Shown here piece by piece: positions 1 to 64,000 of a stretch of 64,000 bases of DNA. The notes below the pieces were generated by a model, which saw nothing but the letters and a program-made list of their open reading frames with translations, was not told the origin of the DNA and did not search any database. The translations under genes and the position numbers were made by a program. Source of the stretch: a virus; the IMG/VR virus record IMGVR_UViG_3300021339_000006, positions 1 to 64,000 of that record; one strand, 5' to 3'. How positions within the stretch are numbered: the stretch's first letter is position 1; each line of letters starts with the position of its first letter.

Positions 1-29
1 CTGGTGAATTCAATTCTAGTCCGTGCATA

Positions 30-641
30 TTATGGTTCGGCGGCGTATGCCGCGATGATGTCCGTGTCAGCAGATCCGAAACAAGTAAGCGTCATAAGAG
101 CCACCTTACTGGCAGCAAGCGAAGCCGGCGCCGCTGCACCTACAAACTTCCAAGCCGGAAACGTAAAGGTGCGCAATGAACTGTCGCCAATAATTTTCAC
201 CGTTATCGACTTGGGCGCGCCTCGGTTGGAGGTGGTGAACGTGATGTTGCCTGTGAGAGTGATTGTCCTGAAATTGTCATTGTCAAAATCGAGGGCAGTT
301 GTGCCTGCATAGGTGAGCGTAGAATGTGCGCCTCTGTGGTTGCCGACAAACAACGAAGCGGTGAGCTTGCCTACTGTAATCATGTCCGTCGCTGGATTGT
401 AGGACAGGATAACAGGCTGGCCGGACTCGTTGAGGTAGGTGATTTGGAAGATGCCCAAAGTCACACCAATGCTCACCATGTCCAGCAATCCGCTGCCTTC
501 CACAATGGTAAGCAACTCCGTTTCGAGTGGTGCTCCTGGGATCGCTGCTGCTGGCAACGCGTTGAGCTGCGCGAACGCAGCGTTGAGTTTAGCGCGGGCA
601 GAAGCACCGCTTTCTCCGTCATCAATATCATCTATTGGCAT
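30..641 (-). CDS. putative tail fibre/receptor-binding accessory protein
   Basis: Directly downstream of TipJ; N-terminal DDGESGASARAKLNAAF helix resembles fibre anchor segments; beta-rich C-terminal domain. Confidence 0.5.
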   Translation of the reverse strand: MPIDDIDDGESGASARAKLNAAFAQLNALPAAAIPGAPLETELLTIVEGSGLLDMVSIGVTLGIFQITYLNESGQPVILSYNPATDMITVGKLTASLFVGNHRGAHSTLTYAGTTALDFDNDNFRTITLTGNITFTTSNRGAPKSITVKIIGDSSLRTFTFPAWKFVGAAAPASLAASKVALMTLTCFGSADTDIIAAYAAEP

Positions 642-650
642 TGTGTCTCC

Positions 651-3600
651 TTAATCTTCCCAAACTTCTCCATCGTTCCACGCCCCACCATCGTCCCACA
701 GTCCGCCTGCAAGCAACCAAGTCGGAGGCTCTGGCGCGAGGATCGTCTGTTGCGCGGATACGTTAGTGGAAATCTCGTTTCCCCACACGTCGAAAATCCC
801 AATCCTCCAATACAGATTTGGATGGATGCCGACAACAGCGTAGGGAGCAAACACTTCTACCGGCAGCGCATCGCCCGGATCTACCGCAGTGTGCGTCAAC
901 GTAGGCGCAGTCACCGCAGGATCGAAATCCTCTTCTTCCGTGAACCAAACCTTCAACACGTTTGCATCTGGGTGGACTGGATTCGTCCAAGTCAAATGAT
1001 AGGTGTAAACCGTTTCATCAGAATTGATTTCTGAAAGAGAAGACGCAAGCCCTGTAGGCGCTGGAGGCATAGCATTCTCAAGTTCTATGCTGATAGGAAG
1101 CTCATACGGTTCCAACGCTAGGGTTTCCTCGTCCCGAACGATTGCATCAATTTCAAACAAGTGTTCACGCACCACATTGCCATCTGCCACTGCATCATCG
1201 TAATCGTAAACAAAGGTCAGACTGGTCTGTTCCACAGTGCGCTTGAGCACAGGCGCAGAACCGCTGTTGTCATAAACCTTGATCAGATACTTGTCGATGC
1301 CCGTATCTCCCCACCAGTAAACGCCCCACTCCAATGCCTCCCACGGAACGTTGTTTGTTAATCCGTGGATTGGACTGATGGTTATTGTATCGTAAATCCA
1401 CGGCCCTTGCCCTACAGCACTGAGCGCAGCCACGCGCACCGTTATGTCTCCCGGAGAAACCACAAAACCTTTGCTGGCGGCGCTGGTCGTGCCTACAGGC
1501 TCCCAAGACATTCCATCGTCGTAGGAGATTTCGATGACATAACTCACTGCACCAATTGCAGGCGACCAGGATGCTGTGATGGCGTCCAACCCTGCCCACT
1601 GCGATACGTTCAAAGTATGGATGACTGGCAAATCCGGATCGTCCGGGAATGTCGGCGTGGTCAAAGGTGGCGCAGTTAATGCATCAAACGTATGGATGAT
1701 TGGCGCATTGTTGACCAGTGTGATTTTGACGCGCTCTCCTCCCTGCGGTTCGATCTTAACCACCTTCCCATATTTCACCTGCTGGTCAATGATGCCGAAA
1801 ACAAACATCATCGGTTCCGTCTTTCCAGTAAGCAGAAAGTCAATGTCTTCTTCCGTCGTGATGATCACCTGCTGAGGATCAGACATTTCTTCCACCTCTA
1901 ACGGCCCAACGACCCCTCCGCGTTTGTCCCGCAGAAGCATTTCATAAACACCACTGTCACCAAAATGCAGAGGCTCGGACACCTGGAGCAGGAACTGATT
2001 GCCCGACATTTCTTCCACCGCCACAATGTAGCCAAATTGTGCCCACCTCGGAACATCATGCGCGACTGCTACCAAGTCCCCATAACTGGGAATGAAACCT
2101 TCCATCCCTGTTTCGATCACAATGTTCTCGCGCAGGTAACGTTTGGTTGCCAACAAGAACAGTCCTTCGCGGTAAGCGTGATTTCGATCCTGCACGCCTG
2201 GAATCCGAATGTCCTCTGGATGATCAGAAGTTCCTCCGGGCAACGTGCAAACGACCACCTCCTGTTTGTAACCAGTCGAAGGCTCGGTGTATTCGATTGC
2301 GATGGAATCAAAGTCGTTCGGCTCCCAAAGTTTGATGTCTAGTTGGAACGATCCTTTCACCGTGTTGTCAGGCGTGAACATTGTGACAGGAACAGACAAC
2401 GGTCCATCCCTGCGCATTGTAATCAACGATCCCGACAGCAACGGCACCGCCCTGCCTACGCGCGCAATAGTCTTTGCCGCGTCCCATACTGTAATTGGAT
2501 CACGGAACGTCCAGTCAAAGTATTCGGAACGTCCTGCATATTCTGCATCCAAAGTCTCCAACGAGTCCCAATCGAAGAACACGTCATCAGCCACCCTGCC
2601 ACCATAGGCACTTCGGAACACATCAACGAACGCCCACACGATGGAACGCGTGGCGACTGGATCAGACCAAGTGCCACTGGACTCACGTATGGGCAGCTTG
2701 CGCGTGGCGACCACGTTGAACTTTTCTGCTGTTCTGCTGTTGAGGTTGTTGGTAGCACGGATCTTGACTGCGAGCAGTGTGACATTGCCGTAGTCCGGCT
2801 CCTCTCCAGTAATGAACCCACGCAATCCTTCCCAAACAACTTGATCGTTTCCGACAGCAACGCGGATTCGATCATTTGTCCTACGCATCCTCACCTCGTA
2901 GCGTCCCGGCGTCACGTCCTTCCCAAACGTAATGCGCTGTGGTGTGGTTGTGCGCATCCTAATCTCGTTGTCATCCAGCAAAGAGGAGTAGGACGTAATT
3001 GGGGCCCCGGCATCATCAATGCGTCGATAGACAACTTCCACAAACACCGACCTGGGCTTGAGCCGTCCTTTCTTGTCGCTGACGTAAAGCCCTCGAGGGA
3101 ATACAAGATCTATCTCCAGGCGCTGCGCTTCTGTGCTTGGTGGATTGGCAGGAAACGGCCCGACCCAACCTGGCGCTGCATACTCAATTTGGTTGAGACC
3201 GTAAAGCGTCTGCCCACCAGCTTCCACTGACGTGATAACGTTGGTGGAGAACAATGTTGGCACTCCGCCCGGCTCAATAATTTCGTGCTCGACCTCCTCA
3301 AAGTTTTCAATCGGCGTGTCACCAATGCTGATAGTGTCGATGGCGTAAACGCCTTGACCTATGCACAGGAGTGAATGTTGGAATTGATCGTTCCCTACGT
3401 AGCGATAAAAAGGACGTGACGCCAGCGATGGATAAATCCGGTTCCTGCCATAGTTGCATTCGATCGGCTCTCCCAACCGAATGGCATTCATCTTCCCTTG
3501 GTTAGAAAATACTGGTGAGGACGCTGGAAGCTCACCCGGAGTCTCGGGCGTCTTCATTGTCACTGCCATCACAATGACCAACGCAATAAGGAGGACGATC

Positions 3601-3857
3601 AAAATGATCACCACCCACTCGTATCCAACAACTGCAACGAAGTTGACAACGTCATCCTTTTGAATCAACCGCGTGTTCCATTCATCACGCATCACTGGCT
3701 GTCCGTTAATGATGCAGATGGTGGGCTTTTCAAATTCCACGAAACCTGGCTTGGTAAGCTCTAGCCATTGGCGAATGGTCACGCCTCCAGGGTGATGGTG
3801 CTTCTGCGCATCCTTCAAAGGATGGAACGGATCTACAACTTCAAGGATGAATGCCAT
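651..3857 (-). CDS. tail tip / host specificity protein J (TipJ family)
   Basis: 1068 aa; RLGEPIECNYG, GRYEVRMRR, GNVTLLAVKIRAT, ATRSIVWA motifs; FN3-like C-terminal region; follows DUF1833 and NlpC/P60. Confidence 0.9.
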   Translation of the reverse strand: MAFILEVVDPFHPLKDAQKHHHPGGVTIRQWLELTKPGFVEFEKPTICIINGQPVMRDEWNTRLIQKDDVVNFVAVVGYEWVVIILIVLLIALVIVMAVTMKTPETPGELPASSPVFSNQGKMNAIRLGEPIECNYGRNRIYPSLASRPFYRYVGNDQFQHSLLCIGQGVYAIDTISIGDTPIENFEEVEHEIIEPGGVPTLFSTNVITSVEAGGQTLYGLNQIEYAAPGWVGPFPANPPSTEAQRLEIDLVFPRGLYVSDKKGRLKPRSVFVEVVYRRIDDAGAPITSYSSLLDDNEIRMRTTTPQRITFGKDVTPGRYEVRMRRTNDRIRVAVGNDQVVWEGLRGFITGEEPDYGNVTLLAVKIRATNNLNSRTAEKFNVVATRKLPIRESSGTWSDPVATRSIVWAFVDVFRSAYGGRVADDVFFDWDSLETLDAEYAGRSEYFDWTFRDPITVWDAAKTIARVGRAVPLLSGSLITMRRDGPLSVPVTMFTPDNTVKGSFQLDIKLWEPNDFDSIAIEYTEPSTGYKQEVVVCTLPGGTSDHPEDIRIPGVQDRNHAYREGLFLLATKRYLRENIVIETGMEGFIPSYGDLVAVAHDVPRWAQFGYIVAVEEMSGNQFLLQVSEPLHFGDSGVYEMLLRDKRGGVVGPLEVEEMSDPQQVIITTEEDIDFLLTGKTEPMMFVFGIIDQQVKYGKVVKIEPQGGERVKITLVNNAPIIHTFDALTAPPLTTPTFPDDPDLPVIHTLNVSQWAGLDAITASWSPAIGAVSYVIEISYDDGMSWEPVGTTSAASKGFVVSPGDITVRVAALSAVGQGPWIYDTITISPIHGLTNNVPWEALEWGVYWWGDTGIDKYLIKVYDNSGSAPVLKRTVEQTSLTFVYDYDDAVADGNVVREHLFEIDAIVRDEETLALEPYELPISIELENAMPPAPTGLASSLSEINSDETVYTYHLTWTNPVHPDANVLKVWFTEEEDFDPAVTAPTLTHTAVDPGDALPVEVFAPYAVVGIHPNLYWRIGIFDVWGNEISTNVSAQQTILAPEPPTWLLAGGLWDDGGAWNDGEVWED

Positions 3858-4290
3858 AACGATAAAACTTGATTGTCCTCATTCCACGAAGGCGCAGGCG
3901 CCGGATGCTTTCTGCCGCTACAGCCAAACCGTTCCATGCATGAATCACTTTACCACCATCGTCTTGCGTCCACAGTCCGACATGATGTGGAATTACCTGT
4001 TGACTCATAGCAACCGCGCAGCGTTCCACAGGCTTTGGGATTTCTGTCCATTGCGCAGCAACTTGATTGGCTATCTCTCTCGAAACCGCCAACACATCTG
4101 CGCAACGGAAGTGAGGATGGAGAGGCAGTTCGATTTGATCAATCTCTGAATAAACAAGGCACAACAGTCCCCAACAGTCCACGCCGTTACGATCCCGACC
4201 GCCATCTACAAACGGCAGGCCGATATAGCGCAAAGCCCAATGGACATCTGGACCTCCTGCATACCGAATGATTGTTTTGTCCTGTATCAT
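3841..4290 (-). CDS. NlpC/P60 tail tip protein (lambda gpK-like)
   Basis: YIGLPF..GGRD..GVDCWGL, HVG and IHA motifs. Confidence 0.9.
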   Translation of the reverse strand: MIQDKTIIRYAGGPDVHWALRYIGLPFVDGGRDRNGVDCWGLLCLVYSEIDQIELPLHPHFRCADVLAVSREIANQVAAQWTEIPKPVERCAVAMSQQVIPHHVGLWTQDDGGKVIHAWNGLAVAAESIRRLRLRGMRTIKFYRYGIHP

Positions 4291-4790
4291 CCTAGGGACG
4301 GGAAGCGCGCCCGCGTGTAAAGTTCCGAAGGGAATTTCTCATTCACCAAATCCATAAACGTGGCACGTCCTGAAACCTGCAGATCGGTGATGTGGATGTC
4401 TTTCAAATACAGAACAAGCGGTGGAATCATTTGAGGTGCTGTCAGGTCGGTGCTGAGATATGGCCGATAGATTACTTCAACAGGAACATCCGTTGACTTC
4501 GCTGTGTTGACAAAATCACTCACAGCCCTGTCAATGTTGTCCACTCCAATAGTCAAACTCCGAAACCCTTCCTCGTTCTCTGCCGGCAGCGTGAACTGGA
4601 AGCCAGCCGGCCGATACACTTTTGAAATTCCATTCTCGTCCAATGCAGTAACAGGCAACGGCGCCTTCACAATGTAGATGGGCGCCTGCACGCCTGTCTG
4701 CCGAATCTCCAACGTGTCAATAATGACCTGCTGGGATGGTGCGCTGGCGTATGCCTCTTTGATTGCGTCCTGTAGTGAAGGGTTTGGCAT
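4287..4790 (-). CDS. DUF1833 minor tail protein
   Basis: EAYASA, FTLP, VDN, YRPYLSTDL and RFPSLG motifs; tail tip synteny. Confidence 0.85.
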   Translation of the reverse strand: MPNPSLQDAIKEAYASAPSQQVIIDTLEIRQTGVQAPIYIVKAPLPVTALDENGISKVYRPAGFQFTLPAENEEGFRSLTIGVDNIDRAVSDFVNTAKSTDVPVEVIYRPYLSTDLTAPQMIPPLVLYLKDIHITDLQVSGRATFMDLVNEKFPSELYTRARFPSLG

Positions 4791-4793
4791 AGT

Positions 4794-5546
4794 TCAAGCG
4801 CACTTGGCGTAGAGCACTTCCGAAAAGTAGAACGGAACGGCAGTCCTATCCCACGCCAAACAGATTGCGTTCAATGGTCCGTTGGCACCCTCGTCCACCA
4901 CCTTGTCCGTTGCCAGGATTGCTCCAGAATAATGCGTGTCTCCAGCAGCCAGGTTGATCACGCTTTTGATTGCGTCCAGTCGGTCCTGCAAATCCTCCTC
5001 AATGGGTGACGCTTCCATTGCCTCTACCAACCTTTCGTAGGGCGTGTCCACTGCGTGCGCTGAGGATTTGAAAATAGAACCAATCGACCAGTTCGCATCT
5101 CCGTCTGTTCCCTTGTCAATCAAGAGCACACAGATATACCGATTGGCAGAAGGGAGGTGGCTCATTTTGAAGGCCGTGCTTACCTCTCCAGTTGCTGACA
5201 GCACGTTCCCTACTTTGGTGGTGGCTGCGAAGGAATTGGTAAGATGGTAGTGATTCGTGTCTCTTGTCCATGTCGGCACAACAGTAACGCCTCCAAAGAA
5301 GTTGGAAGTGTTTACGCCCAGCGGGCCATTCGTCAAACCGACTGCTGGATTCGACATCACGCCAGCATACAAACGAGGCGTCCCTGTGATATCGGCACCT
5401 GTGTCACCCATTGCCATCCTCATTCCAATCCGCAGCCTGCTCCAATCGTTTCCAATGGACAGCACGCGCGCAGCGGTTGATTGAGCCAACAACAGCCGAC
5501 TCTCTGCGATTGCGCTAATAGTTACCGAAGCAATAGATGAACTCAT
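4794..5546 (-). CDS. hypothetical virion/tail protein
   Basis: ATGA-coupled to upstream gene; inside tail tip module; no recognised motif. Confidence 0.6.
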   Translation of the reverse strand: MSSSIASVTISAIAESRLLLAQSTAARVLSIGNDWSRLRIGMRMAMGDTGADITGTPRLYAGVMSNPAVGLTNGPLGVNTSNFFGGVTVVPTWTRDTNHYHLTNSFAATTKVGNVLSATGEVSTAFKMSHLPSANRYICVLLIDKGTDGDANWSIGSIFKSSAHAVDTPYERLVEAMEASPIEEDLQDRLDAIKSVINLAAGDTHYSGAILATDKVVDEGANGPLNAICLAWDRTAVPFYFSEVLYAKCA

Positions 5547-6613
5547 GTATCGAATCTCCATGCACCAGCCATACCAGTGCCTCCGTTTAGTGAATCTGTA
5601 ATAGGCGCTTGGTCGTCGTAGGATTCAAAGGTGTCACCCACAACCTCAAACGCAGGATTGGACACAATCCAATTTGCACCGAATCCTGTTCCTGCGAGCA
5701 AAGCCATTGCTGGCGTTCCTTGGACTACATTGCCGACAATGTCACCCACAGGGTAGCAATCGAATTTATCACCACCCACCGCAATGAGATCTGGACTGTC
5801 CAATGTGGTCACCGAACAGGACGCCAAATCAAACACAACAAAATCGTGCTCGTGTGCCAGCAGCGAAGCGTTCTCCCTGATAGGACTGGTGGAAGTGATA
5901 ACGGCCGAAACAGGGAACGTCCCAACGTCATTCGGAGAAACAGTGATCACGATCACAACTTCATCCCCTGCCGCAATGGGATCCAACACACCAGAGAGAA
6001 CATCGCCTTCTTGGATCATTGGCTGGTCGGCTTCAATAAAGGTGAAGCTGTCAGGAAGTGTGATGGTGAAGCTGACGTTCTCCGCTGTAACAAAACTGGA
6101 TAAGTTCTCAATGCGAACTCGAAACGTGTTCGATTGGGATCTGAACATCAAATCCTCAGTCGGCTCCACCTCCAACCAAAGCGTCACCAAGGTGTCGTTG
6201 AATGTTGGTGCGACCTCTTCCTCGTCATTGTTGTGGTTGCTCGGTTGGATTGTTAGCTGCGCGGTGGGCTGTTCTCCTTCAGTAAAGGCATTTGGTGTGC
6301 ATTCCTCGATCCATCCCCAAAACATCACACTCGATCCGTCAGGAAACGAAACCGTAATGATTTGGTTGACCGCCACCTGTTCTCCAATCTGGACCAAACC
6401 TTCAAACGCAAACGCCACTGTTGCTGAGACTGGTGTGAGAGTTTTCAATGCCCTTCCAGCCATCGTGCGCCAAGTGGTGTTGCGCATCGTGGTGGTATCT
6501 ATTGGGCCGCCGGCTGTCATCCCTGGCGGTGTCACCTCTTTCTCGAAGATCGGAAGGTCGGACAGATTTTGAAAAACTAAAGTCGTCGAATGCCCATCCT
6601 CGTATGGTCTCAT
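5543..6613 (-). CDS. tail tube paralog fused to a DUF11/Ig-like domain
   Basis: N-terminal ~135 aa align without gaps to 12769..13212; then TFRVRIENLS..TAENVSFTITLPDSFTF..IAAGDEVVIVITV (DUF11-like). Confidence 0.8.
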   Translation of the reverse strand: MRPYEDGHSTTLVFQNLSDLPIFEKEVTPPGMTAGGPIDTTTMRNTTWRTMAGRALKTLTPVSATVAFAFEGLVQIGEQVAVNQIITVSFPDGSSVMFWGWIEECTPNAFTEGEQPTAQLTIQPSNHNNDEEEVAPTFNDTLVTLWLEVEPTEDLMFRSQSNTFRVRIENLSSFVTAENVSFTITLPDSFTFIEADQPMIQEGDVLSGVLDPIAAGDEVVIVITVSPNDVGTFPVSAVITSTSPIRENASLLAHEHDFVVFDLASCSVTTLDSPDLIAVGGDKFDCYPVGDIVGNVVQGTPAMALLAGTGFGANWIVSNPAFEVVGDTFESYDDQAPITDSLNGGTGMAGAWRFDT

Positions 6614-6999
6614 ATTGTGCAGAGCTTCGCTGTCACCGCCATCAGGTTGTCAGAACGTGCCATCCCGTATTCCGGTTCCAAGAATCGTACCTCCGTATCC
6701 ACTCCAAACAACTCAATCACAAACGGAAGGGAACCATGCTCAAGTTCCTCCTCAAAGAAGGTTCGGAACAAGGCAAACTTGTCGTCCGTAAAGTTCCAAC
6801 TCACATCGTAGATGCTCCACAATGTCTCTGCGTGCCTGCGCGTGCGAGAACGCCCCGTCTCCATCACGGTAATCTCGTTGCGAGGACTAGACAGAATTTG
6901 TGGATTTACCAATGGGAGTGGCAGGCTGTCCGGCCAGTAAATGGAATCGCTGTCCACAACGCGAAGGTAGCTGGGCAATACTGGCAGGACAAGCGGCAT
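6610..6999 (-). CDS. minor tail protein (distal-tail/gpM-like), copy 2
   Basis: WP..LPLP, METGRSRTRR, VSW.F, F..FF...L.HG..PF pattern. Confidence 0.7.
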   Translation of the reverse strand: MPLVLPVLPSYLRVVDSDSIYWPDSLPLPLVNPQILSSPRNEITVMETGRSRTRRHAETLWSIYDVSWNFTDDKFALFRTFFEEELEHGSLPFVIELFGVDTEVRFLEPEYGMARSDNLMAVTAKLCTI

Positions 7000-7015
7000 T
7001 GCCCGCCCTCATTTC

Positions 7016-7048
7016 CGCCCTCAGCCTGACCTAGGCGGCCCTGCAAGC
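7016..7048. repeat. dispersed intergenic repeat, copy A
   Basis: 7016..7036 is the exact reverse complement of 43380..43400; 30/33 match over the extended element. Confidence 0.85.
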
Positions 7049-7188
7049 TACTGCTACACGTGCAGACACTGCGCTTTGCGCAAATAAACAAGGAAGGGCG
7101 GTGCTGAAAAGCAAAACGCCCTCACGTCCTACCGAAGTAAAACGCAAGGGCGAGGCACCGGCGGAGGTAAGCCAACAGTGCCTAAACT

Positions 7189-7392
7189 TTACCGGCCACT
7201 GGGTTGGCTGGCGTCCGAAGCGAAGATCGCCTCAGCCTTTGCGTCCAGCTCTGCGCTTTGCTCAGGCGTCAGTTCCTGAGATTGCTGCGCGTGCTTCTTC
7301 AAGATGTTTGCGACCTCTTTGGCTTTTGCGGCAGCGTCTGCGGCTGCGGCTGCGAGCTCCAAGGCCTTCAATGCCATTGCGAATGTTTCCAT
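7189..7392 (-). CDS. small Ala-rich hypothetical protein
   Basis: 67-aa ORF 4 nt downstream of the lipoprotein gene. Confidence 0.7.
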   Translation of the reverse strand: METFAMALKALELAAAAADAAAKAKEVANILKKHAQQSQELTPEQSAELDAKAEAIFASDASQPSGR

Positions 7393-7396
7393 AAAT

Positions 7397-7897
7397 TCAG
7401 TTCGGGTTGGTTACGGTGTTTGTGGTTGCTGGTGACTTGGTGGTCAGTTGCCTGACGGAATTGACTAGCGACGTCAACGAGGACATGACGCGCGCGATCT
7501 CGTTGGGATCGCCGTTCTTCTTCAGCGCCAACATGTTCGTCGAAAATATTTCCAAGGCTGTCGTTGCGCGTTCGATGTCGGAAGCACCTGGACCAGTGCC
7601 AGCTTTGTATTCTTTGAGCGCCTCGCGACTCTGCTTCCAAGCCGGCGGAAACTCTTTGCGCACCTGATCGACACCGCGGGAGACTTCCACCGGCAACGCA
7701 TGGCGGTTGTTCTTCTCCCAGTCGATTACCAGTTTGTAAATGTCGAGCGTGCTGCCTTGCACGCGCTCCGCATTGACAACCACAGGGTCGTGCCCTTCCG
7801 CAACAGGAACGGGTTTTACAGACCCGCAACCTGTCAGCACAGGAAGGGTAGTGGAAAGAAGTATCAAACAAGCCATCAGTGACATTAAGTATCGCAT
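7397..7897 (-). CDS. lipoprotein (possible spanin-like lysis component)
   Basis: MRYLMSLMACLILLSTTLPVLTG-C signal with lipobox; next to holin-like genes. Confidence 0.6.
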   Translation of the reverse strand: MRYLMSLMACLILLSTTLPVLTGCGSVKPVPVAEGHDPVVVNAERVQGSTLDIYKLVIDWEKNNRHALPVEVSRGVDQVRKEFPPAWKQSREALKEYKAGTGPGASDIERATTALEIFSTNMLALKKNGDPNEIARVMSSLTSLVNSVRQLTTKSPATTNTVTNPN

Positions 7898-7951
7898 AAG
7901 TGCTGGAGCAATACTGCGCTCGTCCTGCTTGCGCAAGCTCTTATTCAGGAA

Positions 7952-7983
7952 GGAAGGCGAACCCAACAACAAGTTCGCCTTCC
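7952..7983 (-). terminator. hairpin, possible intrinsic terminator
   Basis: Perfect 11-bp inverted repeat GGAAGGCGAAC/GTTCGCCTTCC just after the 7990 stop; only a short pyrimidine tail. Confidence 0.5.
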
Positions 7984-7989
7984 CGGCAG

Positions 7990-8424
7990 TTACGGCAATC
8001 GTTTACCAGCCGAATCCACTGAGGCTGGAGTAAGTCCTTTTGTCATCGCGTTATGAACCACCTCACGTATGAACACCGCAAGCGCGCCTGCTTGTGTCAT
8101 GTCCACCCATCCAAGGTTGGCATCCGTCAAAGCCTTCAACCCAAAACCCAAACCCAAACCAACCACTGGAGTCAGCACTGGGATGAGCAGCGATGGGATT
8201 TTGGGTATGATGTATTTGATGAACGTCATAATAAACGGAACCACCACAGCGATCGCCCACTTCCAATAATCCTCCTTCGACGTTGGGATGGCATCGTTCT
8301 GGATGTTGCCAATACCAGGCACGCTGTTGGTGTAGGGGACGTCATTCGTTTGCGCGAAGATGTCCAGTGTGAATAACGCTGCCAACAAGGACAGCCCAAT
8401 AATAACTCTGATGTGTCTTTTCAT
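7990..8424 (-). CDS. holin-like membrane protein with N-terminal signal peptide
   Basis: Signal-like N-terminus plus 2-3 hydrophobic segments; position after tape measure. Confidence 0.55.
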   Translation of the reverse strand: MKRHIRVIIGLSLLAALFTLDIFAQTNDVPYTNSVPGIGNIQNDAIPTSKEDYWKWAIAVVVPFIMTFIKYIIPKIPSLLIPVLTPVVGLGLGFGLKALTDANLGWVDMTQAGALAVFIREVVHNAMTKGLTPASVDSAGKRLP

Positions 8425-8429
8425 AAATC

Positions 8430-8720
8430 TCATTTGAGGATCCACTCTTTCACTGCAATCCACACAAGCCCAACCGAAAACGAAACAGCGACGCAATATG
8501 CGATGATCTTGATCCTATCACTCTCTAAAGAAGAAATCCGTGTGTTGTTAGTTTCCTGACCCTGCTTCAAACCAATGTGACGAGTGGCAACATCCCCATA
8601 GATATCTTTGCGATGCGTGTCGAGAACGTCTGCTATTCCTGGAATGCCACGCAGCTTGTCGCCTACGAGGAGTTCTCGGATTTGCTTAATCTCTTCAAGA
8701 ATGCGTTCCTGATCCGTCAT
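8430..8720 (-). CDS. coiled-coil protein with C-terminal TM helix (holin/antiholin-like)
   Basis: RISSLE coiled coil followed by IIAYCVAVSFSVGLVWIAV. Confidence 0.55.
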   Translation of the reverse strand: MTDQERILEEIKQIRELLVGDKLRGIPGIADVLDTHRKDIYGDVATRHIGLKQGQETNNTRISSLESDRIKIIAYCVAVSFSVGLVWIAVKEWILK

Positions 8721-9151
8721 AAGCTCCCAAAGACAAGCTCCACCTTTTTAGGTGTAAGCGGTTTCAGCATTATAGCAGCGGCTCCCAATTGCAGCGCCTC
8801 CTTGCACTCTTTCGAGTCTTCCGCATAGGCGCCAGAAAGAATAATCACCCAAGACTCTGGTCGGATTTGTTTAATCGCGGCGAGGACTTCCAATCCACTG
8901 CGCCCTCCTTCAAGTTTCAAATCGAGGAAGATCAACTTCACATCAATTGACCTAAACAGCTCGCCTGCATCGACCACCTTCTTTTCCCAAACAACATCAA
9001 TTCCGCGTTGCCTCAAAACATCTTTTGCGAGAATAGCGTCGTCTGGATTGTCTTCGATCAGCAACACTGTGGTAGGTGTCATGCTGCCCAACGACGCGCG
9101 GATTCCTTCAATGGCTTTTCTCTGCTCCTCAGAATTCAACATCGGTCTCAT
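8717..9151 (-). CDS. stand-alone response regulator receiver (CheY-like) protein
   Basis: VLLIEDNPDD, LIFLDLKL (phospho-acceptor Asp), IILSG and MLKP motifs all intact. Confidence 0.9.
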   Translation of the reverse strand: MRPMLNSEEQRKAIEGIRASLGSMTPTTVLLIEDNPDDAILAKDVLRQRGIDVVWEKKVVDAGELFRSIDVKLIFLDLKLEGGRSGLEVLAAIKQIRPESWVIILSGAYAEDSKECKEALQLGAAAIMLKPLTPKKVELVFGSL

Positions 9152-9528
9152 ATTACAATTTGATGCACTAATTGTAACCCGCTCTGCACTTGCCACAACC
9201 CATCCTGATGGACTGCGGAGAAGCCCGCTGTGAAGCGTGCGGCCCAATTAGTCAACTCACTGTTCTTTGGAAAGCGTAATGGAATTTGGAATATGGCTGC
9301 ACCGGTTCCTAGGTTAACCTCATAGAACGTGCGCAGTGCCACAAGCTGCGCATCTTTAAGCATCCAAGTCACAGCCAATACTGGATAAGACATTGTGAAC
9401 CGAGAGCGCCTCACTGAGGCAATAAACGCTGGAGCACTGGACAAGGTGGTGTTGAGAGGCTGCGCAGTGTAATCAACAAGAGGCAAAGGGATCGCAACCG
9501 GCCAAACCTCCTCAATTAGCATCGTCAC
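9148..9528 (-). CDS. minor tail protein (distal-tail/gpM-like), copy 1
   Basis: Immediately after tape measure; WP..IPLP, RRSRF, VTW, FY...L..G...F pattern. Confidence 0.7.
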   Translation of the reverse strand: MTMLIEEVWPVAIPLPLVDYTAQPLNTTLSSAPAFIASVRRSRFTMSYPVLAVTWMLKDAQLVALRTFYEVNLGTGAAIFQIPLRFPKNSELTNWAARFTAGFSAVHQDGLWQVQSGLQLVHQIVI

Positions 9529-12068
9529 GCCTTCGATCCCTTTCCACGTTTCAATCCGTAACTGCCTTCCAATGAACGCACCAAGTCTCCGCGTCCGTCA
9601 CGTATCTCCGCGCTCATCTCTGCTTTGATCTGTCGGATTGCGATTTCAATCACACGCTGATTGCCATCAGTGCGCTCTGTCACCTCTGTGCGCGCCGAGG
9701 TAAAGTTGTTCACAGTCACCTTCACCTCACCACCGCCTAAACGATCGTTCGGAATAATGCTTCCGTTGGATGCAGGTGAGAACAGTTCCGGACCACGCTC
9801 ACCGACAAGGTAGTTCTTTCCTCGCCCGACTCCACCACCAGCAGCCTTTGCACCATCCAACGTCAGCTTCACACTCGTGATCGAGGATACGATTGTGGCT
9901 GTGGCAGCAATCACCGACGCCATCGCAAGCAGGTTGTATGGGTAAACCAATGAGGCTGCGCTGGCAATACCTTGGAAAATCTTGATCGTTGCGTCTGCAA
10001 CAGCAAACGCCTTCGACGCAATGAACATGGCTTTGTAAACGGCGTTCTGCTCTCCCGCGAAACCTTTGATGGCTTCCGAGAGTTGTCCGAACGCAGACTC
10101 GGAGGCGTTCAAAAGAATCTGCGTCTGCGCCAGTTGCAACTTCTTCAACCGATCGTTGTAGGCTTCAATGGCAGCCGTCTTCTGATCCTGCAAATCTTGA
10201 GTCAGTTTCAGTTCCTGAGCGTTTAACTCTTCGAGCATCTTGAGTTTTGATTTACCCTCTTCGATCTCCTTCATGTTGCCCATTGCCTGGCCCATAAAAG
10301 GATCGCTGCCCAAGTAGCTCTGCTCTGGTAATCCAATCTCCTTCAGTTTGGCTGACGCCTTTGCAGAGTCGAGGAATCGCTGTGCTCTGTCAGGATCGTC
10401 TTCCACCGTCATCATTTCGCCTACAGCCTTGCCCATTGCCGCTCCCCACATCTCAGTGGCGTCCGTCATTGCGCCCATCGACTCTACCACTGTCTCCTTC
10501 GCGTCAATGACTGTCTTGATCAGGCTGTCGTTGATTTCCCTGCGCGCATCTTTCAACAAGGAAAGCCACTCTTCCATCTTCTCCAATTCGATAAACTCAA
10601 AACCTAGGCTGAGGTTGGCTGTTTTGAGTGGAGTGATGTTGAGGATCTTTTTTACTTTCTCTGGGATGCTGTCGAGTAGGATGTTTACGCCATCAATCCA
10701 ATCATTGATCCCATCCGAAATGAAGTTGAGGAAACCGGTCATCGCGGTTTGCAACAAATTGAATGCCTTAATAAACGCCGACACCAGCGTCTCTGCCACC
10801 TTCAACCAAAGCATGGCAACCACCTTAGCCAGATCGCGCAGTCCTTCCCAAATCATCACCAACGTCTTCACCGCGCCTACCAGGATGGTGCCGAGGATGC
10901 GCGCAGTTTCTTTCCACGATTCGTTGGAAGCGGAGTTGAGCGCGCTGGTGTCGCGCAACATTCCATTCAGGCTGTCCAGCGCCGGACGCAAGCCCTCACC
11001 AATCGTGATCAGCAAGTCCTTGAACAGGTTGACTGTGATGGCTACTTGCGAGGAGAAAGACTTGAGCTGCTCGTTTGCAATTTTGTCGGTGGTGCCACCA
11101 GCATTGCGCAGTTCCTTTTCATACTCCCGAATCTTATCCGAGAATCCAATCAGCGACATTGTGGCAGACACCGACCGATCCTGGAAACCCATCAAAGTCA
11201 GGATCTGTCGTCTTTGCTCGACCGTTGCGCTACCTAACACCTTCTCCATCTGACCGATGATGTCGGCCATGTTGTTCATGTTACCCGCGCTGTCGTAAAC
11301 AGACACACCCAACTCATCAAACGCCTTCCGATTGGCAATCGACGACACTTGCAAATCACGCAACACAATGTTGAGCGCCTCACCAGCAGCTTCACCCTTC
11401 AAGCCCTGCTCCGCGAACACACCGAGGACAGCAACACCTTCCTCCACCTCTTTGTTTACCGAACGCAACGCAGCCGCAGCTTTGTTGGTCAACGCCTCGC
11501 TCAACTGTTCCACTGAAGCATTGGTTTGAATGTTGGCTTTTGTGATTACGTCAGCCACACGCTTCATGTTTTCAAAGTTCTGCGAAACGTCCTTGGTTCT
11601 CAGTCCCAAAGCCGACTGGGCATCAGCCAACAAGTCCGTTGCGCGCGCCATTTGAAAGTTACCTGCTGTTGCAAACTTTGTGAGCACCGGAAGTGCCTTC
11701 ATTGCCTCCGCCGCACTCAATCCAGCCGACGCCAAGAAGTAGTAGGACTTGGCCATGTCCTCTGCAGACTTTACCGACTCGCGGGCAATGGTGCGTGCAG
11801 TGTCGGACATCTGCTTCTTCATGTCCTCACTGATGTCACCCATGATGGAAAAAGCCTCCGTCAGGGCTTTGTCAAACTTGGCGAATTCATAAACAGCCGC
11901 AGTAGCGATGGCAGCAAGCGCGCCAACGATGGCAAGGCTGGCGCGCTTGACTGACTTCTCCGCAAGAGCTGTGCCGTTTACAAGGGATGTCGAATCAGCG
12001 GCGAGTCGGACAAATAACGTTCCCAACGAACCACCACCACCGACTGCACCTAAGCCTGGGACGTTCAA
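9525..12068 (-). CDS. tape measure protein (TP901 family)
   Basis: 847 aa helical; LASAG, GLKGEAAG and C-terminal YLVGERGPELF motifs; follows tail chaperones. Confidence 0.95.
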   Translation of the reverse strand: MNVPGLGAVGGGGSLGTLFVRLAADSTSLVNGTALAEKSVKRASLAIVGALAAIATAAVYEFAKFDKALTEAFSIMGDISEDMKKQMSDTARTIARESVKSAEDMAKSYYFLASAGLSAAEAMKALPVLTKFATAGNFQMARATDLLADAQSALGLRTKDVSQNFENMKRVADVITKANIQTNASVEQLSEALTNKAAAALRSVNKEVEEGVAVLGVFAEQGLKGEAAGEALNIVLRDLQVSSIANRKAFDELGVSVYDSAGNMNNMADIIGQMEKVLGSATVEQRRQILTLMGFQDRSVSATMSLIGFSDKIREYEKELRNAGGTTDKIANEQLKSFSSQVAITVNLFKDLLITIGEGLRPALDSLNGMLRDTSALNSASNESWKETARILGTILVGAVKTLVMIWEGLRDLAKVVAMLWLKVAETLVSAFIKAFNLLQTAMTGFLNFISDGINDWIDGVNILLDSIPEKVKKILNITPLKTANLSLGFEFIELEKMEEWLSLLKDARREINDSLIKTVIDAKETVVESMGAMTDATEMWGAAMGKAVGEMMTVEDDPDRAQRFLDSAKASAKLKEIGLPEQSYLGSDPFMGQAMGNMKEIEEGKSKLKMLEELNAQELKLTQDLQDQKTAAIEAYNDRLKKLQLAQTQILLNASESAFGQLSEAIKGFAGEQNAVYKAMFIASKAFAVADATIKIFQGIASAASLVYPYNLLAMASVIAATATIVSSITSVKLTLDGAKAAGGGVGRGKNYLVGERGPELFSPASNGSIIPNDRLGGGEVKVTVNNFTSARTEVTERTDGNQRVIEIAIRQIKAEMSAEIRDGRGDLVRSLEGSYGLKRGKGSKA

Positions 12069-12403
12069 TTATTCCTCCCTTTCGTTTTGACGTTGAGCGC
12101 CTTAAGCCACGCTGCCTTGGACTTCTTGGTGTTTGCCTCCTTGTCCCTCACATCGTCTTTCACAACCTCTAGGTAAAAGTCTTCAACCCTTACCTTGTTT
12201 GGATGTTTCACGTTTGCACGCCTAATCTCCTTCGCAATTTGCGCCAAGTAAACATCTTGTTTTGTCCTGCGCTCTTCTTCTCTGCGAAGGAATTCCAACC
12301 AGTCTAGGAACTCCGTTATCGTAATCCGCTCCCTCAGTTCGGACACTGGCATCCTAAGGTGGTGCGCTACTCGATACCAAGCCAGCGCCTCACCCGTCAG
12401 CCG
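12065..12403 (-). CDS. tail assembly chaperone, frameshifted extension (gpGT-like)
   Basis: The -1 frame after the slippery site reads RLTGEALAWYRVAHHLRMPVSEL... and is continuous with the 12065..12352 ORF. Confidence 0.8.
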   Translation of the reverse strand, partial: RLTGEALAWYRVAHHLRMPVSELRERITITEFLDWLEFLRREEERRTKQDVYLAQIAKEIRRANVKHPNKVRVEDFYLEVVKDDVRDKEANTKKSKAAWLKALNVKTKGRNN

Positions 12404-12762
12404 TTTTTTTCCGGTTCGTCTTTCTTCTCGCTCTTCTCCTCATTGAGGTGGTTCAGGATTTGAGCCTCTTTGAAGAGTTCAGCAACGACGGAAGACGGCC
12501 ACTTCTGGACTTCGATCTGCGGAACCGACGCACCCGTTTCTTGAACGTAAAGACAACTGGAAACGAGATCGGCTTGAAGACCTTCATACTTGCTCAGTCC
12601 TGCTGGCCGTCCATCCTTGTCAATGCGCATCCGTCCCTGTAACCGATCGAGGTAACGATCCCGAGCCTGCGCCGACATTTCCCGCAGCTCGTATTGAACC
12701 TCTTTGCCTTCCTCGTTTTCGATGGCAACTGGCTTCGCTGTGATTTTGAGTTTGAATTGCAT
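12397..12762 (-). CDS. tail assembly chaperone (gpG-like)
   Basis: Between tail tube and tape measure; ends in slippery GAA AAA AAC. Confidence 0.85.
   Translation of the reverse strand: MQFKLKITAKPVAIENEEGKEVQYELREMSAQARDRYLDRLQGRMRIDKDGRPAGLSKYEGLQADLVSSCLYVQETGASVPQIEVQKWPSSVVAELFKEAQILNHLNEEKSEKKDEPEKNG
12403..12409 (-). other. programmed -1 frameshift slippery site A AAA AAC
   Basis: X XXY YYZ heptamer one codon before the stop; the -1 frame is open. Confidence 0.8.
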
Positions 12763-12768
12763 ACCAGA

Positions 12769-13212
12769 TTACAGTTCCGAACCAGACGCTTCTACGTAAC
12801 TCGGAGCCACTTCCACGTCATCATTGTCGTGATTGCTGGGCTGAATAGTGAGCGACGCCGTCGGCTGCTCTCCTTCAGTGAACGCACCAGGCGTGAACTC
12901 CTCGATCCATCCCCAAAACGTGACAGTCGCATCGTCCGGGAACGTGATGGTGATTTGCTGGTTTACAGCAAGCTGCGACATGATTTCCGCCAGCGACTCA
13001 AACGCAAACGCCACCGTGGCGCTGACCTGTGACAACGAGCGCAACTTGCGTGGCGACATTGTGCGCCACGTTGTATTGCGCATCGTTGTCGTGTCGATCG
13101 GACCACCAGCAGTGATGCCTGGAGGTGTGATCTCTTTCTCGTAGAACTTGATATCCGGCGCGCCCGACAAAGTAATGATTGTCGAGAATCCGTCATCGTA
13201 TCTTTTTCCCAT
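12769..13212 (-). CDS. major tail tube protein
   Basis: 147 aa acidic beta protein; ITPPG, IDTTTM, ITFPD, FWGWI motifs; upstream of chaperones. Confidence 0.85.
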   Translation of the reverse strand: MGKRYDDGFSTIITLSGAPDIKFYEKEITPPGITAGGPIDTTTMRNTTWRTMSPRKLRSLSQVSATVAFAFESLAEIMSQLAVNQQITITFPDDATVTFWGWIEEFTPGAFTEGEQPTASLTIQPSNHDNDDVEVAPSYVEASGSEL

Positions 13213-13241
13213 AGTTTACTCGCTTTCTGTTTGTTGATTGC

Positions 13242-13868
13242 TCACGGTGTTTCTGGATAGACCAAAATCTCCACATAGACGGGCGCCGACAACTCTTGTT
13301 CGACATAGTCTTGAAGAAGGTTCCCCTCAAAGAGGCTGAGTTGGATTGCGTAACTGTTGACCAGGATCTCGGAAGGAGTATTCACTCCGATACTCGGTCG
13401 CTCGTAAGGATTGGCTGTAGCACTGATCCTCACCAACGTCCGATCTACAGGAAACGCATCCGCCAAGGTAAAGGAATAACCAGGCTGGCCTTCATGCGCC
13501 ACCACTATTTCTCCAATGGTATTCTTGAGAACGGTCACAGTTCCTTCTGGCGCAAGAAGCACGCGATAAGCCAAGACGCCACTACCTGCCCCTGCTGGCC
13601 CTTCTGGACCTACATCTCCTTGCGGCCCTGGCTCTCCTTGCGGCCCTGCCTCTCCTGTCAATCCTTGGTTGCCTTGCTGTCCTTGTCCTCCCTGAATTCC
13701 CTGAATGCCCTGCGGCCCCTGTTCTCCTTGCGGCCCTTCTGCCGCAGCATAGGTGGCAATTTGTGCGGCTGTAACGCGCACAGAGGCACCGCCCTGGGCC
13801 GCCTCAAACACTTCCGCCCCTGTGAGGGCGCTGGCTGCGTCAAGCTGTGGGATGGTCTTATTAGCCAT
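13242..13868 (-). CDS. collagen-like (neck/collar) fibre protein
   Basis: About 16 Gly-X-Y triplets (GPQGEQGPQGIQ...); N-terminal KTIPQL. Confidence 0.75.
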   Translation of the reverse strand: MANKTIPQLDAASALTGAEVFEAAQGGASVRVTAAQIATYAAAEGPQGEQGPQGIQGIQGGQGQQGNQGLTGEAGPQGEPGPQGDVGPEGPAGAGSGVLAYRVLLAPEGTVTVLKNTIGEIVVAHEGQPGYSFTLADAFPVDRTLVRISATANPYERPSIGVNTPSEILVNSYAIQLSLFEGNLLQDYVEQELSAPVYVEILVYPETP

Positions 13869-14364
13869 AAATGCGAAAGTCTCCTTCCTCAGTCACCCGA
13901 ACGTCTCCGCCTAGTGTCATTCTCATAAATTCCGGTTCCGGCTCCTCGTCCTCTTCGGACACTGTCAACGTGGCATTGATTGTGAAAAAGTGCCTCCGTT
14001 TCGATCCCACCGTTTCCATGCCCAGTGAGAGCACGCCACTGCTCCTTGAAACGTTGTGAACAAGATAGGCGCCCTCAGAAGTTAGCGCAACAGAAACCCT
14101 TCTCACCGAGTCCAACTGGAGCGCAACGTCGCGAGCAAACTGCCACGTTTCCACATAAGCCTTCCCGCGGATGGTAATCTGGATGCCAGGATGTTCGATC
14201 TGTTCCCCAGACCGCATGAGCCTTCCATCCTTGCGAGGATCGGTATCATAAACACAAAGAGCAATGTCTGGTTCCTCAGGGAAGAAAGCCACGTAAGAAT
14301 TCTCAGTCGTCACCAATGCCAAGTCGATTAGCAACTGACGAATAATATCTGAGTAGGGCATCAT
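13861..14364 (-). CDS. tail terminator / minor capsid-family protein
   Basis: PEEPDIALCVYDT and PGIQITIRG motifs; upstream of tail tube. Confidence 0.7.
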   Translation of the reverse strand: MMPYSDIIRQLLIDLALVTTENSYVAFFPEEPDIALCVYDTDPRKDGRLMRSGEQIEHPGIQITIRGKAYVETWQFARDVALQLDSVRRVSVALTSEGAYLVHNVSRSSGVLSLGMETVGSKRRHFFTINATLTVSEEDEEPEPEFMRMTLGGDVRVTEEGDFRIYG

Positions 14365-14846
14365 AAGATTTTCTTTATCTCGTCTCCTACAACCTGCCGC
14401 AACGTTGGGCCGAATTCCCTGAAAGGTTCTTCGAGGAATTTGGGCTGTGCCTTGCCCTGCGGATCCCAATAACGACCACCCTTCCTAAACTGCCCGCCCT
14501 TCGTGTCACGCACCCTGCCTGCGCTGTCCACTGATCCTCCCATTCTCGGCTGTCCTTTGAGGCGCATTCCTGGCGGCCAGATCTCTCTGTTCTCGTGGAC
14601 GTAGATGGCGTATCCAGCGGTAAAGCCAACGTTGACCACGGTCTTGACCGCCTCGCCCTCAGCGCGCGTAAACGCAGACGCTTTGAGGATGCCAAAATTG
14701 ACTGGAACTTTGAGCTGGGCTTCTCGCTGTAGCAGCAAGCCGGCTTTCTTCAGCCCTCGTGCCACAGCCAAACCGATCTTCCGTTCTGCACCTTTGATAT
14801 TGCGCAACACGTTCTCCGTTCCAATGAATCCTGCATCAATCTTCAT
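14361..14846 (-). CDS. tail completion / HK97 gp10-like neck protein
   Basis: VPVNFGILKAS, YAIYVHE and PKFLE motifs. Confidence 0.8.
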   Translation of the reverse strand: MKIDAGFIGTENVLRNIKGAERKIGLAVARGLKKAGLLLQREAQLKVPVNFGILKASAFTRAEGEAVKTVVNVGFTAGYAIYVHENREIWPPGMRLKGQPRMGGSVDSAGRVRDTKGGQFRKGGRYWDPQGKAQPKFLEEPFREFGPTLRQVVGDEIKKIL

Positions 14847-15181
14847 ATAAACGCAGTCAGCAACCACTCCGTCGCGCGCAGGTTTGGATTTTGATCGAAC
14901 CGACGTATCTCGTCCGACGCCACTTCCATCGGATCGTCAGGAATGTCCGATGGCATTTCGCCTAACATTAACCTGTCTCCGGCAGACATGATACGATCCA
15001 CATAAACCACAGCCTTGGATATTTGACGCTCTCCCTTGGAATCAAGGAACTCCTGCGCAGTGCCATCCCACCGACAATCAATCTCAACAGGTTCATCAAA
15101 GGAAAAAGTGCCATAGTGGTCAGCATCCAAACGCTTCCACCATATCGCCTTCTGCCTGCGCATCCTTCGAATCAAACTCAC
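14843..15181 (-). CDS. head closure (stopper) protein
   Basis: DHYG..F.EPVEIDCRW motif; GTGA-coupled start; neck synteny. Confidence 0.7.
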   Translation of the reverse strand: MSLIRRMRRQKAIWWKRLDADHYGTFSFDEPVEIDCRWDGTAQEFLDSKGERQISKAVVYVDRIMSAGDRLMLGEMPSDIPDDPMEVASDEIRRFDQNPNLRATEWLLTAFI

Positions 15182-15816
15182 GCTGCCACCTCCAGTTTCA
15201 AGTAATCGTGAAACGCTTGGAAGTCCATAAAAGGAAAACAAGTGAGACGTGAAGTTCCGTCTGTGACGTTTAACACCTCGACACCTGCTGGAAGCTCCTT
15301 CCGTATTGTGAGGAAGCCACGCATGAAACGCTCAAACGCTTTATCCTTGGTCAACGTGGTGTTGAACTTGTGCCAGTGGGATTCCTTCGCGGCTGAGTTG
15401 CACAAGTCGTAACCGAGCAGGAAGATACGCTGCGCGCCTAATGAGATCGCTAAGTTGATCGCCATTGCACCCGTTGAGTAGTTCCATCCGAGAGTGTCGC
15501 CATCGTGGAGACCGTCGCGCACGCGCTTCATCTTCAGTAACTGTGGCACGTCCCATCCTTCCAGCCCAGCGTTTGTTACAAGTCGGTTGGTAAATACTTC
15601 TTTGAGGTCTGGAAGTGCTTGGCGCATCCACCATGCCAGATCACCGAAGCATCCAATCTTTATGATGTCATTTCCGAGGCGGCAGGCGTCGTTGCATCCA
15701 ATTGTGTTCCTGCCACTGAGAAGCTGAAAATCAAAGCGGCGCAAAGAAGGGCCGCCTCCAATCAAGAAACAGTCCTGTCCATTCCACTCACGGTCCGGGA
15801 TCCAGTAAGCGTTCAT
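15178..15816 (-). CDS. MptE/Maf/sialyltransferase-like (DUF115-type) transferase
   Basis: LIGGGPSL, TIGCN, STG.MAINLAISLGAQRIFLLGYD, SHW motifs. Confidence 0.7.
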   Translation of the reverse strand: MNAYWIPDREWNGQDCFLIGGGPSLRRFDFQLLSGRNTIGCNDACRLGNDIIKIGCFGDLAWWMRQALPDLKEVFTNRLVTNAGLEGWDVPQLLKMKRVRDGLHDGDTLGWNYSTGAMAINLAISLGAQRIFLLGYDLCNSAAKESHWHKFNTTLTKDKAFERFMRGFLTIRKELPAGVEVLNVTDGTSRLTCFPFMDFQAFHDYLKLEVAA

Positions 15817-16183
15817 CAGCAGTGCGTCCCAACCAAAGGACGCTAGGGCGGCGTTTTCCTGACGCTAATGCCCGTAGGCTTCCACTTGTGTCAAGGGTTT
15901 GTGCCATTTGCCCGTAATGCGATGTGTTTAGGCCTAGGGCAACGGCGCTTTGATAGCTGGCGCTCACTGGGCCGGCTTTTTCTGCCGTGGTGCGCGGATC
16001 GCGAACGGTGTAGAAATGCGCAGCAAGCCATGTCTCGACTAGCTGCAAACGCTCTGTGGACAATTCACTGCCCTCAGCGATCTGCTCAACAAGCGCGTTT
16101 GCAGCTAGGATAAAGGGATCGAGGTTAATCAACGGATCGACCTCAATAATCCCTGCGACTAATTCTGTGGTGGTGCGTGGCAC
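15788..16183 (-). CDS. head-tail adaptor
   Basis: WLAAHF, AGPVSASY, TSHYGQ..LD motifs. Confidence 0.8.
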   Translation of the reverse strand: MPRTTTELVAGIIEVDPLINLDPFILAANALVEQIAEGSELSTERLQLVETWLAAHFYTVRDPRTTAEKAGPVSASYQSAVALGLNTSHYGQMAQTLDTSGSLRALASGKRRPSVLWLGRTADERLLDPGP

Positions 16184-16186
16184 GAT

Positions 16187-16657
16187 TTACTTGTGGTGTG
16201 CCCTCTTGGCCTTAGCAGCTTTCTTTGCGCTGCTCTCTTCACCCTCGTCTTCGTCCTCGTCCTCACTCCACTTGTCACCCTTGTCAGCGGCAGCCTTCTT
16301 GGCACCCTTACTGATGGTGGCCGTTTGCAGGTGGGCACCATCAGCGCGTGACTCCTGCCCTGCGCGTGCTGTGCTCCCTGTGTCCTTGACATGCGTCCCT
16401 GCGAGCTGTGTCGAATCGCCCACTGGCTGGGCTTCCTCGTCCTCGTCCTGGTTCCCCAGCTTGAGACCCTTGGGCAGTGGTGCGCCTGGGCTGCCAGGAG
16501 CGCCAAAGGGCCGCCTGGGCTCGCTGCGGTCGCCATCGACACGCTCGAACTTCTCAGGAAACATGGCATCGAGGTCGGCATTTGTGGTGACAACCTCGTC
16601 CTTGCGATAGACCCTGCCGCCTTCGCGGTGTGTCCCTAATTTGACTCTGAACTTCAT
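16187..16657 (-). CDS. capsid-associated protein with low-complexity charged tail
   Basis: Directly after major capsid gene; short beta N-terminal domain, acidic then basic tail. Confidence 0.6.
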   Translation of the reverse strand: MKFRVKLGTHREGGRVYRKDEVVTTNADLDAMFPEKFERVDGDRSEPRRPFGAPGSPGAPLPKGLKLGNQDEDEEAQPVGDSTQLAGTHVKDTGSTARAGQESRADGAHLQTATISKGAKKAAADKGDKWSEDEDEDEGEESSAKKAAKAKRAHHK

Positions 16658-16696
16658 TTTCGTTCTTTCGTTTACTGGTTAATGGTTTCAGTCACT

Positions 16697-17761
16697 TCAG
16701 GGAGCCACGCCGTGGACAATACCAGTCTGTCCATCGTAGTCCGAGCGAAGCTGCGGAACCCAGATCGCCATCACTTTGAAATGCACGCGCATTCCGCCGT
16801 CCGTCTCCCACTGCAAGGTGGTGATGTCCATACCATTCACGAGCCGCGCCACGTCGCTCGTCATTTGCACGAGGATCATTTGGAAGCCAGTGAGGTAATC
16901 GACAGTTTGGATTTCCGACACGCCGTTGATCTGCATCAAACGCTGGCGGACGGAGTTGTCTCCCTTCTCGTCGCTGTAGTCATTGTCCAAGAACAAGTCC
17001 CAGTCCGGCGAGACGTAGAGCGTCCACGGGCCGAAGTAGTTATTGTTGGTGGACAACTGGCGCATCTCGAGCACCTCGTTGAGCAAGGTCTTCGGAGTCC
17101 AACCACTTGCTGTCGGATTCGTCAACACCTGAGTCAACCGCCCAATGTAATTGGTGAGGCCGTAAACAGTCCCGCCGCCGTAGCTGTATGTCCCAGCAGT
17201 GCCGAGGAACAGTTTCTCAGCCTCTTCCGTCACCTTGCGCGCAGCCAACTGCGCTGTCGTGGTGTCCACGCCCTGACCATTGTTGCGGGAGACCGCAATC
17301 TGGCGTGCGTTGAAGAAGAAGTCCTTGTGAATCACGGGCAACGGAAGGTTGATCGTGTCCGTCTCAGGGCGATCGCCTTCGCTCTTACGCGCCGGATCCA
17401 TGCTGATGGTCGCCGGTGTGATGTCGCCCATCCGATCCGACTCAAGCACTGTTTTACCCATGCCGTTGGGCACAGTGTAAACCAAGCCCTTGCTGCGGAA
17501 GTCCGAAATGATCCGGAGCCGTTCACGCGCAGCCATTGTCACTGCGTCGTCGATCTGTTTCCACTCGTCTTTGCGCAAAGTGGCGTTCCGAGTCAACACT
17601 GGTGTGGACACCAGCTTGTTGGTTCGGAGGTCCTTTGTGGCAATGTAGTGCCGCCCGTCATCCCCAACCCAGGGACGCAGTGTGGCAACGTCGAAGCCGT
17701 TGGTAAGGAGCGTCGAAGCGACGTTCCCTATGGCGCGGCCATTGTAAATGAAGTCTTTCAT
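16697..17761 (-). CDS. major capsid protein (HK97 fold, encapsulin/linocin-M18-like branch)
   Basis: 354 aa; LPLPVIHKDF...RQI, AARKV.E, YGLTN, GP..LYV motifs; after protease and decoration genes. Confidence 0.9.
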   Translation of the reverse strand: MKDFIYNGRAIGNVASTLLTNGFDVATLRPWVGDDGRHYIATKDLRTNKLVSTPVLTRNATLRKDEWKQIDDAVTMAARERLRIISDFRSKGLVYTVPNGMGKTVLESDRMGDITPATISMDPARKSEGDRPETDTINLPLPVIHKDFFFNARQIAVSRNNGQGVDTTTAQLAARKVTEEAEKLFLGTAGTYSYGGGTVYGLTNYIGRLTQVLTNPTASGWTPKTLLNEVLEMRQLSTNNNYFGPWTLYVSPDWDLFLDNDYSDEKGDNSVRQRLMQINGVSEIQTVDYLTGFQMILVQMTSDVARLVNGMDITTLQWETDGGMRVHFKVMAIWVPQLRSDYDGQTGIVHGVAP

Positions 17762-17796
17762 TTGTTCTTAATGTTTACTGGTTAATCGGCCGTCCG

Positions 17797-18231
17797 TCAC
17801 AAGATACGAACACGCACGCGAGTATCAACTTCCGCGGCGGAATCGCTCAAGTCCATTTCTTCGAGTGGAACGCCAATTCGCACGTCCGTCCCGCCAGCAA
17901 CCTTCAGCGTCCCATCACCATTGCTGGTGAGAAACTCATTAGGTGTGCAATGCTCGCCTGCCGCAAGGAAGGCAAACACAACGTCTCCAGACTTCTGGAC
18001 GCCGACGGCAACGAGTTCGCCGACTGCGTAATTGTCACTGATGCCGCGGCCCTGCAGCGCATCTTCCAGCGCAAAGGTTTTCTCCGCGTGCCCGCCTGCT
18101 GTGCCGTGCGGGATCAAATTCCCAGCACTGTTAAGCGCAACGAGCATACCCGGCGTGATGATGGCAGCCGCGCGCCCTTCTTCGTGGAACCCTTCTCCCT
18201 TGAGTTGGATTCGTGTTGGTCGTGTTTTCAT
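17797..18231 (-). CDS. head decoration / cement protein
   Basis: ITPGMLV, LTSNGDGTL; between protease and capsid. Confidence 0.75.
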   Translation of the reverse strand: MKTRPTRIQLKGEGFHEEGRAAAIITPGMLVALNSAGNLIPHGTAGGHAEKTFALEDALQGRGISDNYAVGELVAVGVQKSGDVVFAFLAAGEHCTPNEFLTSNGDGTLKVAGGTDVRIGVPLEEMDLSDSAAEVDTRVRVRIL

Positions 18232-18265
18232 CGTTTTGTTTTAGTGATGTATGTGATCTGACGCG

Positions 18266-19729
18266 TTAGGCGGCAGCCGTCTTCTTGTCAAAGTTCATCA
18301 CCGGAATTTCCAACGGCGCCTCACCAGAGGTCGTTGCGTTGCCGACCGGTGCCATTCCCGCATAGCTTGCCTGCGCAGTCTCAGAGGTCGCAGCCGACAA
18401 GCGGGCCAGTTTGCGCAGCTCACCAAGCGGCCGCGTGTTCAATTCTTCCTTCGCGAACTCGTTGCTCTCGTTGGCAAGGATAACATCGACCAGCTTGGTC
18501 TTTTCCTCGTTGAGAGACTGCATTGAGTTGCGCAACACTTCCCGCACTTCGGGCGGAGCATTGTCCACGTATTCCTGCACGTTGACAACCTTCGGAGGAG
18601 CCGAAGGTGTGACAGGAGGCGGAACCACCGGCGGCGCGGCCGGAGGTGTCACGGGAGGTGCAACAGGTGGAGGTGTTGCTGGCGGCGTGATGCCGTTCAC
18701 AACAATGTCCAACTGCTTATCGTTGTAAGCCATCAAAGCTGCGCGGTCGGTCTCTGCCCACCCCGCATTCGCTGCAATGATGCCGTCCACTTTTTCTTTT
18801 TGTGTCTTCATCGCGGTTGTTTCTGTTTCTTCTTCTGCGGGACGGTGGTTCCCAACAAAGGAACCATCAACCGTCCGGTATTCAGTGACTCGCTTTACCT
18901 TAACCGGCGTCTCGTCACTCAACGAAACGTCAGTGTCATTTGACATGTAACCGAGCCGCCAAAATTCATTCTCCTTCTCGTAAATAAAGAAGTTGGAGAA
19001 CACATCCACCACCCAAATGTAAGGGCCGTTCTCACCGACCTTGAGTTGGTCGCGCAGCTTTTGGGAAAGCGCGCTGTGGATGTTACTGTAAGACATTTCG
19101 TTGTCTGCCAGTCCCATCTTTGTCAGCAACTGATGGAAAGCCTGACCAACCGGCGATCGCTTATCCGCTGCTTGGTTGCGAAGGAAGCCGGCACCGTCAG
19201 CAATCGAACAAGCGCCGATCTGGTCAGGCAGTAACGCAAGATGGTCGGGCCGGTAGTTGCGCGCAACGAGGCTGTAATCCTCGGACTTCCATTTGCCCGT
19301 CGTGTTCTCTCCGTCGAAAAATAATCCAGTGGAAAGCTCCATCATCTCTTTCGCCTTCACTGCCTTAAGGATTCGATCGTCGATCAAATCGGCGCGGTCC
19401 TTTTCAATCCACGCCTCGCTGGTGAGTCTGTTGTTGGCGAACTTAGTGTTGAGCATCAAACCAACCTTGCGGTTGTTGATAACGTCGGGTTGGCACGCAC
19501 TGATCCCTTCGCCGTTCAGCGTCGGATGGTAAACCACCACTGGTTTGTGATTCCAAACCTCAGGTGTCTTTTCCAACTCGTCCTTTGGATAAAACACAGG
19601 GCCGGCCGATCCTGCATGGACGCCCTCAGTGAGGATAACCATCGGAACCACCACATGAGTGCGTCCTTCCAGCGTTTCCTCACGTGAATTTGCAGCCATT
19701 AAATTGAGTGTGATCTTTGAGTAAGTCAT
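18266..19729 (-). CDS. prohead protease/scaffold (DUF2213 family)
   Basis: WNHKPVVVYHP, ELSTG, PDHLALLP..GACS..DG motifs; Pro-rich scaffold C-terminus. Confidence 0.85.
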   Translation of the reverse strand: MTYSKITLNLMAANSREETLEGRTHVVVPMVILTEGVHAGSAGPVFYPKDELEKTPEVWNHKPVVVYHPTLNGEGISACQPDVINNRKVGLMLNTKFANNRLTSEAWIEKDRADLIDDRILKAVKAKEMMELSTGLFFDGENTTGKWKSEDYSLVARNYRPDHLALLPDQIGACSIADGAGFLRNQAADKRSPVGQAFHQLLTKMGLADNEMSYSNIHSALSQKLRDQLKVGENGPYIWVVDVFSNFFIYEKENEFWRLGYMSNDTDVSLSDETPVKVKRVTEYRTVDGSFVGNHRPAEEETETTAMKTQKEKVDGIIAANAGWAETDRAALMAYNDKQLDIVVNGITPPATPPPVAPPVTPPAAPPVVPPPVTPSAPPKVVNVQEYVDNAPPEVREVLRNSMQSLNEEKTKLVDVILANESNEFAKEELNTRPLGELRKLARLSAATSETAQASYAGMAPVGNATTSGEAPLEIPVMNFDKKTAAA

Positions 19730-19786
19730 GGTTGGTGTGTCTCCTCCATTCGTGGGCGCTTGTTCCGCACAGCCATCTACGCGGGC

Positions 19787-19815
19787 AAGATAGGACTGAG
19801 CCTGGCAGGAGTAAA
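19787..19815 (-). promoter_or_regulatory. sigma70-like promoter of the capsid operon
   Basis: TTTACT-N17-TATCTT, intergenic, upstream of 19729. Confidence 0.55.
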
Positions 19816-19826
19816 GGAAAACCTAC

Positions 19827-20228
19827 TTAGTTTCCAGCTTCTTGTTTTTGCTGGGACTCGAGTAGGGCATCGGCCGGATTGGATGGAATGAACGGTCTCA
19901 GAAGGATGCAGTTGTTGAAAAGATTCTGCACCGTCTGCTCGGGATCGTCCGATATGAGAGCGCGTAGTTCCGAGGGTGTGATAGCGTTAGCAAAAGCATC
20001 CGTGAGAACCTTCAACGACTCTCCCACAAGTTGGTATTGCAAAACTGTTGTCCGCATTTGATCCACCAAGGCTGTTGTGCCAGACCGCTGGTGGCTTTGC
20101 ACCGTTGTGACAATGCGCCGCCATCGCCGCTCCACCTCCTCAGTTGGAATGCCCATCTTACAAGAGATGCGGGCGTTGGTCATTCCCATGGACTTGTATT
20201 TGACTATCAAGGCATCATCGGTGAGCAC
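19827..20228 (-). CDS. hypothetical protein with N-terminal HTH
   Basis: GMTNARISCKMGIPTEEVERRW HTH-like segment. Confidence 0.6.
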   Translation of the reverse strand: MLTDDALIVKYKSMGMTNARISCKMGIPTEEVERRWRRIVTTVQSHQRSGTTALVDQMRTTVLQYQLVGESLKVLTDAFANAITPSELRALISDDPEQTVQNLFNNCILLRPFIPSNPADALLESQQKQEAGN

Positions 20229-21043
20229 GCTGTCCTCCTTATTGAAATATAATCGAAAAGCACTTTGCGATTCTGACTGGACTGGATCGGATTCTTGTAA
20301 TCACCAAACGGTGCGGGATGCCAACGATGGAGCAAGCCTAGCCGATCGTTGAGTTCGATCAGCTCTCGCGCCTTGCGCCGACTGATTTCTTCCCGACACC
20401 TTTGCGTCACGTTGTCCATACGCAAGTCTCCGGGCAGTGGGTCGGCTTGCTGTTGGTGGTGCTCCAGCATGTAAATTTGCTGGTAATCCTCCCACCCGTG
20501 TCCTTTGAATTCAGAAACGCAGCCACCCAACTCGAGGTAATCCAAACGCCGACAAATGAAATTCGTGCCAGCTGGAAACGGGTAGCTCGATGGATGCTCG
20601 ATAAGGTGGTAATACTCCGACACGAGAATGGGCATCTTGCTTGGTGATAAGTTGGAAATCGACGTCCCCTGATCCATGTAATACATGCCACCATTGAACC
20701 ACTGCCGAGGCTGCGCCGTTTCCAGGATTGGGAGCAACTCTGTGAAATAGCGCGTGTGGGCAATGCAGTCCACGTCGAGCTTCATAATCCAATCAGATTT
20801 GGCAAGTGCCGCGCCCACGTTGTGGTAGTGACCGATCGAACGAGGTGCTCGATCGCTGCTCCTGCAATCCACAAATTGCAATGCCTCGCACTCATACTGG
20901 AGTGCCCACTCTGGAATCGTGCTAGGGGAAATGAGCATGTGACACACGCCTTGCGTAGGCGCGGCACAAACGGATTTCAACCACAAGGTCAGCATCTCCG
21001 GCCGATTCCAATAAGGTGTGATGGTGGTGAGGATTGGTTTCAT
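20207..21043 (-). CDS. GT-A glycosyltransferase (GT2/GT7-like)
   Basis: TITPYWNR, NVG, KLDVD (DxD), GG...F.GHGWED, HRWH. Confidence 0.85.
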   Translation of the reverse strand: MKPILTTITPYWNRPEMLTLWLKSVCAAPTQGVCHMLISPSTIPEWALQYECEALQFVDCRSSDRAPRSIGHYHNVGAALAKSDWIMKLDVDCIAHTRYFTELLPILETAQPRQWFNGGMYYMDQGTSISNLSPSKMPILVSEYYHLIEHPSSYPFPAGTNFICRRLDYLELGGCVSEFKGHGWEDYQQIYMLEHHQQQADPLPGDLRMDNVTQRCREEISRRKARELIELNDRLGLLHRWHPAPFGDYKNPIQSSQNRKVLFDYISIRRTACSPMMP

Positions 21044-21213
21044 TCTGCTTTTGCGTTTCTTAGGATCTTGTCTGGATTGGCGCCTTTGAGTTTTAGTAGC
21101 ACCCGCAGAATACGATTCTCATCACGTGCGGCATCATTCTTCTTTTGGGTAATAATGTCAGCCTTGCGCTCGGTAATGACTCCAAGTTTCGGTCTTCCAA
21201 CGCGCGCTTTCAT
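21040..21213 (-). CDS. small basic protein (57 aa)
   Basis: Manually translated MKARVGRPKLG...RNAKAE; ATGA overlaps at both ends. Confidence 0.6.
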   Translation of the reverse strand: MKARVGRPKLGVITERKADIITQKKNDAARDENRILRVLLKLKGANPDKILRNAKAE

Positions 21214-21845
21214 TTCCGAGAATAGTATCTGTCGCCCCAGCCTTGTTTCATCATCTTTGTTTCTTTGGGAAACAACTGAAACTTGGCAAGGTGGTCGTCG
21301 ATCTCTGGCGTGAGTGGACAGTCCTTGTAAAGGTGCTTCTCATTCACCTCAATGTAGGCGTGATCAAACTTCCAAAGCAGATCGCCCATCCCGCGCAACG
21401 CCATCAGCTCTGCTCCCTGCAAGTCCGCATTGAGAAACCATCCCGGCCCTACAATGTCTTTCAACGCCCAACAGTGCAACAGGGTATCCAACCGAATCGT
21501 TCGCATTGGGTGATCCTTAATGAACTTGGTGGTTGGGTGTTCCTTCGCGTGCGTGTCAAACGCCAAGAAGCTGGAACTTTGTGACTCGTTGTTGGCTTCA
21601 TGAAACATTACCTGCTCCCCGTCGTGCTCACCCAAGCACGCACAGATTGCGAAGTTGCCTGGAAACGTTGCCAGCTTGCGCACCAGCTGCTGGTGTATAT
21701 GGGGCAATGCTTCCACCCATATCACCTTCCGAATGCCCAGGGCGGCATACGCCTGCGCTTCCTGCCCGAGATTAGCACCAAGGTGGAGGACGCCAGGTGT
21801 TTGAATGTTGTGGCGTTTGAAGAGTTCATCGAAGGGGATTAGCAT
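21210..21845 (-). CDS. FkbM-family methyltransferase
   Basis: GVLHLGANLGQE, WVEA, SSS, RLD, DLQGAEL, EVN, WGD motifs. Confidence 0.9.
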   Translation of the reverse strand: MLIPFDELFKRHNIQTPGVLHLGANLGQEAQAYAALGIRKVIWVEALPHIHQQLVRKLATFPGNFAICACLGEHDGEQVMFHEANNESQSSSFLAFDTHAKEHPTTKFIKDHPMRTIRLDTLLHCWALKDIVGPGWFLNADLQGAELMALRGMGDLLWKFDHAYIEVNEKHLYKDCPLTPEIDDHLAKFQLFPKETKMMKQGWGDRYYSRK

Positions 21846-21846
21846 A

Positions 21847-22515
21847 TCAGGTTACGATTAAGGGTTTGTAAATTTGCTCGAACACCTCCACTCGACGTTC
21901 CCAAGTGTGCTGTCCTGCAAAGTGAATAGTTGGCATTCCTTTTCGCCACAGGATGCCGTCATGCCACATCTCAGGGCAAAAGCATCCGATCTCTTCTGCG
22001 CTTGCTGCGTAGATGCCCTTGAAGGCAGTCTCTCGAATGATCTCATCCATATACCATTGCTCCCAAGGAGGATAGGTAACGATCACGCGCTTCTTAGGTT
22101 CGATGCGCAGCGTTCCAATGGTGCAGCGCTCATGCCACTCATCGACAAAATCCATGGCATCCGCTGTCCTCTTCCACACCGTCAATCCAGCGCAGATGTA
22201 TTTCCAGAGCTTCCAGTTGGCTTGGTGGTAACCTGCCATGAAAATGTCCTTTTTGAGGAGGTCAGCCAAGTCCACTCTAAAGTCCATAAACGCCACATCA
22301 GCGTCTGCCCACACAATCTCTTTATATCCAGCCAACATCGCTTCCCGAATGACGTGAACTTTGGTAAAGCTGGGATGCAGGTCTGGCCAAAACTTCTCAC
22401 TTGTCTGCAAGTAGTCGTATCCACGTGCCTCCGCATACAGCCTGTGGTTCTCGAGGAACGGCTGGCAGAGGGAAGCGATCTCTGGCGTTGCGACAGTGAG
22501 TAGGGCTTTCTTCAT
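21847..22515 (-). CDS. glycosyltransferase, GT34/GMA12-MNN10-like
   Basis: YA..RGYDY, F.K, WADAD, AG, WEQ, IHFAG motifs. Confidence 0.75.
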   Translation of the reverse strand: MKKALLTVATPEIASLCQPFLENHRLYAEARGYDYLQTSEKFWPDLHPSFTKVHVIREAMLAGYKEIVWADADVAFMDFRVDLADLLKKDIFMAGYHQANWKLWKYICAGLTVWKRTADAMDFVDEWHERCTIGTLRIEPKKRVIVTYPPWEQWYMDEIIRETAFKGIYAASAEEIGCFCPEMWHDGILWRKGMPTIHFAGQHTWERRVEVFEQIYKPLIVT

Positions 22516-23072
22516 GGCTTTTGTATCCACCAGCTTGGGTAGTCCGTCTCCTGCGTCACGTTCACTTTCAGCCCGTGCGTCGCAGCAAACGTATCCACCG
22601 CAGTCTTGACGCCGTAATCACCGGACTCAATCACGCCATCCAAGTAGTCATGCCCTGCCAAGATTCCATGCCGACGCACCTTGGGCCACCACAACGCCAC
22701 GTCCTCTGTAGCTGCCGCAAGCGTATGGTTAGCGTCGATGTAGGCAAAGTCCAGGAAGTCGTCGCTAAAGTGCGGCGCAGCTTGCGCAGAGGTCATCCGC
22801 ATTGGAATGGCACGCTTCCTGTAGTCGCGCGCCCGCGTCAAGATGCGTTGATAGCGGGCTTCCTGGTCATTGTCCCCATGCACGCTGTAGCCTGGCACAT
22901 CGAGGATCTTCCAAGGATCAATCTGCCAGCATGTCAACCCTAGAATTCTATCTAGAAGATCGAAGCTGAAGTAACCCTCCGCCACTCCAACTTCCACGGC
23001 ATAGTTGACCAGACCTAAGTCCTTCAACGCACCTGCAAAGTCTTTCCTCGTTCTCATCAATGTCCTCACCAT
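22512..23072 (-). CDS. class I SAM methyltransferase (Methyltransf_24-like)
   Basis: VEVGV.EG, IDPW, DFAYIDANH, GILAGHDY, GV..AV motifs. Confidence 0.9.
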   Translation of the reverse strand: MVRTLMRTRKDFAGALKDLGLVNYAVEVGVAEGYFSFDLLDRILGLTCWQIDPWKILDVPGYSVHGDNDQEARYQRILTRARDYRKRAIPMRMTSAQAAPHFSDDFLDFAYIDANHTLAAATEDVALWWPKVRRHGILAGHDYLDGVIESGDYGVKTAVDTFAATHGLKVNVTQETDYPSWWIQKP

Positions 23073-23791
23073 TGCCTCCGTATCTTTTTAGTTGGTATCG
23101 GTCTTTCCCAAACACGCTCCCCAGTCCACTCCGGAACCTTCCCCACGTATTGGATATCCTGCGCAGTCGAAATGTAGGCAGCCTGCGAACCACCGCGCTC
23201 ACTGAGGCGGCCAGGCAGCGGGCGGTTATACCAGTAGAAAGGCTTGAAGCGTTCGGCGATCCCAACAGAAGTAACGCCTTCCTTTTTCAATCTCCGATCC
23301 AGCTCTTGATCGTCCCCTGCGTATTGCGGGCGGTAACCTCCACAGCGTTCCACTAACGTCCTACGAAATCCCCAACAGCCATGGTAGGCAAAACGATCTG
23401 TGTGACGCCAATGGAATGTATCGCTCTGCACCCATTCACCATCAACGTGATCTATGGCAACACGTGGCTGAACAAATTGGCTACCTTGCAACGCGTCAAC
23501 AATGGACTCCAGCCACCAAGGCATGTAAATATCATCGTCGTCTGCCTTCGCCAGCGCGTCACTGTCAAAGGAAGCCATTGCGATGGCTGCATTGTTCTTC
23601 TCCCCGAGCGAACGAAACCGACGAGGAACAGACACCACATGCCACCTGTCACCCGACTGGTTTTCATACTGTCCAGAATCATCGAGGATAACCAACTCCC
23701 TATTCTCATAGGTTTGGTTTTCAAAGCATTTGATCATCCGCCCTAATAGCTCTGGGCGATTCAACGTCGGACAAAATGCGGTGATTTTCAT
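23066..23791 (-). CDS. GT2 glycosyltransferase
   Basis: CPTLNRP, ELVILDD, LGEKNN, DDDD, GGY..GDD motifs. Confidence 0.85.
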   Translation of the reverse strand: MKITAFCPTLNRPELLGRMIKCFENQTYENRELVILDDSGQYENQSGDRWHVVSVPRRFRSLGEKNNAAIAMASFDSDALAKADDDDIYMPWWLESIVDALQGSQFVQPRVAIDHVDGEWVQSDTFHWRHTDRFAYHGCWGFRRTLVERCGGYRPQYAGDDQELDRRLKKEGVTSVGIAERFKPFYWYNRPLPGRLSERGGSQAAYISTAQDIQYVGKVPEWTGERVWERPIPTKKIRRQW

Positions 23792-24531
23792 TTCAGGCGT
23801 TCCCACTCTACGGGAACGATGTCTTTTACATCAAGCCCATTCCACCCAGGCACAAACCAAGGCGTTGGCATCACCACACGCTTCATCGGATTCTGATTTA
23901 ACCATGCAGCCCACCACGAGAACGTGCTGGCAGAACAAATTTGATTCCAACACCAACTCATCTCGACCAAGTCTTCCAGCTCATTATTTCCTTCCGAGAA
24001 CGTGCAATCGTCCCTGTGCCCGAACGTCTCTTTGCACCACGAAATATCGTCACTGAAGAATCGAAAGTTCTCACCAGGAAAGGTAGCCATTGCACGCTCG
24101 ATCCATTGCACAGGAACTGGTGGATGCTTCCGTGTCCAGCGCAAGTAATCACCGCGCCGAACGTGGACGGCTGTGCCAGAATGTGGAAACCAAGGAAAGT
24201 CGAACAGGTTGCGGATATTCCACTCCCACTTTTTGAAATACTTCTCCGACTGCCAGTAACCGTTGAGCAGAATGTTCTGCTCCCGCCACTCCTCCTTAAA
24301 GGGCCGCTCGTGATGGCAGAACACCGGCTCCTCAATCGTTACTGACGGCAGGTTCGGATTGAAGTTTGGGTTGACAAGGTGCTGGAGATAGACGGGACTC
24401 CACTTGGGATCCCTCGACTCTGCCAACGTTGGCATGGTGAACTCAAGTTGGTGGTCCAGTGCGTAGCTGATTGCGCCTGCTGCTTGGAACAAGAAATTGC
24501 CCAAGCGTCCGTAGGTTAGGGGCTTGACCAT
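23788..24531 (-). CDS. GT11 alpha-1,2-fucosyltransferase-like
   Basis: GRLGNFLFQ, GYWQSEKYF, HVRRGDY, FSDD, STFSWWAAWL motifs. Confidence 0.92.
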   Translation of the reverse strand: MVKPLTYGRLGNFLFQAAGAISYALDHQLEFTMPTLAESRDPKWSPVYLQHLVNPNFNPNLPSVTIEEPVFCHHERPFKEEWREQNILLNGYWQSEKYFKKWEWNIRNLFDFPWFPHSGTAVHVRRGDYLRWTRKHPPVPVQWIERAMATFPGENFRFFSDDISWCKETFGHRDDCTFSEGNNELEDLVEMSWCWNQICSASTFSWWAAWLNQNPMKRVVMPTPWFVPGWNGLDVKDIVPVEWERLK

Positions 24532-24532
24532 G

Positions 24533-25168
24533 CTAGATAAGGAGTTTGTAGTATTCGCCTTCTTTGAACTTTGTGCCAAGTGTAATGGATTCCTGCGCGC
24601 TCTCCTCGTGGTAACGGGCAAGTGGAAGGATCCGAAAGTCCATGCTTACACGCGCCGCATTGGTGCAGTTGCGATGATTTCCGTGCGTGAGAACGTTGCC
24701 ATCGAACGCAATCAACTCCCCTACGCGCATACGCATAGGCTCAAAGTCCTGCTTCCCTGGTTCCGATTCAACCCACACGCTGGCTGATCCGTCGGAATTG
24801 GTTAGTGGGATGATGTAGTTCTTCTCGCCCTTAGGGTGCCCGAACGCAGCATCATTGTGGAAGGCGCCGACAGCAACATTGCCTGGAAGGTGGATGCGGA
24901 AAGTAGGAAACCGCTGATAGAGGATTCGCATCGGATACGTGGGCGCGACTACCGACCGAACAAAGTCCTCGTAGGTATTCACCATCTCCGGCCACCCAGC
25001 ACGATACTTGTCATAAAAACGTTTGTGGAAAGATGTGGAAGAGTCAGCGCCTACTTTGAACAAATGCTCGTGGTGTTCCTGCAAAGAGGAGAGGTCTTTG
25101 GTTTCAAACAAAGCCTCCAACAGTCCAACAAAATCAAAGCCTGAGTAGGGTGTAGTCGTGTATCTCAT
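24533..25168 (-). CDS. 2OG-Fe(II) dioxygenase, StrG-like
   Basis: YQ..PTFR.HLP, FHND (HxD), HGN..N, RVSMDFR motifs. Confidence 0.75.
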   Translation of the reverse strand: MRYTTTPYSGFDFVGLLEALFETKDLSSLQEHHEHLFKVGADSSTSFHKRFYDKYRAGWPEMVNTYEDFVRSVVAPTYPMRILYQRFPTFRIHLPGNVAVGAFHNDAAFGHPKGEKNYIIPLTNSDGSASVWVESEPGKQDFEPMRMRVGELIAFDGNVLTHGNHRNCTNAARVSMDFRILPLARYHEESAQESITLGTKFKEGEYYKLLI

Positions 25169-26086
25169 TTATTTCTTCTTCTTCGGTTCTGGTGTTAAGC
25201 CAGCAAGGGCAGGAAGCCAAGCACACCGACAATTGGGATGGAGAGGAATGATCCCTCTCGCCTCGTCCACAGTTAGGATTTCCCCTGCACGCGCTGAGCA
25301 TTGTTCACACACCCTATCATCTCCAGCTGTTGACCATTCCACCTGCAAGCCCAGCTCATCCACGCCAAGCTTCTCGTAGGCATCCAGCTGCCCTTCCGAA
25401 TGGGCATTTATGATCTCTGTCCGCGCGATCATTAGCGCACGCGCGTAGGACAAGGAATCAATCTTGTCGGTCATTGCCCTTGCTATGGCAGTCGCCCCTA
25501 GTCCGTCCACCATGCCCTGGGCGAGGATTGTGTTGAGCTGAGCGCCCATTGTAGCAGTGACGCCACGCAGCTCCTCGTAGGTGCGCATTCCAAGCAAGCG
25601 CACTTTGCTCATTGCTTCTGGCTGGTTGAAGGAGTCAGCGAGGAATTTGGATTCGGTTATGTCCTCCTCCAGCAAGTCCGCCCTGCGTGAGGCTAGGTAG
25701 GCGTTGATGTGCCCCTTCTTGTAAGCCGATTCGATATACTCCGTCGTCCAAGGTTCGTCTGCATTTGCGCCTGGTGGGAGGGAAAAGATGTCCGCCTCTA
25801 CTTGCTGCCGGAACCAATCGTTGAACGCTTTGAGCTTCCCAGCATCGGTTCGGAATTCATATTCGCGGCGCTGTGCGAGGATGGCGAGACCAAGCTTCTT
25901 CTCCTTCAGTCCCAATGCGTCCAGCTCTACAATGAACTCTCGGACATGCGCCTTGAGCTTTCGGAAACGTCGCAGGAGATCTTGCTCAAACTTGCGCCGA
26001 ATCATCAACGTCCTCGTGGGATCCATCCTCAATGGATTCTTTCGCACGTTGAACGTTGGCTTTTGGTTGGTGGTGCAACAGGACAT
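25169..26086 (-). CDS. head morphogenesis protein (SPP1 gp7 / Mu gpF family)
   Basis: IARTE, WSTAGDDRVC..C, IPLHPNCRC motifs. Confidence 0.92.
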   Translation of the reverse strand: MSCCTTNQKPTFNVRKNPLRMDPTRTLMIRRKFEQDLLRRFRKLKAHVREFIVELDALGLKEKKLGLAILAQRREYEFRTDAGKLKAFNDWFRQQVEADIFSLPPGANADEPWTTEYIESAYKKGHINAYLASRRADLLEEDITESKFLADSFNQPEAMSKVRLLGMRTYEELRGVTATMGAQLNTILAQGMVDGLGATAIARAMTDKIDSLSYARALMIARTEIINAHSEGQLDAYEKLGVDELGLQVEWSTAGDDRVCEQCSARAGEILTVDEARGIIPLHPNCRCAWLPALAGLTPEPKKKK

Positions 26087-26094
26087 AAAAATTT

Positions 26095-26129
26095 GCCTCG
26101 GCTGGCCAAAGGATGAAACCAGCCGAGGC
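26095..26129 (-). terminator. hairpin, possible terminator or processing site
   Basis: Perfect 11-bp inverted repeat GCCTCGGCTGG/CCAGCCGAGGC followed by AAATTTTT. Confidence 0.55.
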
Positions 26130-26141
26130 GCGCGGCGGAGA

Positions 26142-26570
26142 TTAACCGCGTGATTTGCGAGACGGAGCCGGAGGAGGTGTCTCCTCATCCTCTTCGTCGC
26201 CTTCTTCTTCGTCATCGGCTGGGATCAGCTCGTCCTGAGACTCCGGCGCCTCAGCAACTTCCACGGTGGTGGCATCTTTGTGCGCCACTGTGTAACCAAT
26301 CTCCACAACCAGCGGAGTCACGTCTGGACCGACGTGAGCGTCAACCTGAACGCTGACAACCTTGTCGCCAAGCGCGCCGTCACCGTTGACATAAATGACA
26401 ATCTCCTTCTGGCTTGAGTCAGGTGAAATTGTGGGCGCGGACGAATCGCCTTCCACAACTGCACCGACAGCAAACGCGCCACTGTCCAGCACGTCCACTG
26501 CCTCATCAGGCGTCAATGTCAGTTTGCGCCGGTAGCCTGGCTTGATGGACTTCTTGAGTTGAACTCTCAT
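26142..26570 (-). CDS. beta-rich (Ig-like?) protein with acidic tail
   Basis: Val-rich alternating strands; ATGA-coupled start; Asp/Glu tail. Confidence 0.6.
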   Translation of the reverse strand: MRVQLKKSIKPGYRRKLTLTPDEAVDVLDSGAFAVGAVVEGDSSAPTISPDSSQKEIVIYVNGDGALGDKVVSVQVDAHVGPDVTPLVVEIGYTVAHKDATTVEVAEAPESQDELIPADDEEEGDEEDEETPPPAPSRKSRG

Positions 26571-26734
26571 TTCTCTTCCTTCTTTGGTATTGGTTCGTCT
26601 CCGCCGTCTTCCACAAGGATTACGAACGGGACGCGCCTTGGTTTTGGTTTTGTCTTGCATGATAGCAGGGTCATGGCCGCCAACACGACGGCACCCGCAG
26701 TCAACGCGAAGCTGATTATCAAAGCTGTTTTCAT
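26567..26734 (-). CDS. small predicted lipoprotein (55 aa)
   Basis: Manually translated MKTALIISFALTAGAVVLAAMTLLS-C...KKEEK; ATGA overlaps at both ends. Confidence 0.65.
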   Translation of the reverse strand: MKTALIISFALTAGAVVLAAMTLLSCKTKPKPRRVPFVILVEDGGDEPIPKKEEK

Positions 26735-28194
26735 GGGCGCAATGGGACGGTTGGTTTCACTGTCGGGCGGCCGCGTTTTGTCTCACCGTTCTTTTCTCCC
26801 TCCTCCTCTTCATCCTCCTCCGGTTCCTCAAGAGCACGCTCCTCTTCCTCGAGTTGGACTTCCTCCATGCGTTCGCTGGCTGCATCAATGACAGCTTTGG
26901 CTTCATCGTCTTCCATTCCGAGGATCAGTGTGAGGTAATGGAACGGCGGGATCAAAAGATCGACGCCACCCATCGCATACTTTGCCAGCGCAGTAGTCTT
27001 CATCGACGCCACCTCTGCCTTCTCCTTGTCGCTGGGCGTATTGAGGTCGGGCCAGTGAACCTGAATCTCCTTGGGCTTGGACAGCGCGCCGAATGCAATC
27101 AGCCGTTCTACTGTTGGCAGGATTACAAAAGGCGTGACGTATTCCTTGCGCCTGCGCGTGAGGCGTTTGATCCAAGCGCGGGCGTCCTGTTCGGATGCTA
27201 GTTGCGCAGCTTCTGACCCGATAAAAACGCGCCATGGGACTCCTAGGGCGGCAGCAATCAGCTTTATTTGAACCTCTACATGCGAGCCAGGGTCGGCTAC
27301 TTGTGGCGTCAAGCTTTTTGCAGACATGCCCTGGAGCGCAATGTAACGCTGGAGCCCTTCCATGTAGGCTTCCAACTGTTTCTTTGTGCCCTCCTCGTCG
27401 ATCTCAACGTCCTCCCCAGGCAGCGTTTCCAAGGACAGTCCTGGGAAGCCTCCCTTCCAAAACATCTCGCCACTGCCACCTGAGATCTTCTTCAAGTCCA
27501 GCAGTCGATTGTAAACCTTCTCCATCCGAGGCAGCCCGTAAACATCACTGGACATTCGGTTGTCTGCGAGGTGGATGATGCGCGACCAGTGAACCTTGTT
27601 GGAAGCGACGGCATTGGCTGTTCCCTGCACGTCCTGAAACTGGATGTTGTAAAGGACTGGAAGACCGTAGCGCGGGTTGGAGGTGTTGGTTTCGAAGGCG
27701 TCAATGCGAACCACCTGTTCATCGAAAGGTCGCACGTAAAGCAGCTCAAGCTTGGCATTGGCGTTGGTGATGATGTCACCCTTCTCTGTGATCCCTGGCG
27801 CAGGTTCGCTCAACGCCTTGCCGTCACTCAAGCCCAACAGCACCACACCGAACCTGCCGATCCCACTGAGAGTGTCCGCGCGCTGCAAGACAGAGAACAG
27901 CCTGTGTTTCTTTTCCAGCTCAATGAACTCTTTCTCAAAAGGAGTTTCGGTTTGCTTCTCTGTCTCGAAGACTTCTGGATTCTCCGCCCACGTCTCCTCC
28001 GGCCACACAGAAACAACACGTGACGCAATGTCTCCGCGCAGGAACGCCTTCTTGCAATCCTCAGTGGTGACCTCAGATGGGTGCCCACATTCCTGGTCGA
28101 TGTCGCGCATACTGTCGAGCTGCCGGCGCAGCCACAATTGGCGTTCGAGGAGGATGTTTTGAACTATCGCGGCATTGACAGCGAGTTTACTCAT
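26731..28194 (-). CDS. portal protein (DUF1073 family)
   Basis: IGRFGV, PRYGLP..Y, VHWSRIIH, GVPWRVFIG, ASEQD...W motifs; 487 aa. Confidence 0.9.
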   Translation of the reverse strand: MSKLAVNAAIVQNILLERQLWLRRQLDSMRDIDQECGHPSEVTTEDCKKAFLRGDIASRVVSVWPEETWAENPEVFETEKQTETPFEKEFIELEKKHRLFSVLQRADTLSGIGRFGVVLLGLSDGKALSEPAPGITEKGDIITNANAKLELLYVRPFDEQVVRIDAFETNTSNPRYGLPVLYNIQFQDVQGTANAVASNKVHWSRIIHLADNRMSSDVYGLPRMEKVYNRLLDLKKISGGSGEMFWKGGFPGLSLETLPGEDVEIDEEGTKKQLEAYMEGLQRYIALQGMSAKSLTPQVADPGSHVEVQIKLIAAALGVPWRVFIGSEAAQLASEQDARAWIKRLTRRRKEYVTPFVILPTVERLIAFGALSKPKEIQVHWPDLNTPSDKEKAEVASMKTTALAKYAMGGVDLLIPPFHYLTLILGMEDDEAKAVIDAASERMEEVQLEEEERALEEPEEDEEEEGEKNGETKRGRPTVKPTVPLRP

Positions 28195-28200
28195 CGCGGA

Positions 28201-28228
28201 ACTGTAATTCCTGCCACCGCAGAAGCAA
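28201..28228 (-). promoter_or_regulatory. candidate sigma70-like promoter, probably leaderless portal mRNA
   Basis: TTGCTT-N16-TACAGT, 6 nt before the ATG. Confidence 0.4.
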
Positions 28229-28239
28229 ACGTTTTACAT

Positions 28240-28440
28240 TCACGTGGTCGAGAAACTCTTTTCCGCTGTGAGTTCGCAGACGAGGTGGGTGGTTTCCTTC
28301 AAGTCCTTCCATGTGACACCGTAGGTTGGTTGCTGCCCAGGGCGGACATAAATTCCAGTCACGATGCCCGCGCTTTCCGAGACCAGCTTGTGATACACAG
28401 TGCTCTCGAGTGGAAAGGCGATTTCAAGGACAAACTTCAT
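28240..28440 (-). CDS. small SH3-like hypothetical protein
   Basis: 66 aa; GIVTGI..RP...Y.V.W. Confidence 0.6.
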   Translation of the reverse strand: MKFVLEIAFPLESTVYHKLVSESAGIVTGIYVRPGQQPTYGVTWKDLKETTHLVCELTAEKSFSTT

Positions 28441-28817
28441 GCGCCGTTGGAGGTTGGTAGTTCGCTAGGAGCTTCTTCACTGTCACCAAACTCCTGCCAC
28501 ATCCAGCGCACCACGTAGTCCATCACGGAAGTAGCCATCGGGATGTCGGGATTCTTGGTAGGGCCGCGAGGATCGAACTGGGTATGGGAAAGCTTACGCA
28601 CAATGTCCGCCAAGGAAACGCCACGCTGGAGCGCCATGCTAATGAGGATGCCGATGCAGCCCCACGTTCCAGCGTCCGCAGACTTGCCCATGTTCACAAA
28701 CACCTCACCAGGCGAGCCGTCGTCAAACAAACCTACCCTGATGTAACCCTTCACCGGCCCAACTTTGAACTTGTGGACAATGGCTGCGCGCGTCTCTGAC
28801 AGTCGCCTACGTTCCAT
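28437..28817 (-). CDS. stand-alone TSCPD domain (class II RNR C-terminal-like)
   Basis: HKFKVG, GYI.VG.F.DG.PGEVF, ISMALQ.GV, F.P.G, ATSVMDY motifs. Confidence 0.85.
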   Translation of the reverse strand: MERRRLSETRAAIVHKFKVGPVKGYIRVGLFDDGSPGEVFVNMGKSADAGTWGCIGILISMALQRGVSLADIVRKLSHTQFDPRGPTKNPDIPMATSVMDYVVRWMWQEFGDSEEAPSELPTSNGA

Positions 28818-29238
28818 GCTTCTCTCCCACTGGACCGACGCGACGCGACGGAGGACCATCTACTTTCTTAATACCTGCATCATCCGCCAAGATGTTCTTC
28901 TCCAGTTCTCCAACCATGGGTGATTTGGTTCGCATGTCCAGCACGCGCAGGCGTCGCATTCCAGCAATGCGCAGCAGGATCAGGTAGCCAAGCAAGTCCA
29001 ACACAACGTCCTCACCGAACGCATTGGGACTGGATGCCATGCGACTCAGCTTGTCGTCGAGGCGCACCTTGATCTGTTCCGCAGCATCCGCTTTGGAGAA
29101 GATGCGAACGGGATTGAGGGCAGAGTCACCATACGCCCTGTTCTTCTGAATCAGGAGCGTTTGGATTTCATTGCAGACAGTTGCGATGTCTGCCTGAGTT
29201 TGGAGCAGCATCTCTTCTGTGGTTTCGTTGCTAATCAT
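28807..29238 (-). CDS. nucleotide-modification-associated domain 1 (DUF1599/Nmad1-like)
   Basis: KNRAYGDS, VRLDDKLSR, ED...DLLGYLIL motifs. Confidence 0.75.
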   Translation of the reverse strand: MISNETTEEMLLQTQADIATVCNEIQTLLIQKNRAYGDSALNPVRIFSKADAAEQIKVRLDDKLSRMASSPNAFGEDVVLDLLGYLILLRIAGMRRLRVLDMRTKSPMVGELEKNILADDAGIKKVDGPPSRRVGPVGEKHGT

Positions 29239-30161
29239 ACCTTTGAATACTTTGGAATCCACGCTCCTTCGGCCGTCTGGTCGAAGTCACACATCAAACG
29301 CGGCTCCTTCTCCACTAATATCTTCGCCACCTTGGAAAGCGCCACGGCGATTTCCTCCTCCGCTGCTGGGGACGTGCGCAGCGCAATGATGTGCCGCAGT
29401 GCGCGCAGGTTCAGCGACCAAACTCCGCCTGTCGCTACGCCCATTGGAATAATCCGGCGCAGGCAAGAGGTGAGCTGCTTCTTGAGATGGAAATTGTTGT
29501 TGGAATTGTCGATGTCCCACGTCTTCATCAAGTCAACATAGGCTTCCTGCGCAAACTGAAAGACACTGGCGAATACCTTCTGCGTATAACGCTTCTTGCT
29601 TGCGAGGTCATACAACTTCATCTGCGGAGATTTGCTAGGCTGCCCAGGAGGCACGTTCCACGGATCTAACTCCTCCAAAACTTCTCGCTCTTCCTTTGTC
29701 AATCGAATGGACGAGGGCATCCACCAAGGGATGTCTGTGAACCGAATGTATCTCATGGAACCCTCGCTGATCGCCACGCCCGCGCGATGCCTGTTCATCT
29801 CGCCAGTAAAGACTCGGCTGACTCCTTCGATGGCAAAGTTGTAGGTGGCGTGTTCGAGGACAGAACCATGACCGGACTTGAGGATGTTCTCAAAGTATTC
29901 GTGCCAGTCCTTGCGCACCTTGGTGACGTTTGGATTCAAGCCAGGCTCGAAACTCATGTAGCAGCGTTTGGCAGCGAGCCCAATGATGGATTCCGCACCA
30001 CTCAAAGGCTTGTGCTCACTCATGCTCCCAATGCCTTTGAAACAGCCATCTTGAGGCCAGGCGTATTTGGTAGCGCCTACATGATCCAACCACCTTCGAA
30101 TCTCAGCGTCATCCGCTTGCGTCGCACCAATACAAAAGACCTCAATTTCAACATTTCTCAT
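29235..30161 (-). CDS. thyX: FAD-dependent thymidylate synthase
   Basis: GHGSVLEH, GVSR...E..RHR, SEGSMRY, NLRALRH...R, A.EEI motifs. Confidence 0.95.
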   Translation of the reverse strand: MRNVEIEVFCIGATQADDAEIRRWLDHVGATKYAWPQDGCFKGIGSMSEHKPLSGAESIIGLAAKRCYMSFEPGLNPNVTKVRKDWHEYFENILKSGHGSVLEHATYNFAIEGVSRVFTGEMNRHRAGVAISEGSMRYIRFTDIPWWMPSSIRLTKEEREVLEELDPWNVPPGQPSKSPQMKLYDLASKKRYTQKVFASVFQFAQEAYVDLMKTWDIDNSNNNFHLKKQLTSCLRRIIPMGVATGGVWSLNLRALRHIIALRTSPAAEEEIAVALSKVAKILVEKEPRLMCDFDQTAEGAWIPKYSKV

Positions 30162-30170
30162 CGTGAACTA

Positions 30171-30338
30171 TTATCTGGGCAGGACTCGGCTGAATGCAGC
30201 TTCGTCACGGTTAGCAGGAATACGTTTGGATTTGACGGTGCGTGGCTTGGCAAACAGGTAACCACCAATGAAGCCGAGCACAAAGTTGACAGCCATGCAG
30301 ACAATCAACGTTCCAATGAATTGATCCAACGTCATCAT
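30171..30338 (-). CDS. small membrane protein (55 aa)
   Basis: Manually translated MMTLDQFIGTLIVCMAVNFVLGFIGGYLFAK... Confidence 0.6.
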   Translation of the reverse strand: MMTLDQFIGTLIVCMAVNFVLGFIGGYLFAKPRTVKSKRIPANRDEAAFSRVLPR

Positions 30339-30853
30339 AAAGAGCTTGGAGCTAGGTCTAGTTTGTCACCGACTTTGACAGGAAATTCCAACCGCCACTT
30401 CATCAATCCGCTCTTCACCGCACCGAACACCACAGGCATGTTGGTTTCGTCGATGGGAATAGGCTGGAGCGTTACAATCCAATTGGTGATGGTGTGGTTC
30501 GTGTTGTCAGGCACGCCATCCTCGCCTTTGCCGACCTGTAACACTGGACGCTCCTCTACCTTGAGCACTTGGAAGCGCGTTGTCCACGGCGCTGCTTTGT
30601 TACGCGCTTCCTGGGCAGCCTTGCGCATTTGCACCGACATAGGCGCAGCGGGTGGCATGATCGAAGCATGGTTCGTGTTGATAGTTGTGAGGTTGGTGGT
30701 GTGCATCACCTCCACCTTGGTCCCTGCAGGCGCAATGACGGTAATGGAATTGCCTAGCTGCGCCGCTGCTTTCTCGTTGCAGCTAAGGGCAAGTCCGAAA
30801 GCAAGCACCAGCGCCGCAGGAAAGAAATCCCAAAGTTTCTCAAGGTTTCTCAT
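30335..30853 (-). CDS. secreted or lipoprotein, Thr/Asn-rich
   Basis: Hydrophobic signal ending LALS-C; TN-rich segments. Confidence 0.6.
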   Translation of the reverse strand: MRNLEKLWDFFPAALVLAFGLALSCNEKAAAQLGNSITVIAPAGTKVEVMHTTNLTTINTNHASIMPPAAPMSVQMRKAAQEARNKAAPWTTRFQVLKVEERPVLQVGKGEDGVPDNTNHTITNWIVTLQPIPIDETNMPVVFGAVKSGLMKWRLEFPVKVGDKLDLAPSSL

Positions 30854-31028
30854 TTGCGCTTTCTGGGTTGGTAACAAACATGGGCGCCTTCTTTGCGCGC
30901 TCGTCCGTTACGTGAATTTGATTGTCGGTAGAGGCGCGCAGGATTGTGTCGCTGTCCACAGTCACCACAACCATTCCATCGGTTAGGATGACTTCGATTC
31001 GGTTCGCGTTGTGAATATCGGCTTTCAT
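30840..31028 (-). CDS. hypothetical protein
   Basis: ATGA-coupled ORF. Confidence 0.55.
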   Translation of the reverse strand: MKADIHNANRIEVILTDGMVVVTVDSDTILRASTDNQIHVTDERAKKAPMFVTNPESANEKP

Positions 31029-31219
31029 GGTTTCCTGTAGTGGCAAAACTTGAAGCTCTTCCCGCTCCCGCACGCGCAGGGTGAATAAAGCTTGATTTGC
31101 CTGTTGCTGGTTTCCTTGGCTGTCAAATCCCGTTTCACTGGAATGTAATCTTTGCGCTCCGCGCGAGGGAGCTTTTGAATTTCTTCCTCGTTAATGAGGA
31201 CGCCTGTTCTTGTGTTCAT
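31025..31219 (-). CDS. SEC-C motif protein
   Basis: C-terminal PCACGSGKSFKFCH. Confidence 0.85.
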   Translation of the reverse strand: MNTRTGVLINEEEIQKLPRAERKDYIPVKRDLTAKETSNRQIKLYSPCACGSGKSFKFCHYRKP

Positions 31220-31533
31220 GATTTCACTTTTGTTGGTTTGGGCAGTGGTTGCCAGTGTGTGGGCCGGACTGTAACGGATCGAGGTTCATAGCTAAGGCCG
31301 CTCCATCGTCCTCCGTGCTGTAATACAGCAACATATGCCGCCTCCCAATGAGGTTCACGGCTGCAAAGGTTTGGATCGTTCCCCTTCTCTAACGCATCCA
31401 TGATTTGGTTATTGTGAGCACAGTCTACCCACATGCCTTGGCACACCACGTTTTCCTCATCTGATCCAAAGGAAGGATAGCAAAGGAGAATCTGCTCGTC
31501 CATCGGTGCAGTGCTAATTGGGCGCCACCTCAT
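31216..31533 (-). CDS. DUF551-like protein
   Basis: WRPISTAP ... PTHWQPLP. Confidence 0.8.
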   Translation of the reverse strand: MRWRPISTAPMDEQILLCYPSFGSDEENVVCQGMWVDCAHNNQIMDALEKGNDPNLCSREPHWEAAYVAVLQHGGRWSGLSYEPRSVTVRPTHWQPLPKPTKVKS

Positions 31534-32174
31534 GGGATCGTGATGCGGTAAAACTTGTGCGGCCCTTCCATGTCCAGTGGATAGCTGTCCGCGTTGTTTG
31601 TGTAAAGGAACACCTGCATCACCGTTGTCCATTCGATGAGGTCAACAGAGGACAACAATGTGCCCATGCGCGCAGGCACAGGCAGCGGACCATAGTAGGC
31701 AGGAAACGCGTAAGGGTAGTTCACCTCATCAACAGGAATGTAATCCTTCACCAGTCCACGCTCCCAGCGCGTGCTGGCTGAGCCTAACCAAAGCGTAGGG
31801 AGCCCATCCTCGCGCAGGCAGTAGAGCAGCCTGGGCTTTGGAACGTCGGGCAGGGTTGTGGACTTAACATCGAAGGCTGGAGGGTAGTAGTCCCAAGGCA
31901 GGTTCGTGAAGTAAACGCGCTCAACTGTTACCAGCAGCGAGTCCAGCGCCACTCCCTCAGGCAGGTAGAAGGAAAGGTTGGTTTCGTTGTGGTCGCTGAA
32001 ACGCTTGTCCTGAATGCCGTCGAGGCGCTTCATTGCTTTTGCTGCGCGACATCCTGCGTAACCTAAACCGATTGCCACGATGGTGAGAACTGCTACTGCG
32101 CAGATGATGTTTGCGGCAGCTTGCCACCACGCGCAAAGCAGTGCGGCAACCGATAGGTTTGTCCTTGTGTTCAT
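31530..32174 (-). CDS. membrane-anchored exported protein
   Basis: N-terminal TM segment; C-terminal SSVDLIEW...KFYR motif. Confidence 0.65.
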   Translation of the reverse strand: MNTRTNLSVAALLCAWWQAAANIICAVAVLTIVAIGLGYAGCRAAKAMKRLDGIQDKRFSDHNETNLSFYLPEGVALDSLLVTVERVYFTNLPWDYYPPAFDVKSTTLPDVPKPRLLYCLREDGLPTLWLGSASTRWERGLVKDYIPVDEVNYPYAFPAYYGPLPVPARMGTLLSSVDLIEWTTVMQVFLYTNNADSYPLDMEGPHKFYRITIP

Positions 32175-32296
32175 TCGATCCTCCATGCCATCCACGCTCC
32201 GAGGCAAACGCAAGCCACCAACCAAAACCCGAGGAGGGCTTTGCGCTGGCGACTCAGTTGCCTGAGCTGGGTGACTGTTGTCCGTATTGTGTTCAC
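32171..32296 (-). CDS. small membrane protein (41 aa)
   Basis: GTG 6 nt after an AGATAAT box; C-terminal hydrophobic helix. Confidence 0.5.
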   Translation of the reverse strand: MNTIRTTVTQLRQLSRQRKALLGFWLVACVCLGAWMAWRIE

Positions 32297-32307
32297 AGCC
32301 CTATTAT

Positions 32308-32445
32308 CTAGGGCTTGGGCAAAGCCACTGCAACACAAAGCGCGAGGACAGCCACGCACAGTGTGGCAACCGGAGGAGTGATGGTGAGTAAAGCGAGGAT
32401 GGTGAGAATGGCTGCAATCACCACAAAGAGTCGTTTGGTCGTCAT
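32308..32445 (-). CDS. small hydrophobic protein (45 aa)
   Basis: Manually translated MTTKRLFVVIAAILTILALLTITPPVATLCVAVLALCVAVALPKP. Confidence 0.55.
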   Translation of the reverse strand: MTTKRLFVVIAAILTILALLTITPPVATLCVAVLALCVAVALPKP

Positions 32446-32463
32446 GCGTCCAACGTAGCACGC

Positions 32464-32679
32464 CTACCAAATCCCGTCTTTGTGTTCCTGCTTGAGCGCG
32501 TCCAGGTTGCGCCGAGTGTAATCTGCCACCACGTTCCCTGGTGCAAAGGAGGCACTGGGTTTGCGATCCCGCATTCCATTCACCCAAAGCCAATGGAAAT
32601 ACTGCGCGGGAACGTCCTGCATCCGAACGCCTTTGTGCAATCCGAATGGCATTGGATCAGTGTCCTCAAGTGGCTTCAT
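32464..32679 (-). CDS. DUF3820/QSregVF_b-like small protein
   Basis: MPFG.HKG..M.DVP..Y..WL. Confidence 0.85.
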   Translation of the reverse strand: MKPLEDTDPMPFGLHKGVRMQDVPAQYFHWLWVNGMRDRKPSASFAPGNVVADYTRRNLDALKQEHKDGIW

Positions 32680-32966
32680 TGAATGTAGGTGAGAGTCAGT
32701 CCGCCACTAAGGAGAATGCGCGCAACCACCACACGGTTGTCCGGAGCCACAAACCAAGTGATGGCATAGGTTCCGTTGTCCACCGTGTTTGCGTATCCGA
32801 TCGGACGGAACCCAGCGTCGGTTAATTGCACACGGACATCTCGAATGGTTTCTATCAGCTTTGCTTGGCGTTCCTCTGTGGCTTCGGTTTCTTCTGCCCT
32901 TGCCGCGGCTGCCTTCTCCTGTCGGTTGATCTTTCGATTCAACCACCAACGTGTAATTGGATTCAT
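32676..32966 (-). CDS. hypothetical protein
   Basis: ORF tightly packed with neighbours. Confidence 0.6.
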   Translation of the reverse strand: MNPITRWWLNRKINRQEKAAAARAEETEATEERQAKLIETIRDVRVQLTDAGFRPIGYANTVDNGTYAITWFVAPDNRVVVARILLSGGLTLTYIQ

Positions 32967-32967
32967 G

Positions 32968-33327
32968 TCAGCCTTTCCCAAGTGGTTCTTCCATGTCGTC
33001 ACTATCCTCACCTGGATCTTTGTAAGGTGGGCGCAGGAACGATCCACATTCAGCCATTGCAGCAACACCGACAGCCGTCACCTGCCGAATCTCGTCGAGA
33101 ACGTCAACATTGTTTCCATGCCCATTTACCCATGCTGCTTTGGCTTTGAGCAAGCACTGTTCCTGGATTAGAAGCCACTCACCGATTGTGTGCGTGTGGT
33201 TTGGATACTTGGCTTCCTGATACAGACGCTCCGACCAAATTGCGTCCACCACTTCGAGTGGGATCAGGCGTCGAATCTCCTCCGCTGTTCCCTTAGCCGT
33301 TTTCCTTGCTGTTGATTTCTTCTTCAT
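32968..33327 (-). CDS. MazG-like all-alpha NTP pyrophosphohydrolase
   Basis: ER.YQ..K, EW, EIRQVTAVGVAAM pattern. Confidence 0.6.
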   Translation of the reverse strand: MKKKSTARKTAKGTAEEIRRLIPLEVVDAIWSERLYQEAKYPNHTHTIGEWLLIQEQCLLKAKAAWVNGHGNNVDVLDEIRQVTAVGVAAMAECGSFLRPPYKDPGEDSDDMEEPLGKG

Positions 33328-33336
33328 AAATTGGAA

Positions 33337-33444
33337 GGCGGGCACCTCGGACTTGAACCAAGGAACAATGCGTCACCACAGAAGCCGCTCTCAGAGTCGC
33401 GTGCTAGGCAGCTACCTGCATCATCTGTTCCGTTACATGCCCAC
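33337..33444 (-). ncRNA. tRNA-like RNA (acceptor stem plus T-arm, no canonical D or anticodon arm)
   Basis: GUGGGCAU/GUGCCCGC stem; CUUGG-UUCAAGU-CCGAG T-arm; internal GAACA/UGUUC helix. Confidence 0.55.
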
Positions 33445-33456
33445 ATAAAACAAAAT

Positions 33457-33619
33457 GCCAGGCAAGCGACCGCCCCCACAGTCACGCGCAGTGTTTAGTA
33501 GGAACTGCGCGCTGCTTACCTGGCGAAATCAAATACTGGAAGGCTGATGGATCTGTTCTGGTGCTTTCTCGCGGCCGCCTAACAATTTCCATCCAGCGCA
33601 CACTGCCGTTGCCTTCCAG
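33457..33619 (-). ncRNA. two further structured RNA domains
   Basis: GCCAGGUAAGC/GCUUGCCUGGC closing two hairpins; CUGGAAGGC/GCCUUCCAG closing a second domain; G-U pairs favour the minus strand. Confidence 0.5.
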
Positions 33620-33755
33620 CAAGAACATTATCTCCGCTCCTTGCAAAGGCACTTCCTACAAATGCGTTTCTTTCTACTCGGGCTGTAGCACCAATCGTGA
33701 AACCCTAGTGCGCATTTGATGGCGTCAATCAAATCATCGAGGAACAGTGGACGCC

Positions 33756-36016
33756 TCATTTGAAGTGCTCCTCAAGGAAGATATCGGTCATGTCCACGCC
33801 TCTCGAGCATGAGAGGCTGGAGCTTTCGATCCCTGCGCGTGCCATGTCATACATCAGCGACATGATCGCAGCCAACGCACCTGCCCGTTGCACACTGTCC
33901 AGAGGCGCAAGCTCCGAGCCCATCCGTTTGATAATGACCGCCGCCATCTTCTGATTGCGGACGTCTTTGAAGAACTTGGGATGACGCAGGCGCAAATACT
34001 TCATTGCGTCTTCTGTTGTCCTCACGTTCTGGATGCGTGCCATGCCAGTAGCAGGCGCTCCCATCACAGGTGCGCGTGAGTTGGTTATTGATTTTCTCGT
34101 TGCCATTACCGTTTGCTTATTTCCTTTTCCTTCCGAATGCACCCTTGCGCAGCTTCTCCAAGTCCCGTGCGAAATCGAGGCACACCTTCCCATGCTTCTC
34201 TCCCAAACAGCGCGTTGCCTTTGATTTGAGAGCGTCAATGAGAACATCCAAGTCCTTCTTGTTCAACAAAATCGCCACAGTTCCTTCCTCTCCCAAGCGC
34301 GCAAGGAGTTTGCTCTCAATGACCTCACGATGGACGAGTTCTGTGCGTGTGACTGCCATTACCGTTTGCCCTTCGTCCCGCCTGCATCGAAGTAGGCTTT
34401 GCGCGCTTCCTGAGCGTATCCTTTGAACTCCTTAGCGAGGTGCCGGAACATCTGTGCCATCTCATCTCGATTGCTGATAAACTCACACGCTGCGCGATCC
34501 AGGAACTTTTGTGGGATCGCCTCCAAGGCCACTGCCTGCCCAAGCAAGTGTTCCTGTTCCACAAGCGCAGCAACGCCTGGACCTTGCTCTTCCAAGAGTG
34601 TCTCCAACCGTCCATGCAACTCTGTCCAGTTCTTTTTATCGTATTTGCGCTGCAATTTTGCGTCATCACAAACACGATTGAACAGTTCCATCGTAGGTGA
34701 CGACACGTTCCCTAGTGGAAACTTGGTGGTGATGTTTGGGAAGGTTTGCCTATGACTTGTGTCTCGAAATGTATCTGATTCAATATCACTCATGCTTTGT
34801 TATCTCCCTTCCAGCTCGTAGTCGTAGTGGGCTGTCAGTCCAACGCGCTCATCCACCCATCCACCTTCCTTCAACACTGTTTTCTTGGGCTTGCGCTTGG
34901 ACTCTTTCTCGTTCCGCACAAAGATGATTTTCTTCTTCCCACAGTCCCTGCATATGATGTGGTGGCTTGGATACAAGCTGCCGTCGCCGACTACTGAAGA
35001 ATCCCTCAACATTTTGATATTGGTGTGCTTGCATCCTTCCTGCAACGCGTCGATCTCGTTTTGATGGCGACGCTTCATGTCCAACAGCTTGCTCATCTGT
35101 AATCTCCGTTCCGTGTTGTGAGGTAATTCCAACCTTCCCACTTGTCTTCAAGCTCTTGTTCAGCTTCGGACACGTCCCCTGGTTTGCGCACGCCGCATTT
35201 CTCACACCAGGTTTTGCGGCCGGTTACGATTGGAGGATTTGTTCCACGCGTGCTTTCAAAGACCTTCCAAACGTGCTCACATGCTTCGCTCACTTGTCAC
35301 CTACTTTCGTGTAAAGCCAATATCCACCAGGGTAGATGGTCAGTATCTGAGTGGATGCAGGCTTTGTCACCTGCACCTCGATCCGTTCAGGACGTGCGTA
35401 GATTGCGTCCACCACAGCCTCGCGTGCCAGTGCGCTTGCATCAGCAGCAACGATCCTGTCGCCCTTCTTGAGTGTGTTGATGTTGAGCATATCAAAGCGC
35501 CTTGTCCGCAAAGTAGCGTTTCGACAGTGAGGAACGTTTAGCTGGTTTTCTCTTTGAGGGTGCAATGTGTTTCATCAAACGCTCTCGAACCGCTTTCTTT
35601 GCTTTGGGATTCTTGGTAGGTTTGCCGGGCATTACTTGAAATCCCACCTTATCCGATAGCTTTTCCAATGCTATCTCTTGCGCCTTCACCTTTGCCTGCA
35701 ATTCCTTGAACGCCTTCTCCATTGGTGAACTACCCTTACGCAACAGCGGCGCCTCGTCGTCCTGATCGTGTCCTCGATCCTCCTTGCGATTGCGCAGTTC
35801 TCGTTGGCGCGACCACGTCGTCACGTTGTTAAACACCAGTTGCGCATCCTCTACCATTACCAAAGCGCGCTCAATACAAGAGTTGAGCATTGCGAATTCA
35901 TCCTCTTCTTCCTCGTCGGCGTCCTTGAAAACGCCTACCATCATCCTGATCCCTTCCGCTCCAGATTCCAGCTTACTGCTTACGTCCTCAACTTCTTCTT
36001 CTGTTAGGATTTGCAT
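33756..36016 (-). CDS. cluster of seven hypothetical genes (33756-34106, 34117-34359, 34359-34793, 34800-35096, 35093-35293, 35290-35490, 35492-36016)
   Basis: Tightly tiled ORFs with coupled stops/starts; two carry CxH...CxxC Zn motifs. Confidence 0.6.
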
Positions 36017-36040
36017 ACAATTATAAAGATGTTGAGCATT

Positions 36041-36268
36041 TCACTTTGCCTTGTGGAGGTCCATGCCTGGCAGCCTGGGTTTGCGACCATTGCGGCGGTC
36101 ATACTCCATCGTGACTTTGAAATGGCCTAAACGTGAGTTGCTGAGGGACGCCACAGCACGCGCAGCCGCAATAGCCTCTTTGGTAGGTTTGTCCTCTCGA
36201 CATACGTCCTGTGCCTTCTTGTCCAACATCCGGCACCAATCACTTGACTTTAGCAGTGGTTCTTTCAT
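36041..36268 (-). CDS. hypothetical protein
   Basis: 75 aa; preceded by the repeated AGATAACAAAGC element. Confidence 0.65.
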   Translation of the reverse strand: MKEPLLKSSDWCRMLDKKAQDVCREDKPTKEAIAAARAVASLSNSRLGHFKVTMEYDRRNGRKPRLPGMDLHKAK

Positions 36269-36815
36269 GCTTTGTTATCTTCCGAATCACCCGTTTCAGT
36301 TTCACCAAACTACGCTTCTCTTCAACCATTGGTTGTGGGAATAAAGAAAAAGGAATGCCTGTTCCTCGATGGAGTAAGGTTTTCACATACACCACATCCA
36401 GCCTTTTGCGCTGGTTTTGTTTTTGATCCAACACCTTCCTTGGGTTCTGGCAATACAATGCGCGCCGTCTTGCCAGTAGCCTTTTTCGATTTGCAGCACG
36501 ATATCGGCGTTGGTTCTCCAAACACCTTTCCTTGTTTTGAGAACGCCACGCGCTTTGTTTTTCTAGGCGGACTTTCCGGTTCTTCCACCAGCGCCTTCTT
36601 CGCAACTCAGCAAAATGCTCTTTGTTCCTATCCATATAGGAACGAATCTTATCAGGATTTTTCTTTACCCAGCTCTTTCGGTAACGTTGGCGCTCCTTCT
36701 TATGCTTACTAGCATACACACGCGCACGCTCCCGAAGCACTTTGCGGTTTCGTTGATAATAGCATTTCCTTCGCGCACGGTAGGCTTCTTCGCTTTCACC
36801 TTTACGCCGACTCAT
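36240..36815 (-). CDS. extremely basic Arg/Lys/Tyr repeat protein
   Basis: Repeating Y/W...N.(D/E/K) helical units; C-terminal LDVVYV...P..MVEEKR. Confidence 0.7.
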   Translation of the reverse strand: MSRRKGESEEAYRARRKCYYQRNRKVLRERARVYASKHKKERQRYRKSWVKKNPDKIRSYMDRNKEHFAELRRRRWWKNRKVRLEKQSAWRSQNKERCLENQRRYRAANRKRLLARRRALYCQNPRKVLDQKQNQRKRLDVVYVKTLLHRGTGIPFSLFPQPMVEEKRSLVKLKRVIRKITKHERTTAKVK

Positions 36816-36849
36816 ACCATAGTATCTCCGCAAGTGACCGACCGGAGCC

Positions 36850-37129
36850 TTAATTCTTTCGACGGTGTGCTACCATTGCAGCTTCCTTCTCTGCGTGGAA
36901 GGCGCAAATCTCTTTGTAATACTTTTCCAAAATCTCAGCGCCCTCGTCCTCACTCGGCTTCTCCGACGCCCCACGCAGCTTGAGCGGAACAGCAAAGGAA
37001 AGAAGCAAACCAACAGTCCCTAAGCTGTGCCTTCTGTTGAGGTGGAACGCCTTTGCGATACACCTGCTTGAGGAAATCCTCAAACATTTCGTCTATCGAG
37101 GCTCCCAATTTGAATGGTGGAAATTCCAT
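36850..37129 (-). pseudogene. frameshift-split hypothetical gene
   Basis: ATG at 37129 gives 59 aa (stop at 36950); the overlapping +1 frame continues with protein-like sequence to 36850. Confidence 0.5.
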
Positions 37130-37146
37130 ACGCTATTATCTGTGGC

Positions 37147-38568
37147 TTACCATGCAGCGCCAGCCATCTTTTTCTTCTTGGCGATCTTATTGAAACCACC
37201 ACTGGCTGCATCGACTTGGTCATCATACTTGCCATGCGGAAAGTATTTCAGCTCGTCAATGAAGTCCTTCGTCCAGGCGCGCTTGAGGCAGTAGACGTTC
37301 CCGGCACCCATCTGCGATGCCAATGGATAAGCACGTGCTTCCTTGTCCCCTGTAGGGTGGAAGGCAATGACCTTGAACCCAGCCAGGTTGCGCACTGTGC
37401 TTTCCCCTGACTCCTTTCCTCCTGATCCTCCTTCGATCTCAATCACTACCGGCACCTCGTCCCCATCCTCCTCTGCCGTCTCTGCAATCCTCTCTTCCCG
37501 CTTAGTGGCGCCCCATTGTCCTCTGCGCACATCACATATCCAAAACTTACCCTTCTTGTCCACACCAATGCGGACGCCTGCTGACCAGTTGCCACCATCG
37601 GGCGTGCCTGCTTTGTCCCAGGAACGAACCATGCGCAGGAGCTTCGGTTCGTTGTCCTCATAAACAACCTTATCAGTCTCAAACATGCCACCACCCAGAG
37701 GCACAGGATCTTGGAGCACTTGACTGGCGTATCCGTATGCACCCAGTTCCTCCTTCAGCGTTTCCAACACTTCCCTTGGCATCCGCACAGGATCGAGCAG
37801 TCCATCCACGTAATACTTTTTGAGTCCTGGTGGTGAGATGCTTTTATGCAATTCCCCAGGCAGGCAGATATGTTTGATCTGTCCAGCCTTGCGCGCCAGT
37901 AATTCTCCACTGGGATCAGCCTGCCCTAGGCGTTGCTGCACCAGTATCAGTGGCGAGACCAGCTTGTCCACTTTGCGCGTTGGCAGTGTGGTAGTCATCC
38001 ATCTGTTAATGCGTTTGATTTCAACCTGCGAATAACTCTCCTCAGGATTGATCGGATCGTCCACCAGCTGGAAGTGTCCGTGATAACCTGTGATCGCACC
38101 TCCAACACCGACGCACAGGCGGGATCCCATCTGCGTATTGGTAAACAGCCCCTTGGTGTTTTCGTCCTCGCGCAATTGGATGTTGGGAAAGCAGGATTGG
38201 TATTTGTCTGACTGAACCAAATCCCGCGCCTTCAAGCTGTCCTTCATCGCCACCGCCTGCGCGTAGGATGCGCAAACAAACTTGGCACTTGGCAAGCGAG
38301 TCCAAACCCAAGCAGGAAATGCCTGGCTGACAATAGTGGACTTGGTGCTGCCAGGAGGAACGTTGATTACCAGATCGTAGGCTTTTGGTTCTCCAAGGAA
38401 CACGCGCTCTGCCATCACTTGCAACTCATCGCACAGGTATTCCACATGCCAATTCAGCACTGGCTCCTCTGCCACGATCACAGTCCAAAACTCCTTCAGG
38501 AACTCGTAGAAAGAATCCTTCACGATGGAAGCCAGGATCGTGAATTCGTTTACCTTTACGTCACTCAT
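37147..38568 (-). CDS. terL: terminase large subunit
   Basis: INVPPGSTKS (Walker A-like), LVDDP (Walker B), RSWD.A, DDQVDA nuclease motifs. Confidence 0.95.
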   Translation of the reverse strand: MSDVKVNEFTILASIVKDSFYEFLKEFWTVIVAEEPVLNWHVEYLCDELQVMAERVFLGEPKAYDLVINVPPGSTKSTIVSQAFPAWVWTRLPSAKFVCASYAQAVAMKDSLKARDLVQSDKYQSCFPNIQLREDENTKGLFTNTQMGSRLCVGVGGAITGYHGHFQLVDDPINPEESYSQVEIKRINRWMTTTLPTRKVDKLVSPLILVQQRLGQADPSGELLARKAGQIKHICLPGELHKSISPPGLKKYYVDGLLDPVRMPREVLETLKEELGAYGYASQVLQDPVPLGGGMFETDKVVYEDNEPKLLRMVRSWDKAGTPDGGNWSAGVRIGVDKKGKFWICDVRRGQWGATKREERIAETAEEDGDEVPVVIEIEGGSGGKESGESTVRNLAGFKVIAFHPTGDKEARAYPLASQMGAGNVYCLKRAWTKDFIDELKYFPHGKYDDQVDAASGGFNKIAKKKKMAGAAW

Positions 38569-39322
38569 CTGCTGTGTTGGTTAATTGTTTCATTTCCATT
38601 TCCACTACTGGTTTGGCTTTGTCTGCCGCTGCCTTCCTGCGCACTGCTTCAAGGATCTTTTTCCGCGTATCCAAATCCAAATCCAGTTCATCAATATCAA
38701 TCCCAGTGCCTGCAATGCCAGTGTGATCGACCTCAATCTTTTCCCCATATCCTCGATCCCTGTTCTGCGTTCTGTTCACAAACATCACTGCTGCGGGATT
38801 TCTCAACTGCACCAAATCCAAGAGTGCAGATTCGAAGAAGTTTTTCCTGTGCCACTGGACATCATCCAGCATTTGCCTGAAGTCAATGTCATGCTTCCAC
38901 ATTTCCAAACTGTTCCTGCTCACTCCTACCATTTTGCAGGAAGCGCTCACATCAAAGCACGTGCTCACCAATGCATGTATGAAAAGCTCCTGTTTGATTC
39001 GTTTGGATTTGCCATTCAGGATGGCGTCAATCTTCCCAGTATTGTCCTCCCAGAACTGAATATCCTCCCACACTTTCCTCGCATCAGGGCTTAGGCGTTC
39101 CAGGATATAGTCCTTCAGCTCAAGTCCATCGCCAGGCATCTTTCTGTTCTGATCTGCCAGCGTTTTCGCCAATTGTAATTCTGGATCAGCCTTGATCTGC
39201 TTCCTCAGCACCTGATGATTTCTGTCCAATGCCTTAGCGACATGGGAGATGTCCGCGTCTCTCAAGCACGCGTCATAGAACCGTAATATGAATTCCAACC
39301 CTTGGTGTCTCCTATGTGCCAT
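38561..39322 (-). CDS. terminase small subunit-like HTH protein
   Basis: Overlaps terL start; VSASCKMVGVSR HTH, A.MF.....RDRGY.EK motif. Confidence 0.75.
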   Translation of the reverse strand: MAHRRHQGLEFILRFYDACLRDADISHVAKALDRNHQVLRKQIKADPELQLAKTLADQNRKMPGDGLELKDYILERLSPDARKVWEDIQFWEDNTGKIDAILNGKSKRIKQELFIHALVSTCFDVSASCKMVGVSRNSLEMWKHDIDFRQMLDDVQWHRKNFFESALLDLVQLRNPAAVMFVNRTQNRDRGYGEKIEVDHTGIAGTGIDIDELDLDLDTRKKILEAVRRKAAADKAKPVVEMEMKQLTNTADE

Positions 39323-39330
39323 ATGGCACA
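39315..39330. promoter_or_regulatory. perfect 16-bp palindrome (candidate operator)
   Basis: TGTGCCATATGGCACA spanning the terS-like start codon. Confidence 0.55.
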
Positions 39331-39370
39331 ATGGATACAAGGGAATCTTTAGGAAGCAAGAAAGTTCTTC

Positions 39371-40015
39371 TTACTTAGCGTAAGGCACAGGGTCAACCAT
39401 CCCTGCTATTGCGAATGCTTTCTTCCGAGGAACACAGCTTGCGCACTCCCCACAATGCGTCTCTCCACTCAAGTAACACGACCAAGTCAATTCCATTGGG
39501 ACGTTGAGCTTTTTCCCAGCCTTCACCACCTCCCATTTGTCCAAGTAATTGATAGGCATCAAAATCTGTGGACACTCTAATCCACAAGCGAATGGAAGTA
39601 GATTGTTAAATGCCTGAGTGAACTCTGGATAGTTGTCTGGATTTCCACCATGCGCAATGTTCCCATGTCCAATGTAAGGGATCCCATTTGTCATGCAGTA
39701 TCCAGCGGCCAACGAGATCAGGATCAGGTTGCGTGCGTTCACTCTCGACACTGCCCCGGAGAGTTCCTTGGCGGGCCGCCTTCCCTGGATCAATCCCGAC
39801 GTGACCACACCTCCAATTGCCACCTCAGCAATGTGGTGAGGCATTCCCATTGCTTTGGCGCAATCCTTGAGCGCCTTGTGCTCTTTCCACGTTGCACGGC
39901 ATCCATAGTCGATCATCAACAGCTCGACTTGGAAACCCTCATCTTTAAGGACTGCCGCAGCAACCACGCTGTCGAGTCCTCCACTGCAAAGAACTGCCAC
40001 TTTGTTTGATTTCAT
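39371..40015 (-). CDS. queC: 7-cyano-7-deazaguanine synthase
   Basis: SGGLDS, DYG, RN.I.IS, PD..PEF, TWSCY, HCGECASC motifs. Confidence 0.95.
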   Translation of the reverse strand: MKSNKVAVLCSGGLDSVVAAAVLKDEGFQVELLMIDYGCRATWKEHKALKDCAKAMGMPHHIAEVAIGGVVTSGLIQGRRPAKELSGAVSRVNARNLILISLAAGYCMTNGIPYIGHGNIAHGGNPDNYPEFTQAFNNLLPFACGLECPQILMPINYLDKWEVVKAGKKLNVPMELTWSCYLSGETHCGECASCVPRKKAFAIAGMVDPVPYAK

Positions 40016-40040
40016 GTTGTATTATCTGTGCTGTTTTCGT

Positions 40041-40062
40041 GCCCTAGCCTGACCAAGGCAGC
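40041..40062. repeat. dispersed intergenic repeat, degenerate copy B
   Basis: GCCCT-AGCCTGACCAAGGCAGC versus GCCCTCAGCCTGACCTAGGC(G/A)GC. Confidence 0.6.
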
Positions 40063-40068
40063 GTTTGT

Positions 40069-41524
40069 TTAAGATTTGCCCGTCCTGTGTGCTGTGCGTG
40101 CTGCTTTTATCGCCTGGCGCAGCCTGGCCCACCAGCTTTGTTTGGGTGGCGTCTCGCGTGCGGGAGGTCGGTCGTCGATACGCTCATTGTATCCATGCGG
40201 CCCAATGTTAAAACGTGCGCCGCACTGTCCACATTCAACGTTTATGCACAAGCCGGCACCTGGCCCTTCCAGCCATTTGCTATTCATGCAATCTGGACAG
40301 ATGCCAATGCGAAGGTAATACCTTTCGTTCTTGGTGGTTGGTCTCATAGCTCCCAGTGATCCAGATTCTTTTTAACCTTCTTCACCTGCGCCACAAGGTC
40401 ACACAGAGAGGCTTGCTTGGCTGCTCCTGCCTCTCCGTTCAACACAACGTCAAGTTCGCGCACCAACCTGCGCTTGTCCTCGAGAACTTCCTTGTAATCT
40501 CGAACCTCCTGTTCCAGTTCTGCACGCGCGTCCACCTGAACTTGTTCAATGGCGGCCCTTGTCAGGGCTCCAGAATAAATGTCTTGCTCCACCGCAGTCG
40601 AAATCGCCTCCACCCAATCTTTTGCTTCCTTCATGTCATTCCTTATTAAACTCCTTCAAAAACTCTTGGATGATTACATTCGTTTGCTCTTCTATGTATT
40701 CCTCAAACATCCAACGTTGACCGAGACTGGCATTCTGTGTGTTTTGCGCAATGCGCTCTGCTGCCCGTCGCGCCATCACTCTGATCTGCATCAGTGTAGG
40801 GCGCGCATCCTTTTGAACTTCCTCAATGGCTTGGACTGTCCTGCTGCCAGGGGATTCCTTGATCCCAACAAACATATCCAATGCCACCGCCTCGCCTACC
40901 GCCATTGCCCACTCAACTGCTTTCTTCATAAACGATATTTCTTTTCCCATCCGATGTGGTTGAAGAACTCAAATCCATCGATGTTCTGACACATTGTATG
41001 GCAATGACGAAAACGTCTGTATTGCCCAGCTTCCCAAGAAACATGCCGATACCACGATACGTTCGGAATCGTTTTCGTGAAATCTACCTTCACAAGCGTT
41101 TCAACATTAGGCTGCGTGTCCTGATTCACCATTTCCTCCTGCCTTTGCGCAGCCACGGTTTGTCCTGCAAACGCTCCTCACGCGTTGGAGGCAAGAGCGG
41201 ATCGGTAGCCGTAGTGATTGTGCTCATGTCTGCTGCGGTCAAAAGAACCTGCGCGGCGTCCGTGCTGTTGTAGTCGTAACGCTGCATCTCTTCGTAAATC
41301 GTTTTGAATTTGTCAACGCTGCTAGGGATTGGCAGCGGATGCGATTTGTTGATTAAAGGGAGCAGATCGCCTGGGTCAATCGCTATCTCCCTGCCTGCCT
41401 GATCCGAGATTACAATGCAAGTCAGTTCTCTCTTCCTGATTGCTTCAATGAGCCTCATGGAATCCTCGTGAGACACCACACTGCCAATGATGGCGACCCT
41501 GTTCTCAATCCTCAGCGTCTTCAT
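40069..41524 (-). CDS. cluster of five hypothetical genes (40069-40347 Zn ribbon; 40344-40634; 40636-40950; 40926-41132; 41126-41524)
   Basis: Tiled ORFs; CPDC...CGQC in the first; RLVRELDVVLNGEAGAAKQASLCD conserved-looking segment in the second. Confidence 0.6.
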
Positions 41525-41855
41525 CGGTAATGCCTAATTTCCGCGCCAGGATGACAATGCTGGAAGGATCGGAAATCTGCCCTTCGTTGTGCGCGTGCCG
41601 TAGATACTTAAGCACCTTCCGCCTCTTGGCTTCCATTGCTCTCATATTGACCCCACGCAATGCGCCCATGCCCACCAGCATTGTGTGGACAGCTACAAGG
41701 TCGGACATCTCGAGATCAATGCGCGCTGCGTTGTTGAGTGATTTCCCTGGTTGCGTCTCGAGAATGCCGAACCGCTGCGCCTTGGTTGTGCGCTGTCCGA
41801 CCTCACAACACTCCTCCACAAGGGAAGCCAGCAGGTGGTTTAATACCGTCATCAT
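41505..41855 (-). CDS. MazG-like protein
   Basis: EECCEV...K..RFG, N..RI..E..DL. Confidence 0.75.
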   Translation of the reverse strand: MMTVLNHLLASLVEECCEVGQRTTKAQRFGILETQPGKSLNNAARIDLEMSDLVAVHTMLVGMGALRGVNMRAMEAKRRKVLKYLRHAHNEGQISDPSSIVILARKLGITDEDAED

Positions 41856-41856
41856 A

Positions 41857-42144
41857 TCATTCCCGCCCTTTGATCATCTCCTGCATCTGTTCAAGAATAG
41901 CACCTTGCATGGACGCCGCGACAGCACAGAGATCTTGAATTCTGTCGCAATAGCCTTGCATCAACGCGAGTCCCTCAGGAGAAACCTTTGCCTTGTTTTT
42001 CTTCACAACTTCTTTGACAGCGTCAACAATGCGCAAAAGTTCCATACCTGTTGCTGGCCCGAAAGATGGAACACCGAGTTTCGCAAGCACCATGCCAAAT
42101 CGTTTCGCCTCTTCCTCTGTGTAAGGATGGATGTCTGACTTCAT
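41857..42144 (-). CDS. hypothetical protein
   Basis: Preceded by AGATAACAAAGC element; ATGA-coupled. Confidence 0.65.
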   Translation of the reverse strand: MKSDIHPYTEEEAKRFGMVLAKLGVPSFGPATGMELLRIVDAVKEVVKKNKAKVSPEGLALMQGYCDRIQDLCAVAASMQGAILEQMQEMIKGRE

Positions 42145-42512
42145 GCTTTGTTATCTCCTGTGCCCTTGTTGTGGTAGCTGAGAAATTCCATTGGAGTTGA
42201 GAACACAGTCACCTCGTTCGATGGCAAGCGCAATGCTTCCGGATCCTTCACCGACTTGCACACGTTCGCGCGGTAGATTGCCGCTCCTGCGCATTGTTGA
42301 TTGGTGGTGCTGTGGCAGTCGATGTGGTGCTCCCCATGCACCATCTGAATCCATTCCTCAGGAGAGTATCCTCCGAGGTAACCAGCAATCGCCTTACGTG
42401 TCCAAGGACAGCCGGCGCAAGGCGTGGTGTGTTGCTGCGCTGTGGGCAGCCGATCCTCGTCGGAGGTAAACCTGCGCGCGAGGATCTGGGCGTCTGTGAG
42501 GTTAGGCTTCAT
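42141..42512 (-). CDS. Cys/His Zn-binding protein (DUF6283-like)
   Basis: PC..CPW, CH, QCAGA motifs. Confidence 0.65.
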   Translation of the reverse strand: MKPNLTDAQILARRFTSDEDRLPTAQQHTTPCAGCPWTRKAIAGYLGGYSPEEWIQMVHGEHHIDCHSTTNQQCAGAAIYRANVCKSVKDPEALRLPSNEVTVFSTPMEFLSYHNKGTGDNKA

Positions 42513-43168
42513 GGTTTCCAAATAACTTTTGCGCCATCACCTGCTGACCAAATGTGACCTTTTGCCCTGTGCGCCTCGTAGGCGACTTTGCTGACCACCA
42601 CCACTGAATGGACAAGCTCTGTCCTGCTCCACGTCCTGCCTTTGCGCATGACACCGGCCGAAGGCAGCGTTCGGAAAGTGTGGTAGGTGCAATAGGCTGA
42701 CACCGTCTTGATGTAAGTCACGCCACGTTTGAGAGTTCTAATTGTTTGCATATTAAATTGAAGCGTGGAGTGTTGTGAGGTCTGACTCGTCCGGCAACGG
42801 CTCGCTGCATTGCTCGGGCGCTATGATCAGCTTGGCGTTGTCGGACACTCTGGACAGGCGCAGGAACGATCCGTTTTGAACGCCGAGCACTTTGTAGGTC
42901 TGTCCCGCGCAGTGCAGGTTACCGTCCAACGTTTTGATCGGGCGCGCGTCCGGTATGAGGAGCGTCACCTTTGTTCCGCGTTTTATATCGTTGAGGTTTG
43001 TAAATTTCATGGTGTTGTTGAGTTGGGGAATTACACCTCAATGCCAGCTTCGGCATTCGACGCATCAATGACCGCCTGCAGTGCGCACAGCGCGTCGTCG
43101 GCGTCAACTTTCATACAGACCAACTGCGCTGCTTCCAGCGCCGCTTTTTGTTCTTCGGTTAGTATCAT
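42509..43168 (-). CDS. three small hypothetical genes (42509-42751, 42753-43010, 43031-43168)
   Basis: Tiled ORFs; the last was manually translated (MILTEEQKAALE..., 45 aa). Confidence 0.55.
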
Positions 43169-43367
43169 GCTCCGGTATTAGCACGCACCGTGCCCGCGTC
43201 CCAGTTGTCCTAAACTACTCAATCACAGCTCTTGCGTTTTGCAGGAGTGTCAAAAGTGTCGTCAATCTGTGCAAGTGTCTTTACACTTCTGTTGGATTCT
43301 TAGACACCGCCCTTGTCTTGCCCTAGGCGCTGTGCTGCTTTTGCTGCACCTACAGCTTGGTCTATGC

Positions 43368-43400
43368 GCTTGCAAAGCTGCCTAGGTCAGGCTGAGGGCG
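43368..43400. repeat. dispersed intergenic repeat, copy C (inverted relative to A and B)
   Basis: GCTTGCAAAGCTGCCTAGGTCAGGCTGAGGGCG. Confidence 0.85.
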
Positions 43401-43404
43401 AAAC

Positions 43405-44310
43405 TTAACGCACAGGCCCTCCTGCCACCCACGTGTCGAATTCTGCCGGATCCTTGCACGCACGCACAAACGCCTCCAGCCCTTGCAGCGCAGCTTCCGC
43501 TTTGGGCCGCACTGTGCGCAACCAATGCACGTAATACCACGACACACCAATGCCCCTTTTATTCCGATGGAACGTGTCGTCATCACACGCAGTCCACGCT
43601 TTGAAGGGACTGTCCTGTGGCAGGTCCGTTGCCAAGTAACCACCCAGCGCAGTCTGACAACCCATCTTCACCTGCCCGATCATCTCGTCCTCATTCCAAC
43701 ACTCAATTCGATGGTTCGGAACGATCCCTTGGCAAAGGCGTCGCAATGGCATCACGTCCTCCTCAAGCACGCGCTCTCCTGTCGGGCACCAGGTGTCGAG
43801 AAACACACTATTGAACTCAACGCCGAAGTTCCGCGCATGGTGCAAGTATTGATAAATGTCTGCCTGAATCACCGACACCTTTCCTTTCGGAAGGTGTGCC
43901 CCTACAAGTTTGATGACATCCTTGCTGCGCTCTACTACCACAACCTTGGCAACGTTTGGATTCCGATCCAACAGCCCCACTGCCAATCCCAGTCCGAGCC
44001 CACCTACCAGAACCTTGCCACGCATCTTGGCAAGCTGTCGAGTGTGCTGTTCCACTTCTTGTGGCAACGAACTCATCCACGTGCCGGCGCCTGACTCCTT
44101 CAACGTGTGAACACCTATCGGCTCATCCAAAGTGAGGACAGTTGCCTTGAGTCCCATGAACAATGCGTTGCGCATCGACACAACAGGCAGGCGCGTGCCC
44201 GCTGCTTTGAACTCAACCGACACTGAGAACTTGCCACTCTTTCCCTCTGGGAGGTGGTAGGGAAGGGAAAAGATGCGGCCCTTGTGCTCGTATGTTGGGA
44301 ATGCCTTCAT
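43405..44310 (-). CDS. SAM-dependent methyltransferase (spermidine-synthase-like fold)
   Basis: WMS..P.E, VLVGGLGLG, VVE...DVI.LV, AD, FLDTW motifs. Confidence 0.8.
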   Translation of the reverse strand: MKAFPTYEHKGRIFSLPYHLPEGKSGKFSVSVEFKAAGTRLPVVSMRNALFMGLKATVLTLDEPIGVHTLKESGAGTWMSSLPQEVEQHTRQLAKMRGKVLVGGLGLGLAVGLLDRNPNVAKVVVVERSKDVIKLVGAHLPKGKVSVIQADIYQYLHHARNFGVEFNSVFLDTWCPTGERVLEEDVMPLRRLCQGIVPNHRIECWNEDEMIGQVKMGCQTALGGYLATDLPQDSPFKAWTACDDDTFHRNKRGIGVSWYYVHWLRTVRPKAEAALQGLEAFVRACKDPAEFDTWVAGGPVR

Positions 44311-45727
44311 GAGCAGGAGATGTTGCTGAGGTGTGACTGGAGTTCGTCTGATATTTCCTGCAAGCGTGCCGACAGTTCCTCTTCCTTGCGCGTTTCGTAG
44401 GCTTCCTTCTTCTCGCCCTTCTCCTTCTCCGGCTCCTCCCAGCTAATGTCCGTGCTCTCGAGGTCGTTAATGCAACCGTCCAACGCGTCAATACGCTCTT
44501 GAAGAATCTGCCCCGTGTTCCCTTCCTTCAGTCCCTCTGGCATACCGTCCAGCTTCCCTTCGGTCTCGTCCTTGATGTTGGTCAATTCATTCACCACATC
44601 ATCACGCTCGCCTTCCAAGTCCTCAATGCTTTCGGCGTCGAACTTGCGCTCCTGCAATTCATAAATTGCTCCCCAGAACTCAGACTTGGTGAGGTCTTTG
44701 GGCTTGGGTTGGCAGTCGGGCTTAGCGCAGCGCGTGCGCCGATCCTTCCTGAACGCTTTGCCGACGTTGACGCGGAACACCCAAAAGGTGTAGGAATCGC
44801 CACGTTTAATTTCGCAGCCGCACTTGCCGCAGTTAGGTTGATTGATCCGTGCTTTCTTTACTCGTTTGACTCTTGGCATGATTTTGGTTGGTTAAGCTGC
44901 TCTTGTGATTGAATAAACCTCCTCACCCGGTTTCCTGAACGAGAGCTGAAACTGGTGAAGCGCAGCGGTGATGTTGACTGCCATAACTGGCTGGACTTGG
45001 AACTCTCCGTCCTGTGTGATGTAGATGACTAGGTATCGGTTCATATTTGGTTATCCGTTAAATCGAATTGTGCCTGCTTCCACGAACACATCACTCTTCT
45101 CGTTGAGGAGCACAGTTGAGCCGTCAGGGAACTCAATCCTTGCGTGCGTTGTGCCCGCGTCGATCACCTTGCCCTGTAGCTTGCGCCCAGTGCGGATCTC
45201 CTTGCAGGTGTGAACCTCACCAATCTTCAAGTTCAAAAATGTTCTCACAATGCCTCGTTCTCCTCTTTTGTCATTGCCACAAAACACTCTACCCAATTAC
45301 CGCTGCTCTTTTGATTCCAATAAGAATGCAGCCCTATGATATGGCACAAGGCTTCGGCCGCCCGCTTCGCTGCTGGGCGCTTGCCAACAAACATAACCTC
45401 CGGCCCGTATGTCACACGCCAACCAGTTGTGTCGGAACGCTCCAACTTTATCCTCAGCGGCAATGTTTTGGGCTTCAGCTCTCGTGCTCTACGCTGCGCG
45501 TATTGCAAATCCGATTCCGCAGGATTGAACACGTCCGCACGAATCTCCGCCTCCGTCACTGGCGCGTCTGCGTAGCAACGCTGAAGTTCCTGGAATGCTG
45601 CTTGGAGGTTGTCACCTTTCTCACAGCGTCGGTAACCGAGTTCAAACGCTGCCGCTACTGCTTCTGGTATTCTTGGCATATCAATTGTTCCTTCAAATTC
45701 GCTGCGAGGGATCGGACCTCGCAGCAT
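44307..45727 (-). CDS. four hypothetical genes (44307-44879 with CxxC and coiled coil; 44892-45044; 45051-45296; 45245-45727)
   Basis: Tiled ORFs; 44892-45044 manually translated. Confidence 0.6.
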
Positions 45728-45745
45728 TGTTATCTCCACCTGTCC

Positions 45746-46636
45746 TTAATTGAGCAAGAGGTTCAGCGCCTGCTTGCCAAGTTTGTTGCGTTCCATCACT
45801 CCGAGGAACCGGTTTGTTTCGACGCTGCGCACATCGGTCTCCCGATAGTTGCGGAAATGTGTGGCGTATTCCGTCACTGCGTTGAACGCGTCCCAGCGCG
45901 TTTTGCCCTCGTTGCCTTCGCCCGTGTTAAACAGCTCGACCAACTTTGTGCGTCGGTTGTCCGCCTTGGTGCCTTCCGAGGGCATGAGCTTCTTGAGGAA
46001 GTCCTCAAACTGATCGGCCGTCATGCGTGCCTGCGCAAGCTTAGTGAACTCAACCTTGATCCCATCCACGTCCTGTTGCAGGTCATTCATAAACGTCTTC
46101 CAACGCTTGCTGTGGAGTTCTGCGCGGTTTGATGTGTGGGAAACCCACATGTTGGATTTGATCTCACGGCTCACCTGGCCGTTGAGGCAGCGCAAGCGTT
46201 CGATGTAAAGCCGACTGCGGCGAGGTGTGGCACCATCCCATCCGTCCGTGCTGTAAATGTAGGCTGCCATCGGATCGCCCAACTTGCGCGCGCCGCACGG
46301 AATGTCCATCTTGACATCAAGCTTCACGAACGCAAACGCGCGGCAGCGTTCCTCAAGGAATCCTGCGCGCGTAACTTTGCCCTTGATGAAGTCCGCGAAC
46401 TCAAACTGCTCCTTGAGGAACTCCCGAGGTTGACTGGGACTGTAACCCTTGCCGACGACGCCGAGCGCCTCTTTGGTGTCGCTGCGGTAAAGCAGCTTCA
46501 TCCGAGGCATCACGATCGCAGTGTCCGTTCCGCTGACTGTGTCCTCAAGCGGCTCCCAGTCGAGGTTCGCTGCTTTGAGTGTTTCCTCCATCGAGGTCGC
46601 TTCCGTTCCGAGTGTTTGTATTATTGAGCTGTGCAT
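45746..46636 (-). CDS. DUF932/DUF945 family protein
   Basis: ANLDW, RSDT...LGVV...Y...Q, DG, R..CLNG, HT, W.AFNAVTEY..H motifs. Confidence 0.9.
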   Translation of the reverse strand: MHSSIIQTLGTEATSMEETLKAANLDWEPLEDTVSGTDTAIVMPRMKLLYRSDTKEALGVVGKGYSPSQPREFLKEQFEFADFIKGKVTRAGFLEERCRAFAFVKLDVKMDIPCGARKLGDPMAAYIYSTDGWDGATPRRSRLYIERLRCLNGQVSREIKSNMWVSHTSNRAELHSKRWKTFMNDLQQDVDGIKVEFTKLAQARMTADQFEDFLKKLMPSEGTKADNRRTKLVELFNTGEGNEGKTRWDAFNAVTEYATHFRNYRETDVRSVETNRFLGVMERNKLGKQALNLLLN

Positions 46637-46674
46637 ACTGTTTGTTCTTTCTGATTTGTTGTTGATGTTTGAAA

Positions 46675-46923
46675 TTAAGCATTGCGTTGGAGGAGCTCGT
46701 CCACTGCCGCCTCGCAATAAAAGTCGGGCACGCACAAAACAGCTTTGACGCCCTCCACCGTCGTAACCGAACGCATCGCCTCAAGTGCCGCGTCCCAAGT
46801 CGCATCCGAATACATTTGATAGCTGGACGTTTTGTCCTGCAGCATCGACTTCTCTACTTCGAGGACAACAGCCGCCCGTTGCTTGCCGTTTAACTCTGTT
46901 CCGACTGTCGTTGTATTTATCAT
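46675..46923 (-). CDS. hypothetical protein
   Basis: First ORF after a promoter-like intergenic region. Confidence 0.6.
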   Translation of the reverse strand: MINTTTVGTELNGKQRAAVVLEVEKSMLQDKTSSYQMYSDATWDAALEAMRSVTTVEGVKAVLCVPDFYCEAAVDELLQRNA

Positions 46924-46929
46924 GACCCA

Positions 46930-46958
46930 ACAATGCGCCTGCCTACTCCTCTTTGCAA
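46930..46958 (-). promoter_or_regulatory. candidate early promoter (leaderless)
   Basis: TTGCAA-N17-CATTGT, 6 nt before the ATG; AT-rich upstream tract. Confidence 0.5.
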
Positions 46959-47040
46959 CGATAATTCCTAAAAAGTTTCATTTTGTTAATTGCCCGCAAT
47001 GTTTGCAGTTCTTTCATCGACCAAGAAAAGGACAGCTGGG

Positions 47041-47619
47041 CTAGAACTTTCTGAGGGTGACGCGTATTTGCTGCGCGTTTACGCGTGCAAGGAACTGATG
47101 TAATGGAATCCCAACAAACTTAACGCGCACGTTGCCTGGCATCACAGCCAAGTCGTAACGCACAACAGGTGGACGCCCAAAGATGCCACACTCATGCAGC
47201 GCCGCCACCACATTGTGGCTGAAGTAGGCGATCTCTGTTTTGCGGTCGCGTCGATGGATCAGCATCCACCCAACACTTCCAGCAGCGCGTGCGCAGCGTT
47301 CGGATTGGAGCAGTGCGTGCGCAAAGGAATTCTTCCCCACCTTCTTTCTCTTCGGAGCATCAAAAATTTCCTGTGGAGAATGTTTGCTGTAGCCGCGCTT
47401 GAGTTCGATGGTCACCAACTTGAGGAGAGGCAGTCCGATGGGATCCACAGCCGCGATGTCCCCCCATGAACCGAACGTGGTTTTTCCAGACTTGGCACGC
47501 TGCGTGGCACGTCCACCACTTTGGGAGGATCGCCAGAAAACGTCATCTCGCTTTCCGCCCGTCCACCAGAGAGACAACGTCTTACAAATCTGCCGCTCGA
47601 ATGAAGCACCTTTAGGCAA
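47041..47619 (-). CDS. Holliday junction resolvase (PD-(D/E)xK, Hjc-like)
   Basis: KG..FER, RS.QSGG, GDI, IELK motifs. Confidence 0.85.
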   Translation of the reverse strand: MPKGASFERQICKTLSLWWTGGKRDDVFWRSSQSGGRATQRAKSGKTTFGSWGDIAAVDPIGLPLLKLVTIELKRGYSKHSPQEIFDAPKRKKVGKNSFAHALLQSERCARAAGSVGWMLIHRRDRKTEIAYFSHNVVAALHECGIFGRPPVVRYDLAVMPGNVRVKFVGIPLHQFLARVNAQQIRVTLRKF

Positions 47620-48138
47620 TCAGAATCCTCCTCGAATTATTGGAACACATCTTCGGATTCTCAGTTTCTCCAAACCAATGCAACCACCAACCGTCAAGGC
47701 GGTAGTGGGCACGCCACATTTTCCCTGGATAAACTCCTGAGGGTTGGGAGTGGGAGTAATCGTGAAGCGCATCAAATGTTTCCTGCGTCATCAATGCGTG
47801 GCCCGAATCGATCTCAATATCAAAACGACTTGGTTGCTCCCACCATTTTCCCATTGGCTCTGTGATGGGTGGAACAGGATGCAAGTCGGCCACACTACGA
47901 ACCATCATTGCCTTCTCCACTGCCGTCATCAATGCACTCATACACCCAGTCCTCGTGCCTTGATCAATTCCATAGCTTCCTCCCTGGAGAAACCAGCTGC
48001 CGTCAAAGCACTCAATTTGGAGTAGAGCAGTTGAGCAAGAGGCTTCATGGAAGCTTCCATCATTTCTTGATTGTCCAGGAGCGTCTTCATAAGCCGCTCC
48101 AAGTTCTGCCTGTCCAGCGGGCCGGTGTTTTCATTCAT
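47612..48138 (-). CDS. two hypothetical genes (47612-47941, 47938-48138)
   Basis: YS.S.PSGVYPGKMW and GFSREEA..L conserved-looking motifs. Confidence 0.65.
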
Positions 48139-48998
48139 AAAAGCATTCCTCGCCTGTGCGTTGCTACCGGAACCACTCCAGCAATCGACCTCATGCCCAA
48201 CGTGCCGCACACCTCGCGCCAGCCTTTGGGATCAATCGAGTCTTCGATCAACTGCGGGCTCGGGCACCCTTCATAGGGCAGCTGGACTAGGCGTCGATTG
48301 AGGCGCACTCTTTCCTTTCCTGCCTTCGAGGTGATGATTTGAAACGCTTTGCACTTCGGATCCAACTCACCACGCAAATACTTGAGTGCCGTCTTCTCGC
48401 CCACACCACCTACTCCAGGCACTTCATCTCCGTGGCAACCAGCAATCGCTTTCATCACAGCCCACTGCGATGGACGGATTCCATAGGTGCGCATGAAATT
48501 GGCTTTGGTGATGCGCTTGCGCGCTTGAGGTGAGTAGATGGCAACGTTCGGGCGCAAACATTGATACAGGTCGTGGTCCGCTGTGATGAGGATGGCTTCC
48601 TCATTCTTTGGAAGGTTCTTTGCAATGGAAGCAATCAAGTCGTCACTCTCCATTCCTCGGCAGCAAAAGATGTTCTTGAATCCAATCATCGGCAGATAAC
48701 GCTGACGCAATTCCGAGATTTGGATTTGCAGTCCTCGGATGGACTTGATTTCGGCCTCGTCTCGGTTGGCTGCGTGGCGCTTTGCTTTGTAGCCTTCAAA
48801 GATTTCTTTGCGGAACAAGTGAGGATGCTCAAAGCAAAACGCGATGTGATCGGTTTGGAACTCATCCTTGAAGAATCCAATGGACTTGAGGAAGCCGAAC
48901 ACGACGCCAGTAGGTTTTTCCTTCCACGACAGTCCCTGTGTGGTGTGGAACGCGCGGTGGCAAAGGTAGGACACGTCAATCACCAGCCAAGTTCTCAT
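48135..48998 (-). CDS. 5'-3' exonuclease / flap endonuclease
   Basis: ID...L..R, YK..R, ESDD, TADHD..Q, D.VPGV.GVGEKTA (H3TH). Confidence 0.95.
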   Translation of the reverse strand: MRTWLVIDVSYLCHRAFHTTQGLSWKEKPTGVVFGFLKSIGFFKDEFQTDHIAFCFEHPHLFRKEIFEGYKAKRHAANRDEAEIKSIRGLQIQISELRQRYLPMIGFKNIFCCRGMESDDLIASIAKNLPKNEEAILITADHDLYQCLRPNVAIYSPQARKRITKANFMRTYGIRPSQWAVMKAIAGCHGDEVPGVGGVGEKTALKYLRGELDPKCKAFQIITSKAGKERVRLNRRLVQLPYEGCPSPQLIEDSIDPKGWREVCGTLGMRSIAGVVPVATHRRGMLL

Positions 48999-49681
48999 TT
49001 GCGTTTACGCCTTTCGGTTTTATCCAAGCCAAGCTTGGACTTGCCGTTAGGATACTTCACGTCCTTCTTTCCGCAAAGATACAACGCAAGTGAAATGATA
49101 TGATCTGGCCATCCACGATGCTCCTTGATGGCGAGGAACGCTCGGCTTCCACCGCCATACTCGATCTCCTCCTTCACCAGCATGTCATACGCTGCGTCCA
49201 ACAGCAGGGGCTTTTGGTAAACGAAGTAGATGTAACGGTGCGCCCAAATTAAGTCCAGCGAAGGCGCAAGCTCTTGCATACGCTTACAACCCATTACCTG
49301 CTCCTTAGGACTGCCCGGCCCTGGAATCTCAGCCGCGTCCCTACATAACAGACGCGCCGTGTCCGCAAGTGGCACACCTTTGAGGTGGTTGCCTCGAATG
49401 ACAGCCATCTCGTTCTGCGTAAACCTCAATCCTTTGCGTGAGATGCGCTTGCGAGGCCGGTAACGAATGACACGATCATCCTCATTGCTTGTGATCTGCT
49501 CAATGAGGCGCTGGATAGCTTTGACGCTGCGTCCTACCTTAAGCGCAAGCGCCCTGGGTGACGCGCCGGCCCCACCACTGAAAAACTTATCGAGAACACG
49601 ATCCCGCTCTTTCTTTTTCCAAGGCGTGTCGGTGTGCTTTTGAGCAATGCTCTCCGATGGTAGGAATCCTACGCGTTTCAT
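48995..49681 (-). CDS. HTH-like protein with C-terminal DNA ligase domain Ia-like motif
   Basis: AHRYIYF...P...DAAYDML. Confidence 0.55.
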   Translation of the reverse strand: MKRVGFLPSESIAQKHTDTPWKKKERDRVLDKFFSGGAGASPRALALKVGRSVKAIQRLIEQITSNEDDRVIRYRPRKRISRKGLRFTQNEMAVIRGNHLKGVPLADTARLLCRDAAEIPGPGSPKEQVMGCKRMQELAPSLDLIWAHRYIYFVYQKPLLLDAAYDMLVKEEIEYGGGSRAFLAIKEHRGWPDHIISLALYLCGKKDVKYPNGKSKLGLDKTERRKRK

Positions 49682-49929
49682 TTGACCTCCAAATCGTGTG
49701 GGTATGCTGTCGGATCAATGTGCATTATCTCTGCCAAGACAATCACTTTTGGAACGTAACTAGAAGGGCTGTCCGACCCGCCGTTGCTTTCCAGCCCTTG
49801 TTCCTTACACCACAGATCGTAATGGTAATCCGACCAGATCGGACTCAAGCCCAACGCCGGCCCGCAGTAGTAAAGGAATTGATGCGCCAGCATAATCTCC
49901 TCTGCGGTGTAACCATTGAAGCGTTTCAT
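49678..49929 (-). CDS. stand-alone NAD+-dependent ligase domain Ia-like protein
   Basis: AHQFLYY...PIWSDYHYD. Confidence 0.65.
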   Translation of the reverse strand: MKRFNGYTAEEIMLAHQFLYYCGPALGLSPIWSDYHYDLWCKEQGLESNGGSDSPSSYVPKVIVLAEIMHIDPTAYPHDLEVK

Positions 49930-50410
49930 GGTTGCGGTGGTGCAGGGAATTCCTCCCAGAAAGGCTTGCCCTCATAAAGCCCATCCAGCTTCCACAGTGT
50001 GCCATCATTACACACCGCAAGGACAAGATACTTTCCAACCGAGTCAATGGTGGAGACGACCTGAATGGTTTTGCGCTGGCGCTTGCTGCGCGGAGGTGTT
50101 GCAGGAAACGGAGGTGGTGCTTTGAAGATTCCCATAACTATTCTGGATTGGTTGCGTCTTTGAATGATGTTGAGAGGAAATGGGCAGGAAGATCTTCGCC
50201 AATGATTGTGAGATACATCAACTCGCCTTCGCGCAAACGTTCAATGTCCACAAGTGTCGGTTGCCAAGCCACCACAATCATTGGGTGGCCACTACACGAA
50301 CCTCCCTCGATGTCGTGAACAAAAACATGGGCTTCCTGCACCTGATCCTCAGACATTCCCGGCGGTGGTCCGAACACGTGGTTCGCTTGTGGAAACTCAA
50401 CACACTTCAC
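49926..50410 (-). CDS. two hypothetical genes (49926-50135, 50138-50410)
   Basis: Tiled ORFs; C.DGTLW and F.QAN..F.PP motifs. Confidence 0.6.
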
Positions 50411-51528
50411 TCGTATCTCCTTTTGCGATGGGACAAGCACTCTGCCTCAATAGCGTGCCACACTTGCGCCACAAGCTTGCGCACTGTGGTTTCCATGCCC
50501 TCCTGCTCGATGTGCGCAATAATTGCGTCCCTCGATCCCTCAAAGAGCAGTTCCTTGGCATCGTAAATCTTGCGCTTGGATTCTTGCTCCTCAGCTACGC
50601 CTTCCTTCCCTTTCTTCTTCACCTTGCGCCAGTGACTCTCAAGAATAAGGTAGTCAACGCACGATCCCACGTCGTCAATCCCTAAGTCGTAATAGATGGG
50701 AATTTCAACTGCCCGATCCTTGCCGATCTTGCCCGTAACGCGATTCTTTTTGATCTCAGCCAAACAGGTAACTCCAATGGTGCGCTTCTTGCCACGCACT
50801 GGACGTTTGATCTTTTGTTTGACACTGGTCCAGATCTCGAGGTTGGCGTAGAAGCGCAGCGCCTTACCACCACTGCGCGTTTTCTTCTCGAAACTCATCC
50901 CGAGGTTGTCCCGTGTCTGTCCAATTACGATCAAGATGCTGCGAGTCTTTTTCAACCCAGCCAACACGTTGCGCAAGTTCTCGCTGTGGTATTTGGCTTT
51001 GCCATCGCCGAACGATCCCTTTGCCTCTCCTGCTTCCTCAGCCGCCCTCTTTTGCTTGGCGAACTTCTTTGCCGCTGCTGATGAACCCAAACTGTCCTGC
51101 GAGTCCAGCACGTAGATAAAGGGCTTGCCGGCATTGATTCGATCGGTGATGTGGTAGTAAAAGGATTCGATGGTGTCGCTGAATACAGGCTGTCCCTTTT
51201 TGTAGGCGGGCGCCTCCATGCGCTCAGCCACACTCTTTCCAAAGTAATGCTCAATGTCCATCAGCGCACCACCTTCAACGTCGTCGAAAATGAGCGTGTA
51301 GTCTCTGAATGCCTTTTTACGGCAAGCTTCTGCAAAGCACGTCAACGTGGTGAACGTTTTGCCGCTCGCGCTGTCTCCAACAAGGTAGTAGTAACCACCT
51401 TTCATGAAGGCATAGAACGGCGTGTCTGTGCAGGCAAGATTCAGGAGGGTGCTCCCAGAGCTGAGGGCACCCTCCTTATCCAACCGAGGCTTCTCACGCC
51501 TCGCCAACAACACCTCCTTTGGCGTCAT
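50407..51528 (-). CDS. RecA/UvsX-like recombinase
   Basis: GDSASGKT Walker A, VLDS Walker B, Q.R, SGG.ALRFYA, KN motifs. Confidence 0.92.
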   Translation of the reverse strand: MTPKEVLLARREKPRLDKEGALSSGSTLLNLACTDTPFYAFMKGGYYYLVGDSASGKTFTTLTCFAEACRKKAFRDYTLIFDDVEGGALMDIEHYFGKSVAERMEAPAYKKGQPVFSDTIESFYYHITDRINAGKPFIYVLDSQDSLGSSAAAKKFAKQKRAAEEAGEAKGSFGDGKAKYHSENLRNVLAGLKKTRSILIVIGQTRDNLGMSFEKKTRSGGKALRFYANLEIWTSVKQKIKRPVRGKKRTIGVTCLAEIKKNRVTGKIGKDRAVEIPIYYDLGIDDVGSCVDYLILESHWRKVKKKGKEGVAEEQESKRKIYDAKELLFEGSRDAIIAHIEQEGMETTVRKLVAQVWHAIEAECLSHRKRRYE

Positions 51529-52773
51529 TTATTTTTTCTTCTTTTTCTTGGAGGGCTTCTCCTCCTCCCACTCGTCGTCCTCATCCTCGTCGGCGTCTTT
51601 TTCTTCTTCCTCCTCGTCATCCTCGTCTTCGTCTTCGTCCGCCTTCTTGGACTTCTTCTTTTTCTTGGAGGGTTTTTCTTCTTCCTCCTCGTCCTCCTCG
51701 TCCTTCGACTTCACGCGAGGCTTTTCCTCCTCGTCCTCGTCATCATCCTCGTCGAAGTCCTCGAAGTCGTCCTTCTCGGATTTGGATTTCTTCTTGGACT
51801 TCTTGGACTTGGGTTCGTCATCCTCGTCTTCATCCTCGTCGGCATCCTCGTCCTCGTCATCCTCGTCAGCGTCCTTGGACTTTTTGGATTTGGACTTCTT
51901 GGACTTGGGTTCGTCATCCTCGTCCTCGTCGTCTTCATCCTCATCTTCCTCGTCGGCGTCATCCTCGTCCTCATCCTTGGACTTGCCGCGCGCAGCCTTG
52001 GACTTCTTCTTGGACTTGGGTTCGTCATCCTCGTCGTCGTCATCCTCGTCAGTTTCGAGGAGCGCCTTCTTTGTTTCCTCGTAGGTGGGAATGACCAACA
52101 GATCGTCGAGGCACAGTGTCTTCTCCAACACCTCCTCCTCGTCGTAGTCCTCCTTACGCGGCTTGAAGTCGATGGACGCGCAGCGCACAAAGCTGCGACC
52201 TGCGTAGGTGTCATCCTCGAAGCCAACCTTCAATGTGAGGCCGCCCTCAGCGTGAAAGAAGTTCTCCCAGCCATCGTCCTCGTCTGCATTGCGCAGCCGC
52301 GCGTTGAGGTCACGTCCGAACAAGTGCGCCGAGAAGTCCCAGATCTGGAAACCCTTCTCTGTGTCCTTCCGATTGTTGAGGTTGAACAACTGGCGTTCCT
52401 TCGGCGCCAACGCTTTGATTGTTTCCTCGTTGTCATCCTCGTCCTCCTTCGCCAGCTTCGCGCGGTATTCGCAGATGTAACACTTCTTCTTTGCCGTCAG
52501 CCGAGGGCAAATCATCCGCTCGTTGTTTGCGCCAACATTTTGATGAATGTGAAACGTGCGTTCCCAATGGAGAGCGCCCTCGTCCGCCCACGGATTACCC
52601 TTGCCCGCAGTGAAGGGCAAGATGTCCAGCAACGCAGTGCCTGACTTTGGCTTATACGTCTGCACGCCGTCCGGCAACTTGAGGTAAGGACTCGCCCCCG
52701 TTTGTTGTTTGTCCGCCCGCTCCCGAGCCGACGTATAACGCCTCTCGGCACCTCGATCTTTTCTCTTTTTCAT
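51529..52773 (-). CDS. gp32-like single-stranded DNA-binding protein with very long acidic/basic tail
   Basis: ILP, H...CP.......C.ICE Zn motif, G..L.V; between UvsY-like and RecA-like genes. Confidence 0.8.
   Translation of the reverse strand: MKKRKDRGAERRYTSARERADKQQTGASPYLKLPDGVQTYKPKSGTALLDILPFTAGKGNPWADEGALHWERTFHIHQNVGANNERMICPRLTAKKKCYICEYRAKLAKEDEDDNEETIKALAPKERQLFNLNNRKDTEKGFQIWDFSAHLFGRDLNARLRNADEDDGWENFFHAEGGLTLKVGFEDDTYAGRSFVRCASIDFKPRKEDYDEEEVLEKTLCLDDLLVIPTYEETKKALLETDEDDDDEDDEPKSKKKSKAARGKSKDEDEDDADEEDEDEDDEDEDDEPKSKKSKSKKSKDADEDDEDEDADEDEDEDDEPKSKKSKKKSKSEKDDFEDFDEDDDEDEEEKPRVKSKDEEDEEEEEKPSKKKKKSKKADEDEDEDDEEEEEKDADEDEDDEWEEEKPSKKKKKK
51801..52035. repeat. three 28-bp direct repeats inside the SSB tail
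   Basis: TCTTGGACTTGGGTTCGTCATCCTCGTC at 51801, 51897 and 52008. Confidence 0.85.
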
Positions 52774-52919
52774 TGTTTGTTGTGTTCTTGTTTTTGCCTC
52801 TCTGCCCGTTCCTTAGCCTTCAAGTGTCCAGCTGTTGCAAACTTGGCAACCAAGAATGCAAGGATAGGCACGCCGACGAAAGTCGCCAGCAAGAGCAAAA
52901 TTATGTCGATGGATTGCAT
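52770..52919 (-). CDS. small membrane protein (49 aa)
   Basis: Manually translated MQSIDIILLLLATFVGVPILAFLVAK...; overlaps both neighbours. Confidence 0.65.
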   Translation of the reverse strand: MQSIDIILLLLATFVGVPILAFLVAKFATAGHLKAKERAERQKQEHNKQ

Positions 52920-53392
52920 CAATCGTCCTCGCGACGGCTGCGCAGCTTTTTGCGCGTCATATCGTTTACCGCGTCGCGCCCACGTTCTGAAACTTTCGGG
53001 TTGGAAAAGTAACCCATCCCATGCAACTCAACCAGCAACGTAAGCGCACGCTTCTTGTGTTCCAGTGCCCACACCACAGCTTGGTGCAGATCCGCTGTGT
53101 GCTGGGCTTCGCGCACCTCACGCTCTGCTTCCTGATACTGATCCTGTTTGAGGATTGTGGATTTGATGGCGGACTCGGTGACCTTCTCCAGTCCGTATTT
53201 GGCTGGATGCTCTCGAATCTGGAAGTCGAGTTCGGCTTTCACCACGTCCAGCTTTGCATTCAACTCTCCAACGTCTCGTTTCGCATCAGCCGATTTGTGA
53301 GCGTATGCAAGATAGGCGCTCGGGAGGTTGATGCATTCCTTATCGAGGTTGTGCTCGTCAATTTGAACAACGGATTCTGATTTGTTTCCCAT
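52919..53392 (-). CDS. UvsY-like recombination mediator
   Basis: ID..NLD.E...P..Y, TE..IK, ALE.KK..L helical pattern; upstream of SSB. Confidence 0.65.
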   Translation of the reverse strand: MGNKSESVVQIDEHNLDKECINLPSAYLAYAHKSADAKRDVGELNAKLDVVKAELDFQIREHPAKYGLEKVTESAIKSTILKQDQYQEAEREVREAQHTADLHQAVVWALEHKKRALTLLVELHGMGYFSNPKVSERGRDAVNDMTRKKLRSRREDD

Positions 53393-53398
53393 GTCCTA

Positions 53399-53908
53399 TT
53401 ATCGCGCGCGCAAACTGTAACGCGCTGGTTTTCCATTAGGTCCAGGAACACCCGAATCTGACTTTTTAAGTGGTCGCGTCCCTACCGTGGACAAGCTGTG
53501 CAGGTTGGTCATAAGGGAGTGGCGAGTGGTCCGATTTCTGATCGCCTTAGTCTTCCACAAATCATCAACGTCCATCGTCGCGTGCTTGCTGGCGTAGTCA
53601 ATAATCAGACTGCGCACGTCTCCCCACTTAGCGCGCAAAGGAGGGATCGGTTCTTTCCAACGTGCCGTGTCCCGAAGCTTCGGATTTCCGGCAAGCGCAG
53701 GCAGGTCTCTGGGAAGCATCCCATGCAGCTCTGCAGCCGCTTCAGCCTGCCCTACAATCGCCCCTAGGTGCTGTCCTAGCTCCCCAAGCGTCTTCGCTTT
53801 GCGCAACGCAGCCAAATGACCACGTAGGGCGCGCAAATACGCGGTGCGCTGCTTCTTTGTTGGTAGGCTCGTGATCACTTTGCCGTCACCACTTCCCGTG
53901 CGCGCCAT
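53399..53908 (-). CDS. basic hypothetical protein (possible C-terminal wHTH)
   Basis: 169 aa, Arg/Lys rich. Confidence 0.55.
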   Translation of the reverse strand: MARTGSGDGKVITSLPTKKQRTAYLRALRGHLAALRKAKTLGELGQHLGAIVGQAEAAAELHGMLPRDLPALAGNPKLRDTARWKEPIPPLRAKWGDVRSLIIDYASKHATMDVDDLWKTKAIRNRTTRHSLMTNLHSLSTVGTRPLKKSDSGVPGPNGKPARYSLRAR

Positions 53909-54426
53909 TGAGCCTCGAAATCACCTAGGCGCTCATCCATTTGCTGTTCGGTCTCAGGGAACAAGTGCATGTCATTCGCACAGGACAAGTAAAACCAATT
54001 CCACCACCCACGGATACTTGGGTCTGGGTGTTTGTATCCAAGAATCTCCGCAGCGTGCATTAAGTGCAACGTGAAGTGGTGTGGAATTTCATCTGTGTAG
54101 CGAAAGTAATCTTCACCTTTGCTTTTCATTCCATCAAACCACTCCACGTCAGCTGTGTCATCGAGATCGCTTGTTTGGATGGAAGGTCCAGTAAAAGAAC
54201 CACCTCCCCGATCGTAGGGAGTAAGTAGCGCACAGCGATTGAATGCGCTAATAAGAAAACATCGACGCAGCCAACGCACCAACACTTTGACTGGATGATC
54301 CTTTCGGATTCCATCTGGGCCACGCACGCACGCAATCAAAACGCTCTGTTGCATGAACGTTAATTCATGCACCCAGTCTTGAAGCACTGATCGCCGTTGG
54401 TCAATTGGTGTAATTGGATTCTTCAT
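53875..54426 (-). CDS. conserved-looking phage hypothetical protein
   Basis: SVLQDWV..L..MQQ.VL...RGPDG and H...HL.HA.EI.GYKHP motifs. Confidence 0.7.
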   Translation of the reverse strand: MKNPITPIDQRRSVLQDWVHELTFMQQSVLIACVRGPDGIRKDHPVKVLVRWLRRCFLISAFNRCALLTPYDRGGGSFTGPSIQTSDLDDTADVEWFDGMKSKGEDYFRYTDEIPHHFTLHLMHAAEILGYKHPDPSIRGWWNWFYLSCANDMHLFPETEQQMDERLGDFEAQWRAREVVTAK

Positions 54427-54429
54427 AGT

Positions 54430-55011
54430 TCAACCTTTGATATTCAGATAGTCTCGAGCAATAACCTGCGACCACTTCTCCATGTCCTTGAAATCCTTGC
54501 CTAGCTCTTCCCTCGTTGCCCAATGCGCCAAGTGTAGGTCGCGCTCTGGGGAAGTGAAGTTGGTGTAGGTGGTGGTGGCACGATAGAACATGCAGAGATG
54601 CACGTCCTCAACTGGACCGCCGGTAGTAATCAACACACCATCCAACTCAAGGGACTTCAACGGAACACCAAGCTCTTGCGTGACTTCCAACAACGCCGTA
54701 TAGAAAATCGTATGCCCTTCTTCCACGTGCCCACCAGCACCAATGTATTTCTTACCGGCAAGGCGTGTCTCTCCTTGCCCCTGCATCCGAGTCATTGCGA
54801 CATACCGAGTGTCTGGCACAGGCGTAGTCACCAGCACGTAAGGAATTGGCTGCCTCCACGTTGGATCAGTTTCAAGTTCCTGACGCTCGCGATATTCATG
54901 CCGACGCTTTATCACCTCAACCACCGCACGCAGAACGTTTCCATCCGTGACCAGTTCATCGGTCGGTAGGTGGGTGAGGTAACTAGCCGCAACTGCCATG
55001 ATTTTGCCCAT
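54430..55011 (-). CDS. Nudix-family hydrolase
   Basis: E.DP...Q.IPY, E.RL, G.GGHVE, EV..ELG, HL motifs. Confidence 0.8.
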   Translation of the reverse strand: MGKIMAVAASYLTHLPTDELVTDGNVLRAVVEVIKRRHEYRERQELETDPTWRQPIPYVLVTTPVPDTRYVAMTRMQGQGETRLAGKKYIGAGGHVEEGHTIFYTALLEVTQELGVPLKSLELDGVLITTGGPVEDVHLCMFYRATTTYTNFTSPERDLHLAHWATREELGKDFKDMEKWSQVIARDYLNIKG

Positions 55012-55013
55012 AA

Positions 55014-55961
55014 TTATTTCGAGTGAATTGCCTCCCAGCAAGCTGCGGCCAGGCCGGCGTGTTTACTGTCGTAGAAATTCCTTCCAAAAATATCAATGAC
55101 CTTGAACGCACGCACACCAAACGCGTGATTGGGAGCGTTACCTTCTTTTCCTACCATGCACGCTCTGGCATACCCGAGAACACAATACCGGATCCCTTCC
55201 GCGTCTTCATCCTTTACTGCCCTCAGGATGCGTGCTGCATCAGACCACGCTGGATTGTGTGCCATCATTAGACGCGCGAGGTCAAAGGCAGCGTCCTTTG
55301 TAAACGTAGTGACTTGAATCGCCTTCAGTTGCTCCGCTTCCGTTGGGAGCGAACCTACCGCATCCAAAATCACAAGCGCCTTGCGTCCTGATCCGTCCGC
55401 AGCATCCGCAATCGCTTCGACCACATCATCCGTCACGGACAGCTTTTCCTTGTCAACGACACGCTTGAGCACACGAGTTAGCGCAGCCTCATTCAGCGAT
55501 TTCAATTTGATCTCTGTTGAGCGCGTGTGGATTGTTTTGATCAGCTTTTGCGGATCAGTAGTCGCCAACATGAAGTAAACATGGTCGGGCGTGTCCTCGA
55601 TCATCTTAAGCAAGGAATTCTGTGCGTCACCAGTCAACTTGTGCGCCTCGTCGATCAACCAAATGCGCGCCTTCCCCAACATCGGCACCAGTCCCAAATG
55701 CTTTTTGATCTCCCGAACCTTATCAATGCCGCGATCGTCCGCCGCATTGATCTCAAAGAAATCCTGGTCGCTGCATTCCAAAACCTCTTTCAGGATGCGG
55801 GCGATTGTTGTCTTGCCGCATCCAGACGGGCCGCTCAACAAAATGGTGTGCGGGATCGTCTCACGATGGATGAACGTTTGCAGTGAACTCACCGCATCGT
55901 CCTGACCCACCAGACCTTTCAACGTCTTGGGCCGATAGCGTTTGTAGTATTCTTTGCTCAT
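55014..55961 (-). CDS. clamp loader ATPase (DnaX gamma/tau-like)
   Basis: YRP..L..LVGQ, GPSGCGKTT, DEAH, AQN.LLK..E, TI.TR motifs. Confidence 0.92.
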   Translation of the reverse strand: MSKEYYKRYRPKTLKGLVGQDDAVSSLQTFIHRETIPHTILLSGPSGCGKTTIARILKEVLECSDQDFFEINAADDRGIDKVREIKKHLGLVPMLGKARIWLIDEAHKLTGDAQNSLLKMIEDTPDHVYFMLATTDPQKLIKTIHTRSTEIKLKSLNEAALTRVLKRVVDKEKLSVTDDVVEAIADAADGSGRKALVILDAVGSLPTEAEQLKAIQVTTFTKDAAFDLARLMMAHNPAWSDAARILRAVKDEDAEGIRYCVLGYARACMVGKEGNAPNHAFGVRAFKVIDIFGRNFYDSKHAGLAAACWEAIHSK

Positions 55962-55962
55962 G

Positions 55963-57441
55963 TCAGTTGCGTCCTAGTATCTCCCTCAAAAACAATTCTG
56001 CGTCGGTTGTAAACTTATCGGGCTTGTCAGGATGGTAAAAGCGACCTTGCTTGAATTTGACCTCGCGCTTCTGGAACCAATTCCCACCAACCGGCGCAAG
56101 TTCATACTCCACCTCGAGCGGCACAATCAACCACGGATACGCTTTGCGCAATTCCACCGTGACGGTGTGCTCCACAATCTCGAGGTAATTTTTCAGTTCC
56201 TTCTGATGCACGTCCCCAATCAAGCTGTCGTGAATCTGCCCTACAATCATGCTGCGCATCTTATACTTCCGCAGCAAGCGGTTGACTCGGATCAGTGTCC
56301 ACAACAGGCAATGGAAAGCCGAACCCTGCACTGGGTAGTTGGTAACCGCATTGCGTCCGAATGAACCGAACACACGAAACCCAGTAAGAAGGTCAAAGTA
56401 GCCTTTATCCAAGTAGGCGTGATACCAATCGCGCCTCCACTTGCCGTATTCCATGAAACGGACATTCCAAAAGTCGTTTTCAACTTCTTGAATGTGCTTC
56501 TCAAATGTGTGCTTGCGTGGCTTTTCGTCTGGGTCGCAGGCGCCCAGTTCTTTGATCCCTTGCGTGGACTTGAGCCATCCTTTGAGGGACATGCCTCCCG
56601 GTGCGGTCAGCTTGCCCTTATCTATCCACTCCCACAGTGCCTTGGCGCAGGCAACGTAGTAGTCGCCATAAAACTGAGGGAACACAAATTTGTTCTTTGC
56701 GCCATAGCGCGCGTCCTTACTCACATCGTGCGGCTCGAGGCAATAAATCTGCGCCGCCATATCTCGATGCATGTCCTTACCTGGCGTGGTGATATAGGAA
56801 ATGAAGTTCCTATCGTGGTGGTAGCACGCGCTCACACCGACCTCGATACCTTTGAAATCATTCTCCACCAGCAAGTGACCTTTGCTTGCGATAAACAAAC
56901 TGCGGATGATTTCAGCGATCTCCTTATCGCGCACTGGAAAGTTTTGGAAGTTTGGGCTGTTGCTGCTGGAGCGGTAGGTCTTGACCGTGTGCAGATTAAA
57001 GAAGGGATGCAGTCTTCCATCCACAGTCTCACGCTCAATCCCAGTAAGGAATGTCCCTAGCGCCTTGTCATACTTCTGAAACCGAATCAACTTGGGAATG
57101 AAAGGATGGTCGATCTTTTGCAGCGCCTCTTCATCCGTCGAAGGCTTCCCGGACTCTGTTTCATCCGTCACTGCATAGTCCAGCTCTGTATGGAAGATGG
57201 CCGAGATTTGATCCCGCGCAGTCAAGCTGGCTTTAGGGCCAAAACGCCGACGCCACAGTTTCCAAATCCTGTCTTCCTCAATCTCCTGACGCACCTTGCG
57301 CAGCTTGTCCTGAATGTCGCTCTTGGTGCGCTGCAAACGCGGCACGTCAATCCTGATCCCATTGCGCTCGATCCGGGAAAGCTCAATCAGTCCGTTGTGA
57401 AGCAGCGCGTAACCCTCCTGCCTAATCGCATCAATCTTCAA
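55963..57441 (-). CDS. family A DNA polymerase, polymerase domain only
   Basis: SS.SPNFQN, DFKGIE (motif A), R...KNKFVFPQFYG (B), QIHDS (C); TTG start 7 nt after AAGGAG. Confidence 0.92.
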   Translation of the reverse strand: MKIDAIRQEGYALLHNGLIELSRIERNGIRIDVPRLQRTKSDIQDKLRKVRQEIEEDRIWKLWRRRFGPKASLTARDQISAIFHTELDYAVTDETESGKPSTDEEALQKIDHPFIPKLIRFQKYDKALGTFLTGIERETVDGRLHPFFNLHTVKTYRSSSNSPNFQNFPVRDKEIAEIIRSLFIASKGHLLVENDFKGIEVGVSACYHHDRNFISYITTPGKDMHRDMAAQIYCLEPHDVSKDARYGAKNKFVFPQFYGDYYVACAKALWEWIDKGKLTAPGGMSLKGWLKSTQGIKELGACDPDEKPRKHTFEKHIQEVENDFWNVRFMEYGKWRRDWYHAYLDKGYFDLLTGFRVFGSFGRNAVTNYPVQGSAFHCLLWTLIRVNRLLRKYKMRSMIVGQIHDSLIGDVHQKELKNYLEIVEHTVTVELRKAYPWLIVPLEVEYELAPVGGNWFQKREVKFKQGRFYHPDKPDKFTTDAELFLREILGRN

Positions 57442-58618
57442 AGCCCATCTCCTTTCTTTGCACCATCGCGAGTCGGTATTCCAGGATGGCATCCATACCG
57501 CCATACAGGAGCAAGTCTTTGAGGTTCGCCTCGCGGATTCGATTGTAGTGCGTCGATTCGTCAGACTTGAGATAAGATTCAACGTGCGCGTCGTAAATTG
57601 GAACGCCCAGCTTTACCAACGCCTGGAACTTGAGCGAACAAATGCCTTCCCTATTGTCCAAGCAATGGGAAGCCAACATCGTGTCCCATCCCCAGCGCCG
57701 GACGCCGTGGTTGAACATACGCAGCGTCCACCGCTCTTCCATCTTGAGGTTGGAGGCGATCTTTCTGGTGCGTTTGGAACTCAGGAACTTTCCCGTCGCT
57801 GCAATAGCTTTTCCCCACCACGGATAGGACACAGTGCGCTTGCCGTTGCTGACTGCGCAGCTAAAAATCTTCGCTTCCGGCCAGTCCGCTTTAAGGCAGT
57901 TGCATTCGTAATCCACTGCGGCGAAGCCACCAGCAGCATCAATCTCTTCCAACGCCTCAACCACCGCGTCCTCTTCGAACAGCAATTCAATTTTGCTTTC
58001 CCAATTCGGTTGCTTCGGTGGCGACTCTTCAATGTCAAAAGCCATTTCGAGATGGTCGGCGAACAGCCGGTCCATCAATTTGTTTTTCATCCGCAACAGG
58101 TAGGAAGGATGATACGTCGGGACAACCCAATGTTTCTCAAGTGGGATTTTCCAACCGACCCATCGGCCCATCTCTCCTATATCTGTTTTCCAATATGGAC
58201 CGATCACACTGACCAACGCCGACCGGCCCAGCGTAATGATCACGCGCGGTTCGTAAGTCTCGATTGCTTGCAACAGGTTTGGCCGGCAGTAACCGATCTG
58301 CTTCGCGTCTGGCGTTGCATTGTTGGGAGGACGACAGATGAGTGCGTTTGTTACCCAACACTCTTTGTCCAACTTCACCCCCAGACTGCCCAGCGTGTCG
58401 CGTAGGTATTTGCCAGCAAGTCCAACAAATGGACGCCCTTCCTGATCCTCTGTGGCTCCGGGAGCCTCTCCAACCACCATGACCCTCGCCGTTCCTCGTC
58501 CAGCCACCACCATCTTAGGACTGCGACAGGTCTTGAAGAGGCCACAGGAACCACACTTGGGCAGGAATCCCTCTGGCTTTTGACTATGGACTGCGCTTGA
58601 TGCAAAGAATCCAGTCAC
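57431..58618 (-). CDS. family 4 uracil-DNA glycosylase fused to a 3'-5' exonuclease domain
   Basis: CxxC...C, GEAPG..E...G.PFVG, CRP, HPSY; then VDYE, N..ME, WDTML, Y...DA exonuclease motifs. Confidence 0.88.
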   Translation of the reverse strand: MTGFFASSAVHSQKPEGFLPKCGSCGLFKTCRSPKMVVAGRGTARVMVVGEAPGATEDQEGRPFVGLAGKYLRDTLGSLGVKLDKECWVTNALICRPPNNATPDAKQIGYCRPNLLQAIETYEPRVIITLGRSALVSVIGPYWKTDIGEMGRWVGWKIPLEKHWVVPTYHPSYLLRMKNKLMDRLFADHLEMAFDIEESPPKQPNWESKIELLFEEDAVVEALEEIDAAGGFAAVDYECNCLKADWPEAKIFSCAVSNGKRTVSYPWWGKAIAATGKFLSSKRTRKIASNLKMEERWTLRMFNHGVRRWGWDTMLASHCLDNREGICSLKFQALVKLGVPIYDAHVESYLKSDESTHYNRIREANLKDLLLYGGMDAILEYRLAMVQRKEMGFED

Positions 58619-59703
58619 TCGTTGTTACCCTGTTTCTTCTTCTTGGATTTCTTCTCAGGCTGCTCTTCCTCCTCGTCCTCGTCGCCGTCCTCTTCCACTT
58701 CCTTCGCTGCGCTGAGGACAGTGGTGTAGGTCCAGTGACCACCCTTAGCCGAGAGCTTGTCGTTTTGAATCACGGCCTCGGAGTAGTTCTCCGAAATGTG
58801 CTGGAGCAATTCCGGCGAGATCAGGAAGGTCATAGGCGGCCCTTCGTAGGCAACCTTACTCACCTCTTTATACCATCCGAAAACGCCCTCGCCCTTGATC
58901 AGCATCCGCCCGTCCACCAAGTTGACTTGGACTTGCGTCTGCCCCGACGCATCCGCCGCAAACACTGCCGCGCGATCGCTTGCCTTCACTGCCCCTTTCG
59001 GCAGGACAATCTTGTGCCCTTTGACCTTCAGCAAATGATCCAACTCTGGATAGCTCTCAGCATAGCGCCGGCAGGAATAAATCAACCCATCGGCGTTCTT
59101 GAAGTGAATCCAGGACTTGGTCAGGGACATCTTGTTCATCCCCAGCGAGGTAATGTCCTTCAGCGCAGTGCCGCGCACCAACACCGAGTCCTCCAATCCA
59201 ATGTCCACCTTGCAACGCAAGATTTGGAAGTTGTCGCACGCTTCCACGTAGTCCGGATGGAGGTGAATGCAGCACAGCAAGAACTTGCTTTCGTCACCGC
59301 TCACGCAAAGGCTCACCAGCCCTACGGCTTCCGTGAAGTCTGCGGGCAGCTTTTTCCACTTCTCAGGCTGCTCAACGCGATCAATCGGAAGGAAAATTTC
59401 TGCGTCCTTCGTGATCCCAAACCCTTTCTTCTTACCGCGGAACTCCAACTCGCCCCTGTCGTTCTCGCGCACCTTGAGGAATGGATCGTCCAACTTCTGC
59501 AAGATGTCCAGCAGCGCAGTTGCCTGCACAGCACCAGTGATGGTTACTCCGATCTCCTTTCGACAAGCCACCTCGTCGTTGAAGGTCATCACGTTTCCAT
59601 CCTGGAAGACAAAACAGGAGGACTGCTCGATGAACTCCCTGGGTGATAACCCAGAGCGAACGGCCAACAGATCATTTAGGAAGTCTTCTCTTTTTATGTT
59701 CAT
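58615..59703 (-). CDS. sliding clamp (DNA pol III beta-like)
   Basis: 362 aa; S.DE...L..I, A.D....; YP....L; next to polymerase and loader. Confidence 0.75.
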   Translation of the reverse strand: MNIKREDFLNDLLAVRSGLSPREFIEQSSCFVFQDGNVMTFNDEVACRKEIGVTITGAVQATALLDILQKLDDPFLKVRENDRGELEFRGKKKGFGITKDAEIFLPIDRVEQPEKWKKLPADFTEAVGLVSLCVSGDESKFLLCCIHLHPDYVEACDNFQILRCKVDIGLEDSVLVRGTALKDITSLGMNKMSLTKSWIHFKNADGLIYSCRRYAESYPELDHLLKVKGHKIVLPKGAVKASDRAAVFAADASGQTQVQVNLVDGRMLIKGEGVFGWYKEVSKVAYEGPPMTFLISPELLQHISENYSEAVIQNDKLSAKGGHWTYTTVLSAAKEVEEDGDEDEEEEQPEKKSKKKKQGNNE

Positions 59704-59962
59704 TGGTTTTGGTCTTTTCGGAAGCTGCTTTCTTTGCCGGCTTTTCCCGATGCTTCTTTAAGAATCGAAAGAGTGATTCAATTTGCTCATCCGTAAGCTT
59801 GTTTTTGCGCTTGAGGTATTTCCTCAGTCGATCGCCAGACCAACCCACCCAATGCGGAAAGATGTGCATTTGATGGAACGTTGGCATGACATGGGACTTG
59901 CGCTGCGGGATCAGGAATTCGGGTGACGTTGTGCCTCCTCCGCCTGAAAAATAAACTCTCAT
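59672..59962 (-). CDS. small protein resembling the N-terminal strands of TGT/DpdA barrels
   Basis: MRVYFSG...HVMPTFH; ATGA-coupled to the dpdA stop. Confidence 0.55.
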   Translation of the reverse strand: MRVYFSGGGGTTSPEFLIPQRKSHVMPTFHQMHIFPHWVGWSGDRLRKYLKRKNKLTDEQIESLFRFLKKHREKPAKKAASEKTKTNEHKKRRLPK

Positions 59963-61035
59963 AGAATCTCAAAGGACTTCCTGATCCAAGTTCTCTGCGC
60001 GTCTCCAACTCCATCCCGAATCGCCAACGGCCACGGCCACTTGGGCCGGCTCTCTTCAAGGTCTTTGAGGTAATGGAGATTCACCAGTGAACGCGCACGG
60101 AAGTTGGTGCTGACTCCATACGGCTCCTCTTCCGTCGAATTCAACTCAACACCCAGATGTCCCAACCACCGGTCCGTGTCCTCTTTAATCGAAAGCTTGG
60201 CGTTGTCATAATGCTTGTCCTTGCACTGCCTGGGATGCCGACCTTTTGTAGTCCACGCAAAACGATTCATCCGCTTTGTCACCTTACGCGAAACGTTGAC
60301 CTGCATGGGAGGCACATCGTATCGGAAGCCAGTTCTCTTGTCCCACCTGGGCACGAGAATCCAGCCGTAGGATGCAAGTTTGATCCACGTTGCCGAGTCC
60401 ACCGACCACCACGGCCAGCGGCACATCAGCTTCCAAGAGGTCATCGCAAAGCCGTGTGTCTTAATGACGGGCAAGAATCCATTGGACTCTGGACAGAGCT
60501 TTGTGAACAACGTGTCTGCCCAACGCATGTAAACGCCCACGCCGATTGAATGACCTAAGCCACCGATCCCAATCAGATCGTAACGCCCAGCCTCAAGGTA
60601 ACGATCCACATACTTCAAGTTCGTCCCTGCATGAATCACAGGAATGGGTTGGACACCGTGCTCTTCCTCAAAGAATCGCTGCACCTCCCAAGTCAGGTCT
60701 GGATTCTGAATTACGTCCACCGTGGTGATCAGGACACCAGTGCCTTCCAGCTTCTTTACAAACACTGCAAACTTGTCGCAGTAGGCTCGGAACGCAGAAC
60801 CTTTGGACAAGTCGAAGAACGAGTAATCCCCTTTGCCTCGAGGGATCGCCGCAGGTTCAAGACTGCGTCCGTGCTTCCCGATCTTCTCCTTGTGCCCTAC
60901 ATGGAGGTTGAACAACGAGTAAGCGCCCGAGTCAACAAACATGGACTGGCAGGACAGATCGCCGTCCTCGATCTCTGTCCAAGAACGGCTGTCTCGGATC
61001 ATCCGTCGGTTAATCTCCTTCAGCGATTCACTCAT
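59959..61035 (-). CDS. dpdA: DNA 7-deazaguanine transglycosylase (TGT-like)
   Basis: FVDSGAYS, DVI, PIPVIH, IGIGG, HGF, PWWSVDS..W motifs; clustered with folE/queD/queE. Confidence 0.85.
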   Translation of the reverse strand: MSESLKEINRRMIRDSRSWTEIEDGDLSCQSMFVDSGAYSLFNLHVGHKEKIGKHGRSLEPAAIPRGKGDYSFFDLSKGSAFRAYCDKFAVFVKKLEGTGVLITTVDVIQNPDLTWEVQRFFEEEHGVQPIPVIHAGTNLKYVDRYLEAGRYDLIGIGGLGHSIGVGVYMRWADTLFTKLCPESNGFLPVIKTHGFAMTSWKLMCRWPWWSVDSATWIKLASYGWILVPRWDKRTGFRYDVPPMQVNVSRKVTKRMNRFAWTTKGRHPRQCKDKHYDNAKLSIKEDTDRWLGHLGVELNSTEEEPYGVSTNFRARSLVNLHYLKDLEESRPKWPWPLAIRDGVGDAQRTWIRKSFEIL

Positions 61036-61241
61036 TGCTGTAGGTGCTCCTTTGCTTGCGCAACCACGCACCCGTGCTTGTGTCGAACTTGAGGAGGTGT
61101 CTTGCCAGTGTCATTGCAGTGGACACAATACCACTCAACCGAAAGGATTGTGTCCAACATAGACATCCCTCTGCGTGCTGGACGCTCCTTGATAGCAAGG
61201 TCAACCATCTCACTTAAAAGCTGCTTGGTGCTTTTACTCAT
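61032..61241 (-). CDS. small Zn-finger-like protein
   Basis: CVHC...H..GC; coupled between folE and dpdA. Confidence 0.65.
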   Translation of the reverse strand: MSKSTKQLLSEMVDLAIKERPARRGMSMLDTILSVEWYCVHCNDTGKTPPQVRHKHGCVVAQAKEHLQQ

Positions 61242-61827
61242 TGTTGGACTTTGCCAATTCGATCAGCTTGTAGAATTCAGCACGCACCTCTGCCTTCAAA
61301 AACGTGCCGCGCAACTGGGAGGTGACCATTACCGCTTTTTGTTTCTGCACGCCTCGGCACGCCATGCATTGGTGCTTTGCCTGAATCACAACACCAACAC
61401 CGGCCGGCTTGAGATGCTTCGACATTGCGTCCGCAATCTCCACTGTCATCTTTTCCTGAATCTGCAACCGCCGCGCAAAGCAATCCACCAAACGCGCCAT
61501 CTTGGACAGTCCCACCACACGTGACTTCCTCTTCGATGGCAGATAGGCAATGTGCGCGTAGCCAACAAACGGAAGCAGATGGTGCTCGCATACAGAACTG
61601 AATTCGATCCACGAGCAGTTAATCATTTGATCGTAACGGCCCGCAGCGAAATCACGCTCCAGTATTTCCTCTGGACGCTGGCAGTAGCCTAGCGTCATCT
61701 CGTCCCATGCACGCACCACCCTGTCGGGCGTGTCCTGGAGGCCGTCCCTGTCAACGTCCTCACCGACATAGCTGAGCAAGGTGCGAATCGCCTCTCGCGC
61801 CATCACTTCTGTTGCCTGTTCCTTCAT
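61234..61827 (-). CDS. folE: GTP cyclohydrolase I
   Basis: GL.DTP.RV, CEHHLLPF.G, GLSK, RLQ.QE, H.CM..RG motifs. Confidence 0.97.
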   Translation of the reverse strand: MKEQATEVMAREAIRTLLSYVGEDVDRDGLQDTPDRVVRAWDEMTLGYCQRPEEILERDFAAGRYDQMINCSWIEFSSVCEHHLLPFVGYAHIAYLPSKRKSRVVGLSKMARLVDCFARRLQIQEKMTVEIADAMSKHLKPAGVGVVIQAKHQCMACRGVQKQKAVMVTSQLRGTFLKAEVRAEFYKLIELAKSNNE

Positions 61828-62529
61828 TCAATAGCCTTTTGCTGGATCGCCTCCCAATGGGACTGGCGTCCTGCTCCTACTATCTGCGAGGTCCACGGCA
61901 TACAACTTGTGAAGCTGCCATCCAGCGCGCAGTGGCTGCCCTCGATAGCACTGCACCACAGCCTCGGAGATCGCGTTCAGCACTGCCGGATTCTTCCGCT
62001 GACTCCACTCTGGGTGCAACCAAACCGAATTGGGAATCGGATCAGTCCCGAACGCCTCCTCCAACGCCTTCAGGTAGAAATCAATGTCTGCTGGCGTTTC
62101 GATGATCAGCTTGAACTCATCTGCCTGCTGGATGTTCTCAACCAATGGCATTTTCCACTTCTTGGGTGAGAGGGTTATGAAATCGAAATGACCCTTCATC
62201 GGAAACGATCCACTCGTCTCCAAATGAACCTGCATGAAAGAGGTGCGCAGTTCGTGCGTCAATTCTGTGAGGTCATGAACAGTCGGCTCGCCTCCAGTAA
62301 TGACAACAAAATCAACGATGGGATCCGCGCACGCCTCGACACGAATCTCCTCTGCCGACATGCGCTTGATGTCCTTGGGCACATGGTCTGGATGCCAAGT
62401 GCCTGCGCTGTCGCACCAAGGGCATTGCACTGGGCAGCCGAATGTCCTCAGGAAATAGGCTGGGCGTCCCATGTGGGTGCCCTCACCTTGGAACGTCCTG
62501 AATCGCTCGTGTATTGGATACAACTTCAT
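61828..62529 (-). CDS. queE: 7-carboxy-7-deazaguanine synthase (radical SAM)
   Basis: F.T.QGEG, CPVQCPWCD, TGGEP, ETSG, SPK, QLHK motifs. Confidence 0.95.
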   Translation of the reverse strand: MKLYPIHERFRTFQGEGTHMGRPAYFLRTFGCPVQCPWCDSAGTWHPDHVPKDIKRMSAEEIRVEACADPIVDFVVITGGEPTVHDLTELTHELRTSFMQVHLETSGSFPMKGHFDFITLSPKKWKMPLVENIQQADEFKLIIETPADIDFYLKALEEAFGTDPIPNSVWLHPEWSQRKNPAVLNAISEAVVQCYRGQPLRAGWQLHKLYAVDLADSRSRTPVPLGGDPAKGY

Positions 62530-62891
62530 GGTTGGTAAATGCAAGACGAGGTGCAAGTTTCGTCAATCTCGATGGCAACGAGGCTGGGCAAGCTGTCCTT
62601 GAGTCGCTCGTAAATCCAACGCGCTAATTCCTCGCTGGTTGGATTCTCAAGGCCAGTGGTCTCGTTGAGATAGTGGTGATCCAACCTCTCCTCAACAAAC
62701 GACTTCACCTCCTTGGAGATGGTGCCGAAGTCCATCAGCATTCCCTGCTTCGGCCCATAGAAGATAAGCTTCTCACCCTGCACCACAACGCGCATCACCC
62801 ACGAGTGTCCGTGCAATCGTTGGCACTTTCCATCATGGTGAGGCAGCTTGTGGGCTGCCTCGAATTTGAATTCCTTTTTGAGTGTAAACAT
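62526..62891 (-). CDS. queD: 6-carboxytetrahydropterin synthase
   Basis: FEAAH.L, C..LHGHS, DH..LN, NPTSE, ET motifs. Confidence 0.95.
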   Translation of the reverse strand: MFTLKKEFKFEAAHKLPHHDGKCQRLHGHSWVMRVVVQGEKLIFYGPKQGMLMDFGTISKEVKSFVEERLDHHYLNETTGLENPTSEELARWIYERLKDSLPSLVAIEIDETCTSSCIYQP

Positions 62892-62904
62892 TTTCGTTCT
62901 CGAA

Positions 62905-62933
62905 AGGGTGCCGGCATCTGCGTCCGGCACCCT
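62905..62933 (-). terminator. GC-rich hairpin upstream of queD
   Basis: Perfect 10-bp stem AGGGTGCCGG/CCGGCACCCT with a short T run. Confidence 0.5.
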
Positions 62934-62960
62934 CCTTGAACGTATTATCTGCGCACTGCG

Positions 62961-63560
62961 TTACGCGCTCTTGATTTTCTTCAACGCGCTGGGAGTGAGT
63001 TTGTATTGGATCAGCGTCTGCGCCTCCACCAGCCCGTCTCGACGTGCCCGACGCAAGCGGATGCGTGCCTGCTTGAGCGTGACGCCAGCAGCCTTCGCAA
63101 TCTCCTCGTCGGATTGGAACTCCTCGGTGAGCTTGCTGTTGACCTGGTAGCGGTTGGTGCCCTTCGCGCAGCCGAAAGCGTCGCGTTCAGTTTCTTCCTT
63201 CGGCGCTTTGACTTTCTTTTCCTTCTTGGGCTTCTTCTCTTTCTTCGCGGGCTTGTCCTTCTTCTCCTTCTTGCCGCCCTTCTCTTCCTTGGGCGCTTTG
63301 TCCTTCTTGGGCTTGCCGTTCTTCTCAGCCTTCGCGCCGTCTTCGCCGCCCTCGTCCACCAACAGTTCGATCTCGTCGCCTTCGTCGATGGAAGACAGAT
63401 TGTTGTAATCCTTGATGAACTTGTCGCCCACCTTGTCCGCTTCCACCTTGGTCGGCACCATGCGCAGTTTGCTGATGAGCTTTTCGTCATCCCACTCCGA
63501 CGCCTTTTCCTGCCCGAGGCTCAGCATTAGTGCCACCGCCTGTGTCCGTTTGATCTTCAT
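62961..63560 (-). CDS. Lys-rich DNA-binding protein with C-terminal winged HTH
   Basis: KKEKK repeats; EEIAKAAGVT...RL......GLVE...Y.LT. Confidence 0.7.
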   Translation of the reverse strand: MKIKRTQAVALMLSLGQEKASEWDDEKLISKLRMVPTKVEADKVGDKFIKDYNNLSSIDEGDEIELLVDEGGEDGAKAEKNGKPKKDKAPKEEKGGKKEKKDKPAKKEKKPKKEKKVKAPKEETERDAFGCAKGTNRYQVNSKLTEEFQSDEEIAKAAGVTLKQARIRLRRARRDGLVEAQTLIQYKLTPSALKKIKSA

Positions 63561-63663
63561 ATCTGACTCTGTTCTTTCTTTTGTTGTGTTGCGTGTTTGC
63601 AACTTGGTTCATCAGCATTATCTGACGACGAGCATCGTATGCACACCTTTTGTGGAATTATTT

Positions 63664-64000
63664 TCAGAACGTGGAAAGGAGGCAGGGACAAGCGATTCCC
63701 AAGTTCCCTGCTGTCCACACGTTGTCTGTGTCTGCCCACTCGCCATCTCGAAGGAATACCCAGTTCAGACGGTAAATACCCATCTTCTTTTCGTCCGACG
63801 TTTGATTGATCCCGCACATGCCAGTCACGTGCGCGTTCTTGCGCTTGTCCTCAGAAAAGTCCTTCTTGCGTATCATCCTCGAATCGTAAGCCGTCGCCGC
63901 TGCCTGGGTAGCGGTAACGACCAAGCAGTGGTTGTCCAAAGAAACCCGACGCATGATCTTCCACGATTCGTTCACCTGGTGTCGGTATTCCATGGACTTG
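63664..64000 (-). CDS. replicative helicase C-terminus (DnaB/gp41-like), truncated by window
   Basis: LVVTATQ, DFSED.RK, INQ...EK, R motifs. Confidence 0.75.
   Translation of the reverse strand, partial: KSMEYRHQVNESWKIMRRVSLDNHCLVVTATQAAATAYDSRMIRKKDFSEDKRKNAHVTGMCGINQTSDEKKMGIYRLNWVFLRDGEWADTDNVWTAGNLGIACPCLLSTF

Follow-up and report, generated by a model that had tools for sequence, protein, structure and literature searches.

Organization of the island

What a group of sugar-handling enzymes produces in the midst of a phage head-assembly operon, and onto which acceptor the product is placed, is the question raised by this locus. The window analyzed herein comprises 64,000 nucleotides (positions 1 to 64,000) of the IMG/VR record IMGVR_UViG_3300021339_000006, from a phage of an uncultured soil lineage. 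An island of eight minus-strand genes, coupled stop to start, is located between the gene of a Mu-F-like head-morphogenesis protein (25169..26215, minus strand; PF04233, E 5e-16; phrog_758, E 3e-37), upstream of which lies the portal gene, and that of a DUF2213 prohead protease/scaffold-like protein (18266..19729, minus strand; PF09979, phrog_760, phrog_530), which is followed by the decoration gene (17797-18231; phrog_766) and then the major capsid gene (16697-17761; PF19774, phrog_771). An earlier note on this DNA had described such a coupled run between the head-morphogenesis and prohead protease genes, and all eight ORFs were recovered on the minus strand at the positions it gave. Its title counted six enzymes, whereas seven are present (four glycosyltransferases, two methyltransferases, and one oxygenase), in agreement with the tally that the same note gave in brackets.

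The genes are joined by TAAATG, ATGA, or ATGGTGA junctions or by a 1-nt gap, and the stop/start coupling is continuous from the Mu-F gene to the last transferase gene, and promoter-like or terminator-like sites are not enriched within the run. Transmembrane segments were detected in none of the island proteins, all of which are soluble. The protease gene is itself preceded by a gene (19827..20228, minus strand) with an AGGAGG ribosome-binding site, the product of which is a 133-aa protein that is possibly of the helix-turn-helix type; its assignment to HTH/Terminase_5-like clusters in the ESM Atlas (0.91) serves as a lead only. Homologues of this protein occur in eight loci, including two without the island (L029 and L031), and it thus travels with the slot even in relatives that lost the transferases.

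Glycosyltransferases

The first transferase gene in the reading direction (23788..24531, minus strand) encodes an alpha-1,2-fucosyltransferase-like GT11 protein of 247 aa (PF01531, E 3.2e-20; phrog_2644, E 1e-39), which starts at the ATG at 24531 and not at the TTG at 24621, carries the GRLGN and HVRRGDY motifs, and shares 32-37% identity with homologues from cyanophages. It overlaps through ATGA with the gene of an inverting GT2 enzyme of the GT-A fold (23066..23791, minus strand; 241 aa; PF00535, E 1.1e-11), whose LDD and DDDD motifs were invariant in all six relatives at 70-76% identity.

The third enzyme (21847..22515, minus strand; 222 aa) matched the Pfam GT34 and DUF273 families only below the cut-off, and was assigned as a GT34-type retaining GT-A glycosyltransferase with the aid of an AlphaFold2 model (pLDDT 96). 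A Foldseek search with this model gave A64R, a transferase of the capsid glycan of the chlorovirus PBCV-1 (2P6W), as the top match (E 8.5e-12, TM 0.68/0.73) and the GT34 enzyme XXT1 as the next, and D71-A-D73 was invariant in 29 homologues. The fourth enzyme (20207..21043, minus strand; 278 aa) is a GT2-like GT-A glycosyltransferase (PF10111, E 1.2e-7, scoring 32 bits where the cut-off is 27.3), in which D90 and D92 of DVD and G183-W-E-D-Y187 (GWEDY) were invariant in 12/12 relatives; its best PDB profile match was the chondroitin synthase K4CP (E 0.005).

Tailoring enzymes

One of the two methyltransferase genes (22512..23072, minus strand) encodes a class I SAM-dependent, O-methyltransferase-like protein of the Methyltransf_24 family (186 aa; PF13578, E 1.7e-14), with ExGxAxG, D113..H116, and H141-D142 retained in 15/15 relatives. 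The other (21210..21845, minus strand) encodes an FkbM-family methyltransferase of 211 aa (PF05050, E 1.4e-11; TIGR01444, E 7.5e-12; both above the cut-off), the motifs of which were kept in all 13 relatives. Adjacent to the latter is a basic orphan ORF of 57 aa (21040..21213, minus strand) with an ATGA overlap at each end; it matched no family, none of the related loci contained a homologue of it even at relaxed E-values, and whether it is a coding gene is uncertain.

The remaining enzyme, ORF1 (24533..25168, minus strand; 211 aa), whose start abuts the Mu-F stop (TAAATG), gave no match in Pfam. Its AlphaFold2 model (mean pLDDT 91.5) retrieved by Foldseek the PhyH-type 2OG-Fe(II) oxygenases PtlH, SptF, AviO1, EvdMO1, and KanJ (E ~1e-6), and H104-x-D106, H162, and R173 were invariant in 36 homologues. 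ORF1 was further placed in a 'StrG' cluster of the ESM Atlas (score 0.96), and matched TIGR04324, 'carbohydrate cluster 2OG-Fe(II) oxygenase', weakly (27 bits, the cut-off being 150). AviO1, EvdMO1, and KanJ among its nearest folds are sugar-tailoring oxygenases, the same fold is found in viral proteins fused to DegT/DnrJ/EryC1 sugar aminotransferases, and its closest cellular homologue resides in a Micromonospora polysaccharide cluster together with an ABC-transporter ATPase, GT4, WbsX, and a methyltransferase. ORF1 is thus probably a sugar-tailoring enzyme of the PhyH/StrG type and, since its family is linked to sugar pathways, priming of the glycan by protein hydroxylation, as the earlier note had imagined, is unsupported. 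The catalytic motifs, whose degeneration would have spoken against the proposal of that note, are conserved and intact across the island enzymes, and a function of the island in glycan synthesis and tailoring is well supported.

Conservation of the island among related phages

In 17 of the 20 loci of one uncultured-phage clade (support 100/100), the Mu-F/DUF2213 slot is likewise filled by the island, and its retention is therefore not a matter of chance; the sister clade is devoid of it. Within the slot, the genes of the island clade are arranged in shuffled order and are joined by additional GT25, GT2, FkbM, and epimerase genes, one relative carrying a GT2-GT11 fusion ORF. All GT2, FkbM, and GT11 matches in five near-complete genomes with the island fell inside this slot. 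Since GT11 bears HVRRGDY and the equivalent slot of sister-clade phages holds Gmd (GDP-mannose dehydratase, E 1e-121) and an Fcl-like epimerase, a fucose-type sugar or another 6-deoxyhexose is plausible as a constituent of the glycan.

The slot is also a hot spot for cargo, with MazG, a metallophosphoesterase, unrelated methyltransferases, and a pilin-like gene found there in relatives. The location of the island may accordingly reflect tolerance of insertion rather than function and, because such unrelated cargo shares the slot, position alone is weak evidence for a virion target. In unrelated large phages, combinations of GT11, methyltransferase, and oxygenase genes adjoin PhoH and ribonucleotide reductase genes.

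Acceptor of the glycan

Considering the late-operon position together with precedent, we estimate the probability that the glycan is attached to one or more virion proteins at roughly 0.5. According to PMC11600133, citing Freeman 2023, an O-methyltransferase and three glycosyltransferases are responsible for modification of both capsid and tail tube of cluster O (Corndog-type) mycobacteriophages, and virion glycosylation cassettes are likewise described for Che8 and Myrna (Freeman et al. 2023, related in PMC11600133 and PMC12619734). The cassettes resemble the island in combining soluble glycosyltransferases with an O-methyltransferase among the virion structural genes of a siphophage, although they are smaller than the present set of four transferases, two methyltransferases, and a 2OG oxygenase. 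No homology was detectable between the island proteins and the deposited mycobacteriophage proteins, and in a tblastn search of 50,697 phage records four island proteins had no match while GT11 matched cyanophages only. Unlike in the mycobacteriophage systems, the capsid protein of this phage has no C-terminal acceptor tail, and glycosylation by the island is a predicted one.

A second precedent is the N-glycan of the PBCV-1 capsid, for which A064R provides two rhamnosyltransferase domains and a methyltransferase, and A111/114R the Gal, Xyl, and Fuc transferases (PMC7826918). There too, cytoplasmic transferases and a methyltransferase are encoded by the virus, and the glycan is methylated, rich in 6-deoxyhexoses, and fucose-containing, as is proposed here. 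The PBCV-1 enzymes, however, belong to a eukaryotic giant virus and are of multidomain build, and domain 1 of A64R, the nearest solved fold to the GT34-like enzyme, matches it at the fold level with 17-19% identity; as A64R works on a glycan acceptor, this match is uninformative on a protein acceptor.

The virion proteins themselves yielded no acceptor signature. When the island clade was compared with the sister clade, neither specific insertions nor C-terminal tails nor a surplus of Ser/Thr columns were seen in its capsid and decoration proteins, the neck and tail proteins did not differ in length, and no Ser/Thr-rich tracts were found in the structural proteins. Of the methylated, possibly fucosylated multi-sugar virion glycan envisaged by the earlier note, the enzyme kit inside the head module stands, but no acceptor signature accompanies it in the virion proteins. 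Outside the island, the neck module encodes a Maf/GT42-like protein (15178..15816, minus strand; PF01973, E 4.6e-5, below the cut-off), which from its sequence is a candidate for the transfer of sugars to protein: the profile built from 20 homologues matched CstII sialyltransferases (E 4e-4), GGGxS, D137, and H149 were invariant, and the gene is present in the neck module of all relatives, island-bearing or island-free.

The soluble transferases might instead act at the inner membrane face on undecaprenyl-linked or ABC-transporter-pathway intermediates of the host and alter its O-antigen, capsule, or wall glycans, whereby, for example, competing phages would be excluded or progeny kept from sticking to debris. 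The missing transmembrane segments are no counter-argument, the cytoplasmic transferases of O-antigen and capsule pathways being likewise soluble; the Micromonospora cluster with its ABC-transporter ATPase and the accessory cargo of the slot are in accord with this reading. The same holds for cyanophage GT11, GT25, and GT2 clusters, which have usually been read as host-surface modifiers ('cell wall synthesis and modification'; PMC12801897) and resemble the island in family mix and in their homologous GT11, GT25 being included in relatives' islands; those of cyanomyoviruses, however, are situated in regions of auxiliary genes and not between Mu-F and protease genes, and both functions are predicted ones. 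Against envelope remodelling, neither in the island nor in those of relatives was a phosphoglycosyltransferase of the initiating type, a flippase, a polymerase, or a Gtr-type membrane protein seen, coupling to late head genes leaves little time for surface export, and all glycan genes found in the island clade are within the head module. Furthermore, no integrase or resolvase was found in the phage, and the island is therefore not a seroconversion module expressed in lysogeny. We thus regard this alternative as rather unlikely.

Less probable still is a glycan destined for a non-structural phage protein or a host protein, or a free or lipid-linked methylated oligosaccharide with an infection role such as signalling, decoy, or stress protection, the slot being merely permissive. 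The unrelated cargo, the virion proteins devoid of an acceptor signature, and the glycan genes at other positions in sister-clade genomes would agree with it, but we found no precedent, the full set is kept across the clade inside a late operon, and the Maf/GT42-like transferase of the neck module points to the particle.

The DNA alternative raised in the earlier note, in which a base is hydroxylated by the oxygenase and/or a methyltransferase and then extended into a DNA-borne glycan by the transferases before packaging, possibly atop the 7-deazaguanine pathway (FolE, a QueE-like enzyme, and QueC are encoded in the genome), is highly improbable: although group transfer onto DNA is a late, pre-packaging event (PMC13326640) and GT-A transferases, a methyltransferase, and a 2OG oxygenase superficially recall the C5-MT/5mYOX/GT and ThyS-homologue/GT clusters (bioRxiv 10.1101/2023.12.21.572611; PMC13326640), in which the base-hydroxylating enzyme adjoins the transferase (bioRxiv 10.1101/2023.12.21.572611), ORF1 belongs to a sugar-pathway family and TET/JBP is absent among its listed Foldseek matches, a search for ThyA gave no homologue, neither methyltransferase is of the C5-cytosine type, one being O-methyltransferase-like and the other FkbM, no DNA-metabolism genes adjoin the island, and a tie of the island to the deazaguanine pathway is contradicted because QueC is missing from four of the five near-complete island-bearing relatives.

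Proposed pathway

For the virion glycan, we propose that the island constitutes a cytoplasmic kit, presumably co-expressed late in infection by read-through with the head genes. The four soluble transferases would make an oligosaccharide, at least three or four sugars long, out of nucleotide sugars of the host, on which the phage depends because no genes for nucleotide-sugar synthesis were found in its own genome. Two or three inverting enzymes (GT2, the PF10111 GT2-like enzyme, and GT11) and the retaining GT34-type enzyme would build the chain, probably with a GDP-fucose-type 6-deoxyhexose among its sugars. In an order yet conjectural, the Methyltransf_24 and FkbM enzymes would O-methylate sugars with SAM, and the PhyH/StrG-type oxygenase would oxidise or hydroxylate one. 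The acceptor, the most conjectural element of the scheme, would most likely be one or more virion proteins, giving rise to a sugar-coated particle like those of Che8 and Corndog and the capsids of chloroviruses.

Enzymes of the glycan island

The reading of the island (20207-25168, minus strand) as a glycan-building kit was found to be solid at the level of its enzymes. The GT11 protein, whose start was placed at the ATG at 24531 and not at the upstream TTG, matched PF01531 with an E-value of 3e-20 (73 bits versus a cut-off of 23.9), with coverage limited to profile positions 167-275, and matched phrog_2644 over its full length. It contains a GRLGN motif as well as HVRRGDY at residues 123-129, the latter being kept in 16 true GT11 relatives. 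Based on the profile and the HxRRGDY donor-binding motif, this protein is predicted to be a member of CAZy GT11, the alpha-1,2-fucosyltransferase family. The GT2 protein was assigned to PF00535 and has LDD and DDDD motifs, the Methyltransf_24 protein scored above the threshold of its family profile (PF13578), and the FkbM protein exceeded the cut-offs of both PF05050 (45.3 bits versus 22.7) and TIGR01444 (45.9 versus 37.7). The GT2-like protein (20207-21043, minus strand) was above threshold for PF10111 and has invariant DxD and GWEDY motifs; in a profile search of solved structures its best match was the chondroitin synthase K4CP, at a weak E-value of 0.005, and as a single sequence it matched no solved structure.

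The GT34-like protein fell under the thresholds of both PF05637 (21.1 bits versus 23) and PF03314 (22.2 versus 30), and precomputed annotations place several of its homologues in PF05637 or PF03407. A structure model of this protein built from 29 homologues (pLDDT 96) was most similar in Foldseek to the capsid-glycan transferase A64R of PBCV-1 (2P6W; E 8.5e-12, TM 0.68/0.73), and, in second place, to the GT34 xylosyltransferase XXT1 (6BSU; E 1.6e-10). With D71 and D73 of its DxD motif invariant, the enzyme is thus modelled as a GT-A fold with a DxD motif, nearest to GT34 structures. Sequence searches of solved structures with ORF1, GT11 and the GT34-like protein found nothing, and the island proteins contained no hydrophobic segment above a Kyte-Doolittle value of 1.6, that is, none that could span a membrane. 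Degenerate catalytic motifs, which according to the earlier note would refute its glycan reading, were absent, since the motif residues were kept in every relative checked.

The ORF1 oxygenase

The structural model of ORF1 (24533-25168, minus strand; 211 aa, pLDDT 91.5) matched PtlH, SptF, AviO1, KanJ and PHYHD1 with a Foldseek probability of 1.00, and its fold matches include the sugar-tailoring enzymes AviO1, EvdMO1 and KanJ. H104, D106 and H162, which form an HxD...H triad, were invariant together with R173 in 36 homologues. From the modelled double-stranded beta-helix, the iron triad and the 2OG-binding Arg, ORF1 is predicted to be a PhyH/StrG-type 2OG-Fe(II) oxygenase, and the label "StrG-like" proposed earlier was supported by an ESM Atlas "StrG" cluster at 0.96. 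No Pfam family was matched at E 0.01, and the match to TIGR04324 ("sporadic carbohydrate cluster 2OG-Fe(II) oxygenase") was weak, with 27 bits versus a cut-off of 150. The nearest cellular homologue (37% identity) came from Micromonospora, where its neighbours encode an ABC-transporter ATPase, a GT4, a WbsX-type transferase and a methyltransferase. In the Atlas, the fold (TM 0.95 over the query) also occurs as a domain of viral proteins of 641-731 aa, fused to a DegT/DnrJ/EryC1 sugar aminotransferase; the giant-virus versions of these proteins contain GNAT domains too (ESM Atlas).

Because the TIGR04324 match, the Micromonospora neighbourhood and the aminotransferase fusions tie the family to sugar pathways, ORF1 is probably a sugar-tailoring oxygenase. 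The family, for which Pfam has no model, seems to form part of sugar pathways in viruses. The suggestion that glycosylation is primed by protein hydroxylation through ORF1 was not supported, the family being tied to sugar pathways and not to protein or DNA; we set it aside as improbable on these associations, though the fold matches do include a free-proline hydroxylase.

Organization of the island within the virion module

The glycosyltransferase genes were embedded among virion structural genes, with the portal gene upstream of the island and the capsid gene downstream. On the minus strand, the portal gene (26731-28194) is followed by a 172-aa gene without assignment (26142-26660), the Mu-F-like head-morphogenesis gene (25169-26215), the island (20207-25168), a 133-aa gene (19827-20228), the DUF2213/phrog_760 protease-scaffold gene (18266-19729), and the genes for the decoration protein (17797-18231) and the HK97-type major capsid protein (16697-17761), beyond which lie neck genes, a tape-measure gene and a J-like tail-tip gene. 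The island thus occupies the slot between the Mu-F and DUF2213 genes.

Within this run, the Mu-F stop and the ORF1 start are fused as TAAATG, and gaps of a single nucleotide separate ORF1 from GT11 (TAGCATG) and the GT34-like gene from FkbM. ATGA overlaps join GT11 to GT2, Methyltransf_24 to the GT34-like gene, FkbM to the putative 57-aa ORF (for which no homologue was found), and the latter to the GT2-like gene, and the GT2/Methyltransf_24 overlap reads ATGGTGA. The 133-aa gene starts with GTG behind AGGAGG, within the 3' end of the last transferase gene. Its product likely has an N-terminal helix-turn-helix, with Atlas clusters HTH_23, Terminase_5 and Sigma70_r4 at 0.91. Between 16 and 29 kb, the counts of promoter-like and terminator-like sites equalled the shuffled-sequence expectation, and no break was visible in the gene run. 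In such an arrangement, the glycan genes would be read through with the late head genes.

Distribution of the island among related phages

The window covers the opening 64 kb of an IMG/VR record of 76.8 kb, which CheckV rates as complete. In a sequencing-run search, the stretch was found in soil metagenomes only, one of them perhaps the source sample, and no RNA dataset was among the holders listed. When the portal was compared with 50,697 deposited phages, the haloarchaeal virus Hardycor1 (a Halorubrum phage) came closest, at 33% only, and a megablast of 9 kb against GenBank phages gave no match; this lineage is without a cultured representative. Since the RecA and Pol III clamp-loader genes are of bacterial type, the gene content suggests a bacterial host.

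A portal search recovered 184 related stretches in IMG/VR, with identities up to 64%. Window proteins were mapped onto 80 loci, and the portal tree, comprising 36 informative loci, contained an island clade of 20 rows (support 100/100) and a sister clade of 16 rows, the latter having no island genes in the slot. In the synteny comparison that the earlier note had suggested, island genes recurred between the head-morphogenesis and DUF2213 genes of relatives, in 17 of the 20 rows of the island clade (12 with at least three island genes, and five on contigs ending within or near the island). One locus (L026) retained the GT2-like gene alone, together with other methyltransferases. Two others forming one sub-branch (L029 and L031) have lost the transferases, and even there the 133-aa gene was retained ahead of the protease gene. 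The content of the island is fluid within the clade: ORF1 is in places shifted to behind FkbM, and additions include second copies of GT2 and FkbM, a GT25, an NAD-dependent epimerase/dehydratase and MazG. In one relative, a 516-aa ORF (L003:13549-15099) fuses a GT2 domain to a GT11 domain, thereby linking the two activities. In the five near-complete island-bearing genomes, every GT2, FkbM and GT11 match fell in the slot.

The slot of the sister clade was either near-empty (237-1000 bp) or filled with other cargo. Two of its loci (L055:10462-12335 and L056:3533-5409) encode there a GDP-mannose 4,6-dehydratase (Gmd; PF16363, E 1e-121) and an Fcl-like epimerase, a pair that is by sequence a putative GDP-fucose-type supply module without transferases and fits the GT11 enzyme. 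Other cargo in this clade included a metallophosphoesterase, other methyltransferases and a pilin-like gene, and some of its genomes have Gmd, FkbM or GT2 genes at other positions. The slot is a cargo hot spot: across six loci (L010, L012, L026, L029, L058 and L077), the genes between Mu-F and DUF2213 included MazG, Methyltransf_23 enzymes, a calcineurin-like phosphoesterase and one whose product carries a pilin-type N-methylation motif. The window's own genome has neither Gmd nor epimerase, and thus the phage must use host nucleotide sugars.

The Maf/GT42-like transferase of the neck module

Outside the island, the neck module contains a gene for a 212-aa Maf/GT42-like protein (15178-15816, minus strand), which matched PF01973 below the cut-off (E 4.6e-5). 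A profile of 20 homologues matched CstII sialyltransferases (E 4e-4), and GGGxS, D137 and H149 were invariant. As the gene was conserved in all relatives, with or without the island, it represents a core gene of the phage group. An island-free relative of the sister clade encodes a second, divergent Maf-like paralogue of 24% identity (L114:11388-12044; G007:C1:59388-60044), which lies, with a GT2 gene about 1.5 kb away, in a variable region distant from its head module.

Target of the glycan

We put the probability that the island glycosylates the virion at about 0.5. In favor of this target, the glycan genes would be read through with late head genes, the clade has kept the full set inside its head module, the Maf/GT42-like gene is conserved in the neck module, and no integrase or resolvase was found in the phage. 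No initiating phosphoglycosyltransferase, flippase, polymerase or GtrA/B was found among the island ORFs or the ORFs scanned from 20 relatives. A precedent for such a target exists in the chloroviruses, whose capsid glycans are made by virus-encoded transferases plus a methyltransferase (PMC7826918).

Against the virion, unrelated cargo is accepted in the slot, and in unrelated large phages GT11 occurs in combination with methyltransferase and oxygenase genes next to those for PhoH and ribonucleotide reductase. Among cultured phages, GT11 homologues were found in cyanophages only, where such genes are usually interpreted as host-surface modifiers (PMC12801897). An acceptor signature was looked for in the capsid, decoration, neck and tail proteins, and none was found. 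The capsid, decoration, neck and tail proteins showed no C-terminal extension, insertion or Ser/Thr enrichment specific to the island clade, though sites may lie internally, and the capsid C-termini were conserved in both clades whether the island was present or not. In each clade, the capsid and the decoration protein had a single clade-specific Ser/Thr column apiece. No length differences between the clades were found for neck and tail proteins, and the structural proteins contained no Ser/Thr-rich tracts.

The alternative raised in the earlier note, that the enzymes oxidize and glycosylate DNA bases, is very improbable: although the genome encodes FolE, a QueE-like enzyme and QueC, known phage DNA-glycan pathways have the transferase adjoining a C5-methyltransferase and a TET-like oxygenase, or a thymidylate-synthase homologue (bioRxiv 10.1101/2023.12.21.572611; PMC13326640), whereas here a ThyA homologue is absent (no PF00303 match in the genome), the ORF1 fold is PhyH-type, the methyltransferases (PF13578, PF05050) are O-methyltransferase-like, and QueC is missing in four of the five near-complete island-bearing relatives. 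A Pfam Tet_JBP search carried no weight, since its control was silent. A 7-deazaguanine pathway in the window phage is itself plausible, because genes for QueC (39371-40015), GTP cyclohydrolase I (61234-61827) and a QueE-like radical-SAM protein (61828-62556) are present, all on the minus strand; no DpdA was detected by the Pfam TGT model, which DpdA may escape.

Returning to the virion as target, a fuller picture is somewhat less probable than even: a widespread, uncultured clade of soil siphophages may cover its particles with an oligosaccharide of its own making that contains a 6-deoxyhexose and is O-methylated and oxidized, using a seven-enzyme kit unrelated in sequence to that of mycobacteriophages and convergent with capsid glycosylation in chloroviruses, and the Maf/GT42-like enzyme might link either the initial or a capping sugar straight to protein. 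Such a pathway, if real, would exceed all known phage-encoded virion glycan pathways in complexity and be the first found outside actinobacteriophages.

Comparison with known virion glycosylation systems

The island resembles the mycobacteriophage and chlorovirus systems in its predicted way of working, but is by homology a member of neither. In tblastn searches of 50,697 GenBank phage records, the GT34-like, GT2, GT2-like and ORF1 proteins matched nothing, including transferases of the Che8/Corndog/Myrna type, and GT11 matched cyanophages and uncultured phages only. Compared with the Corndog-type cassette, the island has more enzymes, adds a 2OG oxygenase, and belongs to an uncultured soil lineage with a best cultured portal match of only 33%. 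Mycobacteriophage glycans sit on the C-terminal regions of capsid and tail-tube subunits, according to one account (PMC12619734, citing Freeman 2023). Within the literature accessible, phage-encoded virion glycosylation has been reported for mycobacteriophages only, where it is said to weaken the neutralizing-antibody response.

The island is a source of compact, soluble and probably cooperating enzymes that can be expressed and assayed directly: a GT11, a GT34-type and two GT2-type transferases, two sugar methyltransferases, and a 2OG oxygenase from a sugar-pathway family without a Pfam model. With a seven-enzyme glycan kit conserved in the head operon of a large, uncultured clade of soil phages, sugar-coated particles may be commoner and chemically richer than thought; this would bear on how stable and adhesive the particles are in soil, on how they escape recognition by hosts or predators, and on engineered glycan display on phages.

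Follow-up and report, generated by a model that had tools for sequence, protein, structure and literature searches.

We propose that an uncultured phage, of which we analyzed a 64,000-nucleotide stretch (positions 1 to 64,000 of IMG/VR record IMGVR_UViG_3300021339_000006; here called the window), encodes its DpdA in two pieces. DpdA is treated as the signature enzyme of phage 7-deazaguanine DNA modification, and annotation pipelines seek a single gene for it. In this phage, DpdA is very probably a two-chain TIM-barrel enzyme in which a small module completes a larger core and which exchanges guanine in DNA, the activity being inferred. The 358-aa core would contribute strands 3 to 8 and every candidate catalytic residue, and the small protein, which according to the structure models most likely supplies the first two strands of the barrel, would contribute strand 1, the following loop, strand 2, and helix 2. 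Inserted between core strand 8 (bearing the putative nucleophile, D213) and strand 3 (bearing the putative general acid/base, D35), the module would close the (β/α)8 barrel, and the holoenzyme would swap guanine in phage DNA for preQ0 supplied by the phage's own FolE, QueD, QueE, and QueC. A preliminary description of this DNA had already suggested that the 96-aa protein provides the first barrel strands in trans, in a permutation-like arrangement; homology and models now support that suggestion, and binding and activity remain inferences. Both fragments are separate, conserved, and recurrent ORFs, and their assembly has been seen only in a model.

The DpdA-like core gene lies at 59959..61035 on the minus strand, with its ATG start codon at 61035 and its stop codon at 59959-59961. 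Its product matched phrog_887 (“queuine tRNA-ribosyltransferase”; E = 2.6e-27) and phrog_7068, which carries the same annotation (E = 2.2e-10), and tblastn connected it to annotated phage DpdA genes at E values of 1e-16 to 4e-18. Pfam, including its TGT model, and NCBIfam gave nothing at E ≤ 1, a phmmer search of the PDB with the core found no relative, and a family profile run against the PDB reached neither TGT nor DpdA, its only matches, to NADPH dehydrogenase, being at chance level. The candidate catalytic residues, D35 (DSG), D107, H135, and D213 (SVDS), are invariant across 116 family sequences, and three of them, D35 (FVDSG), D107, and D213 (WWSVDS), stand where predicted strands 3, 4, and 8 end. 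The DNA preQ0 insertase bDpdA, known from the S. Montevideo crystal structure 7UI4, is a TGT-like TIM barrel in which the proposed general acid/base is an aspartate that ends strand 3 (DSG) and the proposed nucleophile is another aspartate; in the DpdA/TGT superfamily, three invariant aspartates serve as general acid/base (on the DSG strand), base-recognizing residue, and nucleophile (PMC10164549). From motif and strand position, without a residue-by-residue superposition, we infer that D35, D107, and D213 correspond to D95, D130, and D256 of bDpdA. The zinc site of bacterial DpdA and TGT (CxCx2Cx22H) is absent from the core, whose five cysteines (C29, C86, C181, C205, and C271) are scattered, and the canonical phage DpdAs that we examined likewise lack this motif. 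Because CxCxxC is missing from the core and from canonical phage DpdAs alike, we filed the core with the phage DpdA-like enzymes and not with bDpdA or TGT.

The surroundings of the core are those expected of a phage DpdA. Directly upstream, in one operon-like run on the same minus strand, are genes for QueD (6-carboxytetrahydropterin synthase, PTPS fold; 62526..62930; PF01242, E = 2.2e-37), a QueE-like radical SAM enzyme (61828..62556; PF04055 and PF13353), whose location between QueD and FolE is consistent with QueE, and FolE (GTP cyclohydrolase I; 61234..61827; PF01227, E = 6.4e-67), which represents the first step towards preQ0. A distant gene for QueC (7-cyano-7-deazaguanine synthase; 39371..40015, minus strand; PF06508, 141 bits, above the family cutoff) makes the phage-encoded preQ0 pathway complete. 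The core start is overlapped in the ATGA manner by a minus-strand ORF of 69 aa (61032..61241) that has Cys/His motifs (CxxC...HxHxC) and no significant family match. Directly after the module comes a sliding-clamp-like gene (58615..59703, minus strand), and the order core, module(s), clamp is conserved: it was also found in L004, L006, and other loci, and cultured relatives show a matching order with an annotated clamp. In L004, the series FolE, core, ATGA, module, clamp is repeated exactly, with the same ATGA junction between core and module at positions 4918-4921.

What the core gene lacks is the beginning of a barrel. The DSG strand occupies residues 33 to 37 (F33-V34-D35-S36-G37), so that the motif stands about 35 aa from ATG 61035 with no strand ahead of it, as first described. 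The sole in-frame start codon farther upstream, GTG 61071, would add 12 residues, is preceded by a stop codon, and gives an extension that overlaps the 69-aa ORF. Given this limit of 12 residues and the overlap, there is no room in frame ahead of the DSG strand for strand 1 or strand 2.

The missing segment appears in the 96-aa gene that follows (59672..59962, minus strand), which we assigned as a barrel module from a profile of cis-fused segments, phmmer, and a complex model. Its product begins MRVYFSG and carries HVMPTFH at residues 24 to 30, both motifs as originally reported. In it, strand 1 (RVYFSG) is joined by a loop to strand 2 (HVMPTFH), after which come helix 2 (DRLRKYLKRK), one more helix, and a tail rich in Lys and Arg. 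The basic character previously ascribed to this tail is borne out by 14 Lys/Arg against 6 Asp/Glu in residues 57 to 96; in N-fused relatives its counterpart is the basic linker, and the tail probably rests on the DNA. A profile built solely from segments that are fused to the core in cis (17 homologues) matched residues 1 to 56 at 58 bits (E = 1.5e-14, calculated for a nominal 1e6 sequences), and, judged from sequence, the likeness is not due to chance. When the module was compared with 1.84e9 proteins by phmmer, five stand-alone homologues of 75 to 90 aa were recovered, together with the N terminus of a fused protein, P0119 (E = 6.9e-4). The most conserved parts across 77 module sequences are the strand motifs [IV]Y[FY]SG and [IV]M[LP]T[FY]. 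Bacterial TGT has ILGNTFH at the strand before DSG, and the start MKxYFAG that the preliminary description gave as frequent in phage TGT-like proteins has its likes in more distant single-chain relatives, which show MRLYFAG, MRIYFG, and MKIYLAA.

General databases did not recognize the module: Pfam, NCBIfam, and PHROGs gave chance-level matches only, a sequence search of the PDB gave nothing better than E = 0.45, and BLASTP gave no significant match to two canonical DpdAs. An iterated module profile run against the N termini of canonical and distant single-chain DpdAs and against the Edwardsiella phage ORF ZHS_63 reached at best a nonsignificant E of 0.11 (1000 sequences). No match to either of two modules was found by tblastn in 50,697 cultured phage records, and no second module or core was found in the 76.8-kb phage genome. 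Among bacterial and archaeal genomes, a scan turned up no more than four weak MAG loci, which does not allow a host to be named. In Edwardsiella phage vB_EpM_ZHS, a “nucleoside 2-deoxyribosyltransferase” with a similar first strand was considered as a module equivalent and set aside, as it is by appearance a full-length 136-aa family protein. Since the module profile misses canonical DpdA N termini and the family profile misses the PDB, the assignment of strands 1 and 2 rests on the N-fused members and on fold comparison.

Fused members of both kinds, sought as a check on the original suggestion, do exist. A motif scan of 120 listed core homologues located the segment in cis at the N terminus in about 13 (P0015, P0070, P0078, P0085, P0087, P0090, P0099, P0111, P0119, and others) and at the C terminus in 4 (P0027, P0067, P0122, and P0125). 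In nature, then, the segment is fused at the N terminus, fused at the C terminus, or split off as a separate protein, and the criterion for natural circular permutation, a segment at either end with the rest collinear, is fulfilled. We counted recurrence over 42 non-redundant IMG/VR cores. At least one same-strand module ORF, nearly always downstream, stood beside the core in 32 of the 42, and the commonest layout was split with the piece downstream; the N-fused and C-fused forms were found in two loci each (L015 and L023; L043 and L032). The spacing between module and core is often tens to hundreds of bases, or another ORF intervenes (L014, L016, L021, and L006). Some relatives have arrays of 2 to 7 diverged copies of the small gene behind one core. 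Because our tree has no outgroup root, we claim no order for the rearrangements. The recurrence also bears on whether a rearrangement simply destroyed dpdA in a metagenomic contig, leaving pieces in decay or an assembly artifact. The source is indeed a metagenome-assembled virus record, and one related locus (L012/L013) contains a frameshifted extra module copy. Nevertheless, more than 30 independent viral contigs, drawn from different samples, repeat the layout with intact ORFs, the nearest stand-alone module homologue (P0009) is 72% identical and keeps the strand motifs, the core retains all of its invariant residues, and the genes are tightly coupled through ATGA overlaps, so we give a broken gene almost no credence.

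Structure prediction agreed with a core and a module that belong to one barrel. Modeled alone (AF2, pLDDT 87.6), the core has six parallel barrel strands (residues 32-34, 101-104, 133-135, 154-158, 192-196, and 211-213), and its best structural match was the DpdA crystal structure 7ui4 (Z = 13.0, rmsd 4.4, 248 residues aligned). In most of the rows for Z. mobilis TGT, core residues 24..332 aligned with chain residues 91..363, a start just before strand 3. The model of N-fused P0119 (pLDDT 89.7, module blocks 94-98) places strands 2-5 and 25-29 and helix 36-48 ahead of the DSG strand at 75-78, so that, in the model, its segment forms the first two strands and helix 2 of a TGT-like barrel. Residues 1..376 or 1..379 of P0119 aligned with Z. 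mobilis TGT 40..363 or 40..366 (Z = 17.3, rmsd 3.6, 267 aligned), that is, from TGT residue 40, where the barrel begins. Over its whole length, the N-fused relative matched the TGTs 7nq4, 2ash, and 1q2r at Z scores of 17 to 18, and Foldseek, as a fold test of the DpdA/TGT superfamily, gave a probability of 1.0 to TGT. If these models are right, the barrel of the window enzyme needs both chains.

When core and module were modeled as a complex, as the preliminary description had recommended, the module was placed between strands 8 and 3 with an ipSAE of 0.91, whereas the best of three controls scored 0.00; the mark applied is one that 58 of 80 solved complexes and 2 of 110 mismatched pairs attained. 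Three runs agreed in at least 93% of contacts, with a partner pLDDT of at least 84. The lowest-error contacts join module residues 3-4 to core residues 211-213 and module residues 24-27 to core residues 31-34, which puts strands 1 and 2 of the module next to core strands 8 and 3, respectively. The gap in the core thus falls between strands 8 and 3, which bear both candidate catalytic aspartates. All of this structural evidence is predicted, with no measured binding or activity. Complex prediction is often passed by the two halves of a split gene on the strength of their likeness to single-chain structures that have been solved, here TGT and DpdA, and the pass may therefore show likeness to an intact barrel and not measured binding. 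What would have refuted the original suggestion, a large ORF that models as a complete barrel beside a small ORF without TGT similarity, was not encountered, since the modeled core has six strands only and the small ORF is homologous to the barrel segment.

A rival reading has a core that works alone, as a six-strand or otherwise re-closed barrel, with the small basic protein an accessory DNA-binding or regulatory factor that is a mere descendant of the N-terminal segment. The annotated DpdA of Edwardsiella phage vB_EpM_ZHS (266 aa) begins right at the DSG strand, and a long basic tail such as that of the 96-aa protein is typical of nucleic-acid binders. However, phage ZHS has a small ORF resembling strands 1 and 2 two genes downstream (by eye only, and no more than a lead), the conservation of the module is greatest in its framework strand motifs (77 sequences), consistent with a buried structural role, and the gap lies exactly between the strands of the two candidate catalytic aspartates. 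We therefore consider a self-sufficient core very unlikely.

The two genes of the proposed two-chain enzyme are joined by an ATGA overlap at 59959..59962 on the minus strand (core stop TGA, module start ATG), which had been pointed out before and which we read directly from the sequence. This overlap suggests termination-reinitiation coupling and would most likely couple translation of core and module, with the two chains then produced jointly. At the overlap, the module is read in the −1 frame relative to the core, so a −1 shift or other recoding could instead join the two as a C-fused, circularly permuted single chain, and the C-fused homologues named above (P0027, P0067, P0122, and P0125; L043 and L032) show that a C-terminal module is tolerated. 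Yet the junction, which reads GAGATTCTATGAGAG, contains no slippery heptamer. Moreover, stand-alone modules are often spaced from the core or lie behind another ORF (L014, L016, L021, and L006), so that frameshift fusion is not a general rule, and the modules of an array cannot all be fused. Recoding at this junction is, in our judgment, very unlikely.

Comparison with known enzymes shows what the proposed two-chain form shares with them and where it differs. TGTs (bacterial TGT, human QTRT1, and archaeal ArcTGT) have the same barrel as the N-fused relative; they act on tRNA, have an N-terminal β-sheet lid and a zinc subdomain, and form dimers, and the split archaeal ArcTGTs are cut between domains and not inside the barrel. 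bDpdA and the window enzyme are both linked to preQ0 synthesis genes, and bDpdA and the core share a fold, but sequence profiles do not connect them; bDpdA also needs DpdB and ATP, and it carries strands 1 and 2, with the loops Ins1 and Ins2, at the N terminus of its single chain, whereas in the window this part is the product of a separate downstream gene. The single-chain DpdAs of phages of the Queuovirinae type (for example, Vibrio phage VspDsh_1 and Sphingomonas phage MMDA13) are 29 to 35% identical over core residues ~30 to 260, have the DSG, HGF, and SxDS motifs in common with the core, and share the order FolE, dpdA, small ORF, clamp, DNA polymerase. They have ~65 residues before DSG, with the strand-1 and strand-2 motifs in cis, which the window core lacks, and the small ORFs behind their dpdA genes (P0003 and P0004) show no relationship with the module.

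Uncultured phages of a large clade appear to encode DpdA as a six-strand core and a protein of ~50 to 100 aa that is unnamed in databases, and cores expressed alone may consequently be inactive. Heterologous tests of DpdA3 and DpdA4 were unsuccessful (PMC10516641); inactivity of a lone core would bear on such failed tests of divergent DpdAs, although there is no evidence that the failure has this cause.

A more tentative reading, possible but doubtful at present, is that the strand-1/strand-2 module serves as an interchangeable subunit that sets specificity. The Ins1 and Ins2 loops of bDpdA border the DNA-binding face and active site (PMC10164549). Modules of one array are 20 to 53% identical, with conserved framework strands and with the greatest variation in the loops that follow strands 1 and 2, at the positions of Ins1 and Ins2, so that one core could pair with alternative modules. 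By analogy, such modules could resemble the HsdS subunits of type I restriction-modification systems. If so, they would confer different target-sequence preferences and a broader or tuned genome modification, offering a natural route to re-target a DNA base-exchange enzyme, and the single-module split form of the window would be the simplest state.

(β/α)8 barrels tolerate new termini and assembly from fragments, as in transaldolase compared with aldolases, the GH70 glucansucrases, and engineered HisF half-barrels, and these known permuted or complemented barrels are either fixed natural single-chain permutants or laboratory 4+4 splits. We found no description of a split or permuted DpdA layout in the literature that we searched. 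An N-fused, a split, and a C-fused TIM barrel within one family are states invoked by fission-fusion models of permutation. Unlike the known cases, a single natural family here includes N-fused, C-fused, and 2+6 split members, and the cut lies between two catalytic strands.

The preliminary description held that the 358-aa DpdA-like core (59959-61035, minus strand) lacks the first strands of its TIM barrel and receives them in trans from the 96-aa protein encoded after it (59672-59962, minus strand), and the sequence details behind this proposal proved to be exact. The FVDSG motif lies at residues 33 to 37 of the core, the core stop codon overlaps the start codon of the 96-aa ORF as ATGA, and the small protein opens with MRVYFSG, carries HVMPTFH at residues 24 to 30, and ends in a Lys/Arg-rich tail. 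Because the core frame is closed 12 codons 5' of its ATG, no further N-terminal sequence is possible. The canonical phage DpdAs taken from GenBank records have ~65 residues ahead of the DSG strand, with two strand-like motifs there. D95, the DSG aspartate of bacterial DpdA, lies at the end of strand 3, after strands 1 and 2 and the loops Ins1 and Ins2 (PMC10164549).

Searches of Pfam and NCBIfam with the core gave no match, and sequence searches from it reached no solved structure. It matched PHROG 887 (annotated queuine tRNA-ribosyltransferase; E = 2.6e-27) and, by tblastn, the annotated DpdA genes of 153 cultured phages at 25 to 35% identity, and we regard it, from sequence, as a divergent branch of DpdA relatives. 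It has ~300 metagenomic homologues (40 to 60% identity); in the comparison of 116 of these, D35, D107, H135, and D213 are invariant. These residues fit the three aspartates and one histidine assigned to catalysis and base recognition in the bacterial DpdA structure (PMC10164549), without a residue superposition.

Six parallel strands make up the barrel in the AlphaFold2 model of the core alone (pLDDT 87.6). Its top structural match was the DpdA crystal structure 7ui4 (Z 13.0, rmsd 4.4, 248 aligned residues), and residues 24 to 332 aligned to residues 91 to 363 of the Zymomonas mobilis TGT chain in most rows, so that the alignment begins just ahead of the DSG strand. As modeled, then, the core is without two barrel strands, in keeping with the claim that its first strands are missing. 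The gap falls exactly between the D213-bearing and D35-bearing strands, and the core is therefore unlikely, according to the models, to form its active site alone.

The missing piece is found in cis in some relatives. In the full sequences of 12 longer core homologues (405 to 435 aa), an extra segment with the pattern MR[IV]YFSGG...PE.L.P..KPH[IV]MLT[FY]H...DRLN.YL.RK is N-terminal in 8 and C-terminal in 4. A motif scan of the 120 listed homologues placed it N-terminally in 13 and C-terminally in 4 (one of the latter classed as "noDSG"), with about 90 lacking it. A profile built only from cis segments matched residues 1 to 56 of the 96-aa ORF at 58 bits, and phmmer, run unfiltered with that ORF as the query against 1.84 billion proteins, returned five stand-alone proteins of 75 to 90 aa and the N terminus of P0119, an N-fused homologue; one further match was a repeat-protein artifact. 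We conclude from the profile and phmmer matches that the small protein is homologous to the segment fused at either end in relatives. Judged by these comparisons, DpdA relatives present a natural circular permutation with a split form alongside.

The AlphaFold2 model of P0119 (pLDDT 89.7 overall, 94 to 98 over the segment) runs from a strand at residues 2 to 5 through a short helix, a strand at 25 to 29, a helix at 36 to 48, and a basic linker to the DSG strand at 75 to 78. Its structural alignments began at its own residue 1, against residue 40 of Z. mobilis TGT (Z 17.3, rmsd 3.6, 267 aligned residues) and residue 43 of human QTRT1 (Z 18.0); thus, the N-fused relative matches TGT better, and over the whole barrel, than does the core alone (Z about 12). 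In this model the segment forms barrel strands 1 and 2 together with helix 2, which, with the cis-segment profile match, supports the identification of the small ORF as the missing piece.

When the core was modeled with residues 1 to 75 of the small protein, the complex had an ipSAE of 0.91, versus 0.00 for the best of three controls; 58 of 80 solved complexes attained the ipSAE mark, as did 2 of 110 mismatched pairs. Contact agreement between runs was at least 93%, and partner pLDDT was at least 84. The lowest-error contacts join module residues 3 and 4 to core residues 211 to 213 and module residues 24 to 27 to core residues 31 to 34, giving a modeled strand order of 8-1-2-3. Split-gene halves may, however, pass from the model's memory of intact TGT barrels, so the result supports likeness to a complete barrel rather than measured binding. 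Barrel completion in trans is thus supported as an interpretation of a confirmed sequence observation, with binding and activity unmeasured.

The source record is a 76,797-base IMG/VR virus genome rated complete by CheckV. The minus-strand genes for QueD (62526-62930), a QueE-like radical SAM enzyme (61828-62556), and FolE (61234-61827) precede the core, and QueC is encoded at 39371-40015. Ribosomes ending at the core TGA would reinitiate at the overlapping ATG, so that both chains would be made together; the module would dock between strands 8 and 3, completing the barrel and active site, and the holoenzyme would swap guanine in phage DNA for preQ0 supplied by the phage-encoded FolE, QueD, QueE, and QueC. 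The simplest product to predict is dPreQ0, as no amidotransferase was noticed. The basic tail may be the counterpart of the basic linker in N-fused forms and probably contacts DNA. Between FolE and the core lies a 69-aa ORF (61032-61241, minus strand) with CxxC and HxHxC motifs, for which a family search gave no match; its stop codon overlaps the core ATG, also as ATGA. A sliding-clamp-like gene directly follows the module on the minus strand, and then come, also on the minus strand, a 395-aa protein with an N-terminal uracil-DNA-glycosylase-superfamily domain (57431-58618) and a 539-aa family A DNA polymerase ORF (55963-57582), the start of which the former overlaps by ~150 bases; the arrangement may represent either a polymerase encoded by two ORFs that overlap or the attachment of a UDG-like domain to the N-terminal part of the polymerase.

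An alignment-based scan of IMG/VR yielded 79 loci, in which an iterated module profile found 65 module copies. Of 42 nonredundant cores, 23 are accompanied by a single module ORF and 9 by more than one; these ORFs share the strand of their core, and nearly all lie downstream of it. Another 2 cores are N-fused and 2 C-fused. The profile gave no match at the remaining 6; by eye, an ORF resembling a module occupies the corresponding position at 4 of these, and 1 lies at a contig end. Locus L004 repeats the layout described here, including the ATGA junction. In a maximum-likelihood core tree (midpoint rooted; no direction of change is claimed), the N-fused forms and the C-fused forms fall at separate places within clades of split forms, implying at least two changes each. 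In more distant relatives, as in TGT and bacterial DpdA, the strands are present in cis at the N terminus, from which we infer that this position is likely the deep ancestral state. Neither full-text literature searches nor a reading of the key DpdA papers PMC6884629, PMC10516641, and PMC10164549 turned up a split or permuted DpdA, a new architecture of a known kind of enzyme that bears on phage DNA modification and protein-fold evolution. The modules had no tblastn match in cultured phage genomes. In Edwardsiella phage vB_EpM_ZHS (L001; OM621816.1), the annotated 266-aa DpdA (2995-3795) begins right at the DSG strand, and two genes downstream a 94-aa hypothetical ORF (L001:4301-4585) has a strand-like VKVFLVVGA start and RVLVSFVEY ~30 residues on; it is module-like by eye, with no significant module profile match. 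This cultured phage may serve as a test bed for split DpdA. At L006 (same contig as L030), intein-like inserts occur in the core, where ~320 aa sit exactly in the WPWW-SVDS motif holding the putative nucleophile Asp, and in the neighboring sliding-clamp gene (L006:3983-5932 and L006:6304-8316); a 173-aa ORF lies between this core and its module.

At several related loci, 2 to 7 tandem module paralogs adjoin a single core, always ahead of the clamp gene: one upstream and six downstream of the core at L042 (1672-3986), five at L040 (4460-5342), three at L029 (4322-5012), at least three matches at L041 (3293-5628), and two each at L055 (4355-4659), L028 (4406-4772), and L009 (1961-2304). Copies compared across L042, L040, and L055 are 20 to 53% identical and ~50 to 66 aa each, all with intact frames and basic tails. 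Conservation over 77 modules is highest in the columns of the strand motifs and lowest in the loops that follow strands 1 and 2; the loops of bacterial DpdA at these positions lie alongside its DNA-binding face and active site (PMC10164549). Taken together, the diverged arrays, variable loops, and loop positions suggest, without showing it, that modules could act as exchangeable specificity subunits. At L012 (4550-4676) and L013 (4420-4546), a second module copy in two reading frames, beside an intact module, reflects either a frameshift in a pseudogene or a sequencing error; both copies are intact in their relative L009. At L040 (2499-3425) and L042 (601-1587), the core is preceded not by FolE but by a gene for a phosphoribosyltransferase-like protein, judged from a VPRGG motif, a hint that the precursor comes from another supply or by salvage.
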